64,000 nt of DNA from Clostridia bacterium (lineage in GTDB: Bacteria; Bacillota; Clostridia; Oscillospirales; CAG-272): positions 7,283-71,282 of the forward strand of contig JAGATW010000096.1 in NCBI GenBank assembly GCA_017621085.1, in the 5' to 3' direction. The translations under genes were made by a program, and so were the position numbers. Position 1 is the first letter of the stretch; every line of letters starts with the position of its first letter. This document shows, in pieces, positions 1 to 64,000 of this stretch. The notes under the pieces were generated by a model. It was not told the DNA's origin and ran no database searches. It was given only the letters and a program-made list of their open reading frames with translations.

Positions 1-746
1 CTTGTAGTACCATAGGTTGAGTAGCAAAGGGTTGAATATCGTGTGCCTGAGTATCTGTTTTTGCCCGGAATTTCCCAAAGGGCAAGCTCCTCGGAGTGTC
101 TTGTCCTGTATGCAGAGGCACTTAGCATAGGAATAACGGGGCCTAAAAGATGGTCTATAAACTTATCTATTACATCGGCAGGAATCCAAGGCGCACCTAA
201 GGGAGCATAAATGTCTTCAGTTGCAATGCTTGGCGGCATAACCTCCTGTAATGCATCAAGATTTGCTTGAAAATAGCCCTTATATTTATCGTTTGCACGA
301 CTGGCAGATTTGTACTTTCTTACAAGATTGCCCGAAAGATACTCCTCAGCAGTTTCCCAGCCCTTGTAAAAGCACTCCTCCCACCTGTCCGGGTTTTGAT
401 AAATAGAGCCCTTAAGAGTAGTAATTACAGTTTTTAAATCCTGTCCTGTTATCATAGAAATATATTCAATATCTACACAACCAACATTACAAAGGGATAA
501 AATAAGACCGTCACTTATGCTCTCCGTATAAACGCCGTTTGCACGTGGGTCAAGGGCAAAGGAATTTTCAAAATCCGTTGGTAGGTCCCAAGAGGTTATT
601 TCTTCGATTTGCGCATCATCAAGAGTCAGGTTCTCATTATCTTCAATTATAGTGGGGCCATCATTCTTTTCCTTTATGGTACGCTTTTCGTTGTCACGAA
701 AAATTCTACTTAGCCAATCAAAATTATCAAAGTCGTTTTTGCCCAT
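1..746 (-). CDS. Hypothetical protein, N-terminal 248 codons only (gene runs off the left edge). Possibly the start of a very large conjugative-element helicase/methylase-type protein
   Basis: The minus-strand frame is open from ATG (744-746) to the window edge. I checked every in-phase triplet and found no TTA/CTA/TCA on the + strand. GAGG lies 8 nt upstream. Hand translation starts MGKNDFDNFDWLSRIFRDNEKRTIKEKNDGPTIIEDNENLTLDDAQIEE and ends ...DIYAPLGAPWIPADVIDKFIDHLLGPV... It is missing from the ORF track because it has no stop in the window. The functional guess is from memory of similar N-termini and is unverified. Confidence 0.6.
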   Translation of the reverse strand, partial: MGKNDFDNFDWLSRIFRDNEKRTIKEKNDGPTIIEDNENLTLDDAQIEEITSWDLPTDFENSFALDPRANGVYTESISDGLILSLCNVGCVDIEYISMITGQDLKTVITTLKGSIYQNPDRWEECFYKGWETAEEYLSGNLVRKYKSASRANDKYKGYFQANLDALQEVMPPSIATEDIYAPLGAPWIPADVIDKFIDHLLGPVIPMLSASAYRTRHSEELALWEIPGKNRYSGTRYSTLCYSTYGTT

Positions 747-822
747 AATTTAACCTCTTTCTTTAGTATAAATTATTATATCATATTAAAAGGAAGAATA
801 TTAACAATTTAAGTTGAAATTT

Positions 823-866
823 GTAAAAAAATAGGGGGCTGTGATTAAAAGGCTACACAGTCCCCT
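823..866 (-). terminator. Rho-independent terminator after the small Cys-rich gene
   Basis: 10-bp stem (834-843 / 856-865, one G-U pair) followed on the minus strand by TATTTTTTT (824-830). Confidence 0.6.
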
Positions 867-910
867 AAAAAGAAAGGAAAAAAACATTATATCAAAACAA
901 CACCGTGCTA

Positions 911-1105
911 TTACAAGCTACAATAAATTGTGTTTATCAATTTACCATTTTTCTTCTTTTCAAATATAATGCAATGTGTAGCATCTCTTTTTTCGCAAGC
1001 TTCATTACATCCACAGTAGTAGTATATGTCGCAATATTTTCCACCACTTGGTGTTTTACCTATTTTTCTTTCAAAGCCAAAGCATTCAAAATTTTTCATT
1101 TTCAT
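911..1105 (-). CDS. Small cysteine-rich protein (64 aa), function unknown
   Basis: AAGGAG lies 7 nt upstream of the ATG. It has its own consensus promoter and terminator. The sequence has 7 Cys (FECFGF...YCDIYYYCGCNEACEKRDATHC). Small Cys-rich proteins are common accessory genes of Firmicutes conjugative elements (from memory). Confidence 0.55.
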   Translation of the reverse strand: MKMKNFECFGFERKIGKTPSGGKYCDIYYYCGCNEACEKRDATHCIIFEKKKNGKLINTIYCSL

Positions 1106-1135
1106 AATATCTCCTTGTGGTTTTCTTACACTTGG

Positions 1136-1164
1136 ATTTTAGCATTTTTGTCGTATCTTGTCAA
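1136..1164 (-). promoter_or_regulatory. Sigma-A type promoter for the Cys-rich gene
   Basis: On the minus strand: TTGACA (1164-1159), 17-nt spacer, TAAAAT (1141-1136). Confidence 0.6.
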
Positions 1165-1321
1165 CGGTAATGTGTCCTAAAATCAGTACAGTTAAAGCTG
1201 TGTATAAGCAAACAAGGCAAGAAAAAGCAAGGTAATTTATCAAATGTCCTTATATTAGTACAATTTGCTTGATTTTTTCATCTTGATATGATAAACTAAT
1301 AAAAAAGGGAGGTGCTTTTTT

Positions 1322-2320
1322 ATGAATATTGAAACCACAAGAAAGATTAAGCTGTTAAAAATGTGGGAAATTTTGAAAAGCGAAACCGATGAGGAGCATC
1401 CGATTTCCACAAATGAGCTTATAGCAAGGCTAAAGGAGGAGGGCATAGAGGTTGATAGAAAAATACTCTATACCGATATTGAAATATTAAATCAACACGG
1501 CTTTGAGGTTTTAAAGGACAGGCAAAGGAGCAACAAATATTTTGTTGAGGACAGGTCCTTTAATCAGCCCGAGATAAGAATTTTAATGGATGCTGTACAA
1601 GCGTCTGCCTTTATTACGGAAAAGAAAACCGAGGAGCTTCTTAATAAAATCTCCGTTCTTGCAGGAAGCAAGCGTGGAAATTTGCTAAAGAGCAATATTA
1701 CCAAGTTTTCAACCGTTAAGGGAGTTAACGAAGCAATTTATTATTCTATTGATACAATTGTTCAAGGAATTAAGAAAAAGAAAAAAATATCATTTATTTA
1801 CTCCGAGCATAACGTAAAAAGAGAAAGAGTTTACAAGCTTGACAAGGAAAACCCCGATAAAATAAGGGAATACATAGTTAACCCCGTTACAACAGCTATT
1901 GATAACGGTCAATATTACTTAACCTGCTATGATGATAAGCACGATGGACAGCTTGCCAATTATCGTATTGACAGAATGGACAAGGTTAAGGTTTTAGACG
2001 AGGATATTTCACCAAATCCAAATATTGATATTGCAAAATATAAGCGTCAGCAATTTAATATGTATGGTGGCGACGTTAAAAGGGTGGAGTTTGAAATAGA
2101 AAAGAGCATAATTGATGTTGTGTTTGATAGATTTGGCAATAGTGTTAAAATGTATGAAACAGGAAACGAGAAAATCAAATGTGTAGTTGAGGTGCAACAA
2201 AGCCCAACCTTTATTAGCTGGTGCTGTGCCTTTGATAAAAAGCTAAAGGTATTATCCCCACCGTCAACAATTGAAAAAATCAAGGAGCATTTAAGGACAA
2301 CCCTTGAAATGTACGAATAA
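1322..2320 (+). CDS. WYL-domain transcriptional regulator (wHTH-WYL-WCX architecture)
   Basis: N-terminal wHTH (ISTNELIARLKEEGIEVDRKILYTDIEIL). WYL-type core (YYLTCYDDKHDGQLANYRIDRM). C-terminal extension. GGGAGG RBS 9 nt upstream. Confidence 0.85.
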   Translation: MNIETTRKIKLLKMWEILKSETDEEHPISTNELIARLKEEGIEVDRKILYTDIEILNQHGFEVLKDRQRSNKYFVEDRSFNQPEIRILMDAVQASAFITEKKTEELLNKISVLAGSKRGNLLKSNITKFSTVKGVNEAIYYSIDTIVQGIKKKKKISFIYSEHNVKRERVYKLDKENPDKIREYIVNPVTTAIDNGQYYLTCYDDKHDGQLANYRIDRMDKVKVLDEDISPNPNIDIAKYKRQQFNMYGGDVKRVEFEIEKSIIDVVFDRFGNSVKMYETGNEKIKCVVEVQQSPTFISWCCAFDKKLKVLSPPSTIEKIKEHLRTTLEMYE

Positions 2321-3718
2321 ATGAAAGAATATATTTTTCCTAAAAAAATTAAAGAAATCAATTTAGCCACAGGCACAAATAATCTACTTAAAAAGCAACC
2401 AATGCAAATAGGACTTTGCGAAAGAGAAACAGCCACAATTTCCAAGGACGGCTACATAGTTTTAGACTATGGCAAGGAAATGAATGGTGGAATACGTATT
2501 CTTACCTATTTAGGACAAAGGGTGCGTGTAAGAATACGCTTTGGTGAAAGCCTAAGCGAATGCTATTCCCAGATAGGGGACGAAAAAAACGCAACAAATG
2601 ACCACGCCTTGCGTGATTTTTGTGTGGAACTGCAAAACTATTCCGATATGACCTTTGGTAACACAGGCTTTCGCTTTGTGCGTATAGACTTTTTTGATGA
2701 TGCGCAAATTAAATCCGTTGTTGCCATTAACCATATTTTCAGAGGCAAAATACTGTATAAATATAATGGTAATGACAGAATTATAAAAAACATTTATACC
2801 TGTGCTAAGCGCACAATAGATTTGTGTGCGGGACAGGACTATTTATGGGACGGGGTTAAGCGTGACCGTCTTGTTTGGGTGGGAGATAGCCATCCGGAAA
2901 TGCTTGCGCTAACCACCCTTTACGGTAAAAGCTTAGTGCTTGAACGCTCCCTTGACTTTGTAAAGGACCAAACACCTCTGCCAAATTGGATGAACAATAT
3001 GCCAATGTACTCAATGTGGTGGATAATAATTTTAGCTGATTACTATGAAAAAACAGGGTGCTATGATTATTTAACCAAGCAAATTGATTATTTAGAGGAA
3101 TTAGTTAAATTAATGTCTGAGCATGTCAGCGAAAATGGAGAATTAAAGTATTCCTTTTTGTTTGTGGATTGGCCAACAAGCTCACAGCCTGATGAGGAGG
3201 GTGGAGTAAGAGCAATTAATATAATTGCAATGAAAAAAGCAATTGATATTTTGTCCTTATTTAATAAGGATACCTCATACGCCAAGGAAGCCTTAAACAG
3301 ACTTTTGAAAAAGCCAATTAAGGTACAAAAAAGCAAGCAGGTAGCAGGACTTAAGTATTTTGCCACAGGTCTTGATAATGAGGACAAGGACTTGCTTGTA
3401 AAGAATGGAGCAAGTGGCATGTCAACCTTTATGAGCTACTATATTTTAAAGGCAATAGCTTCCTTTGATAAGGAAAAAGCTATTGAAATTATGAAGGAAT
3501 ACTATGGAAAAATGCTTGAAAAGGGCGCTACCACCTTTTGGGAGGATTTTAACATTGAGTGGGCAAATGGCTCATCAAGAATAGATAAGCTGCCTAAAAA
3601 GGGTCAAAAGGACATTCACGGGGACTTTGGCGCATACTGCTACCGTGGCTTTAGGCATAGCCTTTGCCACGGCTGGTCAGCAGGCGTTTTGCAATTCATT
3701 AAGGAAGAATGTGAATAA
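2321..3718 (+). CDS. GH78-like (alpha-L-rhamnosidase-related) six-hairpin glycosidase, cytoplasmic
   Basis: DGVKRDRLVWVGDSHPEM and C-terminal CHGWSAGV motifs are typical of Bac_rhamnosid6H-type (alpha/alpha)6 catalytic domains. No signal peptide. The ATG directly abuts the WYL stop (TAAATG). Confidence 0.65.
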   Translation: MKEYIFPKKIKEINLATGTNNLLKKQPMQIGLCERETATISKDGYIVLDYGKEMNGGIRILTYLGQRVRVRIRFGESLSECYSQIGDEKNATNDHALRDFCVELQNYSDMTFGNTGFRFVRIDFFDDAQIKSVVAINHIFRGKILYKYNGNDRIIKNIYTCAKRTIDLCAGQDYLWDGVKRDRLVWVGDSHPEMLALTTLYGKSLVLERSLDFVKDQTPLPNWMNNMPMYSMWWIIILADYYEKTGCYDYLTKQIDYLEELVKLMSEHVSENGELKYSFLFVDWPTSSQPDEEGGVRAINIIAMKKAIDILSLFNKDTSYAKEALNRLLKKPIKVQKSKQVAGLKYFATGLDNEDKDLLVKNGASGMSTFMSYYILKAIASFDKEKAIEIMKEYYGKMLEKGATTFWEDFNIEWANGSSRIDKLPKKGQKDIHGDFGAYCYRGFRHSLCHGWSAGVLQFIKEECE

Positions 3719-3762
3719 AATTTGCCACCCTGTGTCAATAAAATGAATAAAAGGAGCAATAA

Positions 3763-4860
3763 ATGAGTAATAGATGGAGTAAGGAAAAAGCTTGGGAATG
3801 GTATAACTCTCGCCCTTGGATAAGAGGCTGCAACTATATGAGCGCTGACTGTGTTAACAGAGTTGACCAATGGCAAGGCTTACATTTCGAGGAAAGAATA
3901 AAAACCACCGAAGAGGAATTAAAGGTAATGCAGGAATTAGGCTATAACTCTGTTAGGCTAATTCTTGAATACGTGGTATGGAAGGAAGAACACGATAGCT
4001 TTCTTGAACGATTTGAAAGATATATCGCCCTTTGCCACAAATACGGAATTTCCTGTATGATTGTTTTGGCAAACGACTGTATGCCACCGAAAACAGAGCT
4101 TTGGAAAATGCCATACATAGGTGAGCAGAGCTATGATTGGGGCTATCACGGTGGCAGAAAGCACTCTCAACACGGTGCGCATAATGGTCCTGCTCCTCAT
4201 TTTTATCTTGATGATGAAGAAAGTGCAAGGGACTACTTTAAAATGGTAGAGGAAATTGTAACTCTTTATAAGGACGATGAGCGCATTTTAATGTGGGACG
4301 TGTTTAATGAGCCCGGCAATAGCAGAAGAAGTGGAATTACATTGCCAATTCTTAAAAAAATGTTTGAGACTGTAAGAAAAGCAAACCCTTCACAGCCAAT
4401 AACAGCAGGTGCTTGGTGCTGTGATAAAAATTGCGAGTTTACAATGCCCGAGGACATATTCTGCATTGAAAACTCTGATATAATTACCTACCATAACTAT
4501 GGTAAATATGAGGAGCATGTAAGAGTTATTAAATACCTTAAAAAATTCGGACGTCCCCTTATAAATACCGAGTGGCTTGCAAGATGCACAGGCAACACAA
4601 TTTTTGAAAACTTTCCGCTTTTCTATCTTGAAAATATCGGTTGCTATAACTGGGGCTTTGTGGCAGGAAAATACCAGACCTATGAGCCATATGAGGCACA
4701 TTGGAATTGGTATAATGAGGACAAGCACGCAGAAATTGATTTTACAAAATGGTTTCATGACCTTTATCGCCCGAGCCTTCGCCCCTATGACCCCCACGAA
4801 ACAGACCTTATTAAAAAATTCTGCACCCTTGCAGACAAGGAGCTTAAACAGCACAAATAA
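3763..4860 (+). CDS. Clan GH-A TIM-barrel glycoside hydrolase (GH5-like, xylanase/mannanase-type annotation class)
   Basis: WDVFNEPGN (acid/base NEP) and LINTEW (nucleophile Glu) spacing is typical of clan GH-A. No signal peptide. AAAGGAG RBS. Confidence 0.6.
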   Translation: MSNRWSKEKAWEWYNSRPWIRGCNYMSADCVNRVDQWQGLHFEERIKTTEEELKVMQELGYNSVRLILEYVVWKEEHDSFLERFERYIALCHKYGISCMIVLANDCMPPKTELWKMPYIGEQSYDWGYHGGRKHSQHGAHNGPAPHFYLDDEESARDYFKMVEEIVTLYKDDERILMWDVFNEPGNSRRSGITLPILKKMFETVRKANPSQPITAGAWCCDKNCEFTMPEDIFCIENSDIITYHNYGKYEEHVRVIKYLKKFGRPLINTEWLARCTGNTIFENFPLFYLENIGCYNWGFVAGKYQTYEPYEAHWNWYNEDKHAEIDFTKWFHDLYRPSLRPYDPHETDLIKKFCTLADKELKQHK

Positions 4861-4889
4861 AATTTGCAATTTGAAAGGAGCTTAACAGG

Positions 4890-6914
4890 ATGAATATTAA
4901 AAATTTATCTGTATTAATGTTGGCTTTTTTAGTCCTTTGCCTGTGCCTTTTCGCTTGCTCCGATAGCAGGGACAATACAGCATCAAGTAGTAATGCCGAA
5001 GAAGGGCAGGACACAGAAGCAAGCAACGATACCATAAAAAGTAGCGACACAGGGTCAAGCAAAAATGATAACGAAGAAGGCAATGACCCTATACCCGACA
5101 AGGAAAACGAGGAATACTTTGTAGCTACTATAATTGAAAATGAAAATGTAGTGGCTAATCCCTATACGTCAAGCATAGAGGTTGATAGTGAACTACAGTC
5201 CATTTACTATTCAGCAAGCACTCCCGGTGGAGAGCCAAAAAATGATGGCACAGGAAATATATGGTTAACCTTAAAGCCACTTAAGGACAATTGCATAGAT
5301 AAGGTAGAGGTAAGAGGAAGCTATTCTTCCATTGAAAACGAAGGCGACGACATATACTGTATATACGGTGTATCATCAAACCTGACAGTTAGCATCAGCA
5401 CCAAGCAATTACCAATCGTACAAAAGGAAATATTTGATGGCTACGGCTACGGAATTTCCGATGATGGAATAATGACAGTTACTTGGAAGGAAAACCCACA
5501 AGACCCAATACGTTATGTGGAGTTAAGCTATTTTGACGGAAGAAGTCGCATTGAATATATAGACGCATCCAAAGGGTCAAAGGAGCTTTTTCTAATGGAG
5601 GAGCATAAGCAATACACAGTATCAATGCGTGCCATCGGCTATTACGGTAAGGGACAGATGGTTGATGTAAAAGGCTGTTATATGAAATCACCAAAGGATG
5701 TGCCGTTTCCAAGAGTTGAAATAACAACTGAAAACTATATATGGCCCGATTGCGATTTTGTACAATCCCCTGAAGGATGCTGGGGCGCAGGTATTACAAA
5801 TGCAGAATATGAGCAATGTGTAATTACTCTTTATAATGAGCAAAACGAGGTTGTATATAGCTCAAGCCTTGATAATGAAAGACCGAATTTTTCAGGTGCA
5901 AAAATGAAAATTCGTGGTAACACAAGCGCACGGTATGCAACTGATTCAAGATATCCATACAAAATCAAATTAAATAAAAAGGCAGATTTGCTATTCCCCC
6001 TTATTGACCGTGAAGAAAAGGAATGCTATAAGGATAAGGACTGGCTACTTCTTAACTATGGTAACGAGGGCTTCCGTATTTTTGGTGATGCAATTGCGGA
6101 TGCAGTAGGCACGGAATGGTCGCCTGATTATTGTTACGTCAGCTTATATGTAAACGGAGAATACAGAGGACTTTATGTATTGTCTGAATCTGTTAAGGAA
6201 GGCAATAAAGAGGGTAATGAACAAAGTCGAGTTAATGTAGAAAAGGATGGTTATGTGTTTGAGTGCGATGCTTATTGGTGGAATGAGACCCTTTCATTTT
6301 CTACTCCGCTAACACAAAACACACCAATGCACTTTACCTTTAAATATCCGGACTCTGACGATATAAATGCGGATTCGAAGGAGCTTATTTATCTAAAAAA
6401 TTACTTAACCGAATTTGAAGAAGCGCTAATGAGAGATGATGACTCATACCTTGACTACATAGACCTTGATTCCTTTGTAAAATGGTTACTTGTGTCTGAC
6501 TTTTTGTGCATAAGCGACGGTGGTGGCTGTAATATATTCCTGTGCAAGGAGGACTCAACAGATAATACCAAACTGGAAATGGGTCCAAACTGGGATTTTG
6601 ACTCATATATGGGAAATGTATATGGACTTTCCACCATTCGTTTAAAATGGGACACAGCACCATTTTACTATCAACACCTAATAGAAAAGGAGTCCTTCCA
6701 AAAAAGATATAGCGAGCTTTTCTGGAAATTAAAGGACACTCTTTATGAAAATATCGAAAAAGAATTTGATAAAATAAATGAGGAGAGCCACACAAGTCTT
6801 TTGCAATACGATAATTTCCGTTTTGGCTCATCCTTTAAAACATTATCGGAGCGCAAGGACAAATTTATTACTTGGCTTGGCGAGCATATTCGTTGGATGG
6901 AAAATCAATTTTAA
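4890..6914 (+). CDS. CotH-family (atypical kinase fold) lipoprotein
   Basis: Signal peptide with lipobox LFAC-S, then an acidic S/D/E/N linker. CotH-type motifs: KMKIRGNTSARY, YPYKIKLNKK, LLLNYGNEGF, YVNGEYRGLYVLSESV. Confidence 0.8.
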   Translation: MNIKNLSVLMLAFLVLCLCLFACSDSRDNTASSSNAEEGQDTEASNDTIKSSDTGSSKNDNEEGNDPIPDKENEEYFVATIIENENVVANPYTSSIEVDSELQSIYYSASTPGGEPKNDGTGNIWLTLKPLKDNCIDKVEVRGSYSSIENEGDDIYCIYGVSSNLTVSISTKQLPIVQKEIFDGYGYGISDDGIMTVTWKENPQDPIRYVELSYFDGRSRIEYIDASKGSKELFLMEEHKQYTVSMRAIGYYGKGQMVDVKGCYMKSPKDVPFPRVEITTENYIWPDCDFVQSPEGCWGAGITNAEYEQCVITLYNEQNEVVYSSSLDNERPNFSGAKMKIRGNTSARYATDSRYPYKIKLNKKADLLFPLIDREEKECYKDKDWLLLNYGNEGFRIFGDAIADAVGTEWSPDYCYVSLYVNGEYRGLYVLSESVKEGNKEGNEQSRVNVEKDGYVFECDAYWWNETLSFSTPLTQNTPMHFTFKYPDSDDINADSKELIYLKNYLTEFEEALMRDDDSYLDYIDLDSFVKWLLVSDFLCISDGGGCNIFLCKEDSTDNTKLEMGPNWDFDSYMGNVYGLSTIRLKWDTAPFYYQHLIEKESFQKRYSELFWKLKDTLYENIEKEFDKINEESHTSLLQYDNFRFGSSFKTLSERKDKFITWLGEHIRWMENQF

Positions 6915-6941
6915 CAAAAATATTCATTATAGGAGATAATT

Positions 6942-7985
6942 ATGCCATTACAAATAATAAGGCAAGATATAACAAAAATTGAATGTGATGCCATAGTCAA
7001 TCCTTCAAATTGTGACTTAGTGCCGAGTGGGGGAGTTGACTTAGCAATTCATAAAGGTGCAGGCAAGGAGCTACTTGAATACTGTAAGGCGATAGGTGGA
7101 TGCAACGCCGGAAAAGCAGTAATTACCCCTGCATTTAAGCTACCCTGTAAATATGTAATACATACCGTAGGTCCACAGTGGAATTGTGAAAATAGTGAAT
7201 ACTGTGTCGCTCTTTTAAAATCTTGCTACCAAGAAAGCTTAACACTTGCCATTAAAAATCAGTGCCAAAGTGTAGCTATGCCGCTTATATCAACAGGGCT
7301 TTATGGCTTCCCACAGGACAAAGCCTTGAAAATTGCAACAGGTGTTATACAGGATTTCCTTTTTGAAAACGAAATGACTGTGTACTTAGTTGTGTACGAT
7401 AAAAAATCATTTACCATAACGGAAAAGATTTTTTCCGACATTAAGCAGTTAATTGACGATGCTTATGTGGATGAGCATTCAGACTATGTAAGAAGCAATG
7501 CTCAATTTTGCAGAAGAGCATCAAGATACGAAAAGAAAATAGAATTATTTGACGTAACAGAAGAAGGCTTGGCAAATGACGATTTTATAGCCGAGTGCAA
7601 AACAATGCTTCCCTGCACATCCTTAGAGGAAATGCTATCGTCAATGGATGAAAGCTTTGCAGTAACTCTTTTAAAGCTTATAGACCTTAAGAAAATGACA
7701 GATGTTGAATGCTATAAAAAGGCAAATGTAAGTAAGCAAACCTGGTACAAAATAATGAATGACAAGGACTACAAGCCAAGTAAAAATACAGTAATTGCTT
7801 TTGCTATTTCTCTTGAATTAACTATTGAGGAAACGGAAAGACTTTTAAAAACTGTTGGCTTTACCCTATCAAAAAGCAATAAATTTGATATAATAATCGA
7901 ATATTTTATACTGAACGAAAATTATAACATATTTGAAATTAATGAAACACTATTCAAATTTGACCAAGTAGGCTTGGGAGTTTGA
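6942..7985 (+). CDS. Macro-domain (ADP-ribose binding/hydrolase, MacroD-type) protein with C-terminal XRE-like HTH
   Basis: DAIVNPSN, GGVDLAIHKGAG, VIHTVGPQW and PLISTGLYGFP motifs. The C-terminus ANVSKQTWYKIMNDKDYKPSKNTVIAFAISLELTIEETERLL looks like a helix-turn-helix. Confidence 0.85.
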   Translation: MPLQIIRQDITKIECDAIVNPSNCDLVPSGGVDLAIHKGAGKELLEYCKAIGGCNAGKAVITPAFKLPCKYVIHTVGPQWNCENSEYCVALLKSCYQESLTLAIKNQCQSVAMPLISTGLYGFPQDKALKIATGVIQDFLFENEMTVYLVVYDKKSFTITEKIFSDIKQLIDDAYVDEHSDYVRSNAQFCRRASRYEKKIELFDVTEEGLANDDFIAECKTMLPCTSLEEMLSSMDESFAVTLLKLIDLKKMTDVECYKKANVSKQTWYKIMNDKDYKPSKNTVIAFAISLELTIEETERLLKTVGFTLSKSNKFDIIIEYFILNENYNIFEINETLFKFDQVGLGV

Positions 7986-8088
7986 TGGTAAATTAGCGAT
8001 TTACCAAAAGATAAAAAGCAAAATGTATAATGTGATTGTAAGGTTGAAAAACCGAGCAATCACATTTTATTTTAAAGGAGAAAAGAAG

Positions 8089-8748
8089 ATGACAGAAAAA
8101 ATTAAGAACGGTGTAACGGAGCTTGTATTCATTTTAGACAAAAGTGGCTCAATGGCAGGAATGGAGAATGACACAATAGGTGGCTTTAACTCAATGATAG
8201 AAAAGCAAAAGGGTGAGGATGGACAGGTGCTTGTTTCCACAGTTATGTTTTCAAACACATCAGAGGTTATACACGATAGAGTAAGCTTAGATGAAATAAA
8301 GCCTCTTACAAAAAATGACTATGTAACAGGTGGAATGACAGCCCTGCTTGATGCCATAGGCGGAGCAATACACCACATAGGCAACATCCATAAGTACGCA
8401 AGAAATGAGGATGTGCCGGAGCATACAATATTCATAATAACAACTGACGGAATGGAAAATGCAAGTCGCAATTACAGTAGCGATAAAATCAAAGCAATGA
8501 TTAAACGCCAAGAGGAAAAATATGGCTGGGAATTCCTTTTTGCAGCAGCCAACATAGATGCTGTTGAAACAGCCGAAAGAATTGGCATTCGTAAGGAAAG
8601 AGCAGCTAATTATGATGTTCCCACAGGAACAGACGTACTGTTTTGCGAAATGGCAGAAACCGTAACAATGTACAGAAAATCGGGAGCAATTCGCGAAAAT
8701 TGGAAGGAAAATATCGAGGCAACCGACAAAAGAAACAAGAAAAAGTAA
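8089..8748 (+). CDS. von Willebrand factor type A (vWA) domain protein, cytoplasmic
   Basis: MIDAS-type DKSGSM ... TTDGMEN. Start placed at ATG 8089 (AAAGGAG 8 nt upstream) rather than the track start 8023, which lacks an RBS. Confidence 0.8.
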   Translation: MTEKIKNGVTELVFILDKSGSMAGMENDTIGGFNSMIEKQKGEDGQVLVSTVMFSNTSEVIHDRVSLDEIKPLTKNDYVTGGMTALLDAIGGAIHHIGNIHKYARNEDVPEHTIFIITTDGMENASRNYSSDKIKAMIKRQEEKYGWEFLFAAANIDAVETAERIGIRKERAANYDVPTGTDVLFCEMAETVTMYRKSGAIRENWKENIEATDKRNKKK

Positions 8749-8759
8749 TATTTTGTAAG

Positions 8760-8790
8760 CACGTCCCAAGGCAAAAACCCTTGGGACGTG
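8760..8790 (+). terminator. Perfect 12-bp hairpin downstream of the vWA gene (possible terminator, no U-tract)
   Basis: CACGTCCCAAGG (8760-8771), 7-nt loop, CCTTGGGACGTG (8779-8790). It is followed by TGGATAAAATG, so it is not a textbook intrinsic terminator. Confidence 0.4.
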
Positions 8791-8804
8791 TGGATAAAAT
8801 GAAA

Positions 8805-8836
8805 GAATGCAAAAAAGCAAGAATGCAAAAAAGCAA
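8805..8836. repeat. Perfect tandem duplication, 16 nt x 2 (GAATGCAAAAAAGCAA)
   Basis: Read directly: 8805-8820 equals 8821-8836. Confidence 0.9.
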
Positions 8837-8859
8837 AGGTAAGCTTAAATACTTTAATC

Positions 8860-8888
8860 TTGACAACTGCTACATAATATGTTATAAT
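8860..8888 (+). promoter_or_regulatory. Consensus sigma-A promoter of LRR paralogue 1
   Basis: TTGACA (8860-8865), 17 nt, TATAAT (8883-8888). Confidence 0.7.
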
Positions 8889-8896
8889 TAACCTGC

Positions 8897-8926
8897 AAAA
8901 TTGCAATACTAAAAATTGCAATACTA
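8897..8926. repeat. Perfect tandem duplication, 15 nt x 2 (AAAATTGCAATACTA) in the 5' UTR of LRR paralogue 1
   Basis: 8897-8911 equals 8912-8926. It lies between the -10 box and the RBS. Confidence 0.9.
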
Positions 8927-8944
8927 TTATTCAAGGAGAAAAAG

Positions 8945-10960
8945 ATGAAAAAGAAACTTTTATTAGTAGCTGTTATGATGGCTATTTTAGCTTGTCTTTT
9001 TGTACTCAGCGTAAGTGCAGCCGGCTCTACAACTGACGAGTTTGGTATAGCGGAAACGCTTGATGGTATTCCTGTTGACTTGACAGATACAACATCGAGA
9101 GTTGTTTTAAAGGGTAGTGACGGTTTATTCAGAACCTTCCCATCTTCCTACATCTATTTCAAAACAGGTGCAGGCAACTGGAACTGGCGAGGCGAGGCTA
9201 AATGTACCTTTGAGTATATCAATACAGCTCTTGGCTTAACAGAAGAAAATGCTTACACTATTGACAGTATTATAAGAATTGAGGTTCCTGACGATTTAAA
9301 GTACATCGAGGGCTTTAGTGGAAAAGTAAATCTTAAGGAGGTGTATTTTTCACCAACCTCTGAAATGACAGATATGAGACCAATGGGTAATAAATGTGGT
9401 ATTGAAAAGATTACAATGCCACCAAAGCAAACATCTTATCCCGAGTTTTTGTTCCACACTTGTCCAAATCTTACAACTGTAATTTTTTATGAAAATGAGA
9501 ATTTGACATCACTTCCCAGGGAAATGTTTAAGGCTTGCACATCCTTAGTGGAGTTTACATTCCCAAGTAGCGTAACATCTATGGGTGCAAACTTCTTCTC
9601 CGGCTGTACATCACTTAAAAGAGTAACTCTTTCTCCCGGTATTACAAGCATAGGAAATAGCTTTTCATACTTAAAGAATCTTGAGTATGTAAACACAGAA
9701 AATATTACATCCTTTTCAAACAAGGCTTTCCAAGACTGCGAAAAGCTTGACGGAATTGTAATAAACGAAGCAGTTGCAACTATTCCAAATGACTTTTGTA
9801 AGAATTGCAAATCCTTGACATCTATTGTTATTCCAAGCAACGTTACAGCTATTAAAGGCTACGCCTTTGATGGATGTTACAAGCTTACAAGCGTTACAAA
9901 CTACGCTGAAAATATAACAATCATAGATGGCAATGCCTTTTCCGGCTGCCCAATTACTGAATTTAACTTCCCTGATAATCTAACAAGCATAGGTCAGTAT
10001 GCCTTTAACGGAGCGCAGTTTACAGAAGTTGACCTTCCAAGTACTATAACATCACTTGGTCAGGGCTGCTTCCAAGGTTGTACAAAGCTAACATATGTTC
10101 GTATTCCTGAGCTTGTAGAGCAGGTTCCACACGACTTTTTGAAGGATACACAAGGCTCTCAAATCACTATTGTTGTACCAAAGGGCTGTACATCTATTTA
10201 CTCACAGTATTCACTTGGAAACTCCGGTATTACTAAAATAATCTTCACAGGCTCTATGGATGATGATTTTGTAGCAGATGTTCAAAAGAAGGCAAGTGGC
10301 TGGGTAAGTAAAATTGTTTGCGAAAACCACTGTGACCATTATTATGATGGAGTACACGAGGAGGACAACAACCCTTGCGTAATTAATTGCACTCGTTGTA
10401 ATTCTGTAAACCAACCGGAGAAAAATCCTGAGCATAGCATATCTACAACAATTACATATGTAAGCTTTGCAAAGGATGGCGAAAAAATTACCGGCTGCGT
10501 AAACGAGGGCTGTACACATAAAACAACAGAGACAGCACCGGCACTCTTTACATGCAACGGCTTCTCAGCTTCCCAAACAGGAACAAACGGAATTGTTCTT
10601 GGCTTTAAGGTAAATCAGGAGGCTATTGATGCTTATACAGAGGCAACAGGCAACACAATTAAGTATGGTGTATTTGCCGGCTCACAAGCAAGCCTTGGTA
10701 ATAATGACCTTTCTGACGAGAATTTGAGCGAAAAGGTTATTAAGGCTGAAATTGCAAAAACTGAATTTGCAGTATTTGAAATTAAGATATTAGGCTTTAC
10801 AACTGACGAGCAAATGAACACAATGTTTGTAATTGGTGCTTATGTTGCTGAAACAGATGATGAAGGAACAACCTACTCATACATGCAGTTAGGCACACCG
10901 TCAGAGGGCGAAAGATATTGCTACGATACATACAACAATATTGTATCAGCACTTAACTGA
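8945..10960 (+). CDS. Secreted BspA-type leucine-rich-repeat (LRR_5) surface protein, paralogue 1
   Basis: Sec signal peptide MKKKLLLVAVMMAILACLFVLSVSA-A. Repeats of the form F.GC.SL..V.LP..VTSIG..AF..C..L. C-terminal Cys/His motif (CVNEGCTH) plus a ~170-aa module shared with 11115..12638 and 45822..47864. Confidence 0.85.
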   Translation: MKKKLLLVAVMMAILACLFVLSVSAAGSTTDEFGIAETLDGIPVDLTDTTSRVVLKGSDGLFRTFPSSYIYFKTGAGNWNWRGEAKCTFEYINTALGLTEENAYTIDSIIRIEVPDDLKYIEGFSGKVNLKEVYFSPTSEMTDMRPMGNKCGIEKITMPPKQTSYPEFLFHTCPNLTTVIFYENENLTSLPREMFKACTSLVEFTFPSSVTSMGANFFSGCTSLKRVTLSPGITSIGNSFSYLKNLEYVNTENITSFSNKAFQDCEKLDGIVINEAVATIPNDFCKNCKSLTSIVIPSNVTAIKGYAFDGCYKLTSVTNYAENITIIDGNAFSGCPITEFNFPDNLTSIGQYAFNGAQFTEVDLPSTITSLGQGCFQGCTKLTYVRIPELVEQVPHDFLKDTQGSQITIVVPKGCTSIYSQYSLGNSGITKIIFTGSMDDDFVADVQKKASGWVSKIVCENHCDHYYDGVHEEDNNPCVINCTRCNSVNQPEKNPEHSISTTITYVSFAKDGEKITGCVNEGCTHKTTETAPALFTCNGFSASQTGTNGIVLGFKVNQEAIDAYTEATGNTIKYGVFAGSQASLGNNDLSDENLSEKVIKAEIAKTEFAVFEIKILGFTTDEQMNTMFVIGAYVAETDDEGTTYSYMQLGTPSEGERYCYDTYNNIVSALN

Positions 10961-11004
10961 TAAAATCATTAAGCTACCCACTAATTCGGTGGGTAGCTTT
11001 TTGT
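10463..11004 (+). repeat. Copy 1 of a 542-bp colinear duplication (3' coding end plus terminator)
   Basis: Aligns without indels to 12141-12682 (constant offset 1678). The last ~160 bp differ at only a handful of positions by eye. Confidence 0.9.
10971..11004 (+). terminator. Rho-independent terminator
   Basis: AAGCTACCCAC / GTGGGTAGCTT stem, 7-nt loop, TTTGT tail. Confidence 0.8.
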
Positions 11005-11050
11005 AAAAAACGATGTGCTATGCAAAAAAGTCGCTATATTAAAAAAGCAC

Positions 11051-11079
11051 TTGTATTTTTTGCCATGCCGTGCTATAAT
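11051..11079 (+). promoter_or_regulatory. Sigma-A promoter of LRR paralogue 2
   Basis: TTGTAT (11051-11056), 17 nt, TGC-TATAAT (extended -10, 11074-11079). Confidence 0.6.
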
Positions 11080-11114
11080 GGAAAAGTAAAAAAAATTTTA
11101 AAAGAGGTAACAAA

Positions 11115-12638
11115 ATGAAAAAGAAGCTTTTTCTATTCACATTCATTGTAATGGCACTTGTATGTGTCCTTGCAATCTCTGTTTCTGCTGAAATTGCTTA
11201 CATTAATGCAAACGGTGAGCAGGTAAGTGCAGAAGCAACAGACATAGCGTACGAGCTTGAATTTCGTAATCCATTTGAAACAGGTGGTAACTGTAGATTA
11301 GAGTATATTTATCTTCATGATACAAGCATAACTAAAATTGTAGTTCCTGAAATTGAATTTACAAATTCAAAGGGTGTCGTTTACAAAATGGCAGAATATA
11401 GCTTTGTCAGACTTTCAACAGGCTGGGGAGATACATTATCCGTGTACGCAATAGGCGATAAGGAAACAAAGGCTAATAGCTTACACGCTCAAATCAAGGA
11501 GCTTGAGCTTCACATTCCTGTTCTTGCTGACGGTGCGGGTAGCAAGGGAAACTTAGCAGGCTGGTCAGGACTTGAAAAGCTAAGCTTTTATAAAAGAGCC
11601 TATGAGCCACAAAACAAGGGTGGATTTTTAAACGGATGCACATCAATAAAGGAGCTTCACTTTTATGGTGAAAACAATGAGCTGTCAGGAAACTTCTTCC
11701 CATCTACTATGAATGAGGGTGGTAAGGTAGTATTCTACGAAAATGCATCGGGCATTATCAAAGGCAGCGCAATGCAAGGACTTAACGGAAAAGACGTAAC
11801 AGTATATATGAATACTATTATGCAGCCGCAGGACAAGACCGACCCACGTCTTACTTGGAACAAAAAAGGAAATGCTTTAAAGTTCGTTCTTTTAGTTAAT
11901 GATAAATCCGGCTATACAGAGGAGCAAATTGCATCATACGAAACAATATGGCAAGCAGGCAACAATAAGAGTGAAAACAATGCAAAGTATTCAATGCCTA
12001 TTAATACCTATTGCGAGTTTTATAACAATCACTTGAATTTGAAAGAATTATCATCCTGTACTTCAAAATGTCTTGTATGTAATGAATTCGTAATTCCTGA
12101 AAATGCTACTCATAACATAGAAACAGCAATCAATTACGAAAGCTTTGCAAAGGATGGTCAAATAATTGTCGGCTGTGTAAACGAGGGCTGCACACATAAA
12201 ACAACAGAGACAGCACCGGCACTCTTTACATGCACAGGCTTCTCAGCTTCTCAAACAGGAACAAACGGAATTGTTCTTGGCTTTAAGGTAAATCAAGAAG
12301 CTATCAATGCCTACACAAGTGCAACAGGAAACACAATTAAGTATGGTGTATTTGTAGGCACACAAGCAAGCCTGGGCAACAGTGACCTTTCCGATGAAAG
12401 CTTAAGTGACAAGGTTATTATAGCCGAAATTAAGCAAACTGATTTTAAGGTATTTGACATAAAGATTATGGGCTTTGAAACAGAAGACCAAAAATCGACA
12501 TCTCTTGCAATCGGTGGCTATGTTGCTGAAACAGATGATGAAGGAACAACCTACTCATACATGCAGTTAGGCACACCGTCAGAGGGCGAAAAATATTGTT
12601 ACGATACATACAACAATATCGTATCAGCACTTAACTGA
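11115..12638 (+). CDS. Secreted protein with degenerate LRR-like core, paralogue 2 of the conserved-ends family
   Basis: Signal peptide MKKKLFLFTFIVMALVCVLAISVSA-E. The C-terminal ~180 aa are nearly identical to paralogue 1 (both end ...EGTTYSYMQLGTPSEGE.YCYDTYNNIVSALN). Confidence 0.8.
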   Translation: MKKKLFLFTFIVMALVCVLAISVSAEIAYINANGEQVSAEATDIAYELEFRNPFETGGNCRLEYIYLHDTSITKIVVPEIEFTNSKGVVYKMAEYSFVRLSTGWGDTLSVYAIGDKETKANSLHAQIKELELHIPVLADGAGSKGNLAGWSGLEKLSFYKRAYEPQNKGGFLNGCTSIKELHFYGENNELSGNFFPSTMNEGGKVVFYENASGIIKGSAMQGLNGKDVTVYMNTIMQPQDKTDPRLTWNKKGNALKFVLLVNDKSGYTEEQIASYETIWQAGNNKSENNAKYSMPINTYCEFYNNHLNLKELSSCTSKCLVCNEFVIPENATHNIETAINYESFAKDGQIIVGCVNEGCTHKTTETAPALFTCTGFSASQTGTNGIVLGFKVNQEAINAYTSATGNTIKYGVFVGTQASLGNSDLSDESLSDKVIIAEIKQTDFKVFDIKIMGFETEDQKSTSLAIGGYVAETDDEGTTYSYMQLGTPSEGEKYCYDTYNNIVSALN

Positions 12639-12682
12639 TAAAATCATTAAGCTACCCACTAATTTAGTGGGTAGCTTTTTTA
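12141..12682 (+). repeat. Copy 2 of the 542-bp colinear duplication
   Basis: See 10463-11004. Confidence 0.9.
12649..12682 (+). terminator. Rho-independent terminator (duplicate of 10971-11004)
   Basis: Same AAGCTACCCAC / GTGGGTAGCTT stem, then TTTTTAT tail. Confidence 0.8.
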
Positions 12683-12692
12683 TGCTCGCTTG

Positions 12693-12721
12693 TTGACAAA
12701 GCAAATCAATAATTGTATAAT
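12693..12721 (+). promoter_or_regulatory. Consensus sigma-A promoter of the giant gene
   Basis: TTGACA (12693-12698), 17 nt, TATAAT (12716-12721). Confidence 0.7.
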
Positions 12722-12785
12722 TACTTTATAGAGTTATAATTAAATTATAGTGATTTACTATGTTGTTTAAATGCAAGGAGGCAAT

Positions 12786-15700
12786 ATGGAAAAAATAAAG
12801 AATAATTGGAAGAAAATAGTCATAATAGCCTTAGCTGTGCTACTAATAATCACAGCAACAGTTATAGGCGTTTTGCTTTACGAAAGGGAGCTTAATAACT
12901 ATCGTGATGAAAAGATAGAAGAGCTTATTGAAAAGCAGGGCACTTATGATGAAAAAAGCATTGTCCTTAATAATACAAGCTTTGGCGAGGCGCAAAGACT
13001 TGCAAAAAAGCTTGGTGCAAAGCTAAGAATTACGGAAAATGGTAAATTTGCCACCCTAACTCTTGAGGATGAGCGCAGTATTATTGACATATTCAAGGAT
13101 GAAAACAACATAAAAGAGCTAAAAAGCCTAACCCCTGACTACGAGGCAAGAATAAACGAGGAAGAAAACGATGAAGAAGGCTTAAAAAAAGAGCCATCTG
13201 CCCCCGTTTATCAAGTAAAGGATGCTCTTTATAGCAATCAATCATACCTGAACTATATGAATTTACAGACCATATGGTCTAAAACTAAGGGTAAGGGAAT
13301 GAGCGTTGCTGTAATTGATACAGGTGTTGACACAGACCATCCGGACTTGGTAGGCAAAATAAGCGAATATTCATATAATGCCACCCTTGACAAAATAGTT
13401 AAGGACTATCAAGGGGAAAACGGTGGCTATGATTGGTCATTAATTGAGGACCAAGTAGGACACGGAACGCAGGTAGCGGGTGTTATTGGCGCAAATATGG
13501 ACGCAAACGGTATAACAGGAATCGCCCCCGAGGTGGAAATTGTTGTTATAAAGGCAGAGTGTGCCCAAAACGGAACATTTGTTCGTACATCTGACCTTGT
13601 TTTCGGTATTTATTATGCTATCGAGTGTGATGTTGATGTAATCAATATGTCCTTTGGTACAAAATACAACCTGTTTAGCGACGCTACATACCTTGCATAT
13701 GATAGCGATATTATTTGCGTAGCCTCAGCAGGTAACAACGGTAGCTCTGCTGAAAACTACCCTGCTGCCGACCAATATGTAATAGGTGTTGGCGCATTAG
13801 AGGCAGATGGCTGGGAGCTTGCAGAGTATTCTAACTATGGTATTAATACGGATGTAGTTGCCCCAGGTACAGTTTACACCACAAAAATGGGTGGTGGCTA
13901 TGGCACAATTGAGGGAACATCCTTTTCATCTCCTCTTGTAGCAGGAGCAATATCATTATATTTATCACAAAACAAATACCAAAGCTATGATGAGGTTTAT
14001 GAGCTTTTGTCCGTTTCAAGTATGGACTTAGGCGATTTAGGTAAGGACTGGTATTTCGGATATGGTGCATTGGATGTAAGCGCCCTTATTCTTGAGGAGC
14101 GCGGAACAATTACCTTTGAAATGCTAACCGACGAGCTTGACGATATAGAGGCTACCTTTATTCGCAATCATACAATGCAAGAGCTTCCTATACCGGAAAG
14201 ACTATATTCCTTGTTTGATGGCTGGTATTATGATGATAAATGTACAGAGGAGTATGCTTATTATGAGGATGTATTTACATCTGACCTTACCTTGTATGCA
14301 AAATGGATTAATGAAAGTGACGGAATACCATACACATATGAAATATTGGACGATGGAACAGTTGAGATAACATCCTATACAGGACATAGAAGATATATTA
14401 CCATTCCTGAAAAAATTGAGGGAAGAGTAGTTAGCTCCATAGGTGCAGGTGCATTTTTAAGACAGTCAAATATAAGAGAAATTAATCTTCCATCACAGCT
14501 TAAAACAATTAAAAACAGCGCATTTGAGGGATGTAGCTCATTATTAAATATACAAATTCCCGACACAGTTACATCTATTGGCGAAAGGGCGTTTTATGAT
14601 TGCTTTAAAATTTTAAGCATCGAATTAAGCACAAGCAGTCAGCTATCAACCATAGGTCAATATGCCTTTGCATCCTGTGGCAGAATTGAGTCCTTTGATT
14701 TGCCATCCACAGTTACATATGTAGATGCAACAGCCTTTCTTGGCAACCTAATGCAAACACAAATCAACGTAATGAACGGAAATGAAAGCTTTGTTTCCAA
14801 GGATGGCGTATTATTTAACAGATACGCAACCACGCTTATTGCATATCCTATGGGCAAGAGTGGTGACTACATAATACCTAACTCCGTTACACGCATAGGT
14901 GAGTATGCCTTTGCTTTTAGCCTGCTTGAATTTGTTGACTTAGCAAGGGTAGAAACCATAGGTAGCTATGCATTTAAGGGCTCAGTAATAGAAAGCCTTG
15001 TAATTAAGGACACAGTAACAAGCCTTGGCACAGGCGCATTTTCTATGTGTCCAGCATTATCAGAGGTTTATATCGGCAAGGGCATTAATTCTATTAGCTC
15101 AGGCGCATTTTCAGGCTGCTCATACTTAAGACAAATAACCATTCCTAACAATATTACAAGCATAGGCTATGCTGCATTTGGACAAAGCGGACTTACAGAA
15201 ATCAGCTTTGATAGTGGCTCTGACTTAAGAATGATAGGTATGGAAGCCTTTGCTATGACAAACCTTGTAAAAATAGAAATTCCTTCATCTGTAAATTTGA
15301 TAGACACAAAAGCATTTTATAAGTGCTATTCACTTGAAGAGGTTGCTTTTGACAGTAATTCCACACTTAATTCTATTAATGCCTACGCATTTTCCAAAAC
15401 GGGCTTAAAGGCTATTAATTTTCCATTAAGCCTTGAATATATTGATAGCTTTGCCTTTTCTGAATCAGCCCTTGAGGGTGAAATTTATATTCACGAAAAC
15501 ATAGAAGGAATGGGCGCAGGTGTATTTTCATATTGTAATTTACTCAACGCCATAAGAGTTAGCGAAAATAATAATAGCTATTGCGATATGAACGGTGTCC
15601 TTTACACAAAGGATTTAAGTCAGCTTTTTGCATATCCTTGTGGAAGCAAAACAACATCATATGTAATTAATGAAAGCACAAATAATATAATTCCATATGC

Positions 15701-18700
15701 ATTTGCAGGAGCAGAAAAGCTATATAGTGTAAAAATACCACAACAGCTAAGAGTTATAGGTGAGCTTGCCTTTTATGCTTGTGGCGCAAGGTCATATATT
15801 TTAAATAATGTGCTTGAGGAAATTTCCGCATCCTCCTTTGCAAAAAATGAGAATTTACAATTAATTACAATTCCTAAGAGTGTTAAAACTATTTCAAGAG
15901 GCGCATTTTCTTATAATACAAATATGAGAAGCATAGCTTTTGAAAATGAAGGCAGTCTTGTAAGAATAGGTAATGAAGCATTTTTAAAGTCAGGAATTAC
16001 AGAAATAAAAATTCCATCAACTGTTTCTACCATAGGACAGGGCGCATTTAACGGTTGCGAAAATCTTTATAAGGTAACATTTGAGGAAAATAGTCAGCTA
16101 AATTCAATTTCTGCATATATGTTTGAGGGTGCTTCCTCACTTTGCGAAATTATATTTGAAAAGGGCTCACAATTAAAGAGCTTACAGGCACACGCCCTTG
16201 ACGGAATGTCAAAAATTCAAAGGGTTGATTTGTCAAATACACAATTAACAAATGTTGATAATTTTGCCTTCCGTTTTTGCGAAAGCTTAACCGATTTATC
16301 ATTACCATCAACAGTTAGCTACATAGGTAGATATGCCTTTTACGGTTGCTCATCACTAAGTAGCCTATCCTTGCCAAGCTGTCTTGAATACTTAGGCGCA
16401 TATGCGTTTTTAGGCACAGATGGTATGGTGCTATACTTTATGAGTGAGAATTTCCCACCATACTTACAGGAGGAATGGGACAGAGGAGTTATATCTTATC
16501 ACTTAGGCGTTATTTCCGTTGAAGAAAAGGACGGCTGGAAATATGCTACATTAGTAGATGGTGGTATTTCCATAATTTCCTATACAGGTGAAAACAAGGA
16601 AATAGATATGGAAAAGCTTAACCTTGGTGGCGATATTGTTTCCATAGGTGGACAAGCATTTGAATTTAGTAATGTGGAAACGGTTAAATTACCAAGCACA
16701 CTGACAAGCATACAAAAATATGCCTTTGCAAGCAGTAAGCTTAAGGAGATTACAATTCCTAAGAGTGTTACCTTTATAGGTCAAAACGCATTTTTGGAAA
16801 CGCCTATAAAATCATTAACCTTTGAAACAGGAAGCGAATTAAGAGTAATAGAGCAATATGCCTTTGCATATACAGAAAGCCTTAATAGTGTAAGCTTACC
16901 GTCATCAATTGTAACCTTAGGCACAGGCGTATTTTTAAATAGTGGTATAAAATCCCTTACCTTTGATAAGGAAATAGGAATTGAAAAAATACCGCCACTT
17001 GCCTTTGCAAATACTAAAATAGAAGCTCTTACCTTGCCAAATAGTGTTTCGGTAGTAGATGATAATGCATTCAGAGAAACTAAAGCATTAAAGACCGTTG
17101 ATTTTGGTAATAACGAGTATATTCAATTAATGTCCAACGCCTTTTATCTAAGTGGCATAAGTGAGCTTACAATTCCTAAAAATGTTGGCTACATAGGCGA
17201 ATTTTGCTTTGTTGGTCTTACAAACTTAAAGGAATTTAAGGTAGATAGTGACCATGAATATTATAAAGCTATTGATGGCTTGCTTTACGAAAAGGACGGA
17301 AGAAAGCTTATTTGTGTCCCCTCAGCAAGACAAGGCACACTTACCTTGCCAAAAGAGGTTGAGGAAATAGGCTTTGGCGCATTTGAATATTCAAGCTTAG
17401 AGGGAGTAGAGTTTAATAAGGACTCCAATATACTAACTCTTGGCTATCGTGCCTTCTTCGGTATGGAGAATTTAAAGGAAATCACCGTTCCGAAAACTGT
17501 CGTTTCAATTGACTATTATGCCTTTGCATATTGTACCTCTCTTGAAAAAGTTTTCTTTGAGGAGGGTAGCCGATTAAGTGGCATATATGAGGGCGCATTC
17601 TGTGGTGATGAGCGTCTTTACGATATAACCTTACCAAATGAGGTTTTGGAAATATCCGATTATGTATTCTTTGGTTGCTCATCAATTAAAAAGCTCCCCA
17701 TTAGCAGTGACTCAAAAATAAAGGGCATTTATTCCTATGCCTTTGCATACACGGGCTTAACTGAGCTTAATTTACCAACAACAGTAAATGAAATAGGAAG
17801 CTATGCCTTCCGTGGCTCATCTGTTGAAAGAGTATATATTCCAGATGACAATTATGAGGTATTAACTATTGGCTACGGAGCCTTTGATTCCTGTAATAAT
17901 ATGGTAGAGCTTACAACTCCAATTATAGGAAGCTCTCTATATTACCCGGAATCAACAAGCCTTTCATACATATTTGGCACAGGAAATAATAGCCTAAAGG
18001 TTATGAACATAAGCGATGTTGTAACAGTAATACCTGATTTAGGTATTACCGGCTTTGGTGCTCTTGAAACACTTAATATTCCTGCAAGTGTAACTACATT
18101 AGGATATGGCGCTATAGCTACACCGGCTAAATATGAGCTTTTGTCCCCTGTATATGTTAATTCATATATATTTGATGGTGGAAATGTTGTCGGTAATGTA
18201 GTATTAACAGGTAACAAGCTACAAAGGGTAAGCTTTAACGGTCCTTATGTAGTATCTGTTACCTTGCCTGACACCATTGATGATAGCATTTCCTTTAGGA
18301 ATTGCACAAGCCTTGAAAGTGTTAATATCCCACTTGGCATAACAGCAATTGACAAAAACTGCTTTGAAAATTGCACCGCTCTTAAGAAAATAGAGCTACA
18401 TAGCGGTATTACAAGCTTAGGTGAAAAAGCCTTTTATAAATGCACAGGCTTAGAGGAGGTAACAGGACTTAGCGGTATTACCCAAATGGGTAATGAAGCC
18501 TTTAGCGGTTGTAGCAGCTTAAAGCGTGTTGAAAGCTTAGGCAGAATAAAGGTAGTGCCTGCCTATGCCTTTGCTTATTGCGAGTCCTTAGAAACAGCTC
18601 CTTTGCCAAGCACACTTACACAAATAGGAAGCTACGCCTTTATGCAGTGCTGCTCATTAAATGAGATTAATATACCAAATGGCGTAACTTCAATCGGTAT

Positions 18701-21700
18701 AGATGCCTTCGTTGGCTGTAGCGGTCTTACAAGAATACATATTCCGGGCTCTGTTTCCGTAATAGATGAGTATGTATTCAGAGGCTGTAAAGGACTTATT
18801 AACGTAACTATCGGAGAGGGCGTTACTGATATAAACAGATTTGCCTTCTACGATTGCTATGTATTAAGAGAAATTACTCTGCCAAGCACCCTTAAAAGCA
18901 TTTTAGGCTCTGCCTTTGGCTCAACAGATGTAGATGTTATAAGGAATAACAGCTCCTTAAATCTTACAATTGGTGGAAATGATTACGGTGAAATAGCCAA
19001 GAAAGCTCATACAATCTACGACAAAGACGGAAACGCAACCTATAAGGACCCATCAAGCCCATATACATATTACACCACAAGTGATGGCTTTAAGTTTATT
19101 GTAAATAATGATGAATACAGGCTAATAGAGTATGTTGGCAATTCAGAAACAGTAACCTTGCCCGAAGATGTAAATGGAAAATCATATATCTTAGATGGCG
19201 TATATGGAATAAAAAATGTAATTATTCCATCAAGCTTTAAGGAAATAAATGCAAAAGCCTTTTATAAAAACACCTTGCTTGAAAGCGTTGAATTAAAAGA
19301 GGGTGTTACTAAAATAGATGATGAAGCATTTTATCAATGTAGCAGCTTAAAGAGCATTAATATGCCTTCAAGCCTTACATCTGTTGGACAATACGCATTT
19401 AGAGAGTGCGCTATAACAACCATTGACCTTGGCAACGTAACAAGCTTAGGTGGTGGCGTCTTTACAGCTTGCAAGCAGCTTGAAATGGTTAAGCTTGGAA
19501 AAGTAGAAAAATTGAGTGCTACCTTTGAGGGGTGCTCATCACTTAAGGAAGTAACAATTCCAAGCACAGTTACACAAATGTCATCACGTATATTTGTAAA
19601 TTGCACATCTCTTGAAAGCATTATAATTCCTGAGGGAGTAACTGTTCTTGGTGACTTTACGGGATGTACGTCGCTTAAATCAATTAAGCTGCCATCTACC
19701 TTAAAGCAATGCGGAAGCTTTGCACAATGCTCATCTCTTGTAAGCGTTACTATTCCAAACGGTGTTCAGTCAGTTCCTGATTTTACTGATTGTAAGTCAC
19801 TTAGGTATGTATATCTTGGAAAATCAGCAACAGGAATAAGCAGCAGAGCGTTTAAGAACTGTGATAGCTTAAAGGAAATTGAAATAAGCTTGGAAAATAC
19901 AAGCTTTTCATCAAAGAATGGCATAATTTACGGTAAGCTTGCCAATGTAAAGAGTGTAATATTCACAGTTCCTACCTTAAGTGGTGTTATTACAATTGAT
20001 GACGGTACAAGCATAATTAACGCAAGCGCATTTGCTAATAATAAGACTATAACAAGGGTAATTATTCCAAAGTCAGTTGATGAAATAGGAGAAAATGCAT
20101 TTAGTGGCTGTACATCCCTTGAAAGCGTTATCTTTGAAGGTGGAAAAATTAAGGACAGAGCATTTAGTGGCTGTACATCTCTTAAGGACATAAGCCTTGA
20201 GGGTGCTACACAAATTGGTGAGTATGCCTTTGATAATTGCATAAGCCTGAGAAACGTTAAATTCGGACAAGACCTTACTATAATTGATGACTATGCATTT
20301 AATAGCTCAGGTGTTGAAAGCGTTGTTATTCCATCATCAGTTACAGAGCTTAATTCAGGTGCATTTATGTTCTGCGATAGCTTAGTTGAGGCTTCCTTGC
20401 CAAACGGAATAACAAGAATTCCGTATAACTGCTTTGCGTATTGCTATAATTTAAGACGGGTTGAAATTCCAAATACTATAACAACCATTACAGAAAACGC
20501 CTTTACAGGATGCTCAAATCTTGTAAAAGCAGAAATTCCAAATGGTGTTACAGAAATAGGAAGCAACGCCTTTTATGGAGCAAGCTTAACAGAGATAACT
20601 CTTCCAAGCACTCTTACAACAATTGATGATGATGCATTTGATAACTGCAACACACTTTATCTTATCAATAATAACAGTGGCTTAAGCTTAACTATTGGCT
20701 CAAGAGAAAATGGTCGTGTAGCAGAAAACGCAAAGGCTATAAAAAACAAAAACGGAGTATATCAATACGCAAGTGGAATTAGCGATTATTCCTATATTGA
20801 TACCGAAAACGGAATACGCTTTGCATTATCAGGCTCAAAATATACCTTAGTTGGCTATATCGGAGATGACACAGAAAATGCAATTGAATTACCAAGTACT
20901 ATTAATAATCAAGTCTATGAGCTATCAGGCTTAGCGGGCTTTACAAGAGTAAAGCTACCAAGCACCATTACCGAAATTAAAGCAAATGCATTCCAGCAAA
21001 ACGGTTCGCTGATAGAGGTTGTAATTCCATCATCTGTAAAAAGAATAGACTATGGTGCGTTTGCTTACTGTCCAAGACTTGAGGAGGTATATATTTGCTC
21101 AGGAGTTGAGGAAATAGGAGGATATGCCTTTAAGGGTTGCAGGAGCTTAAGTAAGGTAACCTTAGAAAACGGTGTTATAGCCTTAGAGTCAGAGTGCTTC
21201 TCGGATAATCCAAGGCTTGAAGAAATTATCATTCCAAACAGCACAAAAACAATAGGAGCTTATTCATTCAGCGGTTGTACATCCTTAAATAAGGTAACCT
21301 TGGGCAATAGCTTAGAGCTGATTGACCATGATGCTTTCAGAGATACAGCGTTCTTTGAAAACAAGGAAAACTGGACGGCAGAGGCATTAATTGTCAACGA
21401 TTATTTGCTCGCTGTTACTGATGAATGTGAGGTTTATCCATATTACGAGGGCTTAAAATGTGTATCTGTAATCAGTGGTGCTCGTTTGTCACAGGTTGTT
21501 GTGTTCGATGAAAACATTAAGCTGAACGTAAGCGCCTATACGGACACCTTGGTGTTTGTCAATATGCCAAAAACAAAGGTGCTTCGTGATTTCTTTGGAA
21601 GCAATAAAATAATACCAAGCTCAATTAAGAACATCGTAATTTTAGACGCAGATGTACCTTTGGTAAATCCTAAATTCTTTGAAAAGGCAAGTGGCTTAAA

Positions 21701-24700
21701 TATTTATTTAAGCAAGACCGAAAAGGATTTAAGATGGGATGCAAACTATCCCGGCTGGAATAATGGCAATCAGGCTTATTACGAGAATGAATGGATATGC
21801 GCACAATTCTATAATGAGGATGCTCTTGTTAAGAGAAGCTACCTATTAAATTCAGAGCTTATTGTAAGACCATATATTTATGACATCTATGATGAAGCAT
21901 CAATATATGGCTTAATAGGATGGGATTTGGATGGTGACGGAGTTAAGGACCGTATCCCTGTAACATCGGCAACGGACCTGAAAGCACAAGCAATTTTCGG
22001 TCAGAAGGAAAGACACTATACTATTTCCTTCCTTGATAAAAATGGGGAAAAGATAGCAATTTACACTCTTCCCTATGGAGAAAAAATTAATGCTCCGCAA
22101 ATGCCAACCGTAAAGGGCTACGACTTTGTTATGTGGGATGGCTATTATGATGGCATAACCGTAAATGGAGATATGACCTTTACAGCCCTTATGATGCATA
22201 AGGGAAATGGCCACGAATATACAGATGGCGTGTATATAAGCCCAACCTGTACAAAGGGTGGAGGCTACTTATATACCTGTACAATTTGTGACGAAGCATA
22301 TTTTAATCAAACAGAAAGCCACAAGGGACACATGCTAACAAACACAATTGTCCCACCAACCTGTACATTAAAGGGCTACACAATATACCATTGTGAAAAT
22401 TGTGACGATATTAATATTCATCATAGCTTTGTTCCAAAGGCAGAGCATAGCTATGGAGAATGGAATATTGTAAATAACGCAAGCTGTACAGAAAATGGCT
22501 CTAAAATAAGATATTGTGTTGATTGTCAAAGAGGCGATGTTGAGATAATAAGAAAGAGTGGCCACGAATACAGCGTTGATATAATAGAAAAATCAACTTG
22601 TATAAAGGAGGGCTTGGCAAATTACACCTGTAAAACCTGTAATAACGTAAGCCAAGGCAAGCTTGACCTTGCTTCTCACTCATACGAGCTAAAAACATCA
22701 TCATACGATTTTATTAAGGAACTTGTAGAATTAATGCCAAATATATTTGTTGGTAAAAACGGGGACAGTGCCTTTTACTATGAATGTATTACCTGTGGTG
22801 ATATCAGTACACAGGATAAGGGCGGAGTACAAACTAACTCAGCAGGTATATCAGGCTCTTGTACACATGTGGCAGGAAATTGGCGGGTTGTCAAGTATGC
22901 TCAAGGCAAGCAAAACGGTATTTTCGGAAAATACTGTGTATTCTGCTCAGAGCTTATAGAGGCAAAGGTTTATTCCTATGTACAAATTACAGAAAAGGGC
23001 TCTGATTACATTAAATATGAGGTAGAACAGGGCTATGAATACAGTATAGACGGAATTAACTATAACGATAGTGGTATCTTTAACGGACTTGGCTCTGATA
23101 ATGAATATGTAATTTACGTAAGAGACAAGGTAACTAAGGAGGACAAGGGTCCAACCTTAGTAACAACCGCAAAAAAATACACCTATACCTTCTATGATTA
23201 TAATGGCAACATTTTAAAGCAGGAATCAGTATTTGAGGGTGAAAAAATAGTATTGCCATCATTTACTCCATCAAGAGAAAAGGATGTACAATATACATAC
23301 ACCTTTAGCCATTATGATGGTTATAGTGAAGGAATGGTTGTAACAGAGGATGTATCCTTTACCGCTATATACAATAAGGTAATAAATAAGTACACCTACA
23401 TTTTCTATCATGACGACGGAGTAACAGAGCTTAAGCGAGTAAGCGCTGATTATGGCACTATCATAATGATGCCCACAATTAATCCAACAAAGGAAAGCAA
23501 TGGTGAAATATCATACACCTTTAGCCATTATGAGGGCTTTAGTGAGGGAATGATATTAACAGGTGATGTTTCCTTTAAGGCTGTATTTAATGAGGGCAAA
23601 ATGAAATATACATATTCCTTTATTGATATAAACGGTAATATTATTTTAAGTGGCACTCTTGAATACGGAAGCGTGGTTGTAGCTCCAAGCATACCTACTA
23701 ACCCACAATATCCACAGGGTCAGTATAATGGTGTATGGAAGGGCTACTATGATGGCTACATTATAACAGGCGATGTGGAATTTAAGCTTGAATATGTAGA
23801 TACATCTAAAAAGTATTCCTGTGCATTTGCAGATTGGAATGGAAGAATACTTTATTCATACATCGGTACAGCAGGGTCAGTAATTGTTTTACCATCAACC
23901 GAGCCATCAAGAAATAATACCCTTACTCATACCTACACCTTTATAGGCTATGAGGGCTATTATGAGGGTATGGTTTTAACTGAGAATAAGATATTTACAG
24001 CTATGTATGAGGAAAAGCCAATTATGTACACCTACACCTTCCTTGACTGGGATGGAAGTGTAATAGCAAGTGGTGAATTAATGTATGGTGAAATAATTCC
24101 AAAGCCAAATGACCCGACAAGACCAAGCGAGGGTGAGCTTTTATATACCTTTACAGGCTTTACAGGTTATTTTAACAATATGATGATTAATTCAGATGTA
24201 ACCTTTACAGCAACCTATAAGGCAACAAAGGGTGGACTATATAATGTCCATACAAACGAAGCCTATTGTGCCCCGGGTCAAATTGTAATAGTTGATTTGT
24301 ACGCAAAGCAATTAAGTGGCAACGGTGGAGTAATAGAGCTATTTGTAAATAGTGAATATGCATCTGTTGTTCAAATCTATTTGTATGGCGCTAATATAAG
24401 CACACAAAATACAAAGGATTATGTAAAAATAGAATTGCTTGACTTACTATCTCAGGATACAAAAATTGTTGGCGTTGCATTAATGATAAGCAACGATGCC
24501 CCCCTTGGCAATCTTGATGCTTTTGATGTCGGTACAAATATAACAAGCGACTTTAAGCCAATAGAGCTTTGCTTGCTGGGCGATGTTGACCAAAACGGAG
24601 TGATTGACAATGCAGATATTGATTTACTTAACAGATACGCCTTGGGCGAGTTTGAATTAAGTGAAAGGGAGCAATATTTTGCAGACGTATTCAAAACCGA

Positions 24701-24965
24701 TGTATATGAGCCGGGCAGTCACATAAATGCAAAGGACGTATTAAGGTTAAGACAGCTTATTAAGGCTCAAGCAAATGCTATGTCTTGCGAAAATAATGTG
24801 TCAAACAGCACAATTATTACCCCGTTAGATGCTCATGAGCCAACATCAGAGTCGGTTGCTTTTATAGAAAAAACAGACACGTGTGTGGCTATTTTGCCAA
24901 AAAGCTACCACGAGGACAGGCATTTTGTGATTATTTCAAGAAAAGGAGAGTTGATTTATGCGTAA
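12786..24965 (+). CDS. Giant (4,059-aa) cell-surface protein: signal-anchor, S8 subtilisin-like protease, BspA-type LRR array, Cys/His repeats, Flg_new repeats, cohesin-like module, dockerin
   Basis: Uninterrupted ORF. AAGGAGG (12775-12781) precedes ATG 12786; the track start 12771 has no RBS. Hydrophobic helix KKIVIIALAVLLIITATVIGVLLY. S8 triad motifs VAVIDTGVD, HGTQVAGVI, GTSFSSPLVAG (~13250-14090). LRR_5-type repeats ~14340-21400. Flg_new-type units (F/Y..Y.G...) ~21990-22200 and ~23170-24230. Dockerin EF-hand-like segment GDVDQNGVIDNADIDLLNRYALG (~24574-24770). Confidence 0.85.
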   Translation: MEKIKNNWKKIVIIALAVLLIITATVIGVLLYERELNNYRDEKIEELIEKQGTYDEKSIVLNNTSFGEAQRLAKKLGAKLRITENGKFATLTLEDERSIIDIFKDENNIKELKSLTPDYEARINEEENDEEGLKKEPSAPVYQVKDALYSNQSYLNYMNLQTIWSKTKGKGMSVAVIDTGVDTDHPDLVGKISEYSYNATLDKIVKDYQGENGGYDWSLIEDQVGHGTQVAGVIGANMDANGITGIAPEVEIVVIKAECAQNGTFVRTSDLVFGIYYAIECDVDVINMSFGTKYNLFSDATYLAYDSDIICVASAGNNGSSAENYPAADQYVIGVGALEADGWELAEYSNYGINTDVVAPGTVYTTKMGGGYGTIEGTSFSSPLVAGAISLYLSQNKYQSYDEVYELLSVSSMDLGDLGKDWYFGYGALDVSALILEERGTITFEMLTDELDDIEATFIRNHTMQELPIPERLYSLFDGWYYDDKCTEEYAYYEDVFTSDLTLYAKWINESDGIPYTYEILDDGTVEITSYTGHRRYITIPEKIEGRVVSSIGAGAFLRQSNIREINLPSQLKTIKNSAFEGCSSLLNIQIPDTVTSIGERAFYDCFKILSIELSTSSQLSTIGQYAFASCGRIESFDLPSTVTYVDATAFLGNLMQTQINVMNGNESFVSKDGVLFNRYATTLIAYPMGKSGDYIIPNSVTRIGEYAFAFSLLEFVDLARVETIGSYAFKGSVIESLVIKDTVTSLGTGAFSMCPALSEVYIGKGINSISSGAFSGCSYLRQITIPNNITSIGYAAFGQSGLTEISFDSGSDLRMIGMEAFAMTNLVKIEIPSSVNLIDTKAFYKCYSLEEVAFDSNSTLNSINAYAFSKTGLKAINFPLSLEYIDSFAFSESALEGEIYIHENIEGMGAGVFSYCNLLNAIRVSENNNSYCDMNGVLYTKDLSQLFAYPCGSKTTSYVINESTNNIIPYAFAGAEKLYSVKIPQQLRVIGELAFYACGARSYILNNVLEEISASSFAKNENLQLITIPKSVKTISRGAFSYNTNMRSIAFENEGSLVRIGNEAFLKSGITEIKIPSTVSTIGQGAFNGCENLYKVTFEENSQLNSISAYMFEGASSLCEIIFEKGSQLKSLQAHALDGMSKIQRVDLSNTQLTNVDNFAFRFCESLTDLSLPSTVSYIGRYAFYGCSSLSSLSLPSCLEYLGAYAFLGTDGMVLYFMSENFPPYLQEEWDRGVISYHLGVISVEEKDGWKYATLVDGGISIISYTGENKEIDMEKLNLGGDIVSIGGQAFEFSNVETVKLPSTLTSIQKYAFASSKLKEITIPKSVTFIGQNAFLETPIKSLTFETGSELRVIEQYAFAYTESLNSVSLPSSIVTLGTGVFLNSGIKSLTFDKEIGIEKIPPLAFANTKIEALTLPNSVSVVDDNAFRETKALKTVDFGNNEYIQLMSNAFYLSGISELTIPKNVGYIGEFCFVGLTNLKEFKVDSDHEYYKAIDGLLYEKDGRKLICVPSARQGTLTLPKEVEEIGFGAFEYSSLEGVEFNKDSNILTLGYRAFFGMENLKEITVPKTVVSIDYYAFAYCTSLEKVFFEEGSRLSGIYEGAFCGDERLYDITLPNEVLEISDYVFFGCSSIKKLPISSDSKIKGIYSYAFAYTGLTELNLPTTVNEIGSYAFRGSSVERVYIPDDNYEVLTIGYGAFDSCNNMVELTTPIIGSSLYYPESTSLSYIFGTGNNSLKVMNISDVVTVIPDLGITGFGALETLNIPASVTTLGYGAIATPAKYELLSPVYVNSYIFDGGNVVGNVVLTGNKLQRVSFNGPYVVSVTLPDTIDDSISFRNCTSLESVNIPLGITAIDKNCFENCTALKKIELHSGITSLGEKAFYKCTGLEEVTGLSGITQMGNEAFSGCSSLKRVESLGRIKVVPAYAFAYCESLETAPLPSTLTQIGSYAFMQCCSLNEINIPNGVTSIGIDAFVGCSGLTRIHIPGSVSVIDEYVFRGCKGLINVTIGEGVTDINRFAFYDCYVLREITLPSTLKSILGSAFGSTDVDVIRNNSSLNLTIGGNDYGEIAKKAHTIYDKDGNATYKDPSSPYTYYTTSDGFKFIVNNDEYRLIEYVGNSETVTLPEDVNGKSYILDGVYGIKNVIIPSSFKEINAKAFYKNTLLESVELKEGVTKIDDEAFYQCSSLKSINMPSSLTSVGQYAFRECAITTIDLGNVTSLGGGVFTACKQLEMVKLGKVEKLSATFEGCSSLKEVTIPSTVTQMSSRIFVNCTSLESIIIPEGVTVLGDFTGCTSLKSIKLPSTLKQCGSFAQCSSLVSVTIPNGVQSVPDFTDCKSLRYVYLGKSATGISSRAFKNCDSLKEIEISLENTSFSSKNGIIYGKLANVKSVIFTVPTLSGVITIDDGTSIINASAFANNKTITRVIIPKSVDEIGENAFSGCTSLESVIFEGGKIKDRAFSGCTSLKDISLEGATQIGEYAFDNCISLRNVKFGQDLTIIDDYAFNSSGVESVVIPSSVTELNSGAFMFCDSLVEASLPNGITRIPYNCFAYCYNLRRVEIPNTITTITENAFTGCSNLVKAEIPNGVTEIGSNAFYGASLTEITLPSTLTTIDDDAFDNCNTLYLINNNSGLSLTIGSRENGRVAENAKAIKNKNGVYQYASGISDYSYIDTENGIRFALSGSKYTLVGYIGDDTENAIELPSTINNQVYELSGLAGFTRVKLPSTITEIKANAFQQNGSLIEVVIPSSVKRIDYGAFAYCPRLEEVYICSGVEEIGGYAFKGCRSLSKVTLENGVIALESECFSDNPRLEEIIIPNSTKTIGAYSFSGCTSLNKVTLGNSLELIDHDAFRDTAFFENKENWTAEALIVNDYLLAVTDECEVYPYYEGLKCVSVISGARLSQVVVFDENIKLNVSAYTDTLVFVNMPKTKVLRDFFGSNKIIPSSIKNIVILDADVPLVNPKFFEKASGLNIYLSKTEKDLRWDANYPGWNNGNQAYYENEWICAQFYNEDALVKRSYLLNSELIVRPYIYDIYDEASIYGLIGWDLDGDGVKDRIPVTSATDLKAQAIFGQKERHYTISFLDKNGEKIAIYTLPYGEKINAPQMPTVKGYDFVMWDGYYDGITVNGDMTFTALMMHKGNGHEYTDGVYISPTCTKGGGYLYTCTICDEAYFNQTESHKGHMLTNTIVPPTCTLKGYTIYHCENCDDINIHHSFVPKAEHSYGEWNIVNNASCTENGSKIRYCVDCQRGDVEIIRKSGHEYSVDIIEKSTCIKEGLANYTCKTCNNVSQGKLDLASHSYELKTSSYDFIKELVELMPNIFVGKNGDSAFYYECITCGDISTQDKGGVQTNSAGISGSCTHVAGNWRVVKYAQGKQNGIFGKYCVFCSELIEAKVYSYVQITEKGSDYIKYEVEQGYEYSIDGINYNDSGIFNGLGSDNEYVIYVRDKVTKEDKGPTLVTTAKKYTYTFYDYNGNILKQESVFEGEKIVLPSFTPSREKDVQYTYTFSHYDGYSEGMVVTEDVSFTAIYNKVINKYTYIFYHDDGVTELKRVSADYGTIIMMPTINPTKESNGEISYTFSHYEGFSEGMILTGDVSFKAVFNEGKMKYTYSFIDINGNIILSGTLEYGSVVVAPSIPTNPQYPQGQYNGVWKGYYDGYIITGDVEFKLEYVDTSKKYSCAFADWNGRILYSYIGTAGSVIVLPSTEPSRNNTLTHTYTFIGYEGYYEGMVLTENKIFTAMYEEKPIMYTYTFLDWDGSVIASGELMYGEIIPKPNDPTRPSEGELLYTFTGFTGYFNNMMINSDVTFTATYKATKGGLYNVHTNEAYCAPGQIVIVDLYAKQLSGNGGVIELFVNSEYASVVQIYLYGANISTQNTKDYVKIELLDLLSQDTKIVGVALMISNDAPLGNLDAFDVGTNITSDFKPIELCLLGDVDQNGVIDNADIDLLNRYALGEFELSEREQYFADVFKTDVYEPGSHINAKDVLRLRQLIKAQANAMSCENNVSNSTIITPLDAHEPTSESVAFIEKTDTCVAILPKSYHEDRHFVIISRKGELIYA
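22209..22676 (+). repeat. Four in-frame tandem units of exactly 117 nt (39 aa) with a conserved H...C-x9-C-x2-C pattern
   Basis: Units start at 22209 (GHEYTDG), 22326 (GHMLTNT), 22443 (EHSYGEW) and 22560 (GHEYSVD). Each has one His near its start and three Cys (e.g. PTCTKGGGYLYTCTIC). Confidence 0.85.
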
Positions 24966-26043
24966 AACAAAAATTGTATATTTAATATTGGCTCTCCTTG
25001 TAGCTGTTTCTGCTATTATCTCCTGTGGGGATAATAGTGGAAACGAGCCACCAAGTGAGAATAATAAGGTGCAAATAACCTTTGTAACAAGCACGGGCAT
25101 GGAAATCGGCACATCGGTTGTGAATAAGGGTGACAGTGTTAGATACCCTAACCCACCGATGATACCGGGCATGACCTTTGAAGGCTGGGATAAGCAAATT
25201 TTTTCAGCCACCGAAAACACAACAATAACAGCGATTTATGTGCCGTTTAATCAAAATGATGATGGTGGCAAGGGGGAAATGGTCTTAGTTAGCTTCTTTG
25301 ATATAAACGGAAATATCATTTTCTCTGAGCGCATAATGACGGGCGAAAGACTTGAATACATACCACAAGCTCCGCAAATTGAGGGAAAAAGATTTATGGG
25401 CTGGAGTGAAACACCCGATATAATTACAGAGGAGTTAAATATTTACCCAATTTATGAGGACCTTGTCAGCTATGAGGTTAGCTTTTATGACTATGATGGC
25501 AGATGGATTGAAACCGTTACCGCCTATGAAAATAAAAGCGTTACTCCGCCAAGCCTTGAAAGAAGAGGCTATGATTTAATAGGCTGGAGTCAAGACTTAA
25601 CCTGTATTAATTCAAGCCTTGAGGTTTATCCTATTTACCAATTAATCACACAATCAAATGTGCTTGATATATCAAATAAGATAAGCAAGGACGGTACTTG
25701 TACACTCACCTTTACTATTAAGGGTAATGTATGCCTTGCAGGAATGCAAGGGGACATAAGCGTGCCTAATAATTTTACAATTGAAGAATTTACAGCCCTT
25801 GATGATGGCTTAGCTGCAAGACAGCAGGGAAACAAAATAAGCTTTGTGTTTACATCGGTAAGCGGTGAGAACATTACAAGTGAAGTAAATCTGTTTTCAA
25901 TTACATTAAGATGCACAGATAACACCTATTTTGCAAGAATGGGCGTTAACATTTCAATGGCTTTTGATGAGGATTTTAACAGTGTAGGCTTAGGTGGTAT
26001 CCTTGGCAACGAGTTTTTTACAGGCATAAGACCAAAATCATAA
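24958..26043 (+). CDS. Lipoprotein with three Flg_new repeats and a C-terminal cohesin-like module
   Basis: Lipobox AIISC-G. ATG 24958 overlaps the giant gene stop (ATGCGTAA). AAGGAG (24943-24948) sits in the last codons of the upstream gene. Repeats end in ..EGWDKQ, ..MGWSET, ..IGWSQD. The C-terminal ~130 aa (from ~25651) look like a beta-sandwich cohesin (TLTFTIKGNVCLAGMQGDISVP..). Confidence 0.8.
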   Translation: MRKTKIVYLILALLVAVSAIISCGDNSGNEPPSENNKVQITFVTSTGMEIGTSVVNKGDSVRYPNPPMIPGMTFEGWDKQIFSATENTTITAIYVPFNQNDDGGKGEMVLVSFFDINGNIIFSERIMTGERLEYIPQAPQIEGKRFMGWSETPDIITEELNIYPIYEDLVSYEVSFYDYDGRWIETVTAYENKSVTPPSLERRGYDLIGWSQDLTCINSSLEVYPIYQLITQSNVLDISNKISKDGTCTLTFTIKGNVCLAGMQGDISVPNNFTIEEFTALDDGLAARQQGNKISFVFTSVSGENITSEVNLFSITLRCTDNTYFARMGVNISMAFDEDFNSVGLGGILGNEFFTGIRPKS

Positions 26044-26094
26044 TGTGTAAGAGCTTGTCGCAATAAGAAAGATGATTACACAAAATAAACAAAT

Positions 26095-26124
26095 AGCCTT
26101 CTTTTATAAGAGAGGGCTTTTTGT
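26095..26124 (+). terminator. Rho-independent terminator
   Basis: AGCCTTCT / AGAGGGCT stem (one G-U pair), 8-nt loop, TTTTTG tail. Confidence 0.65.
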
Positions 26125-26125
26125 A

Positions 26126-26154
26126 TTGAAAATGTTATTTTGATATGCTATAAT
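26126..26154 (+). promoter_or_regulatory. Sigma-A promoter of the arabinofuranosidase gene
   Basis: TTGAAA (26126-26131), 17 nt, TGC-TATAAT (26149-26154). Confidence 0.65.
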
Positions 26155-26185
26155 CAAATCAATAAATGCTTTTGAGGAGTAAATT

Positions 26186-27664
26186 ATGAGGGCAAAAATC
26201 ACTATTGATAAAAATAATATAATAGATAAAATAGACAGGCGTATTTATGGCTCATTTATAGAGCATCTTGGACGAGCTGTATATGAGGGAATATATGACC
26301 CCGAGCACAAGGACGCTGATGAAATGGGCTTTAGAAAAGATGTTATTGACCTTGTAAAAGCTCTTAATGTACCAATTGTACGTTATCCTGGTGGCAACTT
26401 TGTTTCCGGCTATAACTGGGAGGACGGTATAGGAGATAAAAGCAAACGCCCACGCAAATTAGACCTGGCTTGGCTCTCTTTAGAAACAAATCAAGTAGGA
26501 ATTGACGAATTTCAGGAGTGGGCAAGTCGTGTTGGCTCAGAAATAATGATGGCAGTAAACTTAGGCACAAGAGGTCCGGATGAGGCAAGAAGCCTAATAG
26601 AATACTGTAATGGAAAAACAGATACATATTATGCTAATTTGCGTCGCCAAAACGGCTTTGAAAAGCCCTTTGATATTAAGCTATGGTGCTTAGGCAACGA
26701 AATGGACGGAGATTGGCAAATATGCCACAAAACAGCTGAGGAATATGGCAGAGTAGCCACAGAAACCGCTAAGGTTTTAAAATGGGTTGACTCATCTATT
26801 GAATTAGTAGCCTGTGGCAGCTCCGACCCTAATATGCCAACCTTTGGTGAGTGGGAAAGAGTAGTGCTTAATCATACCTATGACTATGTTGACTATTTAT
26901 CAATGCATTGCTATTATGGCAATAAAGCACAAAACACAGCCGATTTTCTTGCAAGAGCCGAGGATATGGACAGATTTATTAAAACGACTGCCAAAATCTG
27001 CGACGAAATAAAGGAAAAGAAAAACAGTAATAAAACAATTAATCTATCCTTTGATGAATGGAATGTTTGGTACAGAACCAAGGATGAGGAAAAAACTATT
27101 GAAAAATGGCAAATTGCCCCTGCCTTGCTTGAGGAAAAGTATAACTTTGAGGACGCACTTTTAGTTGGCTGTATGCTTATTACCCTACAAAATAACTGTG
27201 ACCGTGTAAAAATTGCTTGTCTTGCTCAGCTTATAAACGTAATTGCACCAATAATGACAGAAAAGAATGGTGGAGCTTGGAAGCAAACTATTTTCTACCC
27301 GTATATGCTCTCATCCCTGTACGGTAATGGAGCAACATTAAATACAGAGGTTGAGGTTGGCTCCTATAAATCAAAGGAGGGCTGGGACATTCCATACCTT
27401 TATACCTCTACAATTTATAACGAGGAAAAGGACGAAATAGTTGTTTTTGCAGTTAACAGAAATCTAAATGAGGACATAAGCCTTGAAATAAATGGCTTTG
27501 ATGGCTATAAATTAGACAAGCACCTTGAATTATATTCAGATAATTTAAATGAAACAAACGACAAGGACAATGAAAGAGTAAAGCTAACAAATCGTACAAT
27601 TGATGATAAATCACCAATTAACCTAAAAAAGCACTCTTGGAATATGCTTACATTCAAAAGATAA
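26186..27664 (+). CDS. abfA: Alpha-L-arabinofuranosidase, GH51
   Basis: RRIYGSFIEHLGRAVYEGIY, VRYPGGNFVSGYNWEDGIG and WCLGNEMDG motifs. About 490 aa, as expected for intracellular GH51 enzymes. Confidence 0.9.
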   Translation: MRAKITIDKNNIIDKIDRRIYGSFIEHLGRAVYEGIYDPEHKDADEMGFRKDVIDLVKALNVPIVRYPGGNFVSGYNWEDGIGDKSKRPRKLDLAWLSLETNQVGIDEFQEWASRVGSEIMMAVNLGTRGPDEARSLIEYCNGKTDTYYANLRRQNGFEKPFDIKLWCLGNEMDGDWQICHKTAEEYGRVATETAKVLKWVDSSIELVACGSSDPNMPTFGEWERVVLNHTYDYVDYLSMHCYYGNKAQNTADFLARAEDMDRFIKTTAKICDEIKEKKNSNKTINLSFDEWNVWYRTKDEEKTIEKWQIAPALLEEKYNFEDALLVGCMLITLQNNCDRVKIACLAQLINVIAPIMTEKNGGAWKQTIFYPYMLSSLYGNGATLNTEVEVGSYKSKEGWDIPYLYTSTIYNEEKDEIVVFAVNRNLNEDISLEINGFDGYKLDKHLELYSDNLNETNDKDNERVKLTNRTIDDKSPINLKKHSWNMLTFKR

Positions 27665-27724
27665 TACCTTGTTTAAAATCAAAAAATTGGAGGCTGTCAG
27701 CCTCCCATTCTCCTTATTAAAAAA

Positions 27725-27753
27725 GCCTTCTCCTGTGAGAGAAGGCTTTTTTA
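27725..27753. terminator. Bidirectional terminator hairpin (GCCTTCTC-N6-GAGAAGGC)
   Basis: 8-bp stem flanked by an A-run (27719-27724) and a T-run (27747-27752). It sits between convergent genes. It has the same hairpin core as the arms of the palindromic elements at 40621 and 56782. Confidence 0.75.
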
Positions 27754-27754
27754 T

Positions 27755-27952
27755 CTATTTGCGACTTTTAAAAAATGCACCGATTGCTGTTATAACGGCA
27801 ATAGCAATAATTATAGCACATGGTATTGCAACCGAATGACCGTTAATTCTTACATTTAACCAAAGGCAAGACATAGCAAGGGAGCAAATTATACAAAAAA
27901 TTGTGTAAAGCAAATTCCTTATAGGATGCTTAGGATGATTGTTTTCTTTCAT
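27755..27952 (-). CDS. Small membrane protein (65 aa, two predicted TM helices)
   Basis: AAGGGGG RBS 6 nt upstream. Two hydrophobic stretches. Follows the DUF1294 gene on the same strand. Confidence 0.55.
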   Translation of the reverse strand: MKENNHPKHPIRNLLYTIFCIICSLAMSCLWLNVRINGHSVAIPCAIIIAIAVITAIGAFFKSRK

Positions 27953-27963
27953 ATTAGTCCCCC

Positions 27964-28242
27964 TTATATAAACAGTAAAATAGCAGTTGCCACTTGAATA
28001 ATAAGTGCGCAGTAAATTACGACCTTAAAGCTTAGCTTTCTTGTTTTATGCCTTGTTAAAAGCGTTGCAATAACAGCACCAACAGCACCGCCTAAAGAGG
28101 TAAGAACCAATAGCACATATTCAGGAATTCGTACACGTCTTGCCTTCTTTTTACCATTTCTTGCGGTTGCACAGTCACAAAGAAACACCACAAGTGTAAT
28201 AATAGACATAACAAGCAGGGTGATAAGATATCTTATTAGCAT
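27964..28242 (-). CDS. DUF1294-family membrane protein
   Basis: RIPEYVLLVLTSLGGAVGAVIATLLTRHKTRK matches the DUF1294 signature as I remember it. Confidence 0.7.
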   Translation of the reverse strand: MLIRYLITLLVMSIITLVVFLCDCATARNGKKKARRVRIPEYVLLVLTSLGGAVGAVIATLLTRHKTRKLSFKVVIYCALIIQVATAILLFI

Positions 28243-28413
28243 AAAAATTTTCCCTTCTGTTTTTCTTTACTTGTATTACAAAATTTTCTCAAATTAAAGA
28301 TGTAAATGCAAGTGATTTTTATTAATTATACAACGAAAAGCTTAATATGTCAACTATGCCACACCGCTTCGGACAAAGTAAAGATGTAAAATTCGACAAA
28401 TACCCCTTGTTTA

Positions 28414-28442
28414 TTGACATAATTAACTGTATATGTTATAAT
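28414..28442 (+). promoter_or_regulatory. Consensus sigma-A promoter of the glycopolymer locus
   Basis: TTGACA (28414-28419), 17 nt, TATAAT (28437-28442). Confidence 0.7.
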
Positions 28443-28555
28443 TAAAATGATATATTTATATATTTATGCACCCATAAGACGGAAACACTAATTATAACAA
28501 ACAAATTTAATAAGGAAATAAGAGTTATGCTGTTTGGCATAATTTAAAATGTATA

Positions 28556-29482
28556 ATGGAGCAAAAGGAATTATCACAGAATTTTTTTGAAGCTGAATAT
28601 AGATGTGGGTATTACGTAACCGAAAAAATGAAAATGGTTTGGTCACACGAGCTTGAGCTTTTAAAGGAATTTGATAGGGTATGCACAAAAAATAACATAA
28701 CCTACTTTTTAGACGGTGGCACACTTTTAGGTGCTGTGCGTCATAATGGCTTTATACCTTGGGACGATGATGTGGATGTAATTATGCCACGCAAGGACTA
28801 TGACAGGCTATGGGAAATTGCAAGAAACGAGTTTAGTGAGCCATATTTTTTCCAAACATCACTAAGTGAAAGGAATTTTTTCAGAACCCACGCACAGCTA
28901 AGAAAAAGTGACACAACAGGCTTTATTGACCTTGATAGACACAAGGACATAAACAAGGGGATTTTCCTTGACATTTTCGTTTTAGATGGCGTACCGGCTA
29001 AAGAAAGTCAAAAAAAGAGGCTAAAAAGAAAAATAGCATTTCAAAAAAAGCTTTTAGCCTACAAGTATGACGTTGACTTTTCAAGTGTTGGCTTTAAAAG
29101 GAAAATCTTATATCTTTTGTCCCGTGTATTTTATGCCTTTGTTCCTTTTGAAAAATACTTTAATAAATTTAACAAAAAAACCTTGGCAAAATACTCCTGT
29201 AAGGACACAAAAATAGTAGGAGATTTAACTCTTGAATGGCGTGAAAACGTTCAATGGAATAAGTCTTGGTACAGCGACACAGTTAGACTAAGCTTTGAAA
29301 ACTTGTCCTTGTGCGCCCCCATAGGCTATGATAAAATTTTAACTAAGCAATATGGGAATTATATGAGAATTCCCGATGATATAAGCGCAAAAAACGGTAG
29401 GTCACACGACGGTGTAACCTTTGACCCAAATACACCATATAAGGAATATTTTAAAAACGCAGAAAAGGGAGAAGAATTATGA
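28556..29482 (+). CDS. LicD-family phosphotransferase (phosphocholine / ribitol-phosphate transferase family)
   Basis: LDGGTLLGAVRHNGFIPWDDDVDVIMPRKDY is the LicD core motif. No convincing RBS at 28556, so the exact start is uncertain. Confidence 0.8.
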   Translation: MEQKELSQNFFEAEYRCGYYVTEKMKMVWSHELELLKEFDRVCTKNNITYFLDGGTLLGAVRHNGFIPWDDDVDVIMPRKDYDRLWEIARNEFSEPYFFQTSLSERNFFRTHAQLRKSDTTGFIDLDRHKDINKGIFLDIFVLDGVPAKESQKKRLKRKIAFQKKLLAYKYDVDFSSVGFKRKILYLLSRVFYAFVPFEKYFNKFNKKTLAKYSCKDTKIVGDLTLEWRENVQWNKSWYSDTVRLSFENLSLCAPIGYDKILTKQYGNYMRIPDDISAKNGRSHDGVTFDPNTPYKEYFKNAEKGEEL

Positions 29483-30195
29483 ATATTGCAGTTGTAATAG
29501 CAGGCGGTAGTGGAAAGAGAATGGGACACGATATCCCTAAGCAATTTATAAATGTATTTGATAAGCCAATACTTATGTACACTCTTGAAAGCTTTGAAAA
29601 GCATCCGATGATTGATGCTATTGAGCTTGTATGTATTGATGGCTGGCACGACGTTGTACGTGCATACGCAAAGCAATATGGCATAACAAAGCTAAAATGG
29701 ATTGTGTCAGGTGGCGAAACAGGACAGGAGTCTATTCGTAATGGCGTATATAATCTTGAAAGCATTTGCAAGGAGGACGACGTTGTAATTATACACGACG
29801 GTATTCGTCCACTTGTTGACGAGGCTGTTTTAACAGACGTAATTCTAACCTGTGAAAAATACGGAAACGGAGTTACATCCTTGCCATATAACGAGCAAAT
29901 TTTCGTAGTAGATGATGAAATTTCCACAACAAAATACATCCCGCGTGAAACTCTTCGCAGAGTATCAACTCCACAGGCATATAAATTTGGCAAGCTAAAC
30001 TGGGCATACCACGAGGCTTTTGCAAAGGAAATAGGAATTTATGGCTCATCATATACAAACACTATGATGGTAGAGCTTGGCGAAAGACTATACTTTGCCG
30101 CAGGCTCAGATAAAAATATTAAGCTAACAAACAAGGACGACCTTGAAATGTTCAAGGCGTACCTTCTTTCCGAAAAGCAAAATAGACTTAATTAG
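29479..30195 (+). CDS. tarI: IspD/TarI-family cytidylyltransferase (probable D-ribitol-5-phosphate cytidylyltransferase)
   Basis: N-terminal VIAGGSGKRMG...PKQF motif. About 238 aa. ATGA start/stop overlap with the LicD gene. The ribitol assignment is inferred from context. Confidence 0.75.
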   Translation: MNIAVVIAGGSGKRMGHDIPKQFINVFDKPILMYTLESFEKHPMIDAIELVCIDGWHDVVRAYAKQYGITKLKWIVSGGETGQESIRNGVYNLESICKEDDVVIIHDGIRPLVDEAVLTDVILTCEKYGNGVTSLPYNEQIFVVDDEISTTKYIPRETLRRVSTPQAYKFGKLNWAYHEAFAKEIGIYGSSYTNTMMVELGERLYFAAGSDKNIKLTNKDDLEMFKAYLLSEKQNRLN

Positions 30196-30204
30196 GAGTA
30201 AAAG

Positions 30205-31257
30205 ATGATTAGTAATCCCTTATATCTTGAGGACATAGAATATACAGCCACTCGTAAATTAAATTGGGACAAGCTCAAAAACTCAACGGTTATGATAAGT
30301 GGCGCAGGTGGACTTATAGGCAGCTTGATAATTGATGTTATTATGTACAAAAATGAAAATGAAGGCTTAAATTGCAAAGTTATAGCATTAGGCAGAAGCA
30401 AGGAGCGTGCAAAGGAAAAGTTTTCATCCTATTTTGACAAAAGCACCTTTAAATTTATTGAGCAGGACATAAATTTGCCTCTTGATAAGGAAAAAACACC
30501 AAGGGCAGATTATGTTATTCATTTAGCAAGCAATACCCACCCATTACAGTATTCAACCGACCCAATCGGAACAATAACAACAAATATTATTGGCACAACA
30601 AATTTACTTGAATTTGCAAGCTATTGCTCCTCAAAAAGAGTATTGTTTGCATCCTCAAATGAAATATATGGTGAAAACCGAGGGGATATCGACCTTTTTG
30701 ACGAGAGCTACTGTGGTTACATTAACTCAAACACCTTGCGCGCAGGCTATCCCGAAAGCAAAAGATGTGGTGAGGCAATGTGCCAAGCATATATAAAGCA
30801 AAAGGGACTTGATGTTGTAATTGCAAGGCTTACAAGGTCCTATGGCCCTACTATGCTTATGTCGGACTCTAAGGCAATATCACAGTTTATTAAAAAGGGT
30901 ATTAATGGTGAGGACATTGTTTTAAAGAGTGAGGGAAATCAGTATTATTCCTATACCTACGTGTCAGATGCAGTATGCGGACTTTTAACTGTGCTATTAA
31001 ATGGTGAGTGTGGCGAGGCATATAATATTGCTGACCAGAAATCCGATATCAGATTAAAGGATTTAGCAAAAATCATTTCTGAATATTCAGGCACCAAGGT
31101 GGTTTTTGAGCTTCCGGACGAAACGGAGAGGGCAGGGTACAGTACAGCAACAATTGCCCGTCTTGACGGAAGCAAAATTAAAAAAATAGGCTGGGTGGCA
31201 AAATACGATATAAAAACAGGACTTGAAAGAACGCTTTCAATCTTAAAAAACAACTAA
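30205..31257 (+). CDS. NAD-dependent epimerase/dehydratase-family (extended SDR) enzyme
   Basis: Rossmann motif GAGGLIGS and catalytic YPESK. Confidence 0.8.
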   Translation: MISNPLYLEDIEYTATRKLNWDKLKNSTVMISGAGGLIGSLIIDVIMYKNENEGLNCKVIALGRSKERAKEKFSSYFDKSTFKFIEQDINLPLDKEKTPRADYVIHLASNTHPLQYSTDPIGTITTNIIGTTNLLEFASYCSSKRVLFASSNEIYGENRGDIDLFDESYCGYINSNTLRAGYPESKRCGEAMCQAYIKQKGLDVVIARLTRSYGPTMLMSDSKAISQFIKKGINGEDIVLKSEGNQYYSYTYVSDAVCGLLTVLLNGECGEAYNIADQKSDIRLKDLAKIISEYSGTKVVFELPDETERAGYSTATIARLDGSKIKKIGWVAKYDIKTGLERTLSILKNN

Positions 31258-31278
31258 CGTGTAAAAAGGAGCATATCA

Positions 31279-34200
31279 ATGAGAGATAACAAGCTTTGGA
31301 TATTTAATGCCGGTTTAAGCTTTGACGGAAATCCTAAATGGCTCTTTATGTATATTCAAAACAATCGTCCTGATATAGAGGCGCATTGGCTTTGTTATAC
31401 CGAGGAGTCATTGAATTATATAAAAAAGCTTGGCTACAAGGCACACCTATATAACTCTGAGCAGGCAAGAAAAATAGGCTCAAGAGCAGGAGTTTATGTT
31501 GTAAACCAAAGGAAAGAGGTGTTTCAAGACTATTTAGAGGGCATTACAGTTCTTAATTTATGGCATGGCGTTGGCTGTAAATTAATAGAAAAGAATGTAA
31601 AAACAGGAATACTTAACGAGGGTCTTGTTAAGAAAAACATTGTTAATATGACAATGTATAGAAATAACGAGCTTTTCTTAGTTACCTCTCCGCTTATGGA
31701 AAAGCACTTTTCAGACAACTGTCGTCTTGAGGAGCATTCAATATTAAGAGGAGTATATCCAAATTGCTTTTCCCCGGATAAGGTAAAAACCTTTGACCAC
31801 GATATACTAAAGGGCAGAAATTTACCAAAGGACACAAAAATAGCAGTATATGCTCCAACCTATCGCGAAAGCAGTGCAACTAATTTCTTTCCAAGTGCAA
31901 TTTGCGATATGGAGCGACTTGTAAAATGTCTTAAGGAAAATAATTTGGTTTTAATATTCAAGCTTCATCCAAAGATGCAGAATGATTTTCAGTATCTTAA
32001 TTTAAAGGAGCTTTACAAAAATTGTCCCTACCTTGTATTTTGGGACAATAAGGATGATATGTATGAAATCCTTGATAAGATTGACTTAGCAATTATCGAC
32101 TATTCCTCAATATTTTACGATATGCTTGCAAGAGGCGTTAAGCATTTTATAAGGTATATATTTGATATTGACAACAAGGAAAATGTACGCGATTTTGCTC
32201 TTGATTATATGGAGCATACCTGTGGACCTGTATGTAAGAGCTTTGATGAGCTGCTTGGTGCATTGTCAAATTATGAAACAGTTGATTTAAGCTGTGAGCT
32301 TGAAAGAATAAGCGATTTGTTCTGGGGCTATGCCAAGGAAAATAGCTCTATGGACCACATAATAAATTCAGCTATGGAATTTAAGCCTCTTGAAAGAGAA
32401 TTGCCAAAACTATACAGCTTTGACATTTTTGATACATTAATCAGTCGCAGTGTATTAACGCCAAATGGTGTATTTTACTACGTTAGCCACAAAATGAAGC
32501 AAAGTGACGTAAAATTCCCAAGCTACGTAATAGACAATTACTTTAAAATAAGACCTTGGGCTGAAAGCAATGCTCGTGAGTATTATAGTAAGTCCCAAAT
32601 TTATAGAAGCTCTGACTGGCGCGAAATATCATTTGATATGATATTTGACCGTATAAAGACAGTTTACGACTTAACAGATGAGCAAATAGGTCTTTTAAAG
32701 GAATGGGAGCTTGAAGGGGAATATAAAAGCTCAATTCCTATGAGGGAAAATATTGACTACCTAAAATCTCTATTAGAAAACGGAGAGAGGGTAGCTTTAA
32801 TAAGTGATATGTATTTGCCAAGCGACTTTATAAGAAGGCTTCTTGTAAAGGCTGACCCTGTTTTTGAAAATGTTGATATTTTCGTTTCAAGTGAATGTGG
32901 TCACCAAAAAACAACTAAAAAGCTATTCCTTGACGTATATCACGCACTTGAATATAACTATGGCGAATGGATTCACCACGGTGATAATCCGAAGGCAGAT
33001 GGGGCAATTCCAAAGAGCCTTGGAATTAAAATTGCACCAATTCCTACCTTGAAGGTATTTAAATACGAGCAAATTCTTAATGAATTTATAAAAACCTATG
33101 ACGGCTATCAAATATCAAAGCTGCTTACTGTTTTTAGAAATGACAACAAAAACGTTATTGATAATTTTGCATACAGATACACATCATTCTATTTTGTGCC
33201 ATATATAAACTGGGTTATTAAGCACGCTATAAAGCAGGGAATACAGTGCCTTTATTTTGTTTCCCGTGATGGCTATCATCTAAAACGAATTGCCGATGCA
33301 ATTATTGAAAAAAGACAATACCCAATAAAAACAAAATATATTTATGGCTCAAGAAAGGCTTGGAGAATACCGGCGCTTGTTGACGAAATAGACGATGAAT
33401 TTTGGAGCGAATACGGTAACTTTTCAGGTATTGATAGCTTTTCAAGACTTTTAAAAGCCGCCGCTTTAACCGAGGAGCAATTTAAGGAAATGTTCCCGGA
33501 GCTTATGTATCTTAAGGAGCAATGGACAATTGACCAAAAAACAGCCTCAATGCTGAGAGATACCTTTAAGTCAAGTGAAAAATATAAATCTTATCTTTTA
33601 GAGTATGCCAAGGAAAAGCGAGTAATTATTGAAAAATACTTAACCCAAGAAATCAATTTTGATGAAAAATATGCCTTTGTTGAGTATTGGGGCAGAGGCT
33701 ATACTCAAACAAGTCTTGCCAGAATTATTTGGCACCTAAGAGGTAAGGTAGAGGATAATATTTTCTATTATGCAAGAACAATTTATCCAACTCACGACCA
33801 TATAATACGCCACAACTTTACAGTCAACAATTTCTCACTTATTTTTGTTGAAACTATATTTGCAAATCTTCACTATAAGAGCATTGAGGAATTTGTTGAA
33901 AATGAAAATGGCGTAGTTGAGCCTGTTATTGAGGAAAACGAAAACGACAAGGAGCTCCAAGTCGCTATGGAGGAATACCTGCCAAAATTCGCTACCGACT
34001 ATGTAAGCCTTGACCTTTTAGATGAGGATGGGTGTGATAGAGCTTGCTTTGACTTTGGCTTAAGCTATTTCCATAGACATCCAAACGACCCTATGTGGCT
34101 AAAGTGCTTTACACAGCTAAAAGACTCAGCAACCACCTTTGGTAAAAGAACGGAATGGGCGCCACCTATGACGTGGAAGGACATATTTGCCTCAATGCGT

Positions 34201-34341
34201 GGCAAATATTTTGTAACAAAGAACAAAAAACTTTCCTTACAGCGCTCATCAAAGTCTGTACAATTTGTTTATAAATTTTATTATAAGCACATTAAGGGTA
34301 AAATGCTTGCGAGAATAATAAGAAAAATATTTGGAAAATAA
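31279..34341 (+). CDS. TagF/TarL-like CDP-alditol phosphotransferase fused to a HAD-like domain and a further unassigned region (1,020 aa)
   Basis: Glyphos_transf-type motifs VYAPTYRE and IDYSSIFYDM in the first ~370 aa. HAD motif I FDIFDTLISR follows. The remaining ~400 aa have no motif I recognise. Confidence 0.75.
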   Translation: MRDNKLWIFNAGLSFDGNPKWLFMYIQNNRPDIEAHWLCYTEESLNYIKKLGYKAHLYNSEQARKIGSRAGVYVVNQRKEVFQDYLEGITVLNLWHGVGCKLIEKNVKTGILNEGLVKKNIVNMTMYRNNELFLVTSPLMEKHFSDNCRLEEHSILRGVYPNCFSPDKVKTFDHDILKGRNLPKDTKIAVYAPTYRESSATNFFPSAICDMERLVKCLKENNLVLIFKLHPKMQNDFQYLNLKELYKNCPYLVFWDNKDDMYEILDKIDLAIIDYSSIFYDMLARGVKHFIRYIFDIDNKENVRDFALDYMEHTCGPVCKSFDELLGALSNYETVDLSCELERISDLFWGYAKENSSMDHIINSAMEFKPLERELPKLYSFDIFDTLISRSVLTPNGVFYYVSHKMKQSDVKFPSYVIDNYFKIRPWAESNAREYYSKSQIYRSSDWREISFDMIFDRIKTVYDLTDEQIGLLKEWELEGEYKSSIPMRENIDYLKSLLENGERVALISDMYLPSDFIRRLLVKADPVFENVDIFVSSECGHQKTTKKLFLDVYHALEYNYGEWIHHGDNPKADGAIPKSLGIKIAPIPTLKVFKYEQILNEFIKTYDGYQISKLLTVFRNDNKNVIDNFAYRYTSFYFVPYINWVIKHAIKQGIQCLYFVSRDGYHLKRIADAIIEKRQYPIKTKYIYGSRKAWRIPALVDEIDDEFWSEYGNFSGIDSFSRLLKAAALTEEQFKEMFPELMYLKEQWTIDQKTASMLRDTFKSSEKYKSYLLEYAKEKRVIIEKYLTQEINFDEKYAFVEYWGRGYTQTSLARIIWHLRGKVEDNIFYYARTIYPTHDHIIRHNFTVNNFSLIFVETIFANLHYKSIEEFVENENGVVEPVIEENENDKELQVAMEEYLPKFATDYVSLDLLDEDGCDRACFDFGLSYFHRHPNDPMWLKCFTQLKDSATTFGKRTEWAPPMTWKDIFASMRGKYFVTKNKKLSLQRSSKSVQFVYKFYYKHIKGKMLARIIRKIFGK

Positions 34342-34353
34342 TATTAACTTAAA

Positions 34354-34392
34354 AGCTGCCTGTTCAAGCTAAATTGAACAGGCAGCTTCTAT
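34354..34392 (+). terminator. Terminator hairpin after the TagF-like gene
   Basis: 14-bp perfect stem AGCTGCCTGTTCAA / TTGAACAGGCAGCT with a 6-nt loop. The T tail is weak. Confidence 0.65.
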
Positions 34393-34455
34393 ATACAAAA
34401 GCACACAAAAAATGTAAACTAAATGTTAAACATTTAAACTGAATATTGATATGCG

Positions 34456-34484
34456 TTGACATTATCGACATAAAGTGATATAAT
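34456..34484 (+). promoter_or_regulatory. Consensus sigma-A promoter, followed by a GTAATT-N3-AATTAC palindrome (34491-34505)
   Basis: TTGACA (34456-34461), 17 nt, TATAAT (34479-34484). Confidence 0.7.
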
Positions 34485-34543
34485 TCCTTTGTAATTGTTA
34501 ATTACTTATTAAAAAATTAACAAATTATGAAAGGAGAATTGAT

Positions 34544-35365
34544 ATGCGAGAGTTGTTTTTTAAATTATTCTCAAAATCTCACTTTAATACAGGTATTACA
34601 ATAACACCCTTGTCTATTCCACACATTGTATATATTTTACTAATCGGTGGCATTATTACAGGTCTTTATTTTTATTTAAGAAAAAAGGACATTTACTCAA
34701 GGAAAAAAGCAATGCGTGTCCTTGTAAATGTTTTGGTGCTTTCCTATCTTTCTGACTTTTTTATACACGAATTTGTTTACGCAACCTATGATGATTTAGG
34801 CAATTTAATAAGTGGTGGTGGACTTGAATTAGATAAGCTGCCATTCCATTTATGTACAGCACTTTGTCCTGTTGTTGCATTTACACAGTATAGTAAAAAG
34901 GGCAAGAAAATTCTTGAGCCTGTAACTGTTTTAGCAATACTTGCTCCCCTTATGTATCTTGCATACCCTGCAAGCATTGGCAGTGGTGAGCCTTGGTGCT
35001 ATCAGGCAGTACAAACAATGTTCTTCCACGGCACTCTTCTTGCCTGGGGCATGCTTAATGCTATGCTTGGAATTACAGAGCTTAAAATTAAAAATTGTTG
35101 GAAATGCGCAATTGCATTAGTTGGAATAACCCTGTGGGCAAAATTCGGAAACATTTTGTATGGTCACAACTGGTTTTTCTTAGAGGAGGACGCATTCTAC
35201 ATAGGCTTAGTGGAAAACTACGGTATGCCAAGTTGGATTTTAATGATTATAAACCCAATAGTATTTTTCTTAGCAGTTTTGGCTGTATATGGCGTTTACT
35301 ATTTAGTAAATCATATAAGAAAAAAATTAATTAAGGCAGAGGAAAAGGAAGTTGCCTTAGTATAG
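34544..35365 (+). CDS. Polytopic membrane protein, YwaF / TIGR02206-like
   Basis: Multiple TM helices and the LPFHLCT motif that I associate with this family. AAAGGAG RBS. Confidence 0.6.
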   Translation: MRELFFKLFSKSHFNTGITITPLSIPHIVYILLIGGIITGLYFYLRKKDIYSRKKAMRVLVNVLVLSYLSDFFIHEFVYATYDDLGNLISGGGLELDKLPFHLCTALCPVVAFTQYSKKGKKILEPVTVLAILAPLMYLAYPASIGSGEPWCYQAVQTMFFHGTLLAWGMLNAMLGITELKIKNCWKCAIALVGITLWAKFGNILYGHNWFFLEEDAFYIGLVENYGMPSWILMIINPIVFFLAVLAVYGVYYLVNHIRKKLIKAEEKEVALV

Positions 35366-35376
35366 CAAAACAAAAA

Positions 35377-35422
35377 GAGCATATATGCAAGAATTAAATC
35401 TTGTATGTATGCTCATTTTTTA
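35377..35422. terminator. Bidirectional terminator between convergent genes
   Basis: GAGCATATATGCAAGA / TCTTGTATGTATGCTC imperfect stem, followed by ATTTTTT and preceded by an A-run. Confidence 0.7.
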
Positions 35423-36727
35423 TTACTCGTTAATTTCTTTGGCTTCCTTACGTGCCCTTCTGCGCTCAGCGCGCTCTGCCTGCTCAATCTTGTAAAGCTC
35501 CTCAGTTGCAAAAAGAAGCTTCATAACAACATTTTTCTTTTCAGGGAAGCAAACAAAGGTGTCATTTGATGTGGAAATTTGAATACAAGGCTCCGGACGA
35601 ATGTAGCAATAATCAAACTCAATATGTACTCCGTACATTCCTGCAACAGGACGGGAAATTATAAAGTCCTCATTATTATATCGCCCGCTTATAGTAAAGC
35701 CACTCTTTTCCTTGTGTGTAAGAGTTGCCTTTCCTAAAGGAATAAACTTATTCGTGTTAGGCAAGGAGTAAACGTCAACGCTACTTTCAAAGAAATAGCC
35801 TTGATTTACAATTTCGTCCTTAACCATTTTTCTTTCCCACTCAAACCACTCTGGCGGAGAATTAAACTCAGTTTCACCGTTAAGTGCTTTAATTTCACCA
35901 AGTGGGGTAAGCTCCCACTCCTTTTGACAGGCAGGACAAATAAGCTTCTCGCCCTTACTTGTCATTTCCTCCTTTAAGCAGTGAGGACACTTATATAGAA
36001 CGTGGTGCAAGCCCTCAGCACGATAAGGCGCATCAATAATTATATTATGCTCTTTTTGATACTCGTACTCATTGTAGGTTAGCTCTCGTCTTAAAATTTC
36101 CATAATTTCCTCAGGGCTTTTTTTAGCCAAGTCTCTTTCTGTTAAAATAAGCTTCATAGTAGAAAGAGTTTTAACCTTGCGCGATCTTCTCCAGCCCCAA
36201 GCCGGATTGCGAAGATAATTGCCTCTGTGCAAAAGCACAACAACAGGCTTTTGCAGCCTTTTTAAAAGCGCGCCATAGGAATCCGGAATAATAGCAGTTG
36301 TTCCAATAGGAGAATATCTTGCCTCCGGATAAATGGAAAGAACGGACTTATGTTCATTTAGAATTATTTCACATTGCTTTAAAAGATATGGGTCGGTTGT
36401 AAATTTTCTTTTTGGAACACAGCCACAAAGCCCTAAAAGCCAAGCACGGCGATAGTGACCCTCAAGGGTGGCAATATTGCTAACTCTTGCAGGGTAGGTC
36501 GCTAAGGAATTAACCTCAAAATCAGCAAATGCGTGATGGTTGGATAAAAGCACATATGGTGCTTTTATTCCATCCATACCGATTTTTTCGATTTTTGTTT
36601 TTGGCTTCATTACAATAAGGCTCAATATATGAATAAGCCATTTAAAGAGCCATATTTGCTTAATTGGCTTTTTGTCAAGACGATGGAATTTGATTTTTCC
36701 ACCGTAGTTGATTTTATTATATTCCAT
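35423..36727 (-). CDS. PlsC-family acyltransferase with C-terminal zinc-ribbon-containing extension
   Basis: HX4D motif NHHAFAD. Later CPHC...CPAC pair (YKCPHCLKEEMTSKGEKLICPACQKEW). Confidence 0.75.
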   Translation of the reverse strand: MEYNKINYGGKIKFHRLDKKPIKQIWLFKWLIHILSLIVMKPKTKIEKIGMDGIKAPYVLLSNHHAFADFEVNSLATYPARVSNIATLEGHYRRAWLLGLCGCVPKRKFTTDPYLLKQCEIILNEHKSVLSIYPEARYSPIGTTAIIPDSYGALLKRLQKPVVVLLHRGNYLRNPAWGWRRSRKVKTLSTMKLILTERDLAKKSPEEIMEILRRELTYNEYEYQKEHNIIIDAPYRAEGLHHVLYKCPHCLKEEMTSKGEKLICPACQKEWELTPLGEIKALNGETEFNSPPEWFEWERKMVKDEIVNQGYFFESSVDVYSLPNTNKFIPLGKATLTHKEKSGFTISGRYNNEDFIISRPVAGMYGVHIEFDYCYIRPEPCIQISTSNDTFVCFPEKKNVVMKLLFATEELYKIEQAERAERRRARKEAKEINE

Positions 36728-36728
36728 A

Positions 36729-37286
36729 TTATTTTACCGTTCCGTCTGCATTGAATAATGGTAGCTCGTGAAGGTAAATTATGTCATCTCTCTTAGTAGC
36801 GTCTCCCTCTGCAAGAATGCACATTCTGCCAACTATTTCACCACCGGCAGTGCGTACAAGCTCCTCTAAGGACTTAAGGCTTTCTCCTGTTGATATAACA
36901 TCATCAACAATAACAATGCGCTTGCCCTTCATAAGCTCGGCATCCTTGCCGTCAAGGAATAAGGACTGCTCCTTAGCAGTGGTAATTGAACGAACAGTTA
37001 CAGATACAACATCTCTCATATAAAGCTTAGGGTATTTTCTTGCAAGCATATATTTTTGGTTTCCGTTTATACGCGCCATTTCGTGTACAAGCGGAATACC
37101 CTTAGCCTCAGCAGTAATTAGGTAGTCATATTCCGGTGCTTTGTCAAGCAAAGCATTGGCACAGGCTGTGGTTAACTCCGGGTCACCGAATATTACAAAT
37201 GCACCGATGTACAAATCATCAGTAACTCTGCAAAGCGGCAAAGCTCTTTCCAAGCCTGCAATGTTCATTTTGTAAGCCTTTTCCAT
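36729..37286 (-). CDS. Phosphoribosyltransferase-family protein (Apt-like)
   Basis: PRPP-binding loop RIVIVDDVISTGES. 185 aa. Confidence 0.75.
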   Translation of the reverse strand: MEKAYKMNIAGLERALPLCRVTDDLYIGAFVIFGDPELTTACANALLDKAPEYDYLITAEAKGIPLVHEMARINGNQKYMLARKYPKLYMRDVVSVTVRSITTAKEQSLFLDGKDAELMKGKRIVIVDDVISTGESLKSLEELVRTAGGEIVGRMCILAEGDATKRDDIIYLHELPLFNADGTVK

Positions 37287-37315
37287 AGTAAATCTCCTTT
37301 GGAATAAGTATAAAT

Positions 37316-38596
37316 TTATTTTGTGATTTTCTCTTTTCCACCCATATATGGACGAAGTGCAACAGGAATATTAATGCTACCATCAGCATTCATATTGTTT
37401 TCAAGGAAAGCAATAAGCATTCTTGGTGGAGCAACAACAGTGTTGTTAAGAGTATGTGCAAAGTACTTGCCGTCCTTACCATTAACTCTGATTCTTAAGC
37501 GTCTTGCCTGTGCATCGCCAAGGTTAGAGCAAGAGCCAACTTCAAAATACTTCTTCTGTCTTGGGGACCAAGCCTCAACGTCAATGCTCTTAACCTTTAA
37601 GTCTGCTAAGTCACCTGAGCAGCATTCAAGAGTTCTTACAGGAATATCAAGGGTTCTGAATAAATCAACAGTATTCTGCCATAGCTTGTCAAACCAAACA
37701 GGGCTTTCCTCCGGCTTACAAACAACAATCATTTCCTGCTTTTCAAATTGGTGAATTCTGTAAACACCACGCTCCTCAATACCGTGTGCGCCCTTTTCCT
37801 TACGGAAGCAAGGAGAATAGGAGGTTAATGTGTAAGGAAGCTCATCCTCCGGTACAATTGTATCAATAAACTTACCAATCATAGAGTGCTCACTTGTGCC
37901 GATTAGGTAAAGGTCCTCGCCCTCTATTTTGTACATCATAGCATCCATTTCAGCAAAGGACATAACACCTGTTACAACCTCGCTTCTAATCATAAATGGA
38001 GGAATGCAATAGGTAAAGCCACGGTCAATCATAAAGTCACGTGCGTAGGAAATAATTGCAGAATGTAGTCTTGCAATATCGCCCATTAAATAGTAAAAGC
38101 CGTTACCTGCAACCTTTCTTGCACTATCAAGGTCAAGCCCCTTGAGATTTTCCATAATCTCTGCGTGATATGGAATATCAAAGTCAGGAACGACAGGCTC
38201 ACCATACCTTTGAACCTCAACGTTTTCGCTATCATCACGGCCAATAGGAACACTTGGGTCAATAATGTTAGGAATACGCATCATAATGTTTTTAATCTTT
38301 TCGCTATATTCGCCCTCTAATACCTCAAGCTCCGCTAAACGCTGTGCCTGTGCATTAACCTGCTTTTTAACCTCTTCAGCCTCGTCACGCTTTCCCTGTG
38401 CCATAAGCGCACCGATTTGCTTTGAAAGCTTGTTTCTGCCACCTCTTAGTGTGTCAGCCTCCTGCTTAAAAGCACGATATTGTGCATCAAGCTCAATTAC
38501 CTCATCAACAAGAGGGAGCTTTGAATCCTGAAACTTCTTTTTAATGTTTTCCTTAACAAGCTCAGGATTTTCTCTTAAGAATTTTAAATCAATCAT
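37316..38596 (-). CDS. serS: Seryl-tRNA synthetase
   Basis: Canonical N-terminus MIDLKFLRENPE after GGAGG (the track start 38608 is an upstream TTG). Coiled-coil arm plus class II core. A Ser T-box lies upstream. Confidence 0.95.
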   Translation of the reverse strand: MIDLKFLRENPELVKENIKKKFQDSKLPLVDEVIELDAQYRAFKQEADTLRGGRNKLSKQIGALMAQGKRDEAEEVKKQVNAQAQRLAELEVLEGEYSEKIKNIMMRIPNIIDPSVPIGRDDSENVEVQRYGEPVVPDFDIPYHAEIMENLKGLDLDSARKVAGNGFYYLMGDIARLHSAIISYARDFMIDRGFTYCIPPFMIRSEVVTGVMSFAEMDAMMYKIEGEDLYLIGTSEHSMIGKFIDTIVPEDELPYTLTSYSPCFRKEKGAHGIEERGVYRIHQFEKQEMIVVCKPEESPVWFDKLWQNTVDLFRTLDIPVRTLECCSGDLADLKVKSIDVEAWSPRQKKYFEVGSCSNLGDAQARRLRIRVNGKDGKYFAHTLNNTVVAPPRMLIAFLENNMNADGSINIPVALRPYMGGKEKITK

Positions 38597-38613
38597 ATTT
38601 TCCTCCAAATATT

Positions 38614-38814
38614 AAAAAAGCCCCTTGAAAAATTCAAGGGTGCAAAATTTACACGGTACCACCTTTAGTTTAGCTCACGGTTCATAACGTAACCACACGT
38701 GGCGCTCTTAACACCCAACTCGGAAATGGAATAAGCAACCTTTAACGCAGCACTCCCACCAAGTGTGCCACTCTCTGAAGATAAGTATTTGCTATTTTTT
38801 TCGTCTCAGTCATT
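38614..38814 (-). promoter_or_regulatory. T-box riboswitch leader (Ser; candidate specifier UCC)
   Basis: Reverse complement contains AGAGAG (stem I), a loop reading UUAU-UCC-A (UCC = 38730-38728), the T-box core AAAGGTGGTACCGTG (38652-38666), and the terminator CCCTTGAATTTTTCAAGGGGCTTTTTT (38614-38643). Confidence 0.85.
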
Positions 38815-38820
38815 TATATT

Positions 38821-38849
38821 ATAATAACACTAATATTTGGTTTTGTCAA
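38821..38849 (-). promoter_or_regulatory. Promoter of the serS T-box leader
   Basis: On the minus strand: TTGACA (38849-38844), 17 nt, TATTAT (38826-38821). Confidence 0.6.
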
Positions 38850-38912
38850 GTGGCATATTAAAAAACTAAAAAGCATATGTTGTACTAACAACGAAAACAA
38901 GGAGAAAATGAA

Positions 38913-40454
38913 ATGGCAGAATTAAAATTAGGCATAGAAGAAAAAGAGGAGCAAAAATTACAATCATTAACAACGGACATAGTAGTAGCAAGTGATGTTA
39001 GCGAGGAATTTTCCTTGCCGGACTATGTATCGGAAATAAGAAAGCTGTTGTGCGTGCGTGCTCAGGTCTTACCTGAGAGCAAATTTATTTCAGACAGTGG
39101 TAATAGCTCCAATTTGGAATTTGGTGGAGTAGTTACATATCTTGTAATCTATACAGATGACGAGGGTAGCTTATGTGCCTTACCACTTACAAGCAACTAT
39201 GAAACAAGCACAACACTTGCATCACACCCGACAACAGTAATTATAAATACAGAGGTAGATAGCGTACAGCCAAGAGTTAATGCTCCAAGAAAATTAACAA
39301 TAAAAACAAGATTAAAGAGCAGAATAATGGGATGGGAGGAAAACGAGGAAAAAGAAAGAATAGAGGGCAAAAGCACAGCTGATGAAATGTTTATGGAAAG
39401 AAATATAACAGAGGAAAAAGCACTTGGCATTAGGCAAATCAGTATGCAGAATATAAAAGCAAGCGGCTCCTTTGACACACAAGGAGAAGCAAGGCTTCAG
39501 CCAATATGGTGTGATGCCAAAATAATTACAAGCGATGTAAAAGTGCAAAACAACTCCGTTTCGGTGCGTGGAGAAATAACAATAAAGTGCATTTGTAAAA
39601 GCCAAGAGGGCATAGTAACCCTTACAAAAACAGAGCCGCTTGCAGAGGAAATGGAAGCACAGGGAGCTATGATAGGGGATATGGCAAGGGTAAGTGGAAG
39701 ATGCGTTAGCCTTGCAATATCAAACGAGCAAAGTGGGGATAGTGAAAAGCTATTTTATGATTTAACAAGTGAGCTTGAGGGTGAGCTTATAAGAAACACA
39801 GAGGTAGCTCTTACAAGAGATTGCTATTCGACAAAGAATGAAACAGATGAGCAATATAAGGTAATAGACCTATATTCCTGTATAAAAGCGCAAAATACAT
39901 CCTTTACAATTAACGAGAGTGTTAAGAGAAAGAATAACGAAATTAATGAAATAGTAGATATTATATGCGACCCTGTGTGCGAAAAAGCCGATTTTAAAAA
40001 TGGAAAAGCAATACTTAGCGGCAAGCTAAACCTGACCGTAATTGGAAAAAAGGAAAACGATGAGGAAATAGAATACTTATCTGAAAATTATGAAATTCCA
40101 TATAAGTATGCCTGTGACACAGGAAAGCTAATGGGCGACTTAATTGCTATGTGGGATGTAGCCTTAGGAAATCTGAATGCAAGATATGAGGGAGAAAAGC
40201 TACTCGTAAATGCAGAAATATACCCATCTTATGAAATAATGGAAAAGCAAAAGTGCCAAATTCTTGACACTCTTGTGATAAATAAGGACAAGGAAATCAA
40301 AAAGGAGGCATCCTGTGTACGAGTTTACTTTCCCAAGGATGGAGATACCCTTTGGGAAATTGCCAAAAAATATCATACAACAGTTGTAGCCTTAAAGGAG
40401 AAAAACAACTTAAACGAAAGCTCCTTGAATGGCGTAAAAAGCGTAATCGTTTAA
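38913..40454 (+). CDS. DUF3794-type repeat protein with C-terminal LysM domain (SafA-like class of clostridial spore/cell-wall proteins)
   Basis: C-terminal LysM (VYFPKDGDTLWEIAKKYHTTVVALKEKNNL). The N-terminal region resembles DUF3794 proteins, from memory. AAGGAG 8 nt upstream. Confidence 0.7.
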   Translation: MAELKLGIEEKEEQKLQSLTTDIVVASDVSEEFSLPDYVSEIRKLLCVRAQVLPESKFISDSGNSSNLEFGGVVTYLVIYTDDEGSLCALPLTSNYETSTTLASHPTTVIINTEVDSVQPRVNAPRKLTIKTRLKSRIMGWEENEEKERIEGKSTADEMFMERNITEEKALGIRQISMQNIKASGSFDTQGEARLQPIWCDAKIITSDVKVQNNSVSVRGEITIKCICKSQEGIVTLTKTEPLAEEMEAQGAMIGDMARVSGRCVSLAISNEQSGDSEKLFYDLTSELEGELIRNTEVALTRDCYSTKNETDEQYKVIDLYSCIKAQNTSFTINESVKRKNNEINEIVDIICDPVCEKADFKNGKAILSGKLNLTVIGKKENDEEIEYLSENYEIPYKYACDTGKLMGDLIAMWDVALGNLNARYEGEKLLVNAEIYPSYEIMEKQKCQILDTLVINKDKEIKKEASCVRVYFPKDGDTLWEIAKKYHTTVVALKEKNNLNESSLNGVKSVIV

Positions 40455-40573
40455 CAAAATAAGGAGCGTAAAAGAGTAATATAAAAATATTTCAAGTCAT
40501 TATGTGCCGAAAAGTACCGTCATATCACTTTTTAGGCACGTTCGAATGGGTACGTTTTGGCTAGCAATAAAAG

Positions 40574-40616
40574 CTTAAAAACTTTGCTAAAAAAACTTAA
40601 AAACTTTGCTAAAAAA
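40574..40616. repeat. Tandem duplication, about 22 nt x 2 (CTTAAAAACTTTGCTAAAAAA)
   Basis: Read directly: 40574-40595 and 40596-40616. Confidence 0.9.
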
Positions 40617-40620
40617 GAAT

Positions 40621-40727
40621 GCCTTCTCCAGTGGGAGAAGGTGGCACGCAAGGCGTGACGGATGAGGTGTAATTTTTCAATTCACTCATTCATCACGAAA
40701 GTGTCCCCTTCTCTTGCAAGAGAAGGC
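40621..40727. repeat. Palindromic intergenic element, copy A (~107 nt, two inverted ~45-nt arms)
   Basis: The left arm GCCTTCTCCAGTGGGAGAAGGTGGCACGCAAGGCGTGACGGATGAGGTG matches the reverse complement of the right arm, GCCTTCTCTTGCAAGAGAAGGGGACACTTTCGTGATGAATG. Each arm starts with its own GCCTTCTC-N6-GAGAAGG hairpin. A T-run follows. Confidence 0.8.
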
Positions 40728-40745
40728 TTATTTTTATTAAATATA

Positions 40746-43580
40746 TCAATCCTTATAGCCGTTTAATGCCTTTTTAACGTACTTACCGGTGTAGGATTTT
40801 TCGCATTTCGCTACTTCTTCAGGTGTTCCCTGTGCAACAATTGTTCCACCACCGTCACCACCCTCGGGACCTAAGTCAATTATGTGGTCGGCAGTTTTAA
40901 TTACATCAAGGTTATGCTCAATAACTATAATTGAGTTTCCTGCATCAACAAGACGCTGTAAAACTCCAATAAGCTTTTTAACGTCCTCTGTGTGCAGTCC
41001 TGTTGTTGGCTCATCAAGAATATAAATAGTTTTACCTGTTGAGCGCTTGGAAAGCTCTGTTGCAAGCTTAACTCTTTGCGCTTCACCACCTGAAAGGGTA
41101 GTAGAGGATTGACCTATTGTAACATAGCCAAGACCAACATCGCAAATAGTTTGCAGTTTCTTTGAAATGCTTGGAATTTCACTAAAGAATTTTGCACCCT
41201 CCTCAGCAGTCATATCAAGAACGTCGGAAATATTTTTGCCCTTGAATTTTACCTCTAAGGTATCACGATTATATCGCTTGCCCTTACATACGTCACATTT
41301 AACATAGACATCGGGTAAAAAGTGCATTTCAATTTTTTTAACGCCATCACCATCACAGCTTTCGCATCGTCCACCCTTAACATTAAAGGAGAAGCGAGAT
41401 GAGGTAAATGAGCGCATTTTCGCATCCGGAGTTTTAGCAAACAAATCACGTATTTCAGTAAAAAGACCCGTGTACGTGGCTGGATTTGACCTTGGAGTAC
41501 GTCCAATTGGGGATTGGTCAATTGCAATTACCTTGTCAAGATGCTCATATCCCTCAATCTTATCAACCTTGCCCGGATAGGTAATAGCCTTGTTTAGCTT
41601 TTTAGCAAGAGATTGCAAAAGAATTTTGTTAATTAAGGAGCTTTTTCCCGAGCCGGAAACACCCGTTACACAAACAAAACAGCCAAGAGGAATTTCCACA
41701 TTTATATTCTTTAGGTTGTTTTCACGTGCGCCGAAAATTTTTAAGTAATTTCCGTTGCCCTTTCTTCTTTCTGCCGGTATTTCAATTGATTTTCTGCCAC
41801 TTAAATAAGCACCTGTTATGGAATTTTCATTTTCCATAATTTCCGTGGGAGTGCCCATTGCCACAACCTCGCCACCGTGCACACCTGCCCCCGGACCTAT
41901 ATCAACAATGTAATCGCTTTCAAGCATGGTTTCCTCGTCGTGCTCAACAACAATTACAGTGTTTCCAACATCTCGTAGGTCCTTTAAGGTTTTAATCAGC
42001 TTAGAGTTATCTCTTTGGTGTAAGCCAATGCTTGGCTCATCAAGTATATACAAAACTCCCACAAGAGAAGAGCCTATTTGTGTAGCCAATCGAATTCTTT
42101 GCGCTTCCCCACCTGACAAGGTAGCACTTTTTCTTGCGAGAGTTAGATATTCAAGACCAACACTTTTCATAAAGCCTAAGCGTGCCTTAATTTCCTTTAA
42201 AATCTCCTTTGCAATTTGCATTTCGCTTTTCGTAAAGGTAAGACCCTCAATAAAATTAAGTGCATCAACTATGGAAAGACGGCAAAGCTCGTCAATGTTC
42301 TTTCCACCAACAGTAACTGAAAGAGCTTGCTTGTTCAATCTTTGACCGTGACAAACAGGGCAAGGGGTTTCCTCAATAAATTGGTCGTAATATTCATCCC
42401 CCATCATTTGCATACGCTGTTCAATGGTGCGAATAACACCCTCAAATTTAGTTGTTTGTCGCTTCATTTGCTTTGCAAAATATCTGTCAACGGTGTAAAA
42501 TTGGTCCCCTGTGCCATACAAAATAGCATCAAGCTGCTCCTTTGTAAAATCCTTAATCGGAGTAGTGATAGATGCACCAATATGCTCACACACGGCCTTA
42601 AATAAAGGACCGGTCCAGCTTTGCTCATCAATCGATTTGAAGCCGTTTACCTGTATAGCACCCTCGCTTAAGGAAAGAGAGGTGTCGGGAATAATCTTTT
42701 CTGGTGAAATTCTTCTTAATTCACCAATACCTGCACAATGCTCGCAAGCGCCAAATGGGTTATTGAAGGAGAAAGAGCGTGGCTCAAGCTCACCAAAACT
42801 AATATTATGCTCCTCACAGGCGTAGTTGGTTGAAAATTCATACTCAACTCCCTGTCCTTCTCTTGGCATTGTTAAAATACTAACCTTGCCATCACTTACC
42901 TTAAGTGCATTCTCCACAGAGTCGGAAAGACGGGACCTTAGCCCCTCCTTCATTACAAGACGGTCAATAACTATGTCAATATTGTGCTTTTTGGTAAGCT
43001 CTAATTCAATGTCCTCGGAAATATCGTAAATTGTACCATCAATTCTTAATCTAACATATCCGTTTTTACGTGCATCTGTAATAACCTTTTCGTGCCTACC
43101 CTTTTTGCCACGCACAACGGGAGAAAGCACCATAAAGCGCTCACCCTCGTCAAGCTCAAGTATTTTATCTATAATTTGGTCAACGCTCTGTTGCTTAATT
43201 TCCTTGCCACAAACAGGACAATGAACAGTACCTAATCGAGCATATAAAAGCCTTAAATAATCGTAAATCTCTGTAACTGTACCAACAGTTGAGCGTGGAT
43301 TTTTGGAGGTTGTCTTTTGGTCAATTGATATAGCAGGGGAAAGACCCTCAATTGAGTCAACATCAGGCTTATCAAGCTGACCTAAAAACTGTCTTGCATA
43401 AGAGGACAAGGACTCAACAAAGCGTCTGTGTCCCTCTGCATAAATAGTATCAAAGGCAAGAGAGCTTTTTCCTGAGCCTGAAAGACCTGTTAAAATAACA
43501 AGCTTGTCCCTTGGAATAGTTATATCTATGTTTTTAAGGTTATGCACCCTTGCACCCTTAATTTCAATTTGGTTTTTCAT
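40746..43580 (-). CDS. uvrA: Excinuclease ABC subunit A
   Basis: 944 aa. Two ABC modules ([18 protein letters not shown]; LSGGEAQR twice). CxxC zinc-finger pairs. Confidence 0.97.
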
Positions 43581-43591
43581 TTTTTCGCCCT

Positions 43592-45547
43592 TTATTTTTT
43601 AGTTTTTAATTCCTTAATTTGGTCACGCAGGTAAGCTGCCTTTTCAAATTCAAGCTTAGCAGAGGCACTTCTCATTTCCTTAGTTAATTCTGCAATTAGC
43701 TTTTCCTTTTCCTCGTGGCTTAGCTTGCCTTTTTTCTTTTTATCTTCCTTTTTGCCAAGGTCAATAACGTCAAATACACCCTTAATAATGGTTTTCGGTA
43801 TAATTCCGTTTTCCTCGTTATATTTTTGCTGTATGCTTCTTCTTCTGTTTGTTTCATCAATTGCAACCTTCATTGATTTTGTAATGCTGTCAGCATACAT
43901 AATAACGTGACCGTTTGCGTTACGGGCAGCACGTCCGATTGTCTGTATAAGTGAGCGCTCCGAACGGAATAAGCCCTCCTTGTCGGCATCAAGAATAGCA
44001 ACTAAGGAAACCTCGGGTATATCAAGACCCTCACGTAAAAGATTAATTCCAACAAGCACATCAAAATCACCAAGACGAAGCCCACGTATTATTTCCATTC
44101 TTTCAAGAGTGTCAACATTGTGGTGAATATATTTAACCTTAATATCGTTGTCAGCCAAAAAGTCTGTTAAATCCTCAGCCATCTTAGTTGTAAGAGTAGT
44201 TACAAGCACCCTTTCCTTTTTCTCAACTCGAAGCCTGATTTCGCCTACAACATCATCAATTTGTGTGCTGATAGGACGTATCTCAACGCTTGGGTCAACA
44301 AGACCAGTTGGTCTTATTAATTGCTCGGCCACAGAGGTGGAATTTTCTCTTTCAAAATCACCCGGGGTGGCGGAAACAAATATTGTTTGGTTTAGCTTAG
44401 ATAAAAATTCAGGGAAATTCAAGGGTCTGTTGTCGTAAGCAGAGGGCAAACGAAAGCCATACTCAATTAAGTTAGTTTTTCTTGCCAAATCTCCACCACT
44501 CATACCACGTATTTGCGGCACACTTACATGGCTCTCGTCAATAAACATAATATAGTCCTTTGGAAAATAGTCCAAAAGAGTATAAGGGGTAGAGCCCGGG
44601 GCACGACCGCTTAATACGCGAGAGTAGTTTTCAACACCAGAGCAAAAGCCAATTTCACGTAGCATTTCAATGTCATACTTTGTTCTTTCCTCAATTCGTT
44701 GTGCCTCAAGAAGCTTATTTCTGCTCTTGAAATAATCAACTCGCTCTACCATTTCCTCGTAAATCTTTTCAAGGGCAGCCTCCCGCTTGTCACTTGAAAC
44801 AACATAGTGGTTAGCAGGGAATATGGCAATATAGGAAAGTGACCTTAAAATTTCGCCCGTTAAGGTGTTTATCTCGCATAAACGGTCAATTTCCTCGCCA
44901 AAAAACTCAACTCTAATTGCCTTGTCAGTAGAGGAAGCAGGGAAAATCTCAACCACGTCCCCCCTTATTCTGAACTTGTTACGTACAAAATTTACATCAT
45001 TTCGCTCATAGTTTAGGCTAATTAGTTTGCGCACTAAATCATCACGGGAAATTTCCATTCCCTCACGTAAATCAATTTGCAGGCTTTGATATTCCTCAGG
45101 GTCACCAAGGGAATATATACAGGAAACACTTGTTACAATAATAACATCACGTCTTTCAAAAAGGGCGCTTGTAGCACTATGACGTAGCTTATCTATTTCG
45201 TCATTTATCATTGCGTCCTTTTCGATATAAATGTCCTTGCCGGGTATATATGCCTCAGGCTGATAGTAATCGTAATAGGAAACAAAATACTCAACTGCGG
45301 AATTAGGAAAAAGCTCTCTCATTTCAGTGCATACCTGTGCAGCTAAGGTCTTGTTTGGCTCAAAAATAATTGTTGGACGGTTAATATTAGCAATAACATT
45401 AGCCATAGTAAAGGTTTTACCACTACCGGTAACACCTAAAAGCGTTTGCATTCTTTCACCACGCAAAATACCATCTGTCAGCTTTTGTATAGCCTGTGGC
45501 TGGTCGCCTGTTGGCACATAGTCACTCTTTAAAACAAATTTGCTCAT
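43592..45547 (-). CDS. uvrB: Excinuclease ABC subunit B
   Basis: [12 protein letters not shown] and helicase motifs. C-terminal UVR domain ([16 protein letters not shown]). Confidence 0.97.
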
Positions 45548-45696
45548 AGTTAACCTCCTTTAATCCTTCCATTTCAAGCAAAACGGGCTTGCTCCCTGTT
45601 ATGCTAATCGTATCTATATTATTTTACCACATTTTAATTTAAAAGTAAACAAATTCGGGCGAAAAACAAATCGTAAATGTCTATTTGGTGAAATCG

Positions 45697-45748
45697 TACA
45701 AATATAAAATAATTATTTAGTAAAATTATACAAATATAAAATAATTAT
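45697..45748. repeat. Two identical 20-nt direct repeats (TACAAATATAAAATAATTAT) spaced 32 nt start to start, just upstream of the -35 box of LRR paralogue 3
   Basis: 45697-45716 equals 45729-45748. Confidence 0.9.
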
Positions 45749-45759
45749 AATGCCACAGA

Positions 45760-45788
45760 TTGACAACTTGAGCCTTTTGTGGTATACT
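45760..45788 (+). promoter_or_regulatory. Sigma-A promoter of LRR paralogue 3
   Basis: TTGACA (45760-45765), 17 nt, TATACT (45783-45788). It shares TTGACAACT with the promoter at 8860. Confidence 0.65.
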
Positions 45789-45821
45789 TTAACTGTTAAA
45801 AAATACTTAAGGAGTAAAACT

Positions 45822-47864
45822 ATGAAAAAGAAACTTTTAATGGTGGCTGTAATCGTTGCACTTTTAGTGTGTGCTCTTGCAGTTTCTGCAAGTGCTTCTG
45901 CAAACGGCAGCGCTTCAAATGAGTATGGCACACCTACAATCTATGACAGCATAGTTGAAAAGGATAAGCTTGATACAACATCAAGAGTTGTGCTTGTAAA
46001 TGCAGACGGCACATATTCAACCTATCCTGCGTATTATATTTTGAAAAACGATCTTAACTCAAGCCTTGATTTCACAGCGCTTAACACTGCAACAGGTGAA
46101 AGCTATTCTAATAAAAGCGTTGTAAGAATTGAGTTCCCAAACGCAATCAAGCAAATCAACGGCAGTATGTTCGATGAAAACAAGGCTCTTATTGAAGTTG
46201 ACTTGCCAAGCTCACTCGAGTCAGTACAGAGCAGAGCGTTTTACAACTGTATTAATTTGCAGTACATTGACGGAACCGAAGGCTTGCTTATTTTCCCAGA
46301 GGGCTTTACAAGAATCGCAGCTAACAATGCGTTCTACAACTGTGATAAAATCAAGTACGTTGAATTCCCCTCAACCTTTACATATTTAGGTCAGGCAGCC
46401 TTTCACGATTGTGACGGTCTTTTGCTTGCCAGCTTTGATAAGGTAAATGAGGCAATTAATAACGGAACAAGAACAGCAAGAGTTGACTTCAACAACTGCG
46501 GCTCATTCAAATATTGTGACAATCTTGTAGCCTTGAGCCTTCCAGAATTAACAACCACTGCAATTAACCGTCTTGCGTGTGGCTGTACTAATTTAACAGC
46601 GGTTTATTTGCCTGATTCAATTGTGGAAATAGGCACAAATGCAAACGGACAAGGCGCATTTGATGATTGCACAAAAATGTACTTTGTACAAGAGTCCTTT
46701 ACAGTTAGCCAATGCATAGTAGATGGACAGGTTGATTTAAGTAAGCTTGACTTGCCTGAAAAGCCGGCAGTTTATTATATGCCAACAAGCTTTACTAAAT
46801 TTATCGGTCACGTTGACTCAAATCAGTGGAGCAAGGGTGGAACTATTTTCAGAAATTGCACATCCTTAAACGATACTATTGTTTTCGGTGAAGCGTTTAC
46901 ATTCTTTAACGGATATAATGTAATGCAAGGAGTAGGAACAAAGGACTCACCTAAGAATGTTGTTTTCTTGGCTGATATGACAGAGGCAATTACATTGCAA
47001 AATACATCGTATATTAATTTCTATTTTGCAAACCCGGCAGATAAATCTCCTGCTGACATTGGCTTAAAGATTGCATATAAGGCAAGCAACACAACAGAAA
47101 CATATTGGTATTTCTGTAACGGCGGAGCAAGATATACATATGCAATACAGGAAAAGCTGCTTAGTGATGATATTGCTGTAAATCTTGAAACTATTCTTAC
47201 AACAAAGGATGAGGTTAACTTTGTTCACGCAGCTGAAAAGCAGGGCGAAAGCGATGCAACATGTACACTCCCTGCAGGACTTCACACATACTGCTTCTGT
47301 GGCAAGGTAGCTTACTCAGAGTATGTAGAGGGCTCAGTTGCATTGGGTCACGATACACTTGTTGCAAACGGTGCTATCGATCTTGGCATAGCTTATATAA
47401 ACTTCTTTGAAAACGGTGCACATAGCTATGAGTGTGCAAGATGTGGAGAAGCGTGTGTAGAGGAAACAGAGGCTCTCTTTGTATGGAAGGGCTATACAGT
47501 ATCTGTATTTGGCGATACCTTTGCAATGGCACAGGGCTTTGCAGTTAACAGTGTGGCGGTTGAGGCTTATAAGGAGTATGATGCAGGCTTTGAGTTTGGC
47601 TTGATTGCAGCAGGTAACAAAAACGAAAACGGAGAAGCATTTGCACCAGAATTAAGCGGAGATTTGTGCATACCTCAGAGCAAAATAGCTCACGATTATT
47701 TTGACATCAAGATAGCAGGCATTACAGACACTTTGGTTGAAAAGCAAATTGTATTCTGCGCATATGTAAAGGCACAGGATAAGGTATACTATCTTGACAA
47801 TGAAACAACAAGCGAAGCAGTAACAGGTATTAGCTACAACACAATAGTAGGCTTGCTAGGCTGA
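45822..47864 (+). CDS. Secreted BspA-type LRR surface protein, paralogue 3 of the conserved-ends family
   Basis: Start at ATG 45822 (AAGGAG 45809-45814), which gives the signal peptide MKKKLLMVAVIVALLVCALAVSASA. LRR_5-type repeats. Cys/His units (ATCTLPAGLHTYCFCG, YECARCGEAC). A diverged copy of the C-terminal module (EALFVWKGYTVS...YFDIKIAGI...). Confidence 0.8.
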   Translation: MKKKLLMVAVIVALLVCALAVSASASANGSASNEYGTPTIYDSIVEKDKLDTTSRVVLVNADGTYSTYPAYYILKNDLNSSLDFTALNTATGESYSNKSVVRIEFPNAIKQINGSMFDENKALIEVDLPSSLESVQSRAFYNCINLQYIDGTEGLLIFPEGFTRIAANNAFYNCDKIKYVEFPSTFTYLGQAAFHDCDGLLLASFDKVNEAINNGTRTARVDFNNCGSFKYCDNLVALSLPELTTTAINRLACGCTNLTAVYLPDSIVEIGTNANGQGAFDDCTKMYFVQESFTVSQCIVDGQVDLSKLDLPEKPAVYYMPTSFTKFIGHVDSNQWSKGGTIFRNCTSLNDTIVFGEAFTFFNGYNVMQGVGTKDSPKNVVFLADMTEAITLQNTSYINFYFANPADKSPADIGLKIAYKASNTTETYWYFCNGGARYTYAIQEKLLSDDIAVNLETILTTKDEVNFVHAAEKQGESDATCTLPAGLHTYCFCGKVAYSEYVEGSVALGHDTLVANGAIDLGIAYINFFENGAHSYECARCGEACVEETEALFVWKGYTVSVFGDTFAMAQGFAVNSVAVEAYKEYDAGFEFGLIAAGNKNENGEAFAPELSGDLCIPQSKIAHDYFDIKIAGITDTLVEKQIVFCAYVKAQDKVYYLDNETTSEAVTGISYNTIVGLLG

Positions 47865-47888
47865 TTTTGATTATAAGTTGATAATAAA

Positions 47889-47917
47889 ACGGACTGTTGT
47901 TAACAGTCCGTTTTTTG
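47889..47917. terminator. Bidirectional terminator
   Basis: ACGGACTGTT / AACAGTCCGT stem with a 3-nt loop, TTTTTTG tail and an A-run upstream. Lies between convergent genes. Confidence 0.8.
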
Positions 47918-47925
47918 TATTAAAT

Positions 47926-48681
47926 TCAAGCTATGGCTTGTGCGTTACCTTCATCATTTATAATATTGCCCGCATTATCAATTTCCAATTTTCCAAGCTT
48001 GTTACAACGGTCAAGCAGTACTCCTGCCATTTCCTCTCTTGTTTCGCAAACACTTGCAAGCTGAGAATAATTTATAGGCGTATCAATTACATATTGAGTA
48101 GTATCAATTTTGAAATATGTAACATAAATTGGCACATCAATACCCTTTTTGTAGCAATATTCTGCAAGCATAACAACACCGCAATGAAAGCCCTCAAGCT
48201 CCTTTAAATAGCCCTTTGTTGAATCCTCAGGAAAAACAACAACGCTTTCCTTGTTTTCAATAGCCTTGTGGCTTTCCTTAAGAGTTTTTACAAATCTTGC
48301 GTCCTTGTATGTTGAAATCAGGTTAAGTCCCTTGTAAAACAGATTAGTTAAAGGACTTGCAATTAAGCAGAACAAGCGTGATAAAAATAAATTCCAATGC
48401 TTCTTTTGGTGATAATAAACCTCAGTTTGATATTTATATAGCTTTTTAAGTCCTGAGTTCATCTCGTGTGCGCCCCACATTCTAATTGGAGTGTCAAGAT
48501 AAAGCTCTAAGGACATAGGACCGTCAGTGCCCTCGTGGTTGCTGATAATAATAGAACCTTCCTTAATTTCATCGCCAAGATAAATAAACTGTGGCTTTTT
48601 ATATCTGCCCGTCATTATATTTTTAAACTGCTCATACCAAGGCTTACGGTTAGAGCGAGAAACAATTTTTCTTCCCATCAT
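47926..48681 (-). CDS. PlsC-family lysophospholipid acyltransferase
   Basis: HX4D motif NHEGTDG. 251 aa. Confidence 0.7.
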   Translation of the reverse strand: MMGRKIVSRSNRKPWYEQFKNIMTGRYKKPQFIYLGDEIKEGSIIISNHEGTDGPMSLELYLDTPIRMWGAHEMNSGLKKLYKYQTEVYYHQKKHWNLFLSRLFCLIASPLTNLFYKGLNLISTYKDARFVKTLKESHKAIENKESVVVFPEDSTKGYLKELEGFHCGVVMLAEYCYKKGIDVPIYVTYFKIDTTQYVIDTPINYSQLASVCETREEMAGVLLDRCNKLGKLEIDNAGNIINDEGNAQAIA

Positions 48682-48703
48682 AACACCTTAGCAAGCAAAA
48701 GCC

Positions 48704-49597
48704 TTACTTGTTGTCAAATAGCTTTAAAGCCTGCTCCTTTTCGTATATATATTCCTTATTACAGAACTGACAGCTAAGGGAAAGCTGTTCCTTTTCCCCT
48801 GCCTCCTTCTGCTCCTTAAATATGCGTTCAACCTCGCTAAGACCAAGGCTGTAAATTGCACGCTCTGTTCTTTCCTTGGAGCAATTGCAGGTATAATCCA
48901 CAGTAAGCTCATCAAAAAGGTCATACTCAATTCCATTGAGGGCAAGCTTTAAAATGTCCTCATTGGAAAGACCCTTGTCAAACTGAGAGGAAATGTTTGT
49001 TAAAAGCTTAGCATTTTCCTCAAGACGTGCTACAACCTCTTCATCAGCAAACGGAAGAAGCTGAACAAAAACACCACCGGATGCACGACAGGTGTAATCA
49101 GTATCAACCAAAACACCAAGAGCGCAAAGGGTTGGCACCTGCTCGCTTATTGCATAGTACTGTGCAATATCCTCAGCAACCTCACCGCTTACAAGCTCAA
49201 TATTGCCATTGTAAGGCACCTCAGCACCAACATCCTTGGAAACTGAAAGAATGCCACCACCCACAATTCCGGAAACGTCAAGCTTTCCACTTGGCTTAAG
49301 CGGTAAATCGGCTAAAGGATTTTGAATATATCCCTTTACATTTCCATAGTAGTCAGCAACACAAAGCGTAGTACCTGCAATGCCCTGTCCTCTTATAGCA
49401 ACGGTCATAGTGTTGTCGCTTTCGGGAAGCATAGTTCCCATAACGCTTGACGCAGTTAAAAGTCTGCCAAAAAGAGCAGTAGCGGTAGGTGCAGTTTTGT
49501 GTATGCTAATAGCCTTATTTACAATATCGGTTGAATTAATTACATATGCACGGGCACTTCCGTCCCTTGTCATTGCGCGAATAATTGTTGAACTCAT
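48704..49597 (-). CDS. hslO: Redox-regulated chaperone Hsp33
   Basis: IRAMTRDGSARAYV N-terminus. C-terminal CNCS...CQFC zinc switch. Confidence 0.9.
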   Translation of the reverse strand: MSSTIIRAMTRDGSARAYVINSTDIVNKAISIHKTAPTATALFGRLLTASSVMGTMLPESDNTMTVAIRGQGIAGTTLCVADYYGNVKGYIQNPLADLPLKPSGKLDVSGIVGGGILSVSKDVGAEVPYNGNIELVSGEVAEDIAQYYAISEQVPTLCALGVLVDTDYTCRASGGVFVQLLPFADEEVVARLEENAKLLTNISSQFDKGLSNEDILKLALNGIEYDLFDELTVDYTCNCSKERTERAIYSLGLSEVERIFKEQKEAGEKEQLSLSCQFCNKEYIYEKEQALKLFDNK

Positions 49598-50388
49598 ATA
49601 ACACTCCTAAAATTTGGTGAATTTTCATCCTTCTTGCATCTTACTGTAAAATACCACTTTTCGTCGTTTTCTGTGGCAGGTGTGTGATTTAAATCACCAT
49701 AAACACCAATAATTTCAAAGCCACAGTCCTTAAGCGCATTTTCAATTTGACGCCTTGTGTAGCATTTTTCCCTTTGCATTTCGTCATTTCTTGTATAAGT
49801 TCCGTCCTCGTTTTCTGTAAAAATGGACAAGTAAAAGTGGCAAAGCCTACTTTTTTCATTATACTCGTTTTGCCAAGCGCAAAGAGCCCCGTTTTGCTCT
49901 AAAACATAGTCGTTATTTCCATAAATGCTTTTAAAGCGATGTGGTGTATTTATATCAAAAACAAATATACCATCGGGTATGAGATAATTATAAACTAAGG
50001 AAAAGCATTTTTTAACATCACTAATTTTAGTTAAGTAATTAATGCTGTCAAGTGAGCATACACAGGCATCAACCGTGCCGTAAAGCTCAAAATCAGTCAT
50101 ATTCTGGCATAGCCATAATACATCTGTAATTCCCTGCTTGTAGCATTCCTCACGGGCAACACTAAGCATTTCCCCGCTTAAATCAACTCCTGTCATATCA
50201 TAGCCAAGACCACGGAGTAAAAGCGTAAGCTTACCTGTGCCACAGGCAAGGTCTAATACTAATTGAGTGCTAACCTTTTCGTTGCTTTTAATTTCACCTG
50301 CAAGATACGAGGCAAGCTTATCATAATCGCAACCAAAATTTAACGCATCATAAACCTTAGCAAGAGAAGAATACTGCTCATAGCTCAT
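49594..50388 (-). CDS. Class I SAM-dependent methyltransferase
   Basis: Motif I VLDLACGTG. Start set at ATG 50388 (AAGGGGG 8 nt upstream); the track start is an upstream TTG. ATGA overlap with the hslO start. Confidence 0.8.
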   Translation of the reverse strand: MSYEQYSSLAKVYDALNFGCDYDKLASYLAGEIKSNEKVSTQLVLDLACGTGKLTLLLRGLGYDMTGVDLSGEMLSVAREECYKQGITDVLWLCQNMTDFELYGTVDACVCSLDSINYLTKISDVKKCFSLVYNYLIPDGIFVFDINTPHRFKSIYGNNDYVLEQNGALCAWQNEYNEKSRLCHFYLSIFTENEDGTYTRNDEMQREKCYTRRQIENALKDCGFEIIGVYGDLNHTPATENDEKWYFTVRCKKDENSPNFRSVI

Positions 50389-50694
50389 AAAAATAGCCCC
50401 CTTTACAATAATCAAGTCATTATAACATAAAAATATTGCAAAGTAAAGAACAAAATAATTTTAGGTTGAATTAATTATACCAATGATTAATAAACTGTAA
50501 CTAAACAAATAAGACAAATAGCATAATATTATATTGGCAAAATCAAGAACGTAGGTAGAAGCTTTTCATTGACATTTTGGGATAAAATAATAGAGCTTGC
50601 GTCTGGCGCTGACGAGGAAAAGTTAATTCCAAGTTGTCCACTGGCAAACTCTATCTAATTTCATTTAAACATTAAGGGTAGCAAATCTCTGTTA

Positions 50695-50723
50695 TTGACA
50701 AAATAATTATCTCGTGCTATACT
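50695..50723 (+). promoter_or_regulatory. Sigma-A promoter with no downstream protein gene
   Basis: TTGACA (50695-50700), 17 nt, TGC-TATACT (50718-50723). Confidence 0.55.
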
Positions 50724-50729
50724 ATAATC

Positions 50730-50797
50730 GACCGAGAGAGAGGTTGTTGGTGATGGGCTTTCTATCTCCGCTGCCTTTATGACATCGGTCTTTTTTT
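50730..50797 (+). ncRNA. Candidate ~68-nt transcript: 9-codon mini-ORF (MGFLSPLPL) embedded in a stem plus U7 terminator-like structure
   Basis: GACCGA (50730-50735) pairs with TCGGTC (50785-50790), followed by TTTTTTT. There is an inner helix 50736-50743 / 50061-50068-type pairing at 50736-50743 with 50761-50768. AGAGAGG lies 9 nt upstream of ATG 50753, and the stop TGA is at 50780-50782. Confidence 0.3.
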
Positions 50798-50950
50798 ATG
50801 CTTGCATCATTCTAACTCGCTTTTTTCTCTGCCTTAAGCTCCTTCGCCACAGACGGTAGCGTTCCAACGATGCAAATAACGAGTTTTAAATAATGATTAA
50901 TTCAAGCTTAAATCCCCTGCACCCCGGTCAAATCATTGCCTGAGTTGTTT

Positions 50951-51163
50951 TTAATACACTTGGGTTATTTCCATTGCCTTGTTTAATATTTGCTCCTCTG
51001 TTGCTTGTGGATTCAAGCGAATATATGCTATCATCTTGTCCATCTCTGCCTTGCTCCTCATCATTGAGCATATCATCTCCGAGGCGTTGCGAGATACACT
51101 CGTATTCGCCAACACTCGAATAAAGGCTTTCATTAGTTCCTTGTTTTGTTCGGTTATTTTCAT
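50951..51163 (-). CDS. Hypothetical small protein (70 aa)
   Basis: GAGG RBS 5 nt upstream. Normal K/E-rich composition (MKITEQNKELMKAFIRVLANTS...). No family recognised. Confidence 0.5.
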   Translation of the reverse strand: MKITEQNKELMKAFIRVLANTSVSRNASEMICSMMRSKAEMDKMIAYIRLNPQATEEQILNKAMEITQVY

Positions 51164-51215
51164 TTTTACCTCGTCGTGTAGTTGTTGCAGCCTCTGTGTT
51201 TTTATTCCGTTGAAT

Positions 51216-51404
51216 TTACTCCTCTTCCTCTATTTCCATTATCTTCAAAAATTCCTGTTTGGTTATTTTGGGGTTTTCCGTTATCAATTGGTAGCTCTTT
51301 TCCAAATTCTCGTCCGTTACTGCTTCTGTTATGGTTATTTGACTGATTCCCAGTTTTTCCAAATAGTTCTTCATTGACAAAGCCATTTGATTTTGATTCT
51401 GCAT
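51216..51404 (-). CDS. Hypothetical small protein (62 aa); the frame choice is ambiguous with 51202..51417
   Basis: Downstream of a consensus promoter. Both overlapping frames are open. This frame gives a helical, acidic-tailed protein (..YLEKLGISQITITEAV..IEEEE). Confidence 0.4.
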   Translation of the reverse strand: MQNQNQMALSMKNYLEKLGISQITITEAVTDENLEKSYQLITENPKITKQEFLKIMEIEEEE

Positions 51405-51464
51405 CTATTATTTTCATCCTTTTCTTTCTTGGTATCTTTCCAACATTGCCTTGAACCTATCTCT

Positions 51465-51493
51465 ATTATATAGCATACTGTTAACAGTTTCAA
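51465..51493 (-). promoter_or_regulatory. Sigma-A promoter of the two-gene mini-cassette
   Basis: On the minus strand: TTGAAA (51493-51488), 17 nt, TATAAT (51470-51465). Confidence 0.6.
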
Positions 51494-51550
51494 CATTTTT
51501 TCTAATGCCAATTCAATTTATTTCTGCGATGTTTTCTTTTGCCAGAACTA

Positions 51551-51579
51551 TTGACATTATTCTTTTTTTATGATATCCT
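51551..51579 (+). promoter_or_regulatory. Divergent promoter (extended -10)
   Basis: TTGACA (51551-51556), then TGA-TATCCT (51571-51579) with a 17-nt spacer. Confidence 0.45.
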
Positions 51580-51585
51580 TATGTC

Positions 51586-51725
51586 GTTCTCAACATCTCT
51601 AAAAGGAGCCGTGGAGACAGACTTGTCTGTCATACTCTGTTGGGAACTATTGGTGGCAACATCCGGGTTGACATGAGCCTTGCAATTTGCAGGTATCGTG
51701 AGGAATGTTGCCACATTTTTATTTT
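51586..51725 (+). ncRNA. Candidate ~140-nt structured RNA ending in a terminator next to the murC 3' end
   Basis: Local hairpin GACAGACTTGTCTGTC (~51615-51631). 10-bp stem GTGGCAACAT (51653-51662) / ATGTTGCCAC (51705-51714) enclosing an inner hairpin, then ATTTTTATTTT. I found no plausible ORF. Confidence 0.3.
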
Positions 51726-51732
51726 ACAAAAT

Positions 51733-53106
51733 TCAAGTAATAAGAAAACGCTTTAGCTTCAAGCTTAAATCTCCGGCGCCCATAATAACAATAGCATCGC
51801 ATTGGGAGTTTTGTATTGCTTGTGCTATTTTTTCAAGGCTTGCTTCAAAAATGCCACCACAATCAAGGGCAAATTTTTCTTCGCTTAATTCAAAAATATT
51901 TTCCTCTCTTGCCGGGAAAATGGGGTAGATAATAAGCTCACTTGCGTTTTTAAAGGCTTTTGTAAATTCGTCATATAGGTAAAAGGTGCGCGAATATGTG
52001 TGACCTTGAAAAACGCACAAAACATTTTTGTAGCCCATTTTACAAAGCGAGGAAAGTGAAGCTTCAATTTCTTTTGGATGATGGGCATAATCTTCAAAAA
52101 TAGGCGCACCTGTGTCGCTATTTGTAATAAATTCCATTCTTCTGCCACAGCCCTCAAAGGTGGAAAGAGCATAGCTTATAATACTTGGGGAAATACCATA
52201 GGTATGTGCAACTGCAAAGGCGCAAAGCGCATCATATATAAAATGCTCACCTGCAAAATTTAAGGTGCATTTGCAAAGCTCCTCACCCTTTTTATAAACA
52301 AAAAAACTGACCCCGTGTTCACAATTTTCACTTTTACATTCTTTTGCATAGTAGGTCGAATTTTTGTTTAATCCGTAGGTAATAATTGATTTGTGGCAAA
52401 GACAATGGCAGTTTTCGTCGTCATAGTTGATAAATACTCGTTTTGCATTTTTAATAAACTTACTAAAGGAGCATTTTATCTCATCGATGCCACTAAAAAA
52501 ATCCGGGTGGTCATAATCAATATTTAAAATTACACCGTCTGTAATTGGTAAGCTTAAAAATGAGTTTTGATATTCACAAGCTTCAAAAACGCAAAAATCT
52601 CTGCCCCCGTGTCTGTAGTTTGACTTGAAATTATGCATTTGAGCCCCACAAAACACGGTTGGATTCATACAAGCTGTATTAAATATGTGCGCAAGCATAG
52701 CAGTTGTTGTGCTTTTTCCGTGCATTCCTGCAACACCGATTCGAGATGCGTGTAAGCTTACCACATAGCCTAAAAAGTTAGCTCTTGAAATAAGTGGTAT
52801 TTTCTTTCGCTTAGCACACTTATATTCAAAGCAATTTTCATCAATTGCATTTGTGTAAATTACTAAATCCATTCCCTTAATGTTGTCAGGAGTAGAGTAG
52901 TATTTTATGCTGCACATTTTTTCAAGCTTGGCACTTTCCACCCCTCTTTTTTGGTCGTAACCGTAAACTCTTTTGCCGATATTGGCGCAAAATTCGGCAA
53001 GGGCGCTCATTCCAATACCACCAATTCCTATAAAAAAGATTTTTTCGGCTCTTATAAATGCATTGTGAATTTCTTCACAGGAAAAATATGTATTTGACAC
53101 AGACAT
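51733..53106 (-). CDS. murC: UDP-N-acetylmuramate--L-alanine ligase
   Basis: GIGGIGMSALAEF and GMHGKSTTT motifs. 457 aa Mur ligase layout. Confidence 0.9.
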   Translation of the reverse strand: MSVSNTYFSCEEIHNAFIRAEKIFFIGIGGIGMSALAEFCANIGKRVYGYDQKRGVESAKLEKMCSIKYYSTPDNIKGMDLVIYTNAIDENCFEYKCAKRKKIPLISRANFLGYVVSLHASRIGVAGMHGKSTTTAMLAHIFNTACMNPTVFCGAQMHNFKSNYRHGGRDFCVFEACEYQNSFLSLPITDGVILNIDYDHPDFFSGIDEIKCSFSKFIKNAKRVFINYDDENCHCLCHKSIITYGLNKNSTYYAKECKSENCEHGVSFFVYKKGEELCKCTLNFAGEHFIYDALCAFAVAHTYGISPSIISYALSTFEGCGRRMEFITNSDTGAPIFEDYAHHPKEIEASLSSLCKMGYKNVLCVFQGHTYSRTFYLYDEFTKAFKNASELIIYPIFPAREENIFELSEEKFALDCGGIFEASLEKIAQAIQNSQCDAIVIMGAGDLSLKLKRFLIT

Positions 53107-53263
53107 ACAGAAAAATCTCCTTATTTATACCAATTTCTACTTAAAAAACCCAAAAAAATTATAAATTTTTACTTAATTTTTTTAAATTGTACTTAAATTG
53201 TTCACAATTGTTTGATATAATTATACTGTATTATTAAAAATTGCTAGTGGGAGGACAACAAAA

Positions 53264-53563
53264 ATGGTTGTAACTGACATCAAAATTAGAAAGTTCTTTA
53301 ACGATGGCCCTATGAAGGCTGTTGTTTCAGTAACCTTTGATGGCGCTTTGGCAGTTCATGACGTTAAGGTTATTAACGCAAGGGACAAGTATTTTATCGT
53401 AATGCCAAGTCGCAAGAATCCTGATGGAACATACAGGGACATTGTACATCCAATCAACTCTGAGTTTAGAGCAGAGCTTGAGGGTGCTGTTATCAAGGCT
53501 TACTTTGATGGTCTTGCAACTGCTGAATTCGCAGATAGCGAAGCAACAGCAGACGTAGAGTAA
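53264..53563 (+). CDS. spoVG: Septation protein SpoVG
   Basis: MVVTDIKIRKF...AVVSVTFDGALAVHDVKVI...FIVMPSRK... is the canonical SpoVG sequence pattern. Confidence 0.95.
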   Translation: MVVTDIKIRKFFNDGPMKAVVSVTFDGALAVHDVKVINARDKYFIVMPSRKNPDGTYRDIVHPINSEFRAELEGAVIKAYFDGLATAEFADSEATADVE

Positions 53564-53580
53564 ATGAATTTTACAAATCT

Positions 53581-53607
53581 GTCGGCATAAAATGCCGACT
53601 TTTTTGT
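53581..53607 (+). terminator. Rho-independent terminator
   Basis: GTCGGCAT / ATGCCGAC stem, AAA loop, TTTTTTG tail. Confidence 0.85.
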
Positions 53608-53616
53608 TTTATATTA

Positions 53617-53645
53617 TTGACATATAAAATAAATGTTGGTATAAT
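53617..53645 (+). promoter_or_regulatory. Consensus sigma-A promoter of hisS-aspS (short leader, no T-box)
   Basis: TTGACA (53617-53622), 17 nt, TATAAT (53640-53645). Confidence 0.7.
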
Positions 53646-53693
53646 ATTGTAATAATATAATATGCTAATATCTATAAATATGCGAGGTTAATT

Positions 53694-54956
53694 ATGGCAA
53701 TTAAAATACAAAAGCCAAGGGGAACTATGGATATTTTCCCAAATGAAGCACGCCTTTGGCAAAAAATCGAGTCAACTGCAAGAGATGTAGCATCACGCTA
53801 TGGCTTTGGCGAGGTTCGTACACCAACCTTTGAGGAGCTTAGCCTTTTCAAAAGAGGTGTTGGTGAGGTTACTGACGTTGTACAAAAGGAAATGTACACC
53901 TTTACAGACAGAGAGGAAAGAGTTTTTGCTCTTCGTCCTGAGGGTACTGCATCCGTTGTGCGTTCAATTATAGAAAATGGTAAAACATCTGATGTTATGC
54001 CACTCCGTTACTACTATATTATAAATTGCTTTAGATACGAAAAGCCACAGGCAGGAAGAAGCCGTGAGTTTTTCCAATTCGGTACTGAAATGTTTGGTAC
54101 AAAGGATGCAAGCGCTGATGCAACCGTTATTTCACTTGCTGACACTCTTATTAAGGAGCTTGGAATTAATAATGTAGAATTGCACATTAATTCTATCGGT
54201 TGTCCAAATTGTCGCCCTAAATACAGAGAAGCACTTGTAAATTATTTTGACTCTCACAAGGACGAGCTTTGCGACACCTGTCGTGAAAGACTTAAAACAA
54301 ATCCTTTGCGTGTTCTTGACTGTAAGAGTCCAATTTGCTCCGAGATAGCAAAGGACGCACCTAACACGGTTGATTATTTGTGCGAGGAATGTGATACTCA
54401 CTTTAAGGATTTAAAGACATATCTTGACGCACAGGGAATTAAATATACAGTTAACACAAGAATAGTTCGTGGACTTGACTATTACACAAAAACAGTATTT
54501 GAGTTTATTTGCAATGGTATTGGCGCACAAAGCACAGTTTGTGGTGGTGGTAGATACGACGGACTTATGGAACAGCTTGGCGGTCCATCCTTGCCGGGCA
54601 TCGGATTTGGTATGGGTATAACCCGTATTATTCTTGCAATGCAGGAAAGTGGTGTTGCAGAAATTGAGGAGCAAAAGCCAATTTTGTATATTGCACCTAT
54701 GGGCACAAGCGCAAGAGCAAAGGCAATGAAGATTGTTAGCGACTTAAGAAAAGACGGCTTTTATGCAGAATGTGATATTAGTGCAAGAAGCTTAAAGGCA
54801 CAAATGAAGTATGCTGACAAAATCGGTGCGCGCTACACTCTCATTATAGGAGATAGCGAGCTTGAATGCGGCAAGGCACAGCTTAAGGAAATGGCAACAA
54901 GCACACAGGAAGAAATTGAAATTGATTCTATTTGCCAAATAATAAAGAGCAAGTAA
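53694..54956 (+). CDS. hisS: Histidyl-tRNA synthetase
   Basis: RGTMDIFP, LRPEGTA and GGGRYDGL class II HisRS motifs. Confidence 0.95.
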   Translation: MAIKIQKPRGTMDIFPNEARLWQKIESTARDVASRYGFGEVRTPTFEELSLFKRGVGEVTDVVQKEMYTFTDREERVFALRPEGTASVVRSIIENGKTSDVMPLRYYYIINCFRYEKPQAGRSREFFQFGTEMFGTKDASADATVISLADTLIKELGINNVELHINSIGCPNCRPKYREALVNYFDSHKDELCDTCRERLKTNPLRVLDCKSPICSEIAKDAPNTVDYLCEECDTHFKDLKTYLDAQGIKYTVNTRIVRGLDYYTKTVFEFICNGIGAQSTVCGGGRYDGLMEQLGGPSLPGIGFGMGITRIILAMQESGVAEIEEQKPILYIAPMGTSARAKAMKIVSDLRKDGFYAECDISARSLKAQMKYADKIGARYTLIIGDSELECGKAQLKEMATSTQEEIEIDSICQIIKSK

Positions 54957-54969
54957 GAAAGAGGATATT

Positions 54970-56754
54970 ATGGAAATTTTTGAAAAGAATGATAGCCGTA
55001 CCCACTATTGTGGTACACTCTCCAAGGCTAACATTGGGGAAAGAGTATGCGTTCTTGGTTGGGCGCAAAAGCAAAGAGATTTAGGCTCTCTTATCTTTAT
55101 TGACCTTCGTGACAGAAGTGGTATTGTACAGCTTGCCTTTGACGAAAATACAGAAAAGGAAATCTTTGAAAAGGCATTTATCGTTCGTGCAGAGTTCGTT
55201 CTTTGCGCAAAGGGTGTTATAAGAGAAAGAGCAACAATTAATAAGAACATTCCAACAGGTGATATTGAAATCGTAGTTGATGAATTCAAGATTTTAAATA
55301 AGGCTCAAACCCCACCATTTGAAATTACTGATAGTGGCGATGTAAAGGCAGAGCTTAGAATGAAGCATAGATATCTTGACCTTCGTCGTCCTTCTATGCA
55401 AAACAATATTATTGCAAGGTCCAAAATTACAAACCTTACAAGAAACTACTTTAATGAAAATGGCTTTATTGATATAGAAACACCAAACCTTATAAGACCA
55501 ACACCTGAAGGAGCAAGAGACTATCTTGTACCAAGCCGTGTACATAAGGGCAATTTCTATGCACTCCCACAATCCCCACAAATTTACAAGCAGCTTCTTA
55601 TGTATTCCGGATTTGACAGATACATTCAAATTGCTCGTTGCTTTAGAGACGAGGACTTAAGAGCTGACCGTCAGCCTGAGTTTACCCAAATTGATATGGA
55701 AATCTCCTTTACAACAGAGGACGAGGTAATGGCAATCAATGAGGGCTTTATGGCTTACATCTTCAAGCACTTTATGGGCAAGGAGTTAAAAACTCCGTTC
55801 CTTCGTATGACATGGCACGAGGCTATGGAAAGATACGGCTCAGACAAGCCTGATATCCGTTTCGGCTTTGAGCTTAACAACATTTCCGACATTGTAAAGT
55901 ATAGCGAGTTTAAGGTATTTAGCGGTGCTGTTGCAAATGGTGGAAGCGTTCGCGCTATTAATGTTAAGGGTGGCGCTAAGTTCTCAAGAAAGGAAATTGA
56001 CTCCTTAACAGAAAAGGCAAAGCATTATCACGCAAAGGGTCTTGCTTGGCTCAAGAAAGCAAATGGCGAAATTTCCTCATCCTATGCTAAATTCTTAACA
56101 GAAAATGAAAACAATGCAATTAATGAGCGCCTTTGCTTAGAGGATGGCGACCTTATCTTAGTTGTAGCTGATAAAAATAAGGTAGTATTTGACACCTTAG
56201 GAGCGCTTCGTTGCGAGTGTGCAAAAAAACTTGGTCTGCTTGACCCATTTGACTTTAAGTTCTTGTGGGTAACAGAATTCCCACTCTTTGAGTATAGCGA
56301 GGAGGACGGACGCTTCTATGCTATGCACCATCCATTCACAGCTCCTATGACTGAGGACTATCATTTAATTGATAAAGACCCGGGCAAGGTAAGAGCAAGA
56401 GCTTATGATATTGTATTAAATGGAACAGAATTAGGTGGTGGCTCAGTAAGAATTAACACCACAGAAATGCAAGAGCATATGTTCTCAGTTCTTGGAATTT
56501 CCAAGGAGGACGCACAGGAAAAGTTCGGCTTCTTGCTTGAGGCATTTAAGTATGGTGTACCACCACACGCAGGACTTGCATTCGGTCTTGACCGTTTAGT
56601 AACTCTACTTTTAGGTCACGAGGATATTCGTGATGTAATTGCCTTCCCTAAGGCGCAAAACGCATCAGAAATTATGTCTAAGTGCCCATCATACGCAAAC
56701 CCGGCAGATTTAGAGGAGCTTGGTATTGCTATTATTCCGCAAACAGAAGAGTAA
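54970..56754 (+). CDS. aspS: Aspartyl-tRNA synthetase (bacterial type)
   Basis: OB-fold N-terminus, QSPQ, FRDEDLRADRQPEFTQ and GGGSVRI motifs. 594 aa. Confidence 0.95.
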   Translation: MEIFEKNDSRTHYCGTLSKANIGERVCVLGWAQKQRDLGSLIFIDLRDRSGIVQLAFDENTEKEIFEKAFIVRAEFVLCAKGVIRERATINKNIPTGDIEIVVDEFKILNKAQTPPFEITDSGDVKAELRMKHRYLDLRRPSMQNNIIARSKITNLTRNYFNENGFIDIETPNLIRPTPEGARDYLVPSRVHKGNFYALPQSPQIYKQLLMYSGFDRYIQIARCFRDEDLRADRQPEFTQIDMEISFTTEDEVMAINEGFMAYIFKHFMGKELKTPFLRMTWHEAMERYGSDKPDIRFGFELNNISDIVKYSEFKVFSGAVANGGSVRAINVKGGAKFSRKEIDSLTEKAKHYHAKGLAWLKKANGEISSSYAKFLTENENNAINERLCLEDGDLILVVADKNKVVFDTLGALRCECAKKLGLLDPFDFKFLWVTEFPLFEYSEEDGRFYAMHHPFTAPMTEDYHLIDKDPGKVRARAYDIVLNGTELGGGSVRINTTEMQEHMFSVLGISKEDAQEKFGFLLEAFKYGVPPHAGLAFGLDRLVTLLLGHEDIRDVIAFPKAQNASEIMSKCPSYANPADLEELGIAIIPQTEE

Positions 56755-56781
56755 TAGTAGCTACTATAAATAAAATTATTA

Positions 56782-56876
56782 GCCTTCTCCGGTGGGAGTG
56801 GGTGGATGACGAAGGCAGACGGATGAGGTATTGTCCAAAGCCTGTATTCGTTCCACCATCTTCAATTGGCGAAGGC
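56782..56876. repeat. Palindromic intergenic element, copy B (~95 nt)
   Basis: GCCTTCTCCGGTGGGAGTGGGTGGATGACGAAGGCAGACGGATGAGGTA ... GGCGAAGGC. Its termini TTAGCCTTC / GAAGGCTAA are inverted. The left arm aligns with copy A. It explains the spurious ORF 56682..56879. Confidence 0.75.
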
Positions 56877-56924
56877 TAAATTTGTATTTTAAAGCGACAG
56901 CTTTATATAATAGGAGCTTGTTAT

Positions 56925-57278
56925 ATGGCAACAATAGAAGAAACGCTTAATAAATTAAGTAAATCAAAATTTCGTTCTTCCTTTCATTTAACAAGAAAAG
57001 AAAGGGAATATACACTTGACAAGGGACTTGATGTTATAAGAAATCACGCGCAGGAGTTTGTATTAAAAAGATTATCTCCTGCTTATATTGAAAATGACGG
57101 TAGCCAAACACCAACAAAGGGACATCCTGTATTCAAAGCTCAACATGCGTGCGCTTGCTGTTGCAGAGGATGCCTGAATAAATGGTACAAAGTGCCTAAG
57201 AACGTAGGATTATCAAGCATTCAGCAGGAAAAGATAGTTAATTTATTAATGGCTTGGATTGAGAAGGAATTGGAGTGA
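56925..57278 (+). CDS. DUF4186-family protein
   Basis: GHPVFKAQHACACCCRGCLNKWY signature. Confidence 0.75.
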   Translation: MATIEETLNKLSKSKFRSSFHLTRKEREYTLDKGLDVIRNHAQEFVLKRLSPAYIENDGSQTPTKGHPVFKAQHACACCCRGCLNKWYKVPKNVGLSSIQQEKIVNLLMAWIEKELE

Positions 57279-57334
57279 AACGAACAAGTGAAAATATTTA
57301 CACTTGAACATATATTGAAAGTGATAGCTAAAAC

Positions 57335-57589
57335 ATGAACTATACATATATATTAAAATGTGCAGACGACACATTATATTGTGGCTGGACAAATGACTTA
57401 GAAAAGCGACTTAAAGCCCACAATTCAGGCAAAGGCGCAAAATACACAAGGAGTAGATTGCCCGTTACTCTTGTTTACTATGAAGAATTTGAAACAAGCA
57501 TTGAAGCACAAAAAAGAGAATACCAAATCAAAAGGCTAACAAGAAAACAAAAGCTTAGCTTAATTTCTTGCCGGAATAATAACAAATAG
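57335..57589 (+). CDS. GIY-YIG nuclease-family protein (UPF0213-like)
   Basis: YTYILKCADDTLYCGWTNDLEKRLKAHN. 84 aa. Confidence 0.85.
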   Translation: MNYTYILKCADDTLYCGWTNDLEKRLKAHNSGKGAKYTRSRLPVTLVYYEEFETSIEAQKREYQIKRLTRKQKLSLISCRNNNK

Positions 57590-57743
57590 TTTTGCATAAG
57601 TAATTAATAGCCAATATGTGTTTTTTATTTTTAACGTGATTTTTTGTGTAAAATTAACAAAAATTCGTTCGTTTTTTTATTCGACTTGACTTTTCCACAC
57701 AATAGTGGTAAACTAAAGGTACAATAAAATATGAAGGAGAATC

Positions 57744-58460
57744 ATTAAGAAAAAAATCATTTCAATTTTCGCTGTTTTATGTATGTGCTTCTGCTTGCTT
57801 GCAGTAATCACTTCCTGTGGTCACGAGCATACCTGGAACGAGGGTGAGGTAGTAAAGGCTGCCACAAGAGAGGCAGATGGTACAAAGAAATTCACCTGTA
57901 CCGAGTGTGATGAAACTAAGGAAGAAAGCTATAAGCTTGTAACAACTATTACAGAAGACCAATGGAAAGCAGCAATGGCTCTTGATAATTTTACTGCAGA
58001 GCTTAGAATGAATGAAGCAGCAGCCGGTGAAATTAAGGCAAGCAATGGTAGTGCTTATATGAATGTTGGCTCTGTAAGTACATATGTTACTAAGAAGGAC
58101 GGCATTACTTACTCAGTAGTATCAATGATGGGCAAAAATTATGGCGTTGCTATGGAAGACTTGGAAATGACATTGTCAGGTTTATCTGTTGAGGGTGAGT
58201 ATGACGATAAGTTTTCAGACTTGACATACGATGAAGCTGAAAAGGCTTATTATTACTACGATGAAAACAGCCTTGAAAAATCTTATTTCTATTTTGCTGA
58301 TGGTAAGCTTGAAAAGATTTTCTCAATCACAGGCGTTGATGTTGAAGACTTAACTCCAAGCGCTCCTGTTGATGTGGAAAGCTACATGCTTTCAGAATCA
58401 ATTTTTTCAGATATTGGTACAACAGAGGTAAATGTTCCTGAATTTGAAATTATGGGCTAA
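57744..58460 (+). CDS. Lipoprotein of unknown function; probable non-ATG start
   Basis: Extending the frame upstream of the track ATG (57783) gives a textbook lipoprotein signal peptide, IKKKIISIFAVLCMCFCLLAVITSC-G. The frame opens after TGA at 57732-57734. AAGGAG is at 57734-57739. Only ATC (57741) or ATT (57744) are available as starts. Confidence 0.6.
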   Translation: MKKKIISIFAVLCMCFCLLAVITSCGHEHTWNEGEVVKAATREADGTKKFTCTECDETKEESYKLVTTITEDQWKAAMALDNFTAELRMNEAAAGEIKASNGSAYMNVGSVSTYVTKKDGITYSVVSMMGKNYGVAMEDLEMTLSGLSVEGEYDDKFSDLTYDEAEKAYYYYDENSLEKSYFYFADGKLEKIFSITGVDVEDLTPSAPVDVESYMLSESIFSDIGTTEVNVPEFEIMG

Positions 58461-58466
58461 TAAAAT

Positions 58467-58502
58467 AAAAGCAGAGAATGAAAAATTCTCTGCTTTTGTT
58501 TT
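58467..58502. terminator. Bidirectional terminator
   Basis: GCAGAGAAT / ATTCTCTGC stem, GAAAA loop, TTTTGTTTTTT tail, A-run upstream. Confidence 0.85.
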
Positions 58503-60257
58503 TTAATTTTGTGAATATAGCTTGTACAAGTCAGCGTAAATTCCATTCTTGTCAACCAATTCCTGGTGTGTGCCACTTTCCTCAATACCGTTTTCAGTAA
58601 GGACTAAAATCCTATCAGCATTTTTAATTGTAGTTAATCTGTGAGCAATTGTAAAGGTTGTTCTACCCTTTGCAAGCTCCTCTAAGGATTTTTGAACGAG
58701 TCGTTCACTTTCGTTATCAAGTGCGCTTGTTGCCTCATCAAGGATAAGTATTGGTGGGTTTTTAAGAAATACACGAGCAATAGAAATTCTCTGCTTTTGT
58801 CCACCTGACAGCTTAACTCCACGCTCACCTACATAGGTATCATAACCGTTTGGCAGGGTCATTATAAAGTCGTGAGCTCCTGCCATTTTGGCAGAATCAA
58901 TGATTTCGTCCATTGTTGCATTTTTCTTACCGTAAGCAATATTTTCCTTAACACTACCGGAAAACAGGTAAACGTCCTGTGCAACAACGCCAATGCTTTC
59001 ACGTAAGGACCTAAGTGTAATGTCCTTAATATTTAAGCCGTCAACAGTAATTTCGCCACTTGAAATTTCATAAAAACGAGGAATAAGTGAGCAAAGTGTA
59101 GTCTTACCACCACCACTCGGTCCTACAAGAGCAATGCTTTCACCCTTATTTACCTTTAAATTAAGGTTAGTTAAAACCTGCTTTTTCTCGCTTTCATAGC
59201 TAAAGGAAACATTCTTAAATTCAATATCGCCCTTAACATCTTTAATATCAACAGCATTCTTGGAATCTACAATTTCAGGCTCAATATCCATTATCTCAGA
59301 AAAACGGTTAATTCCCGTAATTCCCCTTTGGAATTGCTCGGAAAATTCAACAAGCTTACGTATTGAGGTAATAAGTGTAGTTACAAAAAGCAAGTATGCA
59401 ACATAGTCTGATGCCTGAATGTCACCGTTTACCAAGAAAATACCGCCGGCAATTACTACAACAATATACATAAGACCATCAAAAAGTCTGGTTGTAGATT
59501 GGAAAGCGCCCATAACATAATAAGCGCCGCGCTTTACCTTAAAGAAACGACTGTTGCCCTTGTCAAACTTTTCAGTTTCAACACCTTCATTTGCAAAGGA
59601 CTTAACAACTCTAATACCTAAAAGGCTGTCCTCAATTTGTGCATTTAATTCGCCTGTTTGCTTGCGTGACTCGTTAAATGCATTTTTCATTTTCTTTCTA
59701 AAGAATACAAGAGAAACAAGAATTAATGGAATACAAGCAAATATAATTAATGTAAGAGGCACGTTCATAGTGCAAAGAATAATAAATGAGCAAATTATTT
59801 TAACACCGGAAATAAATATTTCCTCTGGACAATGGTGCGCAAATTCGGTTACATCAAACAAGTCAGTTGTAATTCTTGACATAAGTGTACCGATTTTTGT
59901 GTTGTCATAGTAGGAAAAGGACAGCTTTTGTAAATGACCGAATAGGTCATGGCGCATATCCGTTTCAATCTTAGTACCCATAATATGACCAACGGATGCC
60001 ATATAAAAGTTGGCAACAGTGTCGATAATTCGCAAAGCGATATAAAAAAGACCACACTTTAAAACAAGGTCAATAGTAAGAGCAAGTGGAGAATTTGTGG
60101 CAACCTCTGTGATTTTGCGCACAATTAATGGTAGAACAAGCTCACAAACGGTAGTTAGCGAGGCACAAAGTAAGTCAAGTATTAACGTCCACTTATATTT
60201 TTTGTAATATGGTAAGAAGCTTTTTATAAGACTAAAGCTACTTTTCTTTTTCTCCAT
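58503..60257 (-). CDS. ABC exporter, fused permease/ATPase (MsbA/multidrug type)
   Basis: Six-TM N-terminal half. Walker A GPSGGGKTT, signature LSGGQKQR, Walker B ILILDEATSALD. Confidence 0.9.
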   Translation of the reverse strand: MEKKKSSFSLIKSFLPYYKKYKWTLILDLLCASLTTVCELVLPLIVRKITEVATNSPLALTIDLVLKCGLFYIALRIIDTVANFYMASVGHIMGTKIETDMRHDLFGHLQKLSFSYYDNTKIGTLMSRITTDLFDVTEFAHHCPEEIFISGVKIICSFIILCTMNVPLTLIIFACIPLILVSLVFFRKKMKNAFNESRKQTGELNAQIEDSLLGIRVVKSFANEGVETEKFDKGNSRFFKVKRGAYYVMGAFQSTTRLFDGLMYIVVVIAGGIFLVNGDIQASDYVAYLLFVTTLITSIRKLVEFSEQFQRGITGINRFSEIMDIEPEIVDSKNAVDIKDVKGDIEFKNVSFSYESEKKQVLTNLNLKVNKGESIALVGPSGGGKTTLCSLIPRFYEISSGEITVDGLNIKDITLRSLRESIGVVAQDVYLFSGSVKENIAYGKKNATMDEIIDSAKMAGAHDFIMTLPNGYDTYVGERGVKLSGGQKQRISIARVFLKNPPILILDEATSALDNESERLVQKSLEELAKGRTTFTIAHRLTTIKNADRILVLTENGIEESGTHQELVDKNGIYADLYKLYSQN

Positions 60258-60284
60258 TTCAATCCCCCCTTAAGCCAGATACTA

Positions 60285-60313
60285 ATTTTATCACAAAAAT
60301 ATTCGTCTGTCAA
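60285..60313 (-). promoter_or_regulatory. Consensus sigma-A promoter of the ABC exporter
   Basis: On the minus strand: TTGACA (60313-60308), 17 nt, TAAAAT (60290-60285). Confidence 0.7.
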
Positions 60314-60318
60314 TAAAC

Positions 60319-60348
60319 AGAAAAGGGCTTTTTGAAAAAGCCCTTTTC
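60319..60348 (-). terminator. Rho-independent terminator after rubrerythrin
   Basis: AAAAGGGCTTTTT / AAAAAGCCCTTTT palindromic stem, followed on the minus strand by CTGTTTATT. Confidence 0.75.
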
Positions 60349-60362
60349 TTTAACAATATATA

Positions 60363-60899
60363 TTAATAATTGTCAGCCTTAATTTCAAAATAAGCTTGTG
60401 GATGTGCGCAAACAGGGCAAACCTCAGGAGCCTTTTTGCCAACAACAATGTGTCCACAGTTGGAGCATTGCCAAATCATATCCTCATCACGAGAGAATAC
60501 TAAGCCACCCTCAACGTTTTCAAGAAGCTTTTTGTATCTTTCCTCATGCTCCTTTTCAATCTTAGCAACCTCTTCAAAAAGGTAAGCGATGTGTGCAAAG
60601 CCCTCTTCACGAGCTTCCTTTGCAAAGGTAGGATACATTTCTGTCCATTCGTAGTTTTCACCGCTTGCAGCATCCTTAAGGTTGTCAGGAGTTGCGCCAA
60701 TGCCGTCCTTTAAAAGCTTAAACCAAATTTTTGCGTGCTCCTTTTCGTTAGAAGCAGTTTCCTCGAAAATCTTAGCAATTTGAACATAGCCATCCTTCTT
60801 TGCCTTAGATGCATAGTAGGTGTACTTGTTTCTTGCTTCGCTCTCGCCTGAAAAAGCAGCCATTAGATTTTTTTCTGTTTTTGAACCCTTTAATTCCAT
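60363..60899 (-). CDS. rbr: Rubrerythrin
   Basis: Ferritin-like diiron motifs ([24 protein letters not shown]) plus C-terminal rubredoxin CSNCG...CPVC. Confidence 0.95.
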
Positions 60900-60936
60900 A
60901 TTATACTCCTTATTTTTATCGACTACGTGTCGATTA

Positions 60937-61869
60937 TTAGCAATTTTTTAAGCATTTTGCAACAAATTCATAAGTTGCATCCTCATATTTTTTAGGATTT
61001 GACATATAGCTCATCCCGTGGTCAGCACCATCAAAGCCAAATAAGTATTTTTCTCCGGTTGCTTGGTCGTAAATTTCCTCGGACATTTTGTAAGGCACAA
61101 ATCCGTCGTTTGTTCCGTGTAAAATCAAAATCGGAAATTTGGCATTTTTAACAGATTTGATAGCTCCCTCTTTGTTTGGAGAAAAGTGACCGTAAATGTA
61201 AGCACCAAATGTAACAAATGGATAAATAGCCTCCGGCATTCCTCTGTCCCTGCACACCTTTTTAATTATAGCCTTAGGGGAAGAGAATGGACAATCGGCA
61301 ATTGCGCCAACAACATTACTTGGTAAATCAAGGTCACTTGCCATCAATGCTGTCGCTCCACCCATTGAAACTCCGACTAAGAAAATGGGAACGTTCCCAA
61401 ATCTATCATTAATATAATGTACCCAAGAAAGAGCATCAAGCCTTTCCTTAACACCAAAGGTAACTGTTTTGCCACCACTTTTGCCACAGCCACGTTGGTC
61501 GATTAACAAAATATTATGTCCAAGCTTTCTTGCAAGAGTGTGTCCACCACACATATCGCGTTTGGAATTACCCTTATACCCGTGCATCATAATTTGCACA
61601 GGCGCGCCATCCTTTATGTGATAATAAAGAGCAAAAAGCTTAACTCCGTCGTGAGCCTTGATATAAACCTCTTCACTCGGACATTTGTCCATTTCATCAA
61701 TAAGACGAGCCATTTCCTGCTTTGCCCTTTGATAGTCCTCGTTTTCGCCAAAATATGTGTCTATATTTTCCTTGCCTGCCTTAGCATAAAACGCTTGCAT
61801 ATATGCATATAAGCCACCAATTAAAATTGTAAGAGCCAAAACACCCAGGCATACTAAAAAAACAACCAT
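60937..61869 (-). CDS. Membrane-anchored alpha/beta-hydrolase (serine hydrolase)
   Basis: N-terminal TM helix. Nucleophile elbow GVSMGG. Start set at ATG 61869 (GAGGT upstream) rather than GTG 61884. Confidence 0.8.
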
Positions 61870-62014
61870 AATAATACCTCGCACTCAAGCACCTTAGCTT
61901 GATATATATTATTATACATTTTTTAGAAACAAAATTCAATAGTTTAATAAATTATATTGTTTTTTTAGGTTATGTGTGCTAAAATTAGTTGAAATACGTC
62001 CTAAGGAGGAAAAA

Positions 62015-62875
62015 ATGAAGCTTACCGATATTAATATAAGAGACCCATTTGTTCTTACCTACAATGGCAAGTACTATATGTATGGCACAAGAGCTAAAAA
62101 TACTTGGTCAACACAAGCCGGACTAAAGTGTGGCTTTGATGTTTATGAAAGCTATGACTTATTAGAGTGGAGTGAGCCTAAAAGCATATTTGAGTCAAGT
62201 GAAGATTATTGGGGCAAGCATCAATTTTGGGCACCGGAGGCGCACTTATATAATGGAAAATTCTATCTTTTTGCATCCTTTAAATCAGATACTACGCATC
62301 GTGGCACTGCAACCTTAGTGTGCGATACTCCTAACGGAGAGTTTAAGCCACTTAGCAATGGTGCAGTTACGCCAAAGGATTGGGCATGCCTTGATGGTAC
62401 GCTTTATGTAGAAAATGGCACACCCTATATAGTTTTCTGTCACGAGTGGACACAAATTGAAGATGGAGAGGTTTGCGCTCAAGAGCTTTCAAGGGACTTA
62501 AGTCATACAGTGGGCGAGCCTATTGTTTTATGGAAGGCAAGTATGGCAAAGCCTTGGGTTGTACCATACGATGGAAAAAGGTGTTATGTAACAGACGGAC
62601 CGTTTGTAATGAATATAGATGGTGAATTGATTTGCTTATGGTCAAGCTTTGGTGAATGTGGCTATGTTGAGGCAATTTCAAGAAGCGATAATGGAAAAAT
62701 CAATGGAAAATGGACAATAGATGAAACCCTCCTGTTTGAAAAGAACGGTGGTCACGGTATGATATTTGAGGACCTTGATGGTAACCTTAACTTTATATAT
62801 CATTCCCCAAATGAAACACCATTGGAGCGACCCTGTATCTGTAAAATACAAAAAGAAATGTTAAAGAGGAAGTAA
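62015..62875 (+). CDS. GH43-family glycoside hydrolase (beta-xylosidase / arabinofuranosidase class)
   Basis: Start at ATG 62015 (AAGGAGG 5 nt upstream). IRDPFVL..NGKYYMYGT, FWAPEAH and DGPFVM are five-bladed-propeller GH43-type motifs. Confidence 0.8.
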   Translation: MKLTDINIRDPFVLTYNGKYYMYGTRAKNTWSTQAGLKCGFDVYESYDLLEWSEPKSIFESSEDYWGKHQFWAPEAHLYNGKFYLFASFKSDTTHRGTATLVCDTPNGEFKPLSNGAVTPKDWACLDGTLYVENGTPYIVFCHEWTQIEDGEVCAQELSRDLSHTVGEPIVLWKASMAKPWVVPYDGKRCYVTDGPFVMNIDGELICLWSSFGECGYVEAISRSDNGKINGKWTIDETLLFEKNGGHGMIFEDLDGNLNFIYHSPNETPLERPCICKIQKEMLKRK

Positions 62876-64000
62876 ATGGAAGCAAGGCTTAAGGACCCAT
62901 ACAAGTCAAGCAGGCTACTATACATAATAGAAGCAGCACTTGAATATTTTATAGCAATAGCAGTAGGCACGGTATATCTTGCAAAAATAACAAAGCAAAT
63001 AGGCTTGTCCGATAGTGTGACAGGAATTTTAACATCCTTTGTTTCACTCGGCTGTGGATTTCAAATAATAGCTATATTTTTAGCACACAAAAAGCCTGTA
63101 AAAAGATGGGTAACTGTATTTCACGTAATCAGTCAGCTGCTGTTTTCAGCTATGTATTTTGTGCCACTGCTGCCTATATCAAAAGCAGGGCAAACAATTT
63201 TATTAATAATTTCACTTTTATTAGCGCAAATTTTACATAACGCAATTAATTCTCCTAAAATTAATTGGTATATGTCCTTAGTTGACGAAAACAAGCGTGG
63301 TCGCTTTACAGCAAATAAGGAAATCGTTTCCTTGCTTGGCGGAATGGTATTCTCCTTTGCCTTAGGACAGGTAATGGACTACTTCACTGAAAGCGAAAAA
63401 ATAAACACAGGGTTCATCATTTGTGGGGTAATGCTACTGTTTTTAACAGGACTTCATACCCTAACTCTTGTATTTGCTAAGGAAAAGCCAAGTGAAAAGG
63501 GAAAGGGCTTTAAATTTAGAGAGGTTATCTCATTATTTAAGGACAAGACAATTTTAAAGGTTATATTAGTTTTTGTCTTTTGGAATATTGCAAGCTATAT
63601 AACCACATCCTTTATGGGTGCATATCAGCTAAACGATTTAGGCTTTACAACAGGCTATTCCTCTATAATTATTATTGTAGGCAGCTTGCTTCGTGCTGTA
63701 TTTTCGCGACCAATCGGCAAATTTGCAGACAAATTTTCTTTTTGTAAAATGCTATATATCTGCTTTGGCATAGAGGCACTTGCCTTTCTTGTTGCATCAA
63801 TTGTTGCTCCAAGCAATGGCACATATATGTTTGTTGTATATTATATACTTTATTGTGTAGGCTGTGCAGGAGTTAATAGCTCAATTATAAACTTAATTTA
63901 TGACTATGTAGATTATGAAAAGCGTACAAGCGCATTGGCTCTTGTTAATACAGCCTCAGGCTTTGCAGGCTTTTTTGCTACCCTGGCTGTCAGCCCTCTT
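62876..64000 (+). CDS. MFS-type (glycoside/cation symporter-like) transporter, 3' partial
   Basis: Not in the ORF track (no stop in the window). Hand translation from ATG 62876 (AGAGGAAG upstream) begins MEARLKDPYKSSRLLYIIEAALEYFIAIAVGTVYLAK... It has successive hydrophobic helices and stays open to position 64000. Confidence 0.7.
   Translation, partial: MEARLKDPYKSSRLLYIIEAALEYFIAIAVGTVYLAKITKQIGLSDSVTGILTSFVSLGCGFQIIAIFLAHKKPVKRWVTVFHVISQLLFSAMYFVPLLPISKAGQTILLIISLLLAQILHNAINSPKINWYMSLVDENKRGRFTANKEIVSLLGGMVFSFALGQVMDYFTESEKINTGFIICGVMLLFLTGLHTLTLVFAKEKPSEKGKGFKFREVISLFKDKTILKVILVFVFWNIASYITTSFMGAYQLNDLGFTTGYSSIIIIVGSLLRAVFSRPIGKFADKFSFCKMLYICFGIEALAFLVASIVAPSNGTYMFVVYYILYCVGCAGVNSSIINLIYDYVDYEKRTSALALVNTASGFAGFFATLAVSPL

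Follow-up and report, generated by a model that had tools for sequence, protein, structure and literature searches.

A family of predicted exported proteins with exchangeable cores and a shared C-terminal domain in gut Clostridia

Three related genes in a 64-kb window

Three genes with similar ends, here called A, B and C, lie on the forward strand of the window, by which we mean the whole 64-kb stretch of DNA analysed (Table 1). Their open reading frames were recovered where the first-pass annotation had placed a three-gene family. The lengths it gave for A and B (671 and 507 aa) stand, whereas C, listed at 681 aa, is one residue shorter: its start codon is at MKKK, with an AGGAG ribosome-binding site, and the NCBI call is likewise 680 aa. 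NCBI records A as a 'leucine-rich repeat protein' (MBO4983638.1) and B as a 'hypothetical protein' (MBO4983639.1). C sits among housekeeping genes, as had been described, with uvrB on one side and an Hsp33-containing block on the other. The window also encodes SipL, CotH and teichoic-acid-type enzymes, so the host looks like a spore-forming Firmicute. A giant protein adjoining in the window carries a Dockerin_1 domain.

Each of the three genes has its own promoter, ribosome-binding site, signal peptide and terminator. Independent transcription units, often in tandem, are shown to be the rule among family members. A near-consensus promoter had been proposed for every copy; this holds for A and C, but B has an extended -10 element alone, with a weak -35. 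Such promoters are common in the window, where 16 sites score at least 11/12, some of them before housekeeping operons. A search for riboswitches and other Rfam elements found none.

Table 1. Coordinates of the genes and associated features, numbered from the first nucleotide of the window.
Feature	Position	Strand	Description
Promoter of A	8860..8888	+	TTGACA-17-TATAAT with TG
Gene A	8945..10960	+	671 aa; signal peptide, N-terminal cap, BspA-type LRR_5 array, Cys/His linker, C-terminal module
Signal peptide of A	8945..9019	+	MKKKLLLVAVMMAILACLFVLSVSA, family type
Conserved C-terminal region of A	10325..10957	+	Cys/His-rich linker from HCDHYYDG, then acidic beta-rich module (module proper about 10409-10957)
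3' block of A	10422..11002	+	85% nucleotide identity to the B block over 581 bp, stop codon and terminator hairpin included; patchy, 63-100%
Segment absent from L015/L016	10529..12206	+	About 1.68 kb; bounded by the crossover site within the A and B modules, whose sequences are identical there, so that the coordinates are approximate
Terminator hairpin of A	10971..10999	+	AAGCTACCCAC...GTGGGTAGCTT; near-copy of the B terminator
Extended -10 of B	11071..11079	+	TGcTATAAT; read from the sequence, not listed by the promoter scan; -35 weak (TTGTAT)
Gene B	11115..12638	+	507 aa; family signal peptide, ~300-aa core, Cys/His linker, C-terminal module
3' block of B	12100..12680	+	Module, stop, terminator; fused to the A core in L015
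Promoter of C	45760..45788	+	TTGACA-17-TATACT with TG
Gene C	45822..47864	+	680 aa; family signal peptide, cap in common with A, LRR_5 array, divergent linker and module subtype
Module of C	about 47325-47861	+	Divergent subtype
Terminator hairpin of C	47886..47914	+	

Signal peptide, cores and C-terminal module

The signal peptides of B (MKKKLFLFTFIVMALVCVLAISVSA) and C (MKKKLLMVAVIVALLVCALAVSASA) are of the same type as that of A. The near identity reported for these N-termini is borne out by a six-frame search, in which A, B and C are the sole matches to the pattern in the whole window; its other exported proteins have different N-termini, either lipobox-type or transmembrane. Across the family, the consensus is MKKKxLLxxxxxxxLxCxFAISVSA, with a per-column conservation of 50-95%, and 73 of the 80 full-length members begin with M and basic residues. 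This conservation is unusual for proteins that are otherwise less than 30% identical. In A, B and C, MKKK is followed by a hydrophobic stretch and then by SVSA or SASA, a Sec-type pattern from which, on sequence alone, cleavage by signal peptidase I would be expected. The hydrophobic region contains a cysteine in 76 of 111 members. A lipoprotein reading of this cysteine was rejected, since the lipobox [LVI][ASTVI][GAS]C is not matched in B (ALVC) or C (LLVC), both of which have V at -1; the lipobox-like site of A (ILAC) is ambiguous. At -1 of the cysteine, G, A or S is present in only 14 of the 111 members, and the sequence past the cysteine stays hydrophobic.

At the other end of each protein, a Cys/His motif followed by a module of ~170 aa had been noted, and this similarity lies far above chance. 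The C-terminal regions of A and B are 72% identical over 210 aa (E=1e-100), and those of A and C 28% identical over 142 aa (E=7e-8). A family profile (A2) built from 33 sequences scores A at 241.9 bits, B at 235.1 and C at 113.0 (E 4.5e-34 for C), although A, B and C are themselves in the profile. Independently of it, the C module matches other members by BLASTP at about 1e-13. The modules are 175-215 aa long, beta-rich and acidic (median pI 4.5, net charge about -12). The 33 isolated modules have no Pfam match at E<=5, and no match to the module was obtained in NCBIfam or, with single-sequence or profile queries, among PDB sequences. A confident AlphaFold2 model of the module (pLDDT 92.3, pTM 0.84) has no Foldseek match at E<1e-3, and in PDB or BFVD its TM-scores do not exceed 0.37. 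As judged from these sequence and model searches, the module is a new domain without a known relative in sequence or fold.

The cores between these ends are more heterogeneous. LRR_5 (PF13306) is detected in A (209.1 bits, 2.1e-62) and C (105.6 bits, 2.3e-30), both above the Pfam gathering cut-off of 27.7 bits, and the N-terminal ~120 aa of the two proteins are 35-38% identical. The NCBIfam models HupY and Gli349 match the LRR part weakly. The first-pass annotation had described cores running from clear LRR_5 arrays to degenerate LRR-like sequence; the former description suits A and C, but the latter was not confirmed for B, because LRR_5 gives no match even at E<=1 and a repeat-unit HMM scores B the same as unrelated controls. 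The B core has no Pfam match of any kind and is unrelated to the A core.

An exhaustive profile search for further members, counted as representative clusters at 50% identity, returned 1170 clusters that match the module profile at E<=1e-3, 638 at <=1e-10 and 188 at <=1e-30. With the A1 profile, 150 further proteins match besides A, B and C. Of the best 152, 151 have a module that ends no more than a few residues from the C-terminus. In one member, P0097, the module is internal, with Phosphodiest and Laminin_G_3 domains after it. Of 80 full-length members, 64 have an LRR_5 core, while single members among the 80 have a GDPD, Phosphodiest or Metallophos core; Sulfatase is also found among the attached enzymes. 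Tandem arrays are present in L004, L011, L012 and L013, and at least four copies were counted in one MAG. Modules within one genome can be very divergent, at 20-59% identity. Gene neighbourhoods differ from locus to locus, and members often sit among glycoside hydrolase genes. Taken at the sequence level, A, B and C thus belong to a large family, not named so far, of predicted exported proteins that occur in Clostridia from the gut of ruminants and other animals. Its architecture is shown to comprise a conserved Sec-type signal peptide, an exchangeable core, a linker rich in Cys and His, and a C-terminal domain of ~175 aa that is acidic and beta-rich; the core is usually a BspA-type LRR_5 array, sometimes a B-like domain without known match and rarely a phosphoesterase.

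A trivial origin of the shared ends, in generic signal-peptide composition and a common known domain, is barely credible and is refuted by the data. A basic, hydrophobic, AXA layout is indeed common to all signal peptides. However, only three ORFs in 64 kb fit the family pattern, the C-terminal similarity is highly significant, and no known domain matches the module. Nor do the ends resemble generic low-complexity sequence, with 2.57 bits per column in the signal peptide and 2.46 in the module against about 1.4 in the middle.

Recombination at the conserved ends

Comparison of copies within and between genomes indicates that the signal-peptide end, the core and the module have three separate histories. 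In the window, the A and B modules are 80% identical in amino acids and 85% in nucleotides, and the upstream boundary of the shared block is sharp; the A and C modules are 30% identical, although both lie in one genome. Between genomes, A and P0140 are 73% identical in their cores and 41% in their modules, and B and P0065 share 63% and 41%, respectively. For C and its collinear ortholog P0066, the values are 78% for the core and 70% for the module. The description of these proteins as conserved ends around a variable core therefore applies within a locus but not across genomes, where orthologous A cores are 72-80% identical and their modules just 31-55%.

A related strain, L015/L016, whose flanks are 96-98% identical to the window, records such rearrangements. 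The B core is missing there, and the A core continues into a B-type module, the crossover falling within the module itself (L015 ~7570-7600). The segment that this strain lacks contains the distal A module, the A terminator, and the promoter, signal peptide, core and proximal linker of B. For the distal module of L015, dS is 0.42 against window A and 0.064 against window B, compared with a local background of 0.04-0.06. L015 also has an extra member behind the A promoter and the first 33 nt of A (junction 8977/8978), so that the 5' region of A drives a different family member in this strain. L011 and L013, from other genomes, represent another single locus, with 5' ends 98% identical, cores that are unalignable or 53-63% identical, and a linker, module and next gene that are about 100% identical. 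Allelic replacement of the core between L011 and L013 is demonstrated by these alignments.

Different core sets at one locus in close strains are explained by recombination in the shared ends, by which middles are added, removed or rejoined. The comparisons show the conserved 5' and 3' sequences as substrates for homologous recombination, which on this evidence rejoins cores to modules and inserts or deletes whole cassettes. The idea of a swappable core is thus largely upheld, with breakpoints in the conserved ends evident from the mosaic histories, the L015 crossover and the L011/L013 replacement.

Classical antigenic or phase variation, in which one member is expressed at a time and others are switched in by recombination or promoter inversion, evading host immunity or phage, would likewise fit a family with conserved ends, variable cores and tandem copies that demonstrably recombine with each other. 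The dN/dS of the A LRR region between strains is raised (0.71 vs 0.09-0.21 in neighbouring genes, from small counts), and a single imperfect inverted repeat of 23 nt (19/23; 10913-10935 and 11158-11180) brackets the A terminator and the B promoter. However, inversion at this repeat would damage both A and B, because both arms lie inside coding sequence, and no convincing invertible element was found. Moreover, every copy has a full set of expression signals, and none of A, B and C is a silent cassette. Their 5' coding regions contain no simple-sequence or homopolymer tracts, and Pfam scans of ORFs covering most of the window detected no recombinase or invertase domain. The observed recombination is between strains and not within one assembly. 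The earlier label of a variable surface antigen, in its switching sense, is therefore not sustained, and this type of variation is quite improbable here. Mycoplasma Vlp/Vsa lipoproteins and trichomonad BspA-like families similarly combine a conserved 5' leader and 3' end with a variable middle, tandem arrays and recombination. In contrast, no switching device or silent copies were found in the present family, and variation is between strains.

Proposed surface attachment and its alternatives

The explanation we favour, at a probability of roughly 60%, is that of an exported family with recombining cores, displayed on the cell surface through a shared C-terminal handle. On this view, signal peptidase I would cleave the proteins, which would then be exposed outside the cell; ligands would be bound by the core, and the common C-terminal region would hold the proteins on the surface by docking to a shared partner. 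The raised dN/dS of the A LRR region, from small counts, speaks for this reading too. Attachment by the module is suggested by analogy with distant LRR_5 homologues of similar size, which carry Dockerin_1, three SLH domains or Por_Secre_tail at the same position. Known handles were not detected in the family itself. A, B and C contain no LPXTG motif; among 155 sequences, a loose LPXTG-like motif occurs in one and a hydrophobic tail in none. Gram_pos_anchor has no match in the 80 members. SLH, CWB2, LysM, choline-binding and GW/SH3 domains have no Pfam match in A/B/C, the 80 members or the 33 modules (E<=5). The same three sets lack Pfam matches to Dockerin_1 or cohesin, for which Foldseek against PDB also gave nothing significant, and Por_Secre_tail (PF18962/TIGR04183) has no match in Pfam or NCBIfam.

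Several features constrain how such a handle could work. Many wall-binding modules are basic, whereas this one is strongly acidic, which lowers the likelihood that it binds anionic wall polymers directly. Its internal position in P0097 makes a strictly C-terminal sorting signal unlikely. A single shared partner fits poorly with the divergence of modules within one genome, unless that partner is tolerant or several partners exist.

Comparable layouts are known among surface proteins. BspA-type LRR proteins, such as Tannerella forsythia BspA, Treponema denticola LrrA and streptococcal HupY/LrrG, resemble A, C and the LRR_5-bearing members in having LRR_5 arrays behind a signal peptide. They are retained via T9SS C-terminal domains, LPXTG or other known anchors, whereas the present family has its own Cys/His linker and new C-terminal domain, and B has no detectable LRR. 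Listeria internalins occur as many paralogues per genome, often in tandem, and consist of a signal peptide, an LRR binding domain, a beta-sandwich domain and a C-terminal retention module. The tandem paralogues and the order of signal peptide, LRR and C-terminal module are alike; the LRR_5 type, the lack of LPXTG or GW and a far more conserved signal peptide set the present family apart. The internalin-type domain InlK_D3 occurs in one of the 80 members. Clostridioides difficile Cwp (CWB2) and SLH-domain proteins are exported paralogues of monoderm Clostridia that combine one wall-retention module with differing functional domains. Their paralogous layout is similar, but CWB2 and SLH matches are absent here and the module is strongly acidic. 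Cellulosomal dockerin-bearing proteins likewise place a variable core between a signal peptide and an acidic, conserved module at the C-terminus, and Dockerin_1 is the terminal domain in distant LRR_5 homologues of the A core. Dockerin, however, is a small calcium-binding helical module, with a Pfam Dockerin_1 model of 57 positions, as opposed to 175 aa of beta structure.

T9SS cargo shares a beta-sandwich domain (Por_Secre_tail) at the extreme C-terminus of many otherwise unrelated exported proteins. By analogy with its position in a Bacteroidota-type LRR_5 homologue, the signal peptide and C-terminal domain could be recognised by a dedicated pathway for export, sorting or processing, comparable in function to T9SS C-terminal domains or to YSIRK/LPXTG sorting; once exported, the module might be cleaved off or undergo covalent processing. 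We consider such a pathway improbable. It would account for the unusual conservation of a signal peptide that is family-specific in the window, for its hydrophobic-region cysteine and for the strict C-terminal position of the module. In contrast, recombination and shared ancestry could alone give the signal-peptide conservation, candidate machinery was not seen beside the genes, whose contexts vary, and the module is internal in P0097. It is also far larger, about twice the 75-position Por_Secre_tail model, and to our knowledge T9SS is not expected in a spore-forming Firmicute.

A somewhat unlikely alternative is that the proteins are freely secreted. The module would then be a shared functional domain, possibly a new carbohydrate- or metal-binding one that targets the same substrate in all members, for instance plant fibre or mucin, with the cores adding specificity or catalysis. 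Its acidity and beta-rich character agree with this, as does a weak, non-significant resemblance to Ig/FN3-like domains and Big_2-CBM56. So do its joining to GDPD, Phosphodiest, Metallophos and Sulfatase domains in a few members, the nearby glycoside hydrolase genes and the internal module of P0097, a position that carbohydrate-binding modules often occupy. However, no carbohydrate-binding module matches significantly in sequence or fold. Placement exactly at the C-terminus, as in 151 of 152 members, is seen more typically in modules for anchoring, docking or sorting, and anchoring or docking domains are what LRR_5 homologues carry there. If surface display through the shared handle is correct, recombination at the conserved ends would diversify the binding repertoire between strains, rather than switch expression within a cell.

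Architecture and distribution of the family

Genes A, B and C of the window encode exported proteins of one family, in which a signal peptide, an exchangeable core and a Cys/His-rich linker precede a C-terminal module of about 175 residues. The three ORFs are present as the first-pass annotation had described them, with gene C at 680 aa. A longer ORF from 45750 is possible for gene C; a promoter (45760-45788) and an AGGAG ribosome-binding site precede the MKKK start, and the NCBI call is also 680 aa. The N-termini begin with MKKK and lead through a hydrophobic stretch that holds one Cys to SVSA or SASA; in a scan of all six frames of the window, this pattern is confined to these three proteins. 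Other exported window proteins have lipobox-type signal peptides (starts 4890 and 24958), and the giant protein encoded from 12771 has an N-terminal membrane anchor. At their C-termini, A and B share 72% identity over 210 aa (E=1e-100), and A and C share 28% over 142 aa (E=7e-8); the first ~120 residues of A and C are also common to both (35-38% identity).

Coordinates of the family genes and neighbouring features in the window
Feature	Position	Strand	Size or context
Gene A	8945-10960		671 aa
Gene B	11115-12638		507 aa
Gene C	45822-47864		680 aa
Mixed block upstream of A	1322-8748	+	Also upstream in L006/L007, a longer contig
Giant protein gene	12771-24965	+	4064 aa, directly downstream of B
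Teichoic-acid-type cluster	28556-34341	+	Behind perfect promoter 28414-28442
225-aa ORF	57783-58460	+	Lipoprotein-like N-terminus (MCFCLLAVITSCGHEHTW...)

Two earlier generalizations about the three genes apply to A and C and are not borne out for B. Pfam scores for BspA-type LRR_5 arrays are strong, at 209 bits for A and 106 bits for C, and it is only through these two cores that the family belongs to this class. The full-length B protein has no LRR_5 match in Pfam at E<=1, and an HMM built from the LRR units of the giant protein scores B no higher than the uvrB or aspS controls; its description as degenerate LRR-like is therefore not confirmed. Likewise, the near-consensus promoter ascribed to each gene is perfect in A and 11/12 in C, both with the TG element, and in B amounts to an extended -10 only. 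Such promoters were rejected as a special feature of the family, being common across the window: 16 sites score >=11/12, some upstream of hisS and an arabinofuranosidase gene, and several ordinary operons lie behind near-perfect sites (e.g. 26126, 28414, 34456, 53617). These are sigma-70-type, mostly TTGACA-17-TATAAT, often with an extended -10 TG. The promoters of A, B and C show independent transcription units and nothing unusual. Across the entire window, no match to an Rfam family attains the gathering score, and the idea of a regulatory RNA was dropped. The 5'UTR of A contains a 15-nt unit perfectly duplicated in tandem (AAAATTGCAATACTA x2, 8897-8926, + strand) between the -10 element and the ribosome-binding site, and an imperfect 16-nt tandem repeat lies at 8796-8827; both could be operator sites.

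Further members, for which the first-pass annotation had proposed a search, proved numerous. An exhaustive profile search with the module, covering 1.84 billion representatives, returned 1170 proteins at E<=1e-3, 638 at E<=1e-10 and 188 at E<=1e-30. This exhaustive approach was needed to see the family, because a word-indexed protein search gave just three relatives. Members come from ruminant and other animal gut metagenomes, under source names such as 'Clostridia bacterium', 'Eubacteriales bacterium' and 'Ruminococcaceae bacterium'. With a narrower alignment, a locus search found five loci in species-representative genomes and one in JGI metagenomes. One fragmented MAG holds at least four copies, and further tandem pairs occur at loci L004, L012 and L013. 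On the L012 contig, which carries P0065, the orthologue of B, positions 1-55 are a (GACA)n microsatellite running into the end of the upstream ORF, which could reflect either the edge of the assembly or a genuine simple-sequence repeat beside a family gene. A full-text literature search found no description of the family.

The signal peptide (consensus MKKKxLLxxxxxxxLxCxFAISVSA) is conserved as strongly as the module, at 2.57 and 2.46 bits per column, respectively, against 1.35 for the next 50 columns and about 1.46 for the middle. Among 80 full-length members, 64 contain LRR_5, and GDPD, Phosphodiest, Metallophos and Sulfatase domains occur in single members each. A phage origin was considered and rejected: PHROG matches are confined to the LRR part, and a BFVD fold search was negative. 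The window itself encodes SipL, CotH and a teichoic-acid-type cluster, and therefore a spore-forming monoderm Firmicute host is indicated.

The C-terminal module and its candidate role

The shared ends might have proved to be a well-known domain, and they did not. The module region has no match in Pfam (E<=1 for the full proteins, E<=5 for 33 modules taken alone), in NCBIfam, or among PDB sequences with either a single sequence or a profile. An AlphaFold2 model based on the 33-sequence alignment reached a pLDDT of 92.3 and a pTM of 0.84; beta structure predominates in it, alongside three short helices and, at the N-terminus, a small beta unit that contains Cys. (An earlier run on six sequences was poor, with a pLDDT of 62, and its Foldseek result was set aside.) Foldseek searches of PDB and BFVD with the model gave no match at E<1e-3 and no TM-score >0.37, the sole matches being weak and generic Ig/FN3-like. 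The Cys/His-rich linker upstream is conserved and family-specific, with a consensus of roughly Y-x-Y-x-x-C-[DE]-A-[FY]-Y-x-G-x-H ... C-x3-C-x2-C ... H ... C-x-N-x-G-C. Linker and module together hold 6-7 Cys and 2 His, which may bind zinc or form disulfides. The C-terminal domain and its linker are new relative to Pfam, NCBIfam, PDB and Foldseek. Identity of the linker with the Cys/His repeats of the giant protein was rejected, as a linker HMM has no match there.

Of the best 152 members, 151 carry the module at the very C-terminus, to within a few residues. The exception is P0097, a protein of 1252 aa (L008/L009, 10001-13759) whose module is internal (aa 486-659) and precedes Phosphodiest/Metalloenzyme and Laminin_G_3 domains; its gene lies among glycoside hydrolase genes. 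None of the 80 full-length members contains a known anchoring domain, LPXTG motifs and hydrophobic tails are absent from members, and lipobox-like signal peptides are a minority (14/111). Similar-sized distant LRR_5 homologues end in Dockerin_1 (P0204, P0228, P0283), three SLH repeats (P0265) or the T9SS Por_Secre_tail (P0259), which occupy exactly the position of the module.

By analogy with these proteins, an attachment role for the C-terminal module may be inferred. Export would be Sec-dependent, with SPase I cutting after SVSA. Ligands would be bound by the core, whether LRR or other, and linker and module would form a common handle that docks to a shared partner and thereby holds the proteins at the surface of the cell. 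The basis for such a handle is the lack of a known anchor, the strict C-terminal position of the module, and the anchoring or docking domains of the LRR_5 homologues. The family would work like other paralogous display families, namely internalins, the Cwp proteins of C. difficile, SLH proteins, dockerin-bearing cellulosomal proteins and T9SS cargo. It has the defining sequence features of none of them. A simple wall-polymer anchor or sorting signal is disfavored by the strong acidity of the module (median pI 4.5, net charge about -12), by its internal copy in P0097, and by its attachment to a few phosphoesterases. These features keep alive the alternative that the module binds carbohydrate or another substrate.

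Recombination in the conserved ends

The family structure with swappable cores proposed at first pass is borne out by the rejoining of cores and modules, seen both within the window and between strains. A and B have a common block (10422-11002 and 12100-12680) of 85% nucleotide identity that extends through the stop codon and terminator hairpin. Identity within it is patchy: it reaches 100% in the final ~40 codons and 95% near aa 523-552, and drops to 63-72% near aa 593-632. Farther upstream, before about nt 10400, divergence is saturated and dS is not computable, compared with a dS of 0.41 within the block. The A and B modules are 80% identical. Against P0140, A shows 73% identity in the core and 41% in the module; for B and P0065 the values are 63% and 41%. 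Six A-core orthologues with 72-80% core identity have modules just 31-55% identical. P0066 is collinear with C, at 78% identity in the core and 70% in the module. By these identities, cores and modules have incongruent histories. Genome-wide homogenization of modules, co-evolving with a genome-specific partner, was rejected, since modules within a genome are 20-59% identical except for the adjacent A and B; those of A and C are 30% identical. Homogenization is local rather than genome-wide.

Comparison with a closely related strain (L015/L016), whose flanks are 95.7-98.3% identical to those of the window, locates one such event. In that strain, CotH and Macro are followed by a 219-aa gene, a new member of 571-578 aa, an A orthologue and the giant gene, in this order; gene B is absent. 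The new member carries the promoter, 5'UTR and first 33 coding nt of A, and window 8977/8978 marks the junction. Up to L015 ~7590, the A orthologue matches window A at ~100% identity; beyond this point it is 93-100% identical to window B, against 63-83% to window A. For the distal module, dS is 0.42 relative to window A and 0.064, the local background, relative to window B. The A/B strain difference is a homologous crossover inside the module, and the window therefore has about 1.68 kb (about 10529-12206) missing from L015/L016. This segment holds the distal A module, the terminator, and the B promoter, signal peptide and core.

An independent pair, L011 (P0140) and L013 (P0136), represents one and the same locus in other genomes. 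The upstream region and signal peptide are 98% identical, followed by 766 bp and 418 bp, respectively, with no similarity, and then by an LRR stretch at 53-63%. Identity then jumps sharply to about 100%, and it stays there across linker and module and into the beginning of the next family gene. Together, these comparisons show that the conserved ends are sites of recombination, through which cores and modules are rejoined and the cassette content of the array changes between strains. Between the window and L015/L016, the LRR region of A has a dN/dS of 0.71 (dS 0.023, dN 0.016; few substitutions), compared with 0.09-0.21 for CotH, Macro, the giant gene and the 241-aa gene. From these few substitutions, the ratio is suggestive of selection on the binding surface of A that is either relaxed or diversifying.

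The first-pass annotation had also likened the family to variable antigens. Classical phase or antigenic variation is unlikely, because no switching device was found; the diversity observed is between strains. An imperfect 23-nt inverted repeat (19/23; arms 10913-10935 and 11158-11180, 222 nt apart) is rarer than expected by chance. Both arms are coding, in the last codons of A and the signal peptide of B, and they bracket the A stop and terminator and the B promoter and start codon. It is probably not an invertible switch.

Genomic neighborhood and significance

The mixed block upstream of A comprises, in order, WYL-domain, rhamnosidase-like, GH5, CotH-kinase lipoprotein and Macro-domain genes and that of a 241-aa protein with a DxSGS (vWA-like) motif and a phrog_7371 match (5e-54). 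In L006/L007, a 1128-aa SNF2/ResIII helicase with DUF8437 precedes the block, which may be a defence or mobile island beside the family array. The giant gene has its own perfect promoter (12693-12721), and its product combines the membrane anchor with a Peptidase_S8 (subtilase) domain, 21 LRR_5 stretches, Flg_new repeats and a Cys/His repeat block (H-x-Y...C-T-x-x-G...C-x-x-C, about aa 3040-3260). It lacks the family module, and the family array lies directly upstream in both strains. The giant protein also has a Dockerin_1 match (about nt 24576-24755) barely over the Pfam cut-off (23.2 vs 22.9 bits); a dockerin implies that the genome encodes a cohesin partner. The teichoic-acid-type cluster encodes LicD, an IspD/TarI-like cytidylyltransferase, an NAD-dependent epimerase/dehydratase and a 1020-aa Glyphos_transf protein (TagF/TarL-like). 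The 225-aa ORF has Cys/His motifs reminiscent of the giant protein's repeats and no match in Pfam or PHROG.

In the gut communities of ruminants and other animals, uncultured Clostridia are major members, and to our knowledge, adhesin display by them is largely unknown. Tentatively, with a probability of roughly 0.3, the signal peptide, Cys/His linker and acidic beta-domain may constitute an unrecognised docking display system of these bacteria, with a dedicated receptor and with ends that double as recombination handles for the exchange of core cassettes. In function, such a system would be a counterpart of cohesin-dockerin display or of display through T9SS C-terminal domains. The family spans more than 1000 clusters at 50% identity, annotated merely as 'leucine-rich repeat protein' or 'hypothetical protein', as are the window proteins in the NCBI MAG (MBO4983638/39/56). 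The module profile can be used directly for annotation and offers a handle on the partner, and the confidently modelled module, without a sequence or fold relative, is a concrete candidate for a new surface-retention or docking module. The strain comparisons provide base-pair-level examples of how conserved ends drive the gain, loss and rejoining of cassettes, a mechanism for fast diversification of binding repertoires between strains.

Follow-up and report, generated by a model that had tools for sequence, protein, structure and literature searches.

How a protein of more than 4,000 residues can be held on a bacterial cell, and by which of its ends, is the question raised by a giant gene in the 64,000-nucleotide stretch of Clostridia DNA analyzed here (the window). 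Its product carries a hydrophobic helix at the N-terminus and a dockerin at the C-terminus. A preliminary description of the locus asked how an anchor at one end can be reconciled with a dockerin at the other, and this topology question is a fair one. The same description listed a protease, a leucine-rich repeat (LRR) array, a cohesin-like module and a dockerin in one chain. This inventory was largely right, the less secure items being the cohesin-like module, discussed below, and a supposed Ig-like stretch (residues 3400–3462), which matched no family. The giant gene and its downstream neighbor form a two-gene operon (promoter 12693, terminator 26095), and we propose, with moderate confidence, that it codes for a very large protease-adhesin of the cell surface together with a second protein dedicated to anchoring it. 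This partner, a lipoprotein with a cohesin domain, is the most likely means by which the giant protein stays attached to the cell surface.

The giant gene and its transcription unit

The features of the locus are collected in Table 1. The frame is open from 12771 to 24965, and ATG 12786 as the start codon gives a product equal in length to NCBI entry MBO4983640.1, a Clostridia MAG protein labeled "leucine-rich repeat protein." The uninterrupted frame, the gene's own consensus promoter and the strong RBS noted earlier were all recovered. The promoter sits just past the terminator of the upstream gene, which isolates the transcription unit of the giant gene.

The giant ORF is a real gene. An assembly artefact, either a chimera or a collapsed repeat, might be feared for a repeat-rich protein from a short-read MAG, but it is very improbable because the identical 4,059-aa protein occurs on at least seven contigs of several assemblies, from separate samples and assemblers, and because DNA repeats within the gene reach 60–80% identity at most; moreover, the N-terminal ~3,400 aa are colinear with giant homologs and the remainder with the C-terminal cassettes of three other loci (L023, L027, and L032). 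No long tandem arrays were found within the DNA of the gene.

Table 1. Features of the two-gene locus, with positions in the window
Feature	Residues	Position	Strand	Basis or remark
Intrinsic terminator of the upstream gene		12649..12677	+	13-bp stem, then T-run
Sigma-70-type promoter, TTGACA-17-TATAAT		12693..12721	+	12/12 consensus matches
RBS of giant gene, AAGGAGG		12775..12781	+	Read from sequence; 4 nt 5′ of ATG 12786
Giant CDS		12786..24965	+	4,059 aa plus stop; NCBI MBO4983640.1
N-terminal hydrophobic helix	11–32	12816..12881	+	Sequence; kept in homologs (alignment)
Prodomain-like segment	54–125	12945..13160	+	Between helix and catalytic domain; weak homology
Peptidase_S8 catalytic domain	169–427	13290..14066	+	Pfam, invariant columns, PDB subtilisins
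Flg_new (Listeria-Bacteroides/InlB B-repeat) copy 1	441–506	14106..14303	+	Pfam
BspA-type LRR_5 array, ~7.07 kb	~547–2903	14424..21494	+	Pfam LRR_5; blocks parted by short linker modules
Junction module, RWDxNYPGWN ... GWDLDGDG ... IPxTS	~2975–3075	21708..22010	+	Conserved in homologs
Flg_new copy 2	3078–3134	22017..22187	+	Pfam, 29.2 bits
Cys/His repeat region	3143–3298 (four units)	22212..22970	+	Four units, then two degenerate Cys pairs
Five divergent Flg_new-type repeats, 67–72 aa	3464–3813	23175..24224	+	hhalign
Beta-rich module before dockerin	3815–3930	24228..24575	+	Colinear with modules of L023, L027, L031, L032
Dockerin	3931–3995	24576..24770	+	Pfam; PDB dockerins; subfamily profile
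C-terminal tail	3996–4059	24771..24962	+	Alignment; degenerate here
RBS of partner gene, AAAGGAGAG		24943..24951	+	Within end of giant CDS
Partner gene, 361 aa		24958..26043	+	Lipobox, three Flg_new repeats, C-terminal cohesin
Partner cohesin domain	225–361 of partner	25630..26040	+	
Intrinsic terminator of two-gene operon		26095..26118	+	Next promoter at 26126–26154

Domain architecture of the giant protein

The N-terminal helix is a putative signal-anchor or the core of a long signal peptide; its hydrophobic stretch of 22 residues lacks a clear AxA site, and homologs keep it in this form. Several comparisons bear on the prodomain-like segment that follows. Residues 54–122 align in BLASTP with the Fervidolysin_NPro-like (PF22148) region of protein P0112, positions 50–434 of the N-terminal profile align with the fervidolysin precursor 1r6v, and Pfam finds weak PF22148 matches in 3 of 20 homologs. 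In the giant protein itself the segment has no Pfam match, its hhalign comparison with a PF22148-bearing protein gave only 2%, and a profile search of the PDB with it returned nothing.

The subtilisin domain with an intact Asp/His/Ser set, as first described, is well supported. PF00082 scores 156.8 bits against a cut-off of 21.8 (E 9.5e-46), the N-terminal profile matches PDB subtilisins at E 1e-48 to 1e-51, and the catalytic set of Asp178 (DTG), His226 (HGT), oxyanion Asn317 and Ser379 (GTS) is invariant in a 20-sequence alignment. From its sequence, the domain looks active. S8 homologs of ~440–500 aa that seem to stand alone proved in most cases to be contig-end fragments.

The LRR array fits the ~7 kb and dozens of BspA/LRR_5 repeats reported before: LRR_5 (PF13306) gives 20 Pfam stretches with 1273 bits, and no fewer than 64 units of ~23 aa, grouped into 13 blocks, can be counted between residues 567 and 2837. 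The junction module behind it is colinear across six giant homologs at 36–48% identity, is not assigned to a family and has no NCBIfam match. Flg_new copy 1 is 65–70% identical to its counterparts in homologs. The five divergent repeats near the C-terminus have no direct Pfam (PF09479) or NCBIfam match and align with the verified Flg_new copies by hhalign (97.3%, E 1.7e-11). The preliminary description counted at least six such repeats; seven are found here, two by Pfam and five by profile comparison.

The Cys/His region had been described as four exact 39-aa units. The period is exactly 39 aa (starts at His3143, 3182, 3221, and 3260; H-x(10-12)-C-x(8-9)-C-x2-C), but the units are not exact copies, because their mutual identity is only 8–31%. 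The repeats are conserved in homologs and are putative Zn-binding knuckles. They match nothing in Pfam or NCBIfam, and the equivalent repeats of one homolog (L008) gave only weak, composition-like matches to C2H2 zinc fingers in the PDB.

The dockerin call holds, marginally. PF00404 scores 23.2 bits on the isolated C-terminus, just above the cut-off of 22.9, and 17.2 bits in a full-length scan. Two further results support the call: matches to PDB dockerins have E values between 5e-4 and 8e-4, and a profile of the subfamily aligns over its full length with the Xyn10B dockerin 2ccl_B (E 1e-11). Type I dockerins contain a duplicated loop-helix segment that binds Ca2+, and positions 1, 3, 5, 9, and 12 of each loop are D/N. 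Here the first loop, DVDQNGVIDNAD, and the first helix are canonical. The second loop, DVYEPGSHINAKD, is one residue longer than usual and has Tyr, not Asp/Asn, at position 3; irregular second loops of the same kind occur in the dockerin subfamily linked to the partner's cohesin family.

The beta-rich module that precedes the dockerin may be a small sandwich resembling a cohesin. Its hhalign probability against the partner's validated cohesin family rose from 14% with three sequences to 69.5% (E 4e-5) with five, which lends weak support to the cohesin-like module of the preliminary description, whereas Pfam and PDB sequence searches found no match to it. A single-sequence AF2 model of the C-terminal 260 aa, made without an alignment, was discarded (pLDDT 38.9). 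The tail occupies the position of a Flg_new-like tail in L023 and L027. Searches with the C-terminal 245 aa and with the beta-module alignment found no database homologs; the giant protein's 90% cluster has a fragment of 2,971 aa as its representative, so the C-terminus was probably not searchable there. A metagenome scan with the C-terminus also found nothing.

The proposed partner, a cohesin lipoprotein

The gene directly downstream was not flagged in the preliminary description. Its start (ATG 24958) overlaps the end of the giant gene (TAA 24963–24965), and the two are therefore judged to be translationally coupled. The partner is predicted to be a lipoprotein from its signal peptide with a lipobox (AIIS before C23; MRKTKIVYLILALLVAVSAIIS before C23 fits the PROSITE-type pattern) and its invariant Cys. 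The strict pattern is also found in 10 of 32 other representatives of the family; several more have a near-lipobox, and many others are N-terminally truncated fragments. The three Flg_new repeats, found by Pfam, are read as a stalk.

The C-terminal domain of the partner is modeled as a confident cohesin fold. Its AF2 model has a pLDDT of 93.2 and a pTM of 0.86, and Foldseek hits 1–34 in the PDB are all cohesins, with E values of 6e-7 to 1e-4 and TM-scores of 0.39–0.71 (the best 0.65–0.71). At the sequence level, the partner has no match to Pfam Cohesin (PF00963), which is matched weakly by 2 of 28 family members (E 0.0026), and the best PDB match of the family profile is the NagJ cohesin (E 0.006). 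By these comparisons the partner cohesin belongs to a divergent subfamily. The protein has no NCBIfam match.

Linkage of dockerin and cohesin across loci

The pairing of the two genes recurs elsewhere. At 7 of 7 informative loci, that is, those in which the gene upstream of the cohesin is visible (the window, L023, L025, L027/L028, L031, L032, and L033), the gene directly 5′ of the cohesin gene of this family encodes a protein with one and the same dockerin subtype at its end, GDVxxDGxIxxRD ... L[ST][DE]xxQxxYA[DN]. The parent proteins of these dockerins otherwise differ, and a common C-terminal cassette is found on unrelated ones (L025, L027, L031, and L032). In the window, a six-frame scan finds a single dockerin, and there is a single cohesin of the partner's family. 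No cohesin of this family lies within 10 kb of the close S8-LRR homologs L002–L011, so the pairing belongs to the C-terminal cassette and not to the S8-LRR body. In the relative L001, the gene next after the S8-LRR-dockerin gene carries a Pfam cohesin (30.7 bits). At L032 the partner protein has both a dockerin and a cohesin, which suggests that adaptors exist in the cassette system.

A model for surface display and its alternatives

In the model that we favor, the giant protein is a pre-pro-subtilase fused to an LRR array of ~2,350 aa, Flg_new spacers, Cys3His repeats, the beta module and the dockerin. First, the protein would be exported by Sec. Second, the prodomain would aid folding and then be removed by the S8 domain itself, which, to judge from the working of pre-pro-subtilases, would free the mature chain from its N-terminal membrane helix. 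Third, as the gene linkage suggests, the C-terminal dockerin would bind the cohesin of the co-translated lipoprotein, itself held in the membrane by its lipid and raised on three B-repeats. A chain of ~400–450 kDa would thereby be displayed non-covalently, with protease and LRR array facing outward. Fourth, by the roles known for these families, the array would bind host, dietary or microbial ligands while the protease acts locally. Of the answers to the topology question, the prodomain-like segment and the neighbor gene together favor self-processing followed by re-capture over attachment at both ends.

Some observations count against this model. The assignment of the prodomain is weak, the dockerin is marginal in Pfam, its second loop, DVYEPGSHINAKD, is atypical, and the close S8-LRR homologs have no nearby cohesin of the partner's family. 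In addition, most Ruminococcus flavefaciens dockerins from LRR parents bound none of the cohesins tested (PMC5301203).

Attachment at both ends is an unlikely alternative. An uncleaved type-II N-terminal anchor and the dockerin–cohesin bond would together make a membrane-to-membrane loop in which the prodomain is retained. Such an anchor would agree with the conserved hydrophobic stretch without a clear AxA site, and the weak evidence for a prodomain also leaves room for it. However, the prodomain-like segment has the canonical position of a prodomain, exactly between helix and catalytic domain, the prodomains of subtilases are as a rule autocleaved in S8 maturation, and in a looped chain the protease would lie inside the wall, at the membrane.

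Slightly less probable again is an adaptor or daisy-chain scaffold, in which the beta module is a working cohesin and the giant protein, besides docking to the lipoprotein, recruits a further protein with a dockerin. This recruit could be a second giant chain, and multimers would then form; the Coh-Doc adaptors ScaH, ScaF, and ScaI are parallels. The hhalign result for the five-sequence module alignment, which kept a consistent register, points this way, as do the retained position of the module in L023, L027, L031, and L032, the dockerin-cohesin partner at L032, and the precedent of ScaI, an LRR-Coh-Doc protein (PMC5301203). Against this, the module lacks a Pfam or PDB sequence match, its AF2 model was unusable, and its length of ~115 aa falls short of the 135–170 aa typical of PDB cohesins; it could equally be an X-module that merely stabilizes the dockerin.

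It is improbable that the dockerin has decayed and no longer binds, leaving the giant protein held by its N-terminal helix alone or secreted while the cohesin lipoprotein serves others. The marginal Pfam score and the second loop would suit such decay, and LRR-borne dockerins were often non-binders in the R. flavefaciens assays (PMC5301203). Nevertheless, the dockerin keeps a canonical first loop and helix, the stop and start of the two genes overlap, and the window contains no other dockerin. The same atypical second-loop region also recurs in dockerins that precede this cohesin family, always with that cohesin next; this points to co-evolution of the two as a pair and away from decay.

Comparison with known systems

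The preliminary description could name no described protein that combines protease, LRR adhesin and cohesin/dockerin in one chain, yet the architecture has precedents. Giant S8-Flg_new-LRR_5-Cys/His-dockerin homologs of 3,370 to >3,900 aa occur in MAGs of uncultured Oscillospiraceae, Faecousia and Eubacteriales (e.g., SVTH01000003.1, JAZUAW010000033.1/56.1, and JAZNPH010000036.1), and LRR-Doc and LRR-Coh-Doc proteins are present in R. flavefaciens. None of the close giant homologs has been characterized. They are colinear with the window protein along ~3,400 aa, from the helix through the pro-like segment, S8, Flg_new, LRR, junction and second Flg_new to the Cys/His repeats, with 60–67% identity in S8 and 65–70% in Flg_new. 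In contrast, their chains end in a canonical dockerin right behind the Cys/His repeats, with clear Pfam scores of 48–52 bits in L005 and L008. Compared to these homologs, the window protein adds five B-repeats, the beta module, another dockerin subtype and the tail, and its locus adds the cohesin-lipoprotein gene.

Compared to other systems, the proposed pair shares several features with known ones and departs from each. First, in R. flavefaciens FD-1, ScaE is the surface cohesin to which non-enzymatic dockerin proteins of the types LRR-Doc, Peptidase-UNK-Doc and LRR-Coh-Doc (ScaI) dock (PMC5301203). This gut/rumen Clostridia system likewise carries LRR arrays and a peptidase on dockerin chains; ScaI resembles the giant protein in its module order of LRR, (possible) cohesin and dockerin; and ScaE, like the anchor predicted here, is a single-cohesin, cell-bound protein that gives surface display. 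Here, however, an S8 rather than a cysteine protease and the LRR array share one chain of ~4,000 aa; the anchor is a lipobox protein encoded directly downstream, whereas ScaE is attached by sortase; and cohesin and dockerin are of divergent subfamilies, the former missed by Pfam and the latter atypical in its second loop.

Second, one cohesin and one dockerin in a non-cellulosomal setting recall the NagJ cohesin and NagH dockerin of Clostridium perfringens (PDB 2ozn and 2jh2), and a one-cohesin "minimal" system is described in Cellulosilyticum lentocellum (PMC13487519). In those systems, the proteins brought together are glycoside hydrolases or toxins, or else a cellulase and a CBM-bearing scaffold, whereas the cargo here is a protease/LRR adhesin and the cohesin is on a lipoprotein. 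A cellulosome would have a scaffoldin of several cohesins and carbohydrate-active enzymes recruited by their dockerins; this reading was rejected, as the partner has one cohesin and the cargo no CAZyme domain; the nearby GH51, GH5 and rhamnosidase-like genes carry no dockerins by the six-frame scan.

Third, fervidolysin (PDB 1r6v) has the same order of N-terminal export signal, prodomain (here of weak homology), S8 domain and non-catalytic surface modules. PrtP and ScpA are cell-envelope pre-pro-subtilases with large C-terminal extensions. Compared to these proteases, the extension here is >3,600 aa of LRR and other repeats, and anchoring is proposed to be by dockerin rather than by LPXTG or a wall-binding domain.

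An origin of the window from a mobile element or phage is unlikely because it contains uvrA, uvrB, serS, aspS, a Mur ligase and teichoic-acid-type genes. No tRNA or Rfam elements were found in it. In the literature searched, neither this family nor a cohesin anchor carried by a lipoprotein was described.

Implications for surface display in gut Clostridia

The recurrence of the pair raises the possibility, which we hold only tentatively, that the window contains one case of a mobile, as yet undescribed cassette by which gut Clostridia display proteins on their surface, made up of a cargo gene and, directly after it, the gene of a lipoprotein with a matching divergent cohesin. The cargo would be large, whether an LRR adhesin, a protease-adhesin or a non-LRR protein, and would end in B-repeats, a cohesin-like module and the distinctive dockerin, a generalization that is equally tentative. 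If this is true, the cassette would offer an alternative to anchoring by sortase or SLH, one that relies on a lipid and on non-covalent binding, and the cohesin-like module together with adaptor variants such as that of L032 might build chains of giant adhesins on the cell surface. The dockerin–cohesin pair could also serve as an orthogonal cohesin–dockerin tool. No new principle is involved: Ruminococcus is already known to have LRR proteins and peptidases that carry dockerins, as well as anchors with a single cohesin. Genome surveys probably count too few systems like the one described here, since standard Pfam models largely miss these cohesin and dockerin subfamilies.

Uncultured Oscillospiraceae-like Clostridia are abundant in the gut, and their attachment to particles, mucus and cells is poorly known. 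For these bacteria, the locus offers a concrete model of how a protease-adhesin of this size may be anchored, by a dockerin seated on a lipoprotein-borne cohesin, and it would extend cohesin–dockerin biology beyond fiber degradation.

A cohesin lipoprotein gene follows the giant gene

The partner gene directly downstream of the giant gene encodes a divergent cohesin on a lipoprotein. Its ATG (24958) overlaps the TAA of the giant gene (ATGCGTAA), its RBS is located within the giant CDS, and no terminator was found between the giant gene and position 26095. A new promoter follows the terminator beyond the two genes, ahead of a GH51 arabinofuranosidase gene. The product consists of a lipoprotein signal (…AVSAIIS before C23), three Flg_new repeats, and a 137-aa C-terminal domain, for which an exhaustive HMMER search gave 33 representatives (the A1 family), many with a lipobox at the start. 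This domain was modeled by AF2 with the family alignment at pLDDT 93.2 and pTM 0.86. In a Foldseek search of the PDB, ranks 1-34 were cohesins (E 6e-7 to 1e-4, best TM-scores 0.65-0.71), including those of Archaeoglobus (non-cellulosomal), C. acetobutylicum CohA2, C. thermocellum Coh2, C. perfringens, and R. flavefaciens. At E <0.01 the family profile matched the C. perfringens NagJ cohesin only (E 0.006), and Pfam Cohesin did not match the partner. The preliminary description of the giant gene, made from the sequence alone, had not flagged this gene.

Linkage of dockerin and cohesin genes

In family loci from other assemblies and in the window, wherever the C-terminus of the upstream gene was visible, the gene upstream of the A1-family cohesin gene ends in a dockerin (seven of seven: the window, L023, L025, L027/L028, L031, L032, and L033). 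The upstream protein of L023 carries Cys/His repeats, a beta module, the dockerin, and a tail; that of L027/L028 (1,772 aa) has LRR_5, B-repeats, beta module, dockerin, and tail. Dockerin-ended proteins were likewise found in L025 (1,102 aa, non-LRR), L031 (1,471 aa), L032 (1,107 aa, with LRR_5), and L033. A common signature, GDVxxDGxIxxRD … L[ST][DE]xxQxxYA[DN], marks the linked dockerins as one subtype, as does an irregular second loop, and their profile matched the Xyn10B dockerin along its whole length (E 1e-11).

Two further loci, L029 (4176-5992) and L030 (2680-4266), represent the same partnership with the gene order reversed: in both, the cohesin lipoprotein gene precedes an S8 pro-protease gene, of which only the beginning (TM helix and Fervidolysin_NPro-like prodomain) lies before the contig end. 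In L032 (7364-8395; GCA_054276775.1), the cohesin-family member P0160 begins with a dockerin of this subtype instead of a lipobox and is therefore an adaptor, which could stack between cargo protein and anchor.

Architecture of the giant protein

The preliminary reading of the giant gene was mostly correct. The S8 domain proposed there with intact Asp/His/Ser was recognized by Pfam, and Asp178, His226, Asn317, and Ser379 are invariant in 20 homologues. The ~7-kb LRR array was borne out by both Pfam and a unit HMM. At least six Flg_new repeats had been counted; seven were found, two by Pfam and five by hhalign (97.3%, E 1.7e-11), the latter being divergent Flg_new/InlB B-repeats missed by a Pfam scan of their region. 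The four Cys/His units do recur with a period of exactly 39 aa, but they are not the exact copies claimed, being mutually only 8-31% identical, each of the form H-x(10-12)-C-x(8-9)-C-x2-C. They matched no curated family, and a PDB search with the equivalent repeats of a giant homologue (L008) gave only faint C2H2-like matches; they are probably Cys3His metal-binding knuckles. The stretch called Ig-like (residues 3400-3462) matched no family.

The dockerin tail was also upheld, marginally so by Pfam. Dockerin_1 was sub-threshold when Pfam scanned the whole protein (17.2 bits) and passed the cut-off of 22.9 when the C-terminus was scanned alone (23.2 bits); direct PDB matches were 8x39 "Serine protease" (E 5e-4) and the Xyn10B dockerin 2ccl_B (E 8e-4). 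A rival explanation holds that this dockerin is dead.

For the preceding beta module, the earlier cohesin-like assignment is no more than suggestive. The module has no match in Pfam and no homologues in the sequence databases, and AF2 run on the sequence by itself gave a model too poor to use (pLDDT 38.9). Four positional equivalents in other loci allowed a five-sequence alignment, which matched the structurally validated cohesin family (hhalign 69.5%, E 4e-5, 73 columns); a three-sequence alignment gave 14%, and a PDB profile search with the module alignment returned nothing. The module may also be a helper of the dockerin, of the X-module type, and a rival reading gives it an adaptor or daisy-chain role.

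Features of the giant gene, its product, and the surrounding window
Feature	Position	Strand	Remarks
Terminator hairpin	12649-12677	+	Strong; directly before promoter
Promoter	12693-12721	+	Perfect TTGACA-17-TATAAT
RBS	12775-12781	+	AAGGAGG; upstream of ATG 12786
Open frame	12771-24965	+	ATG 12786 gives 4,059 aa
Partner ORF	24958-26043	+	361-aa product
Terminator	26095-26118	+	First after giant and partner genes
Hydrophobic stretch	residues 11-32		22 residues, after Lys-rich start
Conserved segment	residues 54-125		Between helix and catalytic domain
Peptidase_S8	residues 169-427		Pfam, E 9.5e-46
Flg_new	residues 441-506 (best), 3078-3134		Pfam, two stretches
LRR_5			Pfam, 20 stretches, 1273 bits
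LRR units	residues 567-2837		Unit HMM; at least 64 of ~23 aa, 13 blocks
Cys/His units	start at His3143, 3182, 3221, 3260		
B-repeats	residues 3464-3813		Five of 67-72 aa
Beta module	residues 3815-3930		
Dockerin	residues 3931-3990		
Flanking genes	1322-4860, 26186-27664		Rhamnosidase-like, GH5, GH51 arabinofuranosidase, WYL-domain regulator
Upstream genes	4890-8748		CotH-kinase-domain (674 aa), Macro-domain (347 aa), weak VWA-like (241 aa) proteins
Two signal-peptide proteins	8945-10960, 11115-12638		One LRR_5, other without Pfam match
Wall-polymer genes	28556-34341		LicD, IspD/TarI-like cytidylyltransferase, NAD-dependent epimerase/dehydratase family, 1,020-aa CDP-glycerol glycerophosphotransferase
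Third LRR_5 protein	45750-47864		704 aa

Integrity of the giant gene

The giant gene is real. Its uninterrupted 4,059-codon frame was confirmed by MBO4983640.1 (NCBI, "MAG: leucine-rich repeat protein [Clostridia bacterium]"), which is identical in length and sequence, and the perfect promoter with a terminator just before it indicates that the gene has its own promoter, as first described together with the RBS. Short reads underlie all assemblies carrying the gene, which would leave room for repeat collapse or a chimera; such an artefact is unlikely, however, as the identical protein occurs on at least seven contigs (an ENA MEGAHIT assembly, two Logan run assemblies, and the NCBI MAG) and the intragenic DNA repeats are only 60-80% identical, with no long tandem arrays found. 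A database search with the C-terminal 245 aa returned nothing, probably because the cluster of the giant protein (P0121) in the 90%-identity collection has as its representative a fragment of 2,971 aa, P0122. Such fragment representatives would be a blind spot in searches for homologues of giant proteins.

Relatives of the giant protein

The N-terminal 555 aa have homologues 55-60% identical in uncultured Clostridia. On MAG contigs of Oscillospiraceae SIG690, Faecousia sp., and Eubacteriales, the corresponding ORFs are 3,370, 3,372, 3,522, and 3,722 aa long; two further ORFs exceed 3,898 aa and extend past the fetched locus, and several genomes hold two paralogues. These homologues follow the window protein colinearly through helix, pro-like segment, S8, Flg_new, LRR array, the conserved junction RWDxNYPGWN…GWDLDGDG, Flg_new, and Cys/His repeats, directly after which they end in a canonical dockerin (Pfam 48-52 bits in L005 and L008). 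No A1-family cohesin was found within 10 kb of their genes. Given this colinear body and a C-terminal end as in L027 and L032 (B-repeats, beta module, subtype dockerin, tail), the window gene looks like the S8-LRR-Cys/His body joined to that cassette, with its cohesin-lipoprotein gene.

In one homologue (L001; GCA_965327865.1, CBDOXM010000066.1), an in-frame TAA at 10139-10141 splits the gene into 921-aa and 2,517-aa ORFs, at the expected Tyr codon of the LRR motif "NPNY*TDVDG"; the candidate explanations are a pseudogene, an error in sequencing, or a phase-variable stop. The gene that follows encodes a Pfam cohesin (30.7 bits) and a cadherin-like domain.

Topology and proposed surface tethering

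The N-terminal hydrophobic stretch has no clear AxA site and may be a signal-anchor or a long signal peptide. The conserved segment after it aligns by BLASTP with the Pfam Fervidolysin_NPro-like prodomain of P0112, the N-terminal profile aligns with the fervidolysin precursor 1r6v from position 50, and PF22148 matched weakly in three homologues; hhalign and a PDB profile search gave no support for prodomain identity. If the segment is a prodomain, ordinary subtilase maturation would remove it together with the N-terminal membrane attachment, and the dockerin-cohesin pair would then provide the surface tether. This sequence corresponds to the option of release followed by re-capture in the preliminary description and is, on balance, favored; its rival is double anchoring of the giant protein. 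The putative adhesive role of the LRR array and the putative target of the protease come from family knowledge only. The downstream teichoic-acid or wall-polymer locus is consistent with a Gram-positive envelope, which the lipoprotein stalk of the partner would have to span.

Genomic surroundings

The window represents ordinary chromosome, judged by its genes (uvrA, uvrB, serS, aspS, Mur ligase, SipL-domain protein, LicD, IspD-like, and glycerophosphotransferase genes). The two signal-peptide proteins encoded just upstream of the giant gene share a C-terminal ~210-aa domain (72% identical, Cys/His-rich start, …GCVNEGCTHKTTE…) that matched no family; by their sequences they look like paralogous surface proteins sharing this module. 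The CotH-kinase group lies upstream of this surface-protein cluster. The third LRR_5 protein has an NCBI cluster representative of 680 aa; sources therefore disagree on its start codon. A cellulosome reading was rejected: the window holds exactly one dockerin and one A1-family cohesin, and the flanking genes, glycoside hydrolases included, carry no dockerin.

Comparison with known systems

R. flavefaciens FD-1 has LRR-Doc proteins, a Peptidase-UNK-Doc, and ScaI (LRR-Coh-Doc), the last two of which bind ScaE, a cohesin on the cell surface (PMC5301203). Neither the concept nor even the order of the modules is therefore new. Together with the giant S8-LRR-dockerin homologues in MAGs, these proteins give precedents for an architecture for which the preliminary description could name no described protein. 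Compared to R. flavefaciens, the present locus has several distinct features. First, the S8 protease lies within the same chain, and the protein is larger. Second, the cohesin is lipoprotein-borne and invisible to Pfam. Third, the dockerin gene and the cohesin gene form a strict cassette in that order, of which no description was found in the literature searched. The interest of the locus rests mainly on the partner gene.

Follow-up and report, generated by a model that had tools for sequence, protein, structure and literature searches.

In C. perfringens, cohesin and dockerin modules join secreted enzymes into complexes. In the anchoring scaffoldins, a cell-bound protein binds, through its single cohesin, a dockerin on a large secreted protein, which is thereby displayed on the Gram-positive surface (PMC5817068; bioRxiv 10.64898/2026.02.05.704116). 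A cellulosome, by definition, combines a scaffoldin that bears at least two cohesins with glycoside hydrolases fused to dockerins (PMC13487519). In R. flavefaciens FD-1, 222 dockerins plug into multi-cohesin scaffoldins, and the dockerin proteins carry leucine-rich-repeat (LRR) modules (28) and peptidase modules (16) (PMC2930009); LRR-dockerin and protease-dockerin architectures therefore have precedent. AlphaFold proteomics of Ruminococcus spp. has found sequence-cryptic cohesins by structure only, along with single-cohesin proteins attached directly to the membrane, and scaffoldin-like proteins there contain Flg (Listeria-Bacteroides) repeats and LRR domains (bioRxiv 10.64898/2026.02.05.704116).

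The locus described here lies in a window of 64,000 nt (the whole stretch of DNA that was analysed) from an uncultured gut-type Clostridia bacterium, whose envelope is taken to be monoderm from the teichoic-acid genes in the neighborhood. It pairs a giant protease/LRR protein ending in a dockerin with a putative lipoprotein ending in a predicted cohesin fold. From the sequences and the structure models, we propose, with a probability of about 0.68, that the two genes encode a non-cellulosomal lipoprotein-cohesin/dockerin tether that would hold the giant on the cell surface.

Layout of the two-gene operon

The operon runs from a promoter-like site through the giant gene and the overlapping lipoprotein gene to a terminator, with the following features.

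12693..12721, + strand: promoter-like site, TTGACA-17 nt-TATAAT, 12/12 matches (consensus scan only)
12786..24965, + strand: giant gene, 4,059 aa (also 4,059 aa in the public gene calls)
12816..12881, + strand: N-terminal hydrophobic helix, IVIIALAVLLIITATVIGVLLY (read from the translation)
13290..14066, + strand: subtilase (Peptidase_S8) domain (Pfam E 9.5e-46)
14448..21740, + strand: BspA-type leucine-rich-repeat region, ~21 LRR_5 stretches, boundaries approximate (Pfam, with extent by eye)
22638..23330, + strand: cysteine-rich repeats of ~40 residues (H-x-Y...C-x2-C)
23448..24215, + strand: five Flg_new-like repeats of ~65 residues (YTYTF.D..G...), judged by eye
24246..24563, + strand: pre-dockerin beta-rich module, ~106 aa, joined to the dockerin without a linker
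24564..24767, + strand: dockerin, whose first calcium loop and helix are canonical and whose second loop carries an insertion of 6 residues
24768..24962, + strand: variable 29-aa linker, then a conserved 36-aa C-terminal tail (SVAFIEKTDTC...RKGELIYA)
24943..24965, + strand: coupling element, comprising AAGGAG (24943-24948), ATG (24958-24960) and the giant's TAA (24963-24965)
24958..26043, + strand: lipoprotein gene, 361 aa (ORF and translation)
26095..26128, + strand: terminator-like hairpin and T tract, the end of the two-gene operon

The promoter-like site stands directly 3' of the terminator of the preceding gene (12649-12677), and the next such site beyond the operon is at 26126-26154. The giant most likely starts at the ATG at 12786, because AAGGAGG (12775-12781) lies 4 nt upstream; the start of the mechanical ORF, 12771, is less likely. 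At the other end of the gene, the lipoprotein gene begins inside the giant's stop, with 8 nt in common (ATGCGTAA), and AAGGAG lies inside the giant's last codons, both as had been read from the sequence at the outset; the distance from AAGGAG to the lipoprotein ATG is 9 nt. The last codons of the tail, which matches no Pfam family, hold both the Shine-Dalgarno sequence and the start codon of the next gene. The 8-nt overlap recurs in the same arrangement at L001, the orthologous locus (~70–77% identical); a search of 5.8 billion proteins found only two 90% clusters of close lipoprotein homologues. Through the overlap and the internal Shine-Dalgarno sequence, translation of the anchor may depend on ribosomes reaching the end of the 12-kb passenger gene.

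The giant's N-terminal helix is predicted to act as a signal-anchor or as a signal peptide that stays uncleaved; inspection of the translation by eye revealed no A-x-A cleavage site. Pfam gave no support for subtilase pro-peptide processing as the remover of this anchor. The S8 domain has all of the D, H, and S catalytic motifs (VIDTGV, HGTQVAG, and GTSFSSP), and the closest NCBIfam model for the protease is mycosin, with a score under the model's cut-off. Pfam LRR_5 reaches 1286 bits over 21 stretches. The cysteine-rich repeats match no Pfam family; similar repeats occur ahead of the dockerin in the partner proteins of two related loci (L008 and L019).

Recurrence of the gene pair in relatives

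In seven of the nine informative members of its family, a homologue of the lipoprotein lies −8 to +60 nt 3' of a dockerin-ending gene for a large secreted protein, in five genomic contexts (the window and L001; L008; L010, L011, and L020; L015, L016, and L017/L018; and L019). The passengers differ, with at least four architectures (the S8 and LRR giant, an LRR_5 protein of 1,772 aa, and two proteins of unknown type, of 1,471 aa and 1,102 aa), and the feature common to these otherwise unrelated upstream neighbors is a C-terminal dockerin. Of the two traits that the sequence-only reading proposed to check in homologues, adjacency is borne out across the five contexts, whereas the overlapping stop and start are confined to the lineage of the window and L001; elsewhere the genes are 16–60 nt apart, and the lipoprotein gene is preceded by a Shine-Dalgarno sequence of its own in each case. 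A dockerin gene is missing upstream of two family members, of which one follows rplT (P0015) and the other follows non-coding DNA (P0016). In the partner proteins of L010, L015, and L019, the signal peptides are cleavable and no further anchor to the wall or membrane can be seen, so that these proteins would need a tether.

The C-terminal module of the lipoprotein belongs to a family that is also represented in scaffoldin-like proteins, which have three such modules and a C-terminal dockerin (P0006, P0035, and P0020), and in a dockerin-Flg_new-cohesin adaptor (P0010). A regular expression detects a lipobox in at least 17 members of the family; in some others, e.g., P0009, an N-terminal transmembrane helix takes its place. 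The pairwise identities of dockerins and cohesins co-vary (r 0.78, Mantel p ~0.01, 7 pairs), a correlation that can arise from shared phylogeny alone. Because the gene pairing recurs in distant relatives, it points to a dedicated, non-cellulosomal plug-and-socket system.

The dockerin and its candidate partners

At the level of the family, the presence of a dockerin at the end of the giant is confirmed by profile searches. A clear first and an atypical second segment had been noticed by inspection at the outset. Segment 1 (GDVDQNGVIDNAD) is a canonical 12-residue calcium loop (D-V-D-Q-N-G-V-I-D-N-A-D), and segment 2 holds the 6-residue insertion (DVFKTDVYEPGSHINAKD). Pfam Dockerin_1 fell just short on the isolated C-terminus (22.8 bits against a cut-off of 22.9), and phmmer matched the window dockerin to solved dockerins at ~1e-3, but a profile of this dockerin and six equivalents from related loci matched 32 PDB chains, with 1ohz_B at 2e-17; the matched chains with informative names are dockerins or dockerin-bearing enzymes, and a few have generic names only. 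The equivalents from related loci themselves pass Pfam (E 2e-13 to 8e-8). The insertion in the second loop is common to the L010, L019, and L020 dockerins, and therefore marks a conserved subtype rather than decay. Compared with L001, the 68 dockerin codons have 18 synonymous and 0 non-synonymous changes (chance < 1e-6, binomial estimate), against 39 synonymous and 66 non-synonymous changes in the remainder of the last 260 giant codons; the dockerin is the most constrained part of the giant's C-terminus and is under strong purifying selection.

Directly before the dockerin, the sequence-only reading had placed a cohesin-like module that might allow head-to-tail assembly or autoinhibition. The module exists and is conserved, being kept in six loci (the window, L001, L008, L010, L015, and L017), but the support for a cohesin character is weak. 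No Pfam or PDB cohesin is matched by the window module on its own or by a two-orthologue profile. A profile built from 6 sequences gives an hhalign probability of 53.5% (E 1.3e-4) against the lipoprotein cohesin family, and the L010 and L017 modules match Pfam Cohesin across most of the model, with E 0.006 and 0.005, respectively, which falls short of the gathering score. A single-sequence AF2 model (pLDDT 37) was too poor to use. Given this likeness and its retention in six loci, the module could be the true partner of the dockerin, either in cis (autoinhibition or a clasp) or in trans (head-to-tail polymers of giants), with the lipoprotein cohesin left to bind another dockerin or to cap the base. 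We consider this unlikely. The module is absent from L016 and L019, where the downstream lipoprotein cohesin persists; its ~106 aa make it shorter than a usual cohesin (the Pfam Cohesin model has 139 positions); and it evolves fast beside an invariant dockerin (24 synonymous and 33 non-synonymous codon changes relative to L001). The missing linker between the module and the first calcium loop further argues against canonical folding-back in cis. Since it is marginally cohesin-like, linkerless, and missing in two lineages that have the lipoprotein, the module is more likely an X-module-like accessory, which would be a beta-sandwich descended from a cohesin-like module, with a role in supporting the dockerin and probably not as its partner; head-to-tail assembly and autoinhibition are, like the cohesin character itself, weakly supported.

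The partner we favor is the single divergent cohesin of the lipoprotein, which is composed of three parts.

24958..25026, + strand: type II signal peptide, lipobox I-I-S-C, with Cys23 as the predicted lipidated residue
25069..25638, + strand: three Flg_new (Listeria-Bacteroides / InlB B) repeats (Pfam Flg_new E 1.9e-12, 3 stretches)
25639..26040, + strand: divergent cohesin module, 134 aa (lipoprotein residues 228-361)

The N-terminus reads MRKTK-IVYLILALLVAVSAIIS-C23-G, in which a charged MRKTK and a hydrophobic IVYLILALLVAVSA are followed by I-I-S-C23, in agreement with the lipobox pattern [LVI][ASTVI][GAS]C; the L001 orthologue has V-V-S-C. The protein is predicted to be lipid-anchored at Cys23, and the Flg_new repeats are read as a stalk. 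Flg_new is the only Pfam match in the lipoprotein, which has neither SLH repeats nor LPXTG and ends in ...FFTGIRPKS. For the C-terminal module, AF2 with a 31-sequence alignment gave a well-resolved model (pLDDT 92.4, pTM 0.85, ~10 strands), and the top 35 Foldseek matches in the PDB are all cohesins (E 6e-7 to 7e-5, TM 0.54–0.71), including 6kgc_A (E 6e-7, TM 0.69), 2xdh, 1anu, and 2jh2. The family profile reaches the non-cellulosomal NagJ cohesin of C. perfringens (2jh2/2ozn) at E 0.003, and its PDB matches with E < 0.01 are cohesins only. We are thus confident that the predicted fold of these 134 residues is that of a cohesin, a jelly-roll superimposable on solved cohesins, in line with the initial description of a lipobox protein (AIISC-G) with a cohesin-like C-terminus. 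Structure prediction carries that description where Pfam does not: Pfam calls a cohesin in neither the giant's module nor the lipoprotein's, the latter having no Cohesin match even at E ≤ 10, and 3 of the 31 family modules match, all below threshold (best E 0.002). Relative to L001, the lipoprotein module has 39 synonymous and 38 non-synonymous changes and shows no greater conservation than the protein around it; stronger constraint might be expected of the partner of an invariant dockerin.

The same beta-sandwich could instead be a jelly-roll that binds carbohydrate, wall, or another ligand and is no dockerin receptor, with the pair linked as co-adhesins or through an export or folding helper. 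In its favor, CBM2 and chitin-binding domains appear among the lower-ranked Foldseek matches (6qfs, 3ndy, and 5dhd), Pfam Cohesin is silent on the window module, and two family members are without an upstream dockerin gene. We rate it as quite unlikely, as the best 35 structural matches and the profile's PDB matches at E < 0.01 are all cohesins, the family takes in scaffoldin-like cohesin-dockerin proteins, and what the unrelated passengers have in common is specifically a C-terminal dockerin. Very improbable, finally, is a lineage-specific accident of adjacency in which the dockerin is a degenerate relic and the giant is held by its N-terminal helix alone: the 0.1-bit shortfall in Pfam, the atypical second calcium loop, and the giant's own hydrophobic anchor speak for it, but it is largely refuted by the dockerin codon pattern and by the recurrence of the pairing in five contexts, and the second-loop insertion common to L010, L019, and L020 also stands against it.

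The proposed tether and known systems

In the lipoprotein-cohesin/dockerin tether that we propose, the giant subtilase/BspA-LRR protein would be exported, and its C-terminal dockerin would bind the lipoprotein cohesin, presumably in a calcium-dependent manner. A lipid on Cys23 would fix the lipoprotein itself to the cytoplasmic membrane, in its outer leaflet, with the Flg_new stalk spacing the cohesin from the membrane. Captured in this way by a membrane-anchored cohesin, the giant adhesin/protease would stay on the producing cell and not be released. The suggestion that the lipoprotein anchors the giant's dockerin was already part of the sequence-only reading, and it is supported by the predicted cohesin fold, the profile's reach to solved cohesins, and the pairing in 7/9 family members. 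With a hydrophobic anchor present at the giant's N-terminus, the need for a second tether is less obvious. The label non-cellulosomal, also given at the outset, fits the window, which has one dockerin loop in 64 kb, on the protease/LRR giant, and no dockerin-bearing glycoside hydrolase (the neighboring alpha-L-arabinofuranosidase gene has no dockerin). With one cohesin in the lipoprotein and the sole dockerin on a protease/LRR protein, the window does not contain a cellulosome as defined above.

A bolder version, which we regard as unlikely, is that the dockerin and the lipoprotein cohesin form a portable cassette for almost any large passenger, and that the cohesin-like module additionally binds the dockerin of the next molecule and so daisy-chains giants head-to-tail into fibres, with the lipoprotein at the base. 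If true, this would be a previously unrecognized surface-anchoring route in monoderm Clostridia, without sortase or SLH domains, and, in lineages that keep the pre-dockerin module, a pilus-like polymer of giant adhesins built from non-covalent cohesin-dockerin links.

Among described systems, the proposed tether shares with the anchoring scaffoldins of cellulosomes (C. thermocellum SdbA, SLH; R. flavefaciens ScaE, LPXTG/sortase) the capture by a single cohesin and the cohesin fold. It differs in its anchor, a lipobox lipoprotein that has a putative Flg_new stalk and neither SLH nor LPXTG, and in its passenger, a protease/LRR giant and not a scaffoldin that carries glycoside hydrolases. Moreover, a single passenger shares its operon with a single dedicated anchor, and the cohesin is too divergent for Pfam. 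The C. perfringens toxin/glycosidase pairs likewise use cohesin and dockerin outside plant-cell-wall degradation. The NagJ cohesin (2jh2, 2o4e, and 2ozn) gives the best profile matches (E 0.003–0.006) and is also a fold match, although sequence identity is ~15%; PDB 2ozn also holds a dockerin-bearing hyaluronoglucosaminidase chain. We know of no lipoprotein anchor or operon pairing for the C. perfringens pairs.

The membrane-anchored cohesins of Ruminococcus resemble the present family in the cryptic cohesin, the Flg and LRR domains, and the transmembrane helix of members such as P0009. There, however, anchoring is by transmembrane helices (the word lipoprotein is absent from bioRxiv 10.64898/2026.02.05.704116), and the systems are cellulosomes or amylosomes with many dockerins, as opposed to a dedicated two-gene cassette. 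In contrast to the numerous dockerins of R. flavefaciens FD-1, the single dockerin in 64 kb is paired here with one adjoining lipoprotein cohesin. The X-module-dockerin (XDoc) dyads of types II/III also have a beta module of ~100 residues that runs straight into the N-terminal side of the dockerin with no linker between them, and some structural cohesin matches of the lipoprotein module are partners of such dyads (2b59, 5k39, and 4iu3); the weak likeness of the pre-dockerin module, however, is to cohesins and not to known X modules, and the profile of the present dockerin is closest to type I dockerins. The proposed cohesin-dockerin tether is thus of a known kind, and what would be new here is its lipoprotein-anchored, operon-encoded version.

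Layout of the operon and architecture of the giant protein

Judging from the signals that flank them, the genes for the giant protease/LRR protein and the lipoprotein form a two-gene operon on the + strand, with the following features:

12649-12677: strong hairpin terminator, ending the gene before the giant gene
12693-12721: promoter-like site after that terminator, a perfect TTGACA-17-TATAAT
12786-24965 (+): giant gene
24943-24948 (+): AAGGAG preceding the lipoprotein start
24958-26043 (+): lipoprotein gene, with its ATG at 24958
24963-24965 (+): TAA of the giant gene
26095-26118: terminator-like hairpin, the only one 3' of the lipoprotein gene, with the next gene's promoter-like site directly after it

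The mechanical (longest) ORF of the giant begins at ATG 12771 and would encode 4,064 aa. Because the AAGGAGG at 12775-12781, which falls within the first codons of that ORF, lies 4 nt 5' of ATG 12786 and serves this start, and because public gene calls agree (4,059 residues), the gene is assigned to 12786..24965, encoding 4,059 aa. The lipoprotein gene begins within the final codons of the giant gene, inside its stop, and its AAGGAG also lies in the last codons of the giant, as the sequence-only reading had claimed. From the N- to the C-terminus, the giant comprises:

Part 1: hydrophobic helix, N-terminal
Part 2 (13290-14066): Peptidase_S8 domain (Pfam), with Asp/His/Ser motifs read in translation
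Part 3: ∼21 stretches of BspA-type LRR_5 (Pfam)
Part 4 (22638-23330): cysteine-rich repeat region that matches no Pfam family
Part 5: five Flg_new-like repeats (judged by eye)
Parts 6-9: ∼106-residue beta-rich module; dockerin; variable linker; conserved 36-residue tail

Among curated models, that of the type VII secretion mycosin (TIGR03921) comes nearest to the S8 domain, with a score well below the cut-off (157.6 versus 278.75 bits); mycosins are subtilases tethered to the membrane. The N-terminal hydrophobic helix sets the giant apart from the other dockerin-ending partners. This helix could be removed by auto-processing of a subtilase pro-region, a suggestion that stays speculative because Pfam finds no pro-domain between the helix and the S8 domain. 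The cysteine-rich repeats (∼40 residues each, H-x-Y … C-x2-C …) resemble repeats found directly before the module/dockerin in unrelated partners at two related loci (L008, 2-400; L019, about 3600-4150), and may be zinc-ribbon-like spacers. The tail that follows the dockerin (24855-24962) is identical to that of L001, an orthologous locus, at 30 of 36 residues, while the preceding linker is not conserved; the final codons of the tail overlap the Shine-Dalgarno and start of the lipoprotein gene. At three other loci (L008, L010, and L020), a full Flg_new-like repeat stands after the dockerin in place of this tail.

Dockerin and cohesin modules

The giant had been read as ending in a dockerin, and several lines of evidence uphold this. 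Alone, the segment scores 22.8 bits, borderline against the Pfam gathering score of 22.9, and matches solved dockerins in the PDB at about 1e-3. A profile combining it with six equivalent C-terminal segments adjoining related lipoprotein genes matched 32 PDB chains, of which the best was the C. thermocellum Xyn10B dockerin (1ohz_B, 2e-17); wherever the name of a chain identifies the module, it is a dockerin or an enzyme bearing one. Of the two calcium loops, the first is canonical and the second has a 6-residue insertion. This insertion is common to the dockerins of L010, L019, and L020, and is therefore read as marking a conserved subtype rather than decay. In comparison with L001 (GCA_052848595.1), whose giant is 77% identical overall, the 68 dockerin codons have 18 synonymous and 0 non-synonymous differences (synonymous/non-synonymous: pre-dockerin module, 24/33; linker, 5/20). 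Together, these comparisons argue for a real dockerin under strong constraint. It contains the only dockerin calcium-loop motif in the 64-kb window, a scan of which found no second such loop in the neighbours of the operon.

The lipoprotein opens with a lipobox (MRKTK-IVYLILALLVAVSAIIS-C23-G, read from sequence), followed by three Flg_new stretches. Its last 134 residues (25639-26040), proposed earlier to be cohesin-like, have no sequence match in Pfam, NCBIfam, or the PDB, and Pfam and NCBIfam make no cohesin call for either this module or that of the giant. Word-indexed searches recovered only the lipoprotein itself and one 70% orthologue (query lipoprotein), nothing, self included (query giant C-terminus), and one fragment (query 31-sequence module profile). 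What revealed the module family was an exhaustive HMMER search in which the lipoprotein module, run against 1.84 billion representatives, found 36 proteins. The majority are alike in being small, with a lipobox or N-terminal helix, Flg_new repeats, and the module at the C-terminus. Three members (P0006, P0035, and P0020) resemble scaffoldins: each carries the module in three copies, has Thr-rich linkers, and ends in a dockerin. In other uncultured Clostridia, multi-cohesin scaffolds are therefore also built from this divergent cohesin family. Another, P0010, is an adaptor (dockerin-Flg_new-module).

Against the PDB, the only matches of the 31-sequence profile at E <0.01 were chains of the C. 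perfringens NagJ cohesin (2jh2, 2ozn, 2o4e, and 2w1n; E 0.003-0.006). AlphaFold2 modeled the lipoprotein module from the 31-sequence alignment with a pLDDT of 92.4 and pTM of 0.85, and the best 35 Foldseek matches of this model in the PDB are all cohesins (types I, II, III, and non-cellulosomal; 6kgc_A, E 6e-7, TM 0.69), with carbohydrate-binding modules ranking only below them. Because the AlphaFold2 and Foldseek results point to cohesins whereas a Pfam match is absent, the module is, by its model, a cohesin in fold but not by Pfam sequence assignment. By eye, its putative 8-3-6-5 face is ∼75% identical to the L001 cohesin and the other face ∼65%, data too few to use.

No stretch of the 31-row alignment is conserved enough for a pattern scan; scans with a closer module subset found one locus each in genome_contigs (L020, paired) and metagenome_contigs (L021, an uninformative cohesin-only remnant). 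The L021 protein (P0034, 1714-2073; 119 aa, GTG start) consists of the cohesin only, without signal peptide or repeats, and is probably a truncated copy. Directly upstream are two small ORFs that resemble an antitoxin and a PIN-type toxin (judged by eye).

The pre-dockerin module of the giant (24246-24563) had also been called cohesin-like, a claim that held only as a weak family match. Neither alone nor paired with its L001 orthologue did it match anything in sequence or profile searches. When the profile was extended with the equivalents from L008, L010, L015, and L017, hhalign aligned it co-linearly to the cohesin family of the lipoprotein (probability 53.5%, E 1.3e-4), and it had no PDB match below E 0.3; the L010 and L017 modules reach E 0.006 and 0.005 against Pfam Cohesin, both below threshold. 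Single-sequence AlphaFold2 of the module with the dockerin gave a pLDDT of 37. A role as dockerin receptor is disfavoured: the module is short (∼106 residues), has no linker before the first calcium loop, evolves fast, and is missing at L016 and L019, where the lipoprotein partner is kept. On these grounds, together with the weak cohesin match, we infer that it is an accessory beta-sandwich, similar to an X-module and probably descended from a cohesin.

Recurrence of the gene pair and proposed tethering

Genomic contexts were examined for ten other family members, a small sample with many short contigs, which left two members uninformative; the lipoprotein gene lies directly 3' of a dockerin-ending gene in 7 of 9 informative members, in five distinct genomic contexts and with at least four passenger architectures. 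The adjacency expected by the sequence-only reading thus recurs, while the overlapping stop/start is confined to the window and L001, other gaps being 5-60 nt.

Dockerin-ending partners of lipoprotein genes (locus; partner; spacing before the lipoprotein start)
Window and L001; S8 + LRR giant; -8 nt
L008 (P0008); partner cut by contig end, with Cys-rich repeats, module, and dockerin (E 2e-8); +60 nt
L010/L011 (P0023) and L020 (Clostridiales bacterium UBA1752); LRR_5 protein of 1,772 aa, dockerin E 8e-8; +16 nt (L010), 5 nt (L020)
L015 (P0031); 1,471 aa, dockerin (E 2e-13) the sole Pfam family; +18 nt
L016 (P0033); a homologue of the partner at L015; +19 nt
L017/L018 (P0036); a homologue of the partner at L015; +22 nt
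L019 (P0007); 1,102 aa, dockerin the sole Pfam family; +26 nt

The exceptions are P0015, after rplT, and P0016, after non-coding DNA. In the P0015 lineage (L013, 5430-5992; L014), the next gene, which is cut by the contig, opens with a Fervidolysin-type subtilase pro-domain, and this lineage may have the same protease passenger in reversed gene order. Signal peptides of the ordinary cleavable kind are present in the L010, L015, and L019 partners, in which no other anchor was seen. Over the seven pairs compared, dockerin identity co-varies with cohesin identity (r 0.78, Mantel p about 0.01), which would fit inheritance as a unit but could also arise from shared phylogeny alone.

In the mechanism we propose, both proteins would be exported and the lipoprotein acylated at Cys23, with its Flg_new repeats keeping the cohesin away from the membrane. 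The cohesin would then capture the dockerin of the giant (a predicted pair), retaining the protease/LRR array on the cell, and translational coupling would link synthesis of the anchor to full translation of the 12-kb passenger gene. Nearby genes (28556-34341) encode LicD, an IspD-type cytidylyltransferase, an NAD-dependent epimerase/dehydratase, and a TagF-like CDP-glycerol glycerophosphotransferase (1,020 aa, Glyphos_transf); this cluster is syntenic in L001-L003 and its gene content indicates a monoderm wall bearing teichoic acid.

Elsewhere in the window, a CotH-kinase-family protein with a lipobox-like N-terminus (…LCLFAC-S; 4890-6914) is followed by a Macro-domain protein (6942-7985). 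Two adjacent secreted-protein genes (8945-10960 and 11115-12638), one with BspA LRR_5 repeats and the other unannotated, have in common a 210-residue C-terminal domain (72% identical; …GCVNEGCTHKTTETAPALFTC…YCYDTYNNIVSALN). Pfam finds no family in the 507-aa protein and, in the other, LRR families in the N-terminal part only; this common domain could be a further module for surface attachment or sorting. Nothing in the results pointed to a phage, plasmid, or defence function.

Comparison with known systems

Non-cellulosomal cohesin-dockerin pairs are frequent in genomes; to our knowledge, for most of them the matching of cohesin to dockerin, and its purpose, is not known. In this case the genome itself points to the partners, which are adjacent, co-transcribed (predicted), and co-diverging, and which offer a one-to-one candidate pair open to direct test. 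The proposed lipid-anchored socket would let Gram-positive anaerobes hold very large adhesin/protease proteins by means other than sortase or S-layer-homology anchors, and such a compact, orthogonal candidate pair with a built-in lipid anchor could serve surface display.

Gram-positive surface anchoring of large proteins by cohesin-dockerin interaction is established, via SLH-domain proteins (PMC5817068) and ScaE, an LPXTG protein (bioRxiv 10.64898/2026.02.05.704116), in contrast to the lipobox seen here. In R. flavefaciens, dockerins are documented on LRR proteins and peptidases (PMC2930009). For Ruminococcus scaffoldins, a 2026 preprint that does not mention lipoproteins describes cohesins cryptic at the sequence level, single-cohesin proteins anchored by membrane helices, and Flg repeats (bioRxiv 10.64898/2026.02.05.704116). 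The present family is a second example of cohesins invisible to sequence models, and Pfam-based surveys therefore undercount such systems. Lipoprotein-anchored cohesins were not found in the literature searched, the coverage of which is incomplete. What is new is a combination in which a predicted lipobox anchor and Flg_new stalk carry one cryptic cohesin, and in which the operon pairing with a single passenger ending in a dockerin is conserved; this varies a known kind of system and is not a new principle.
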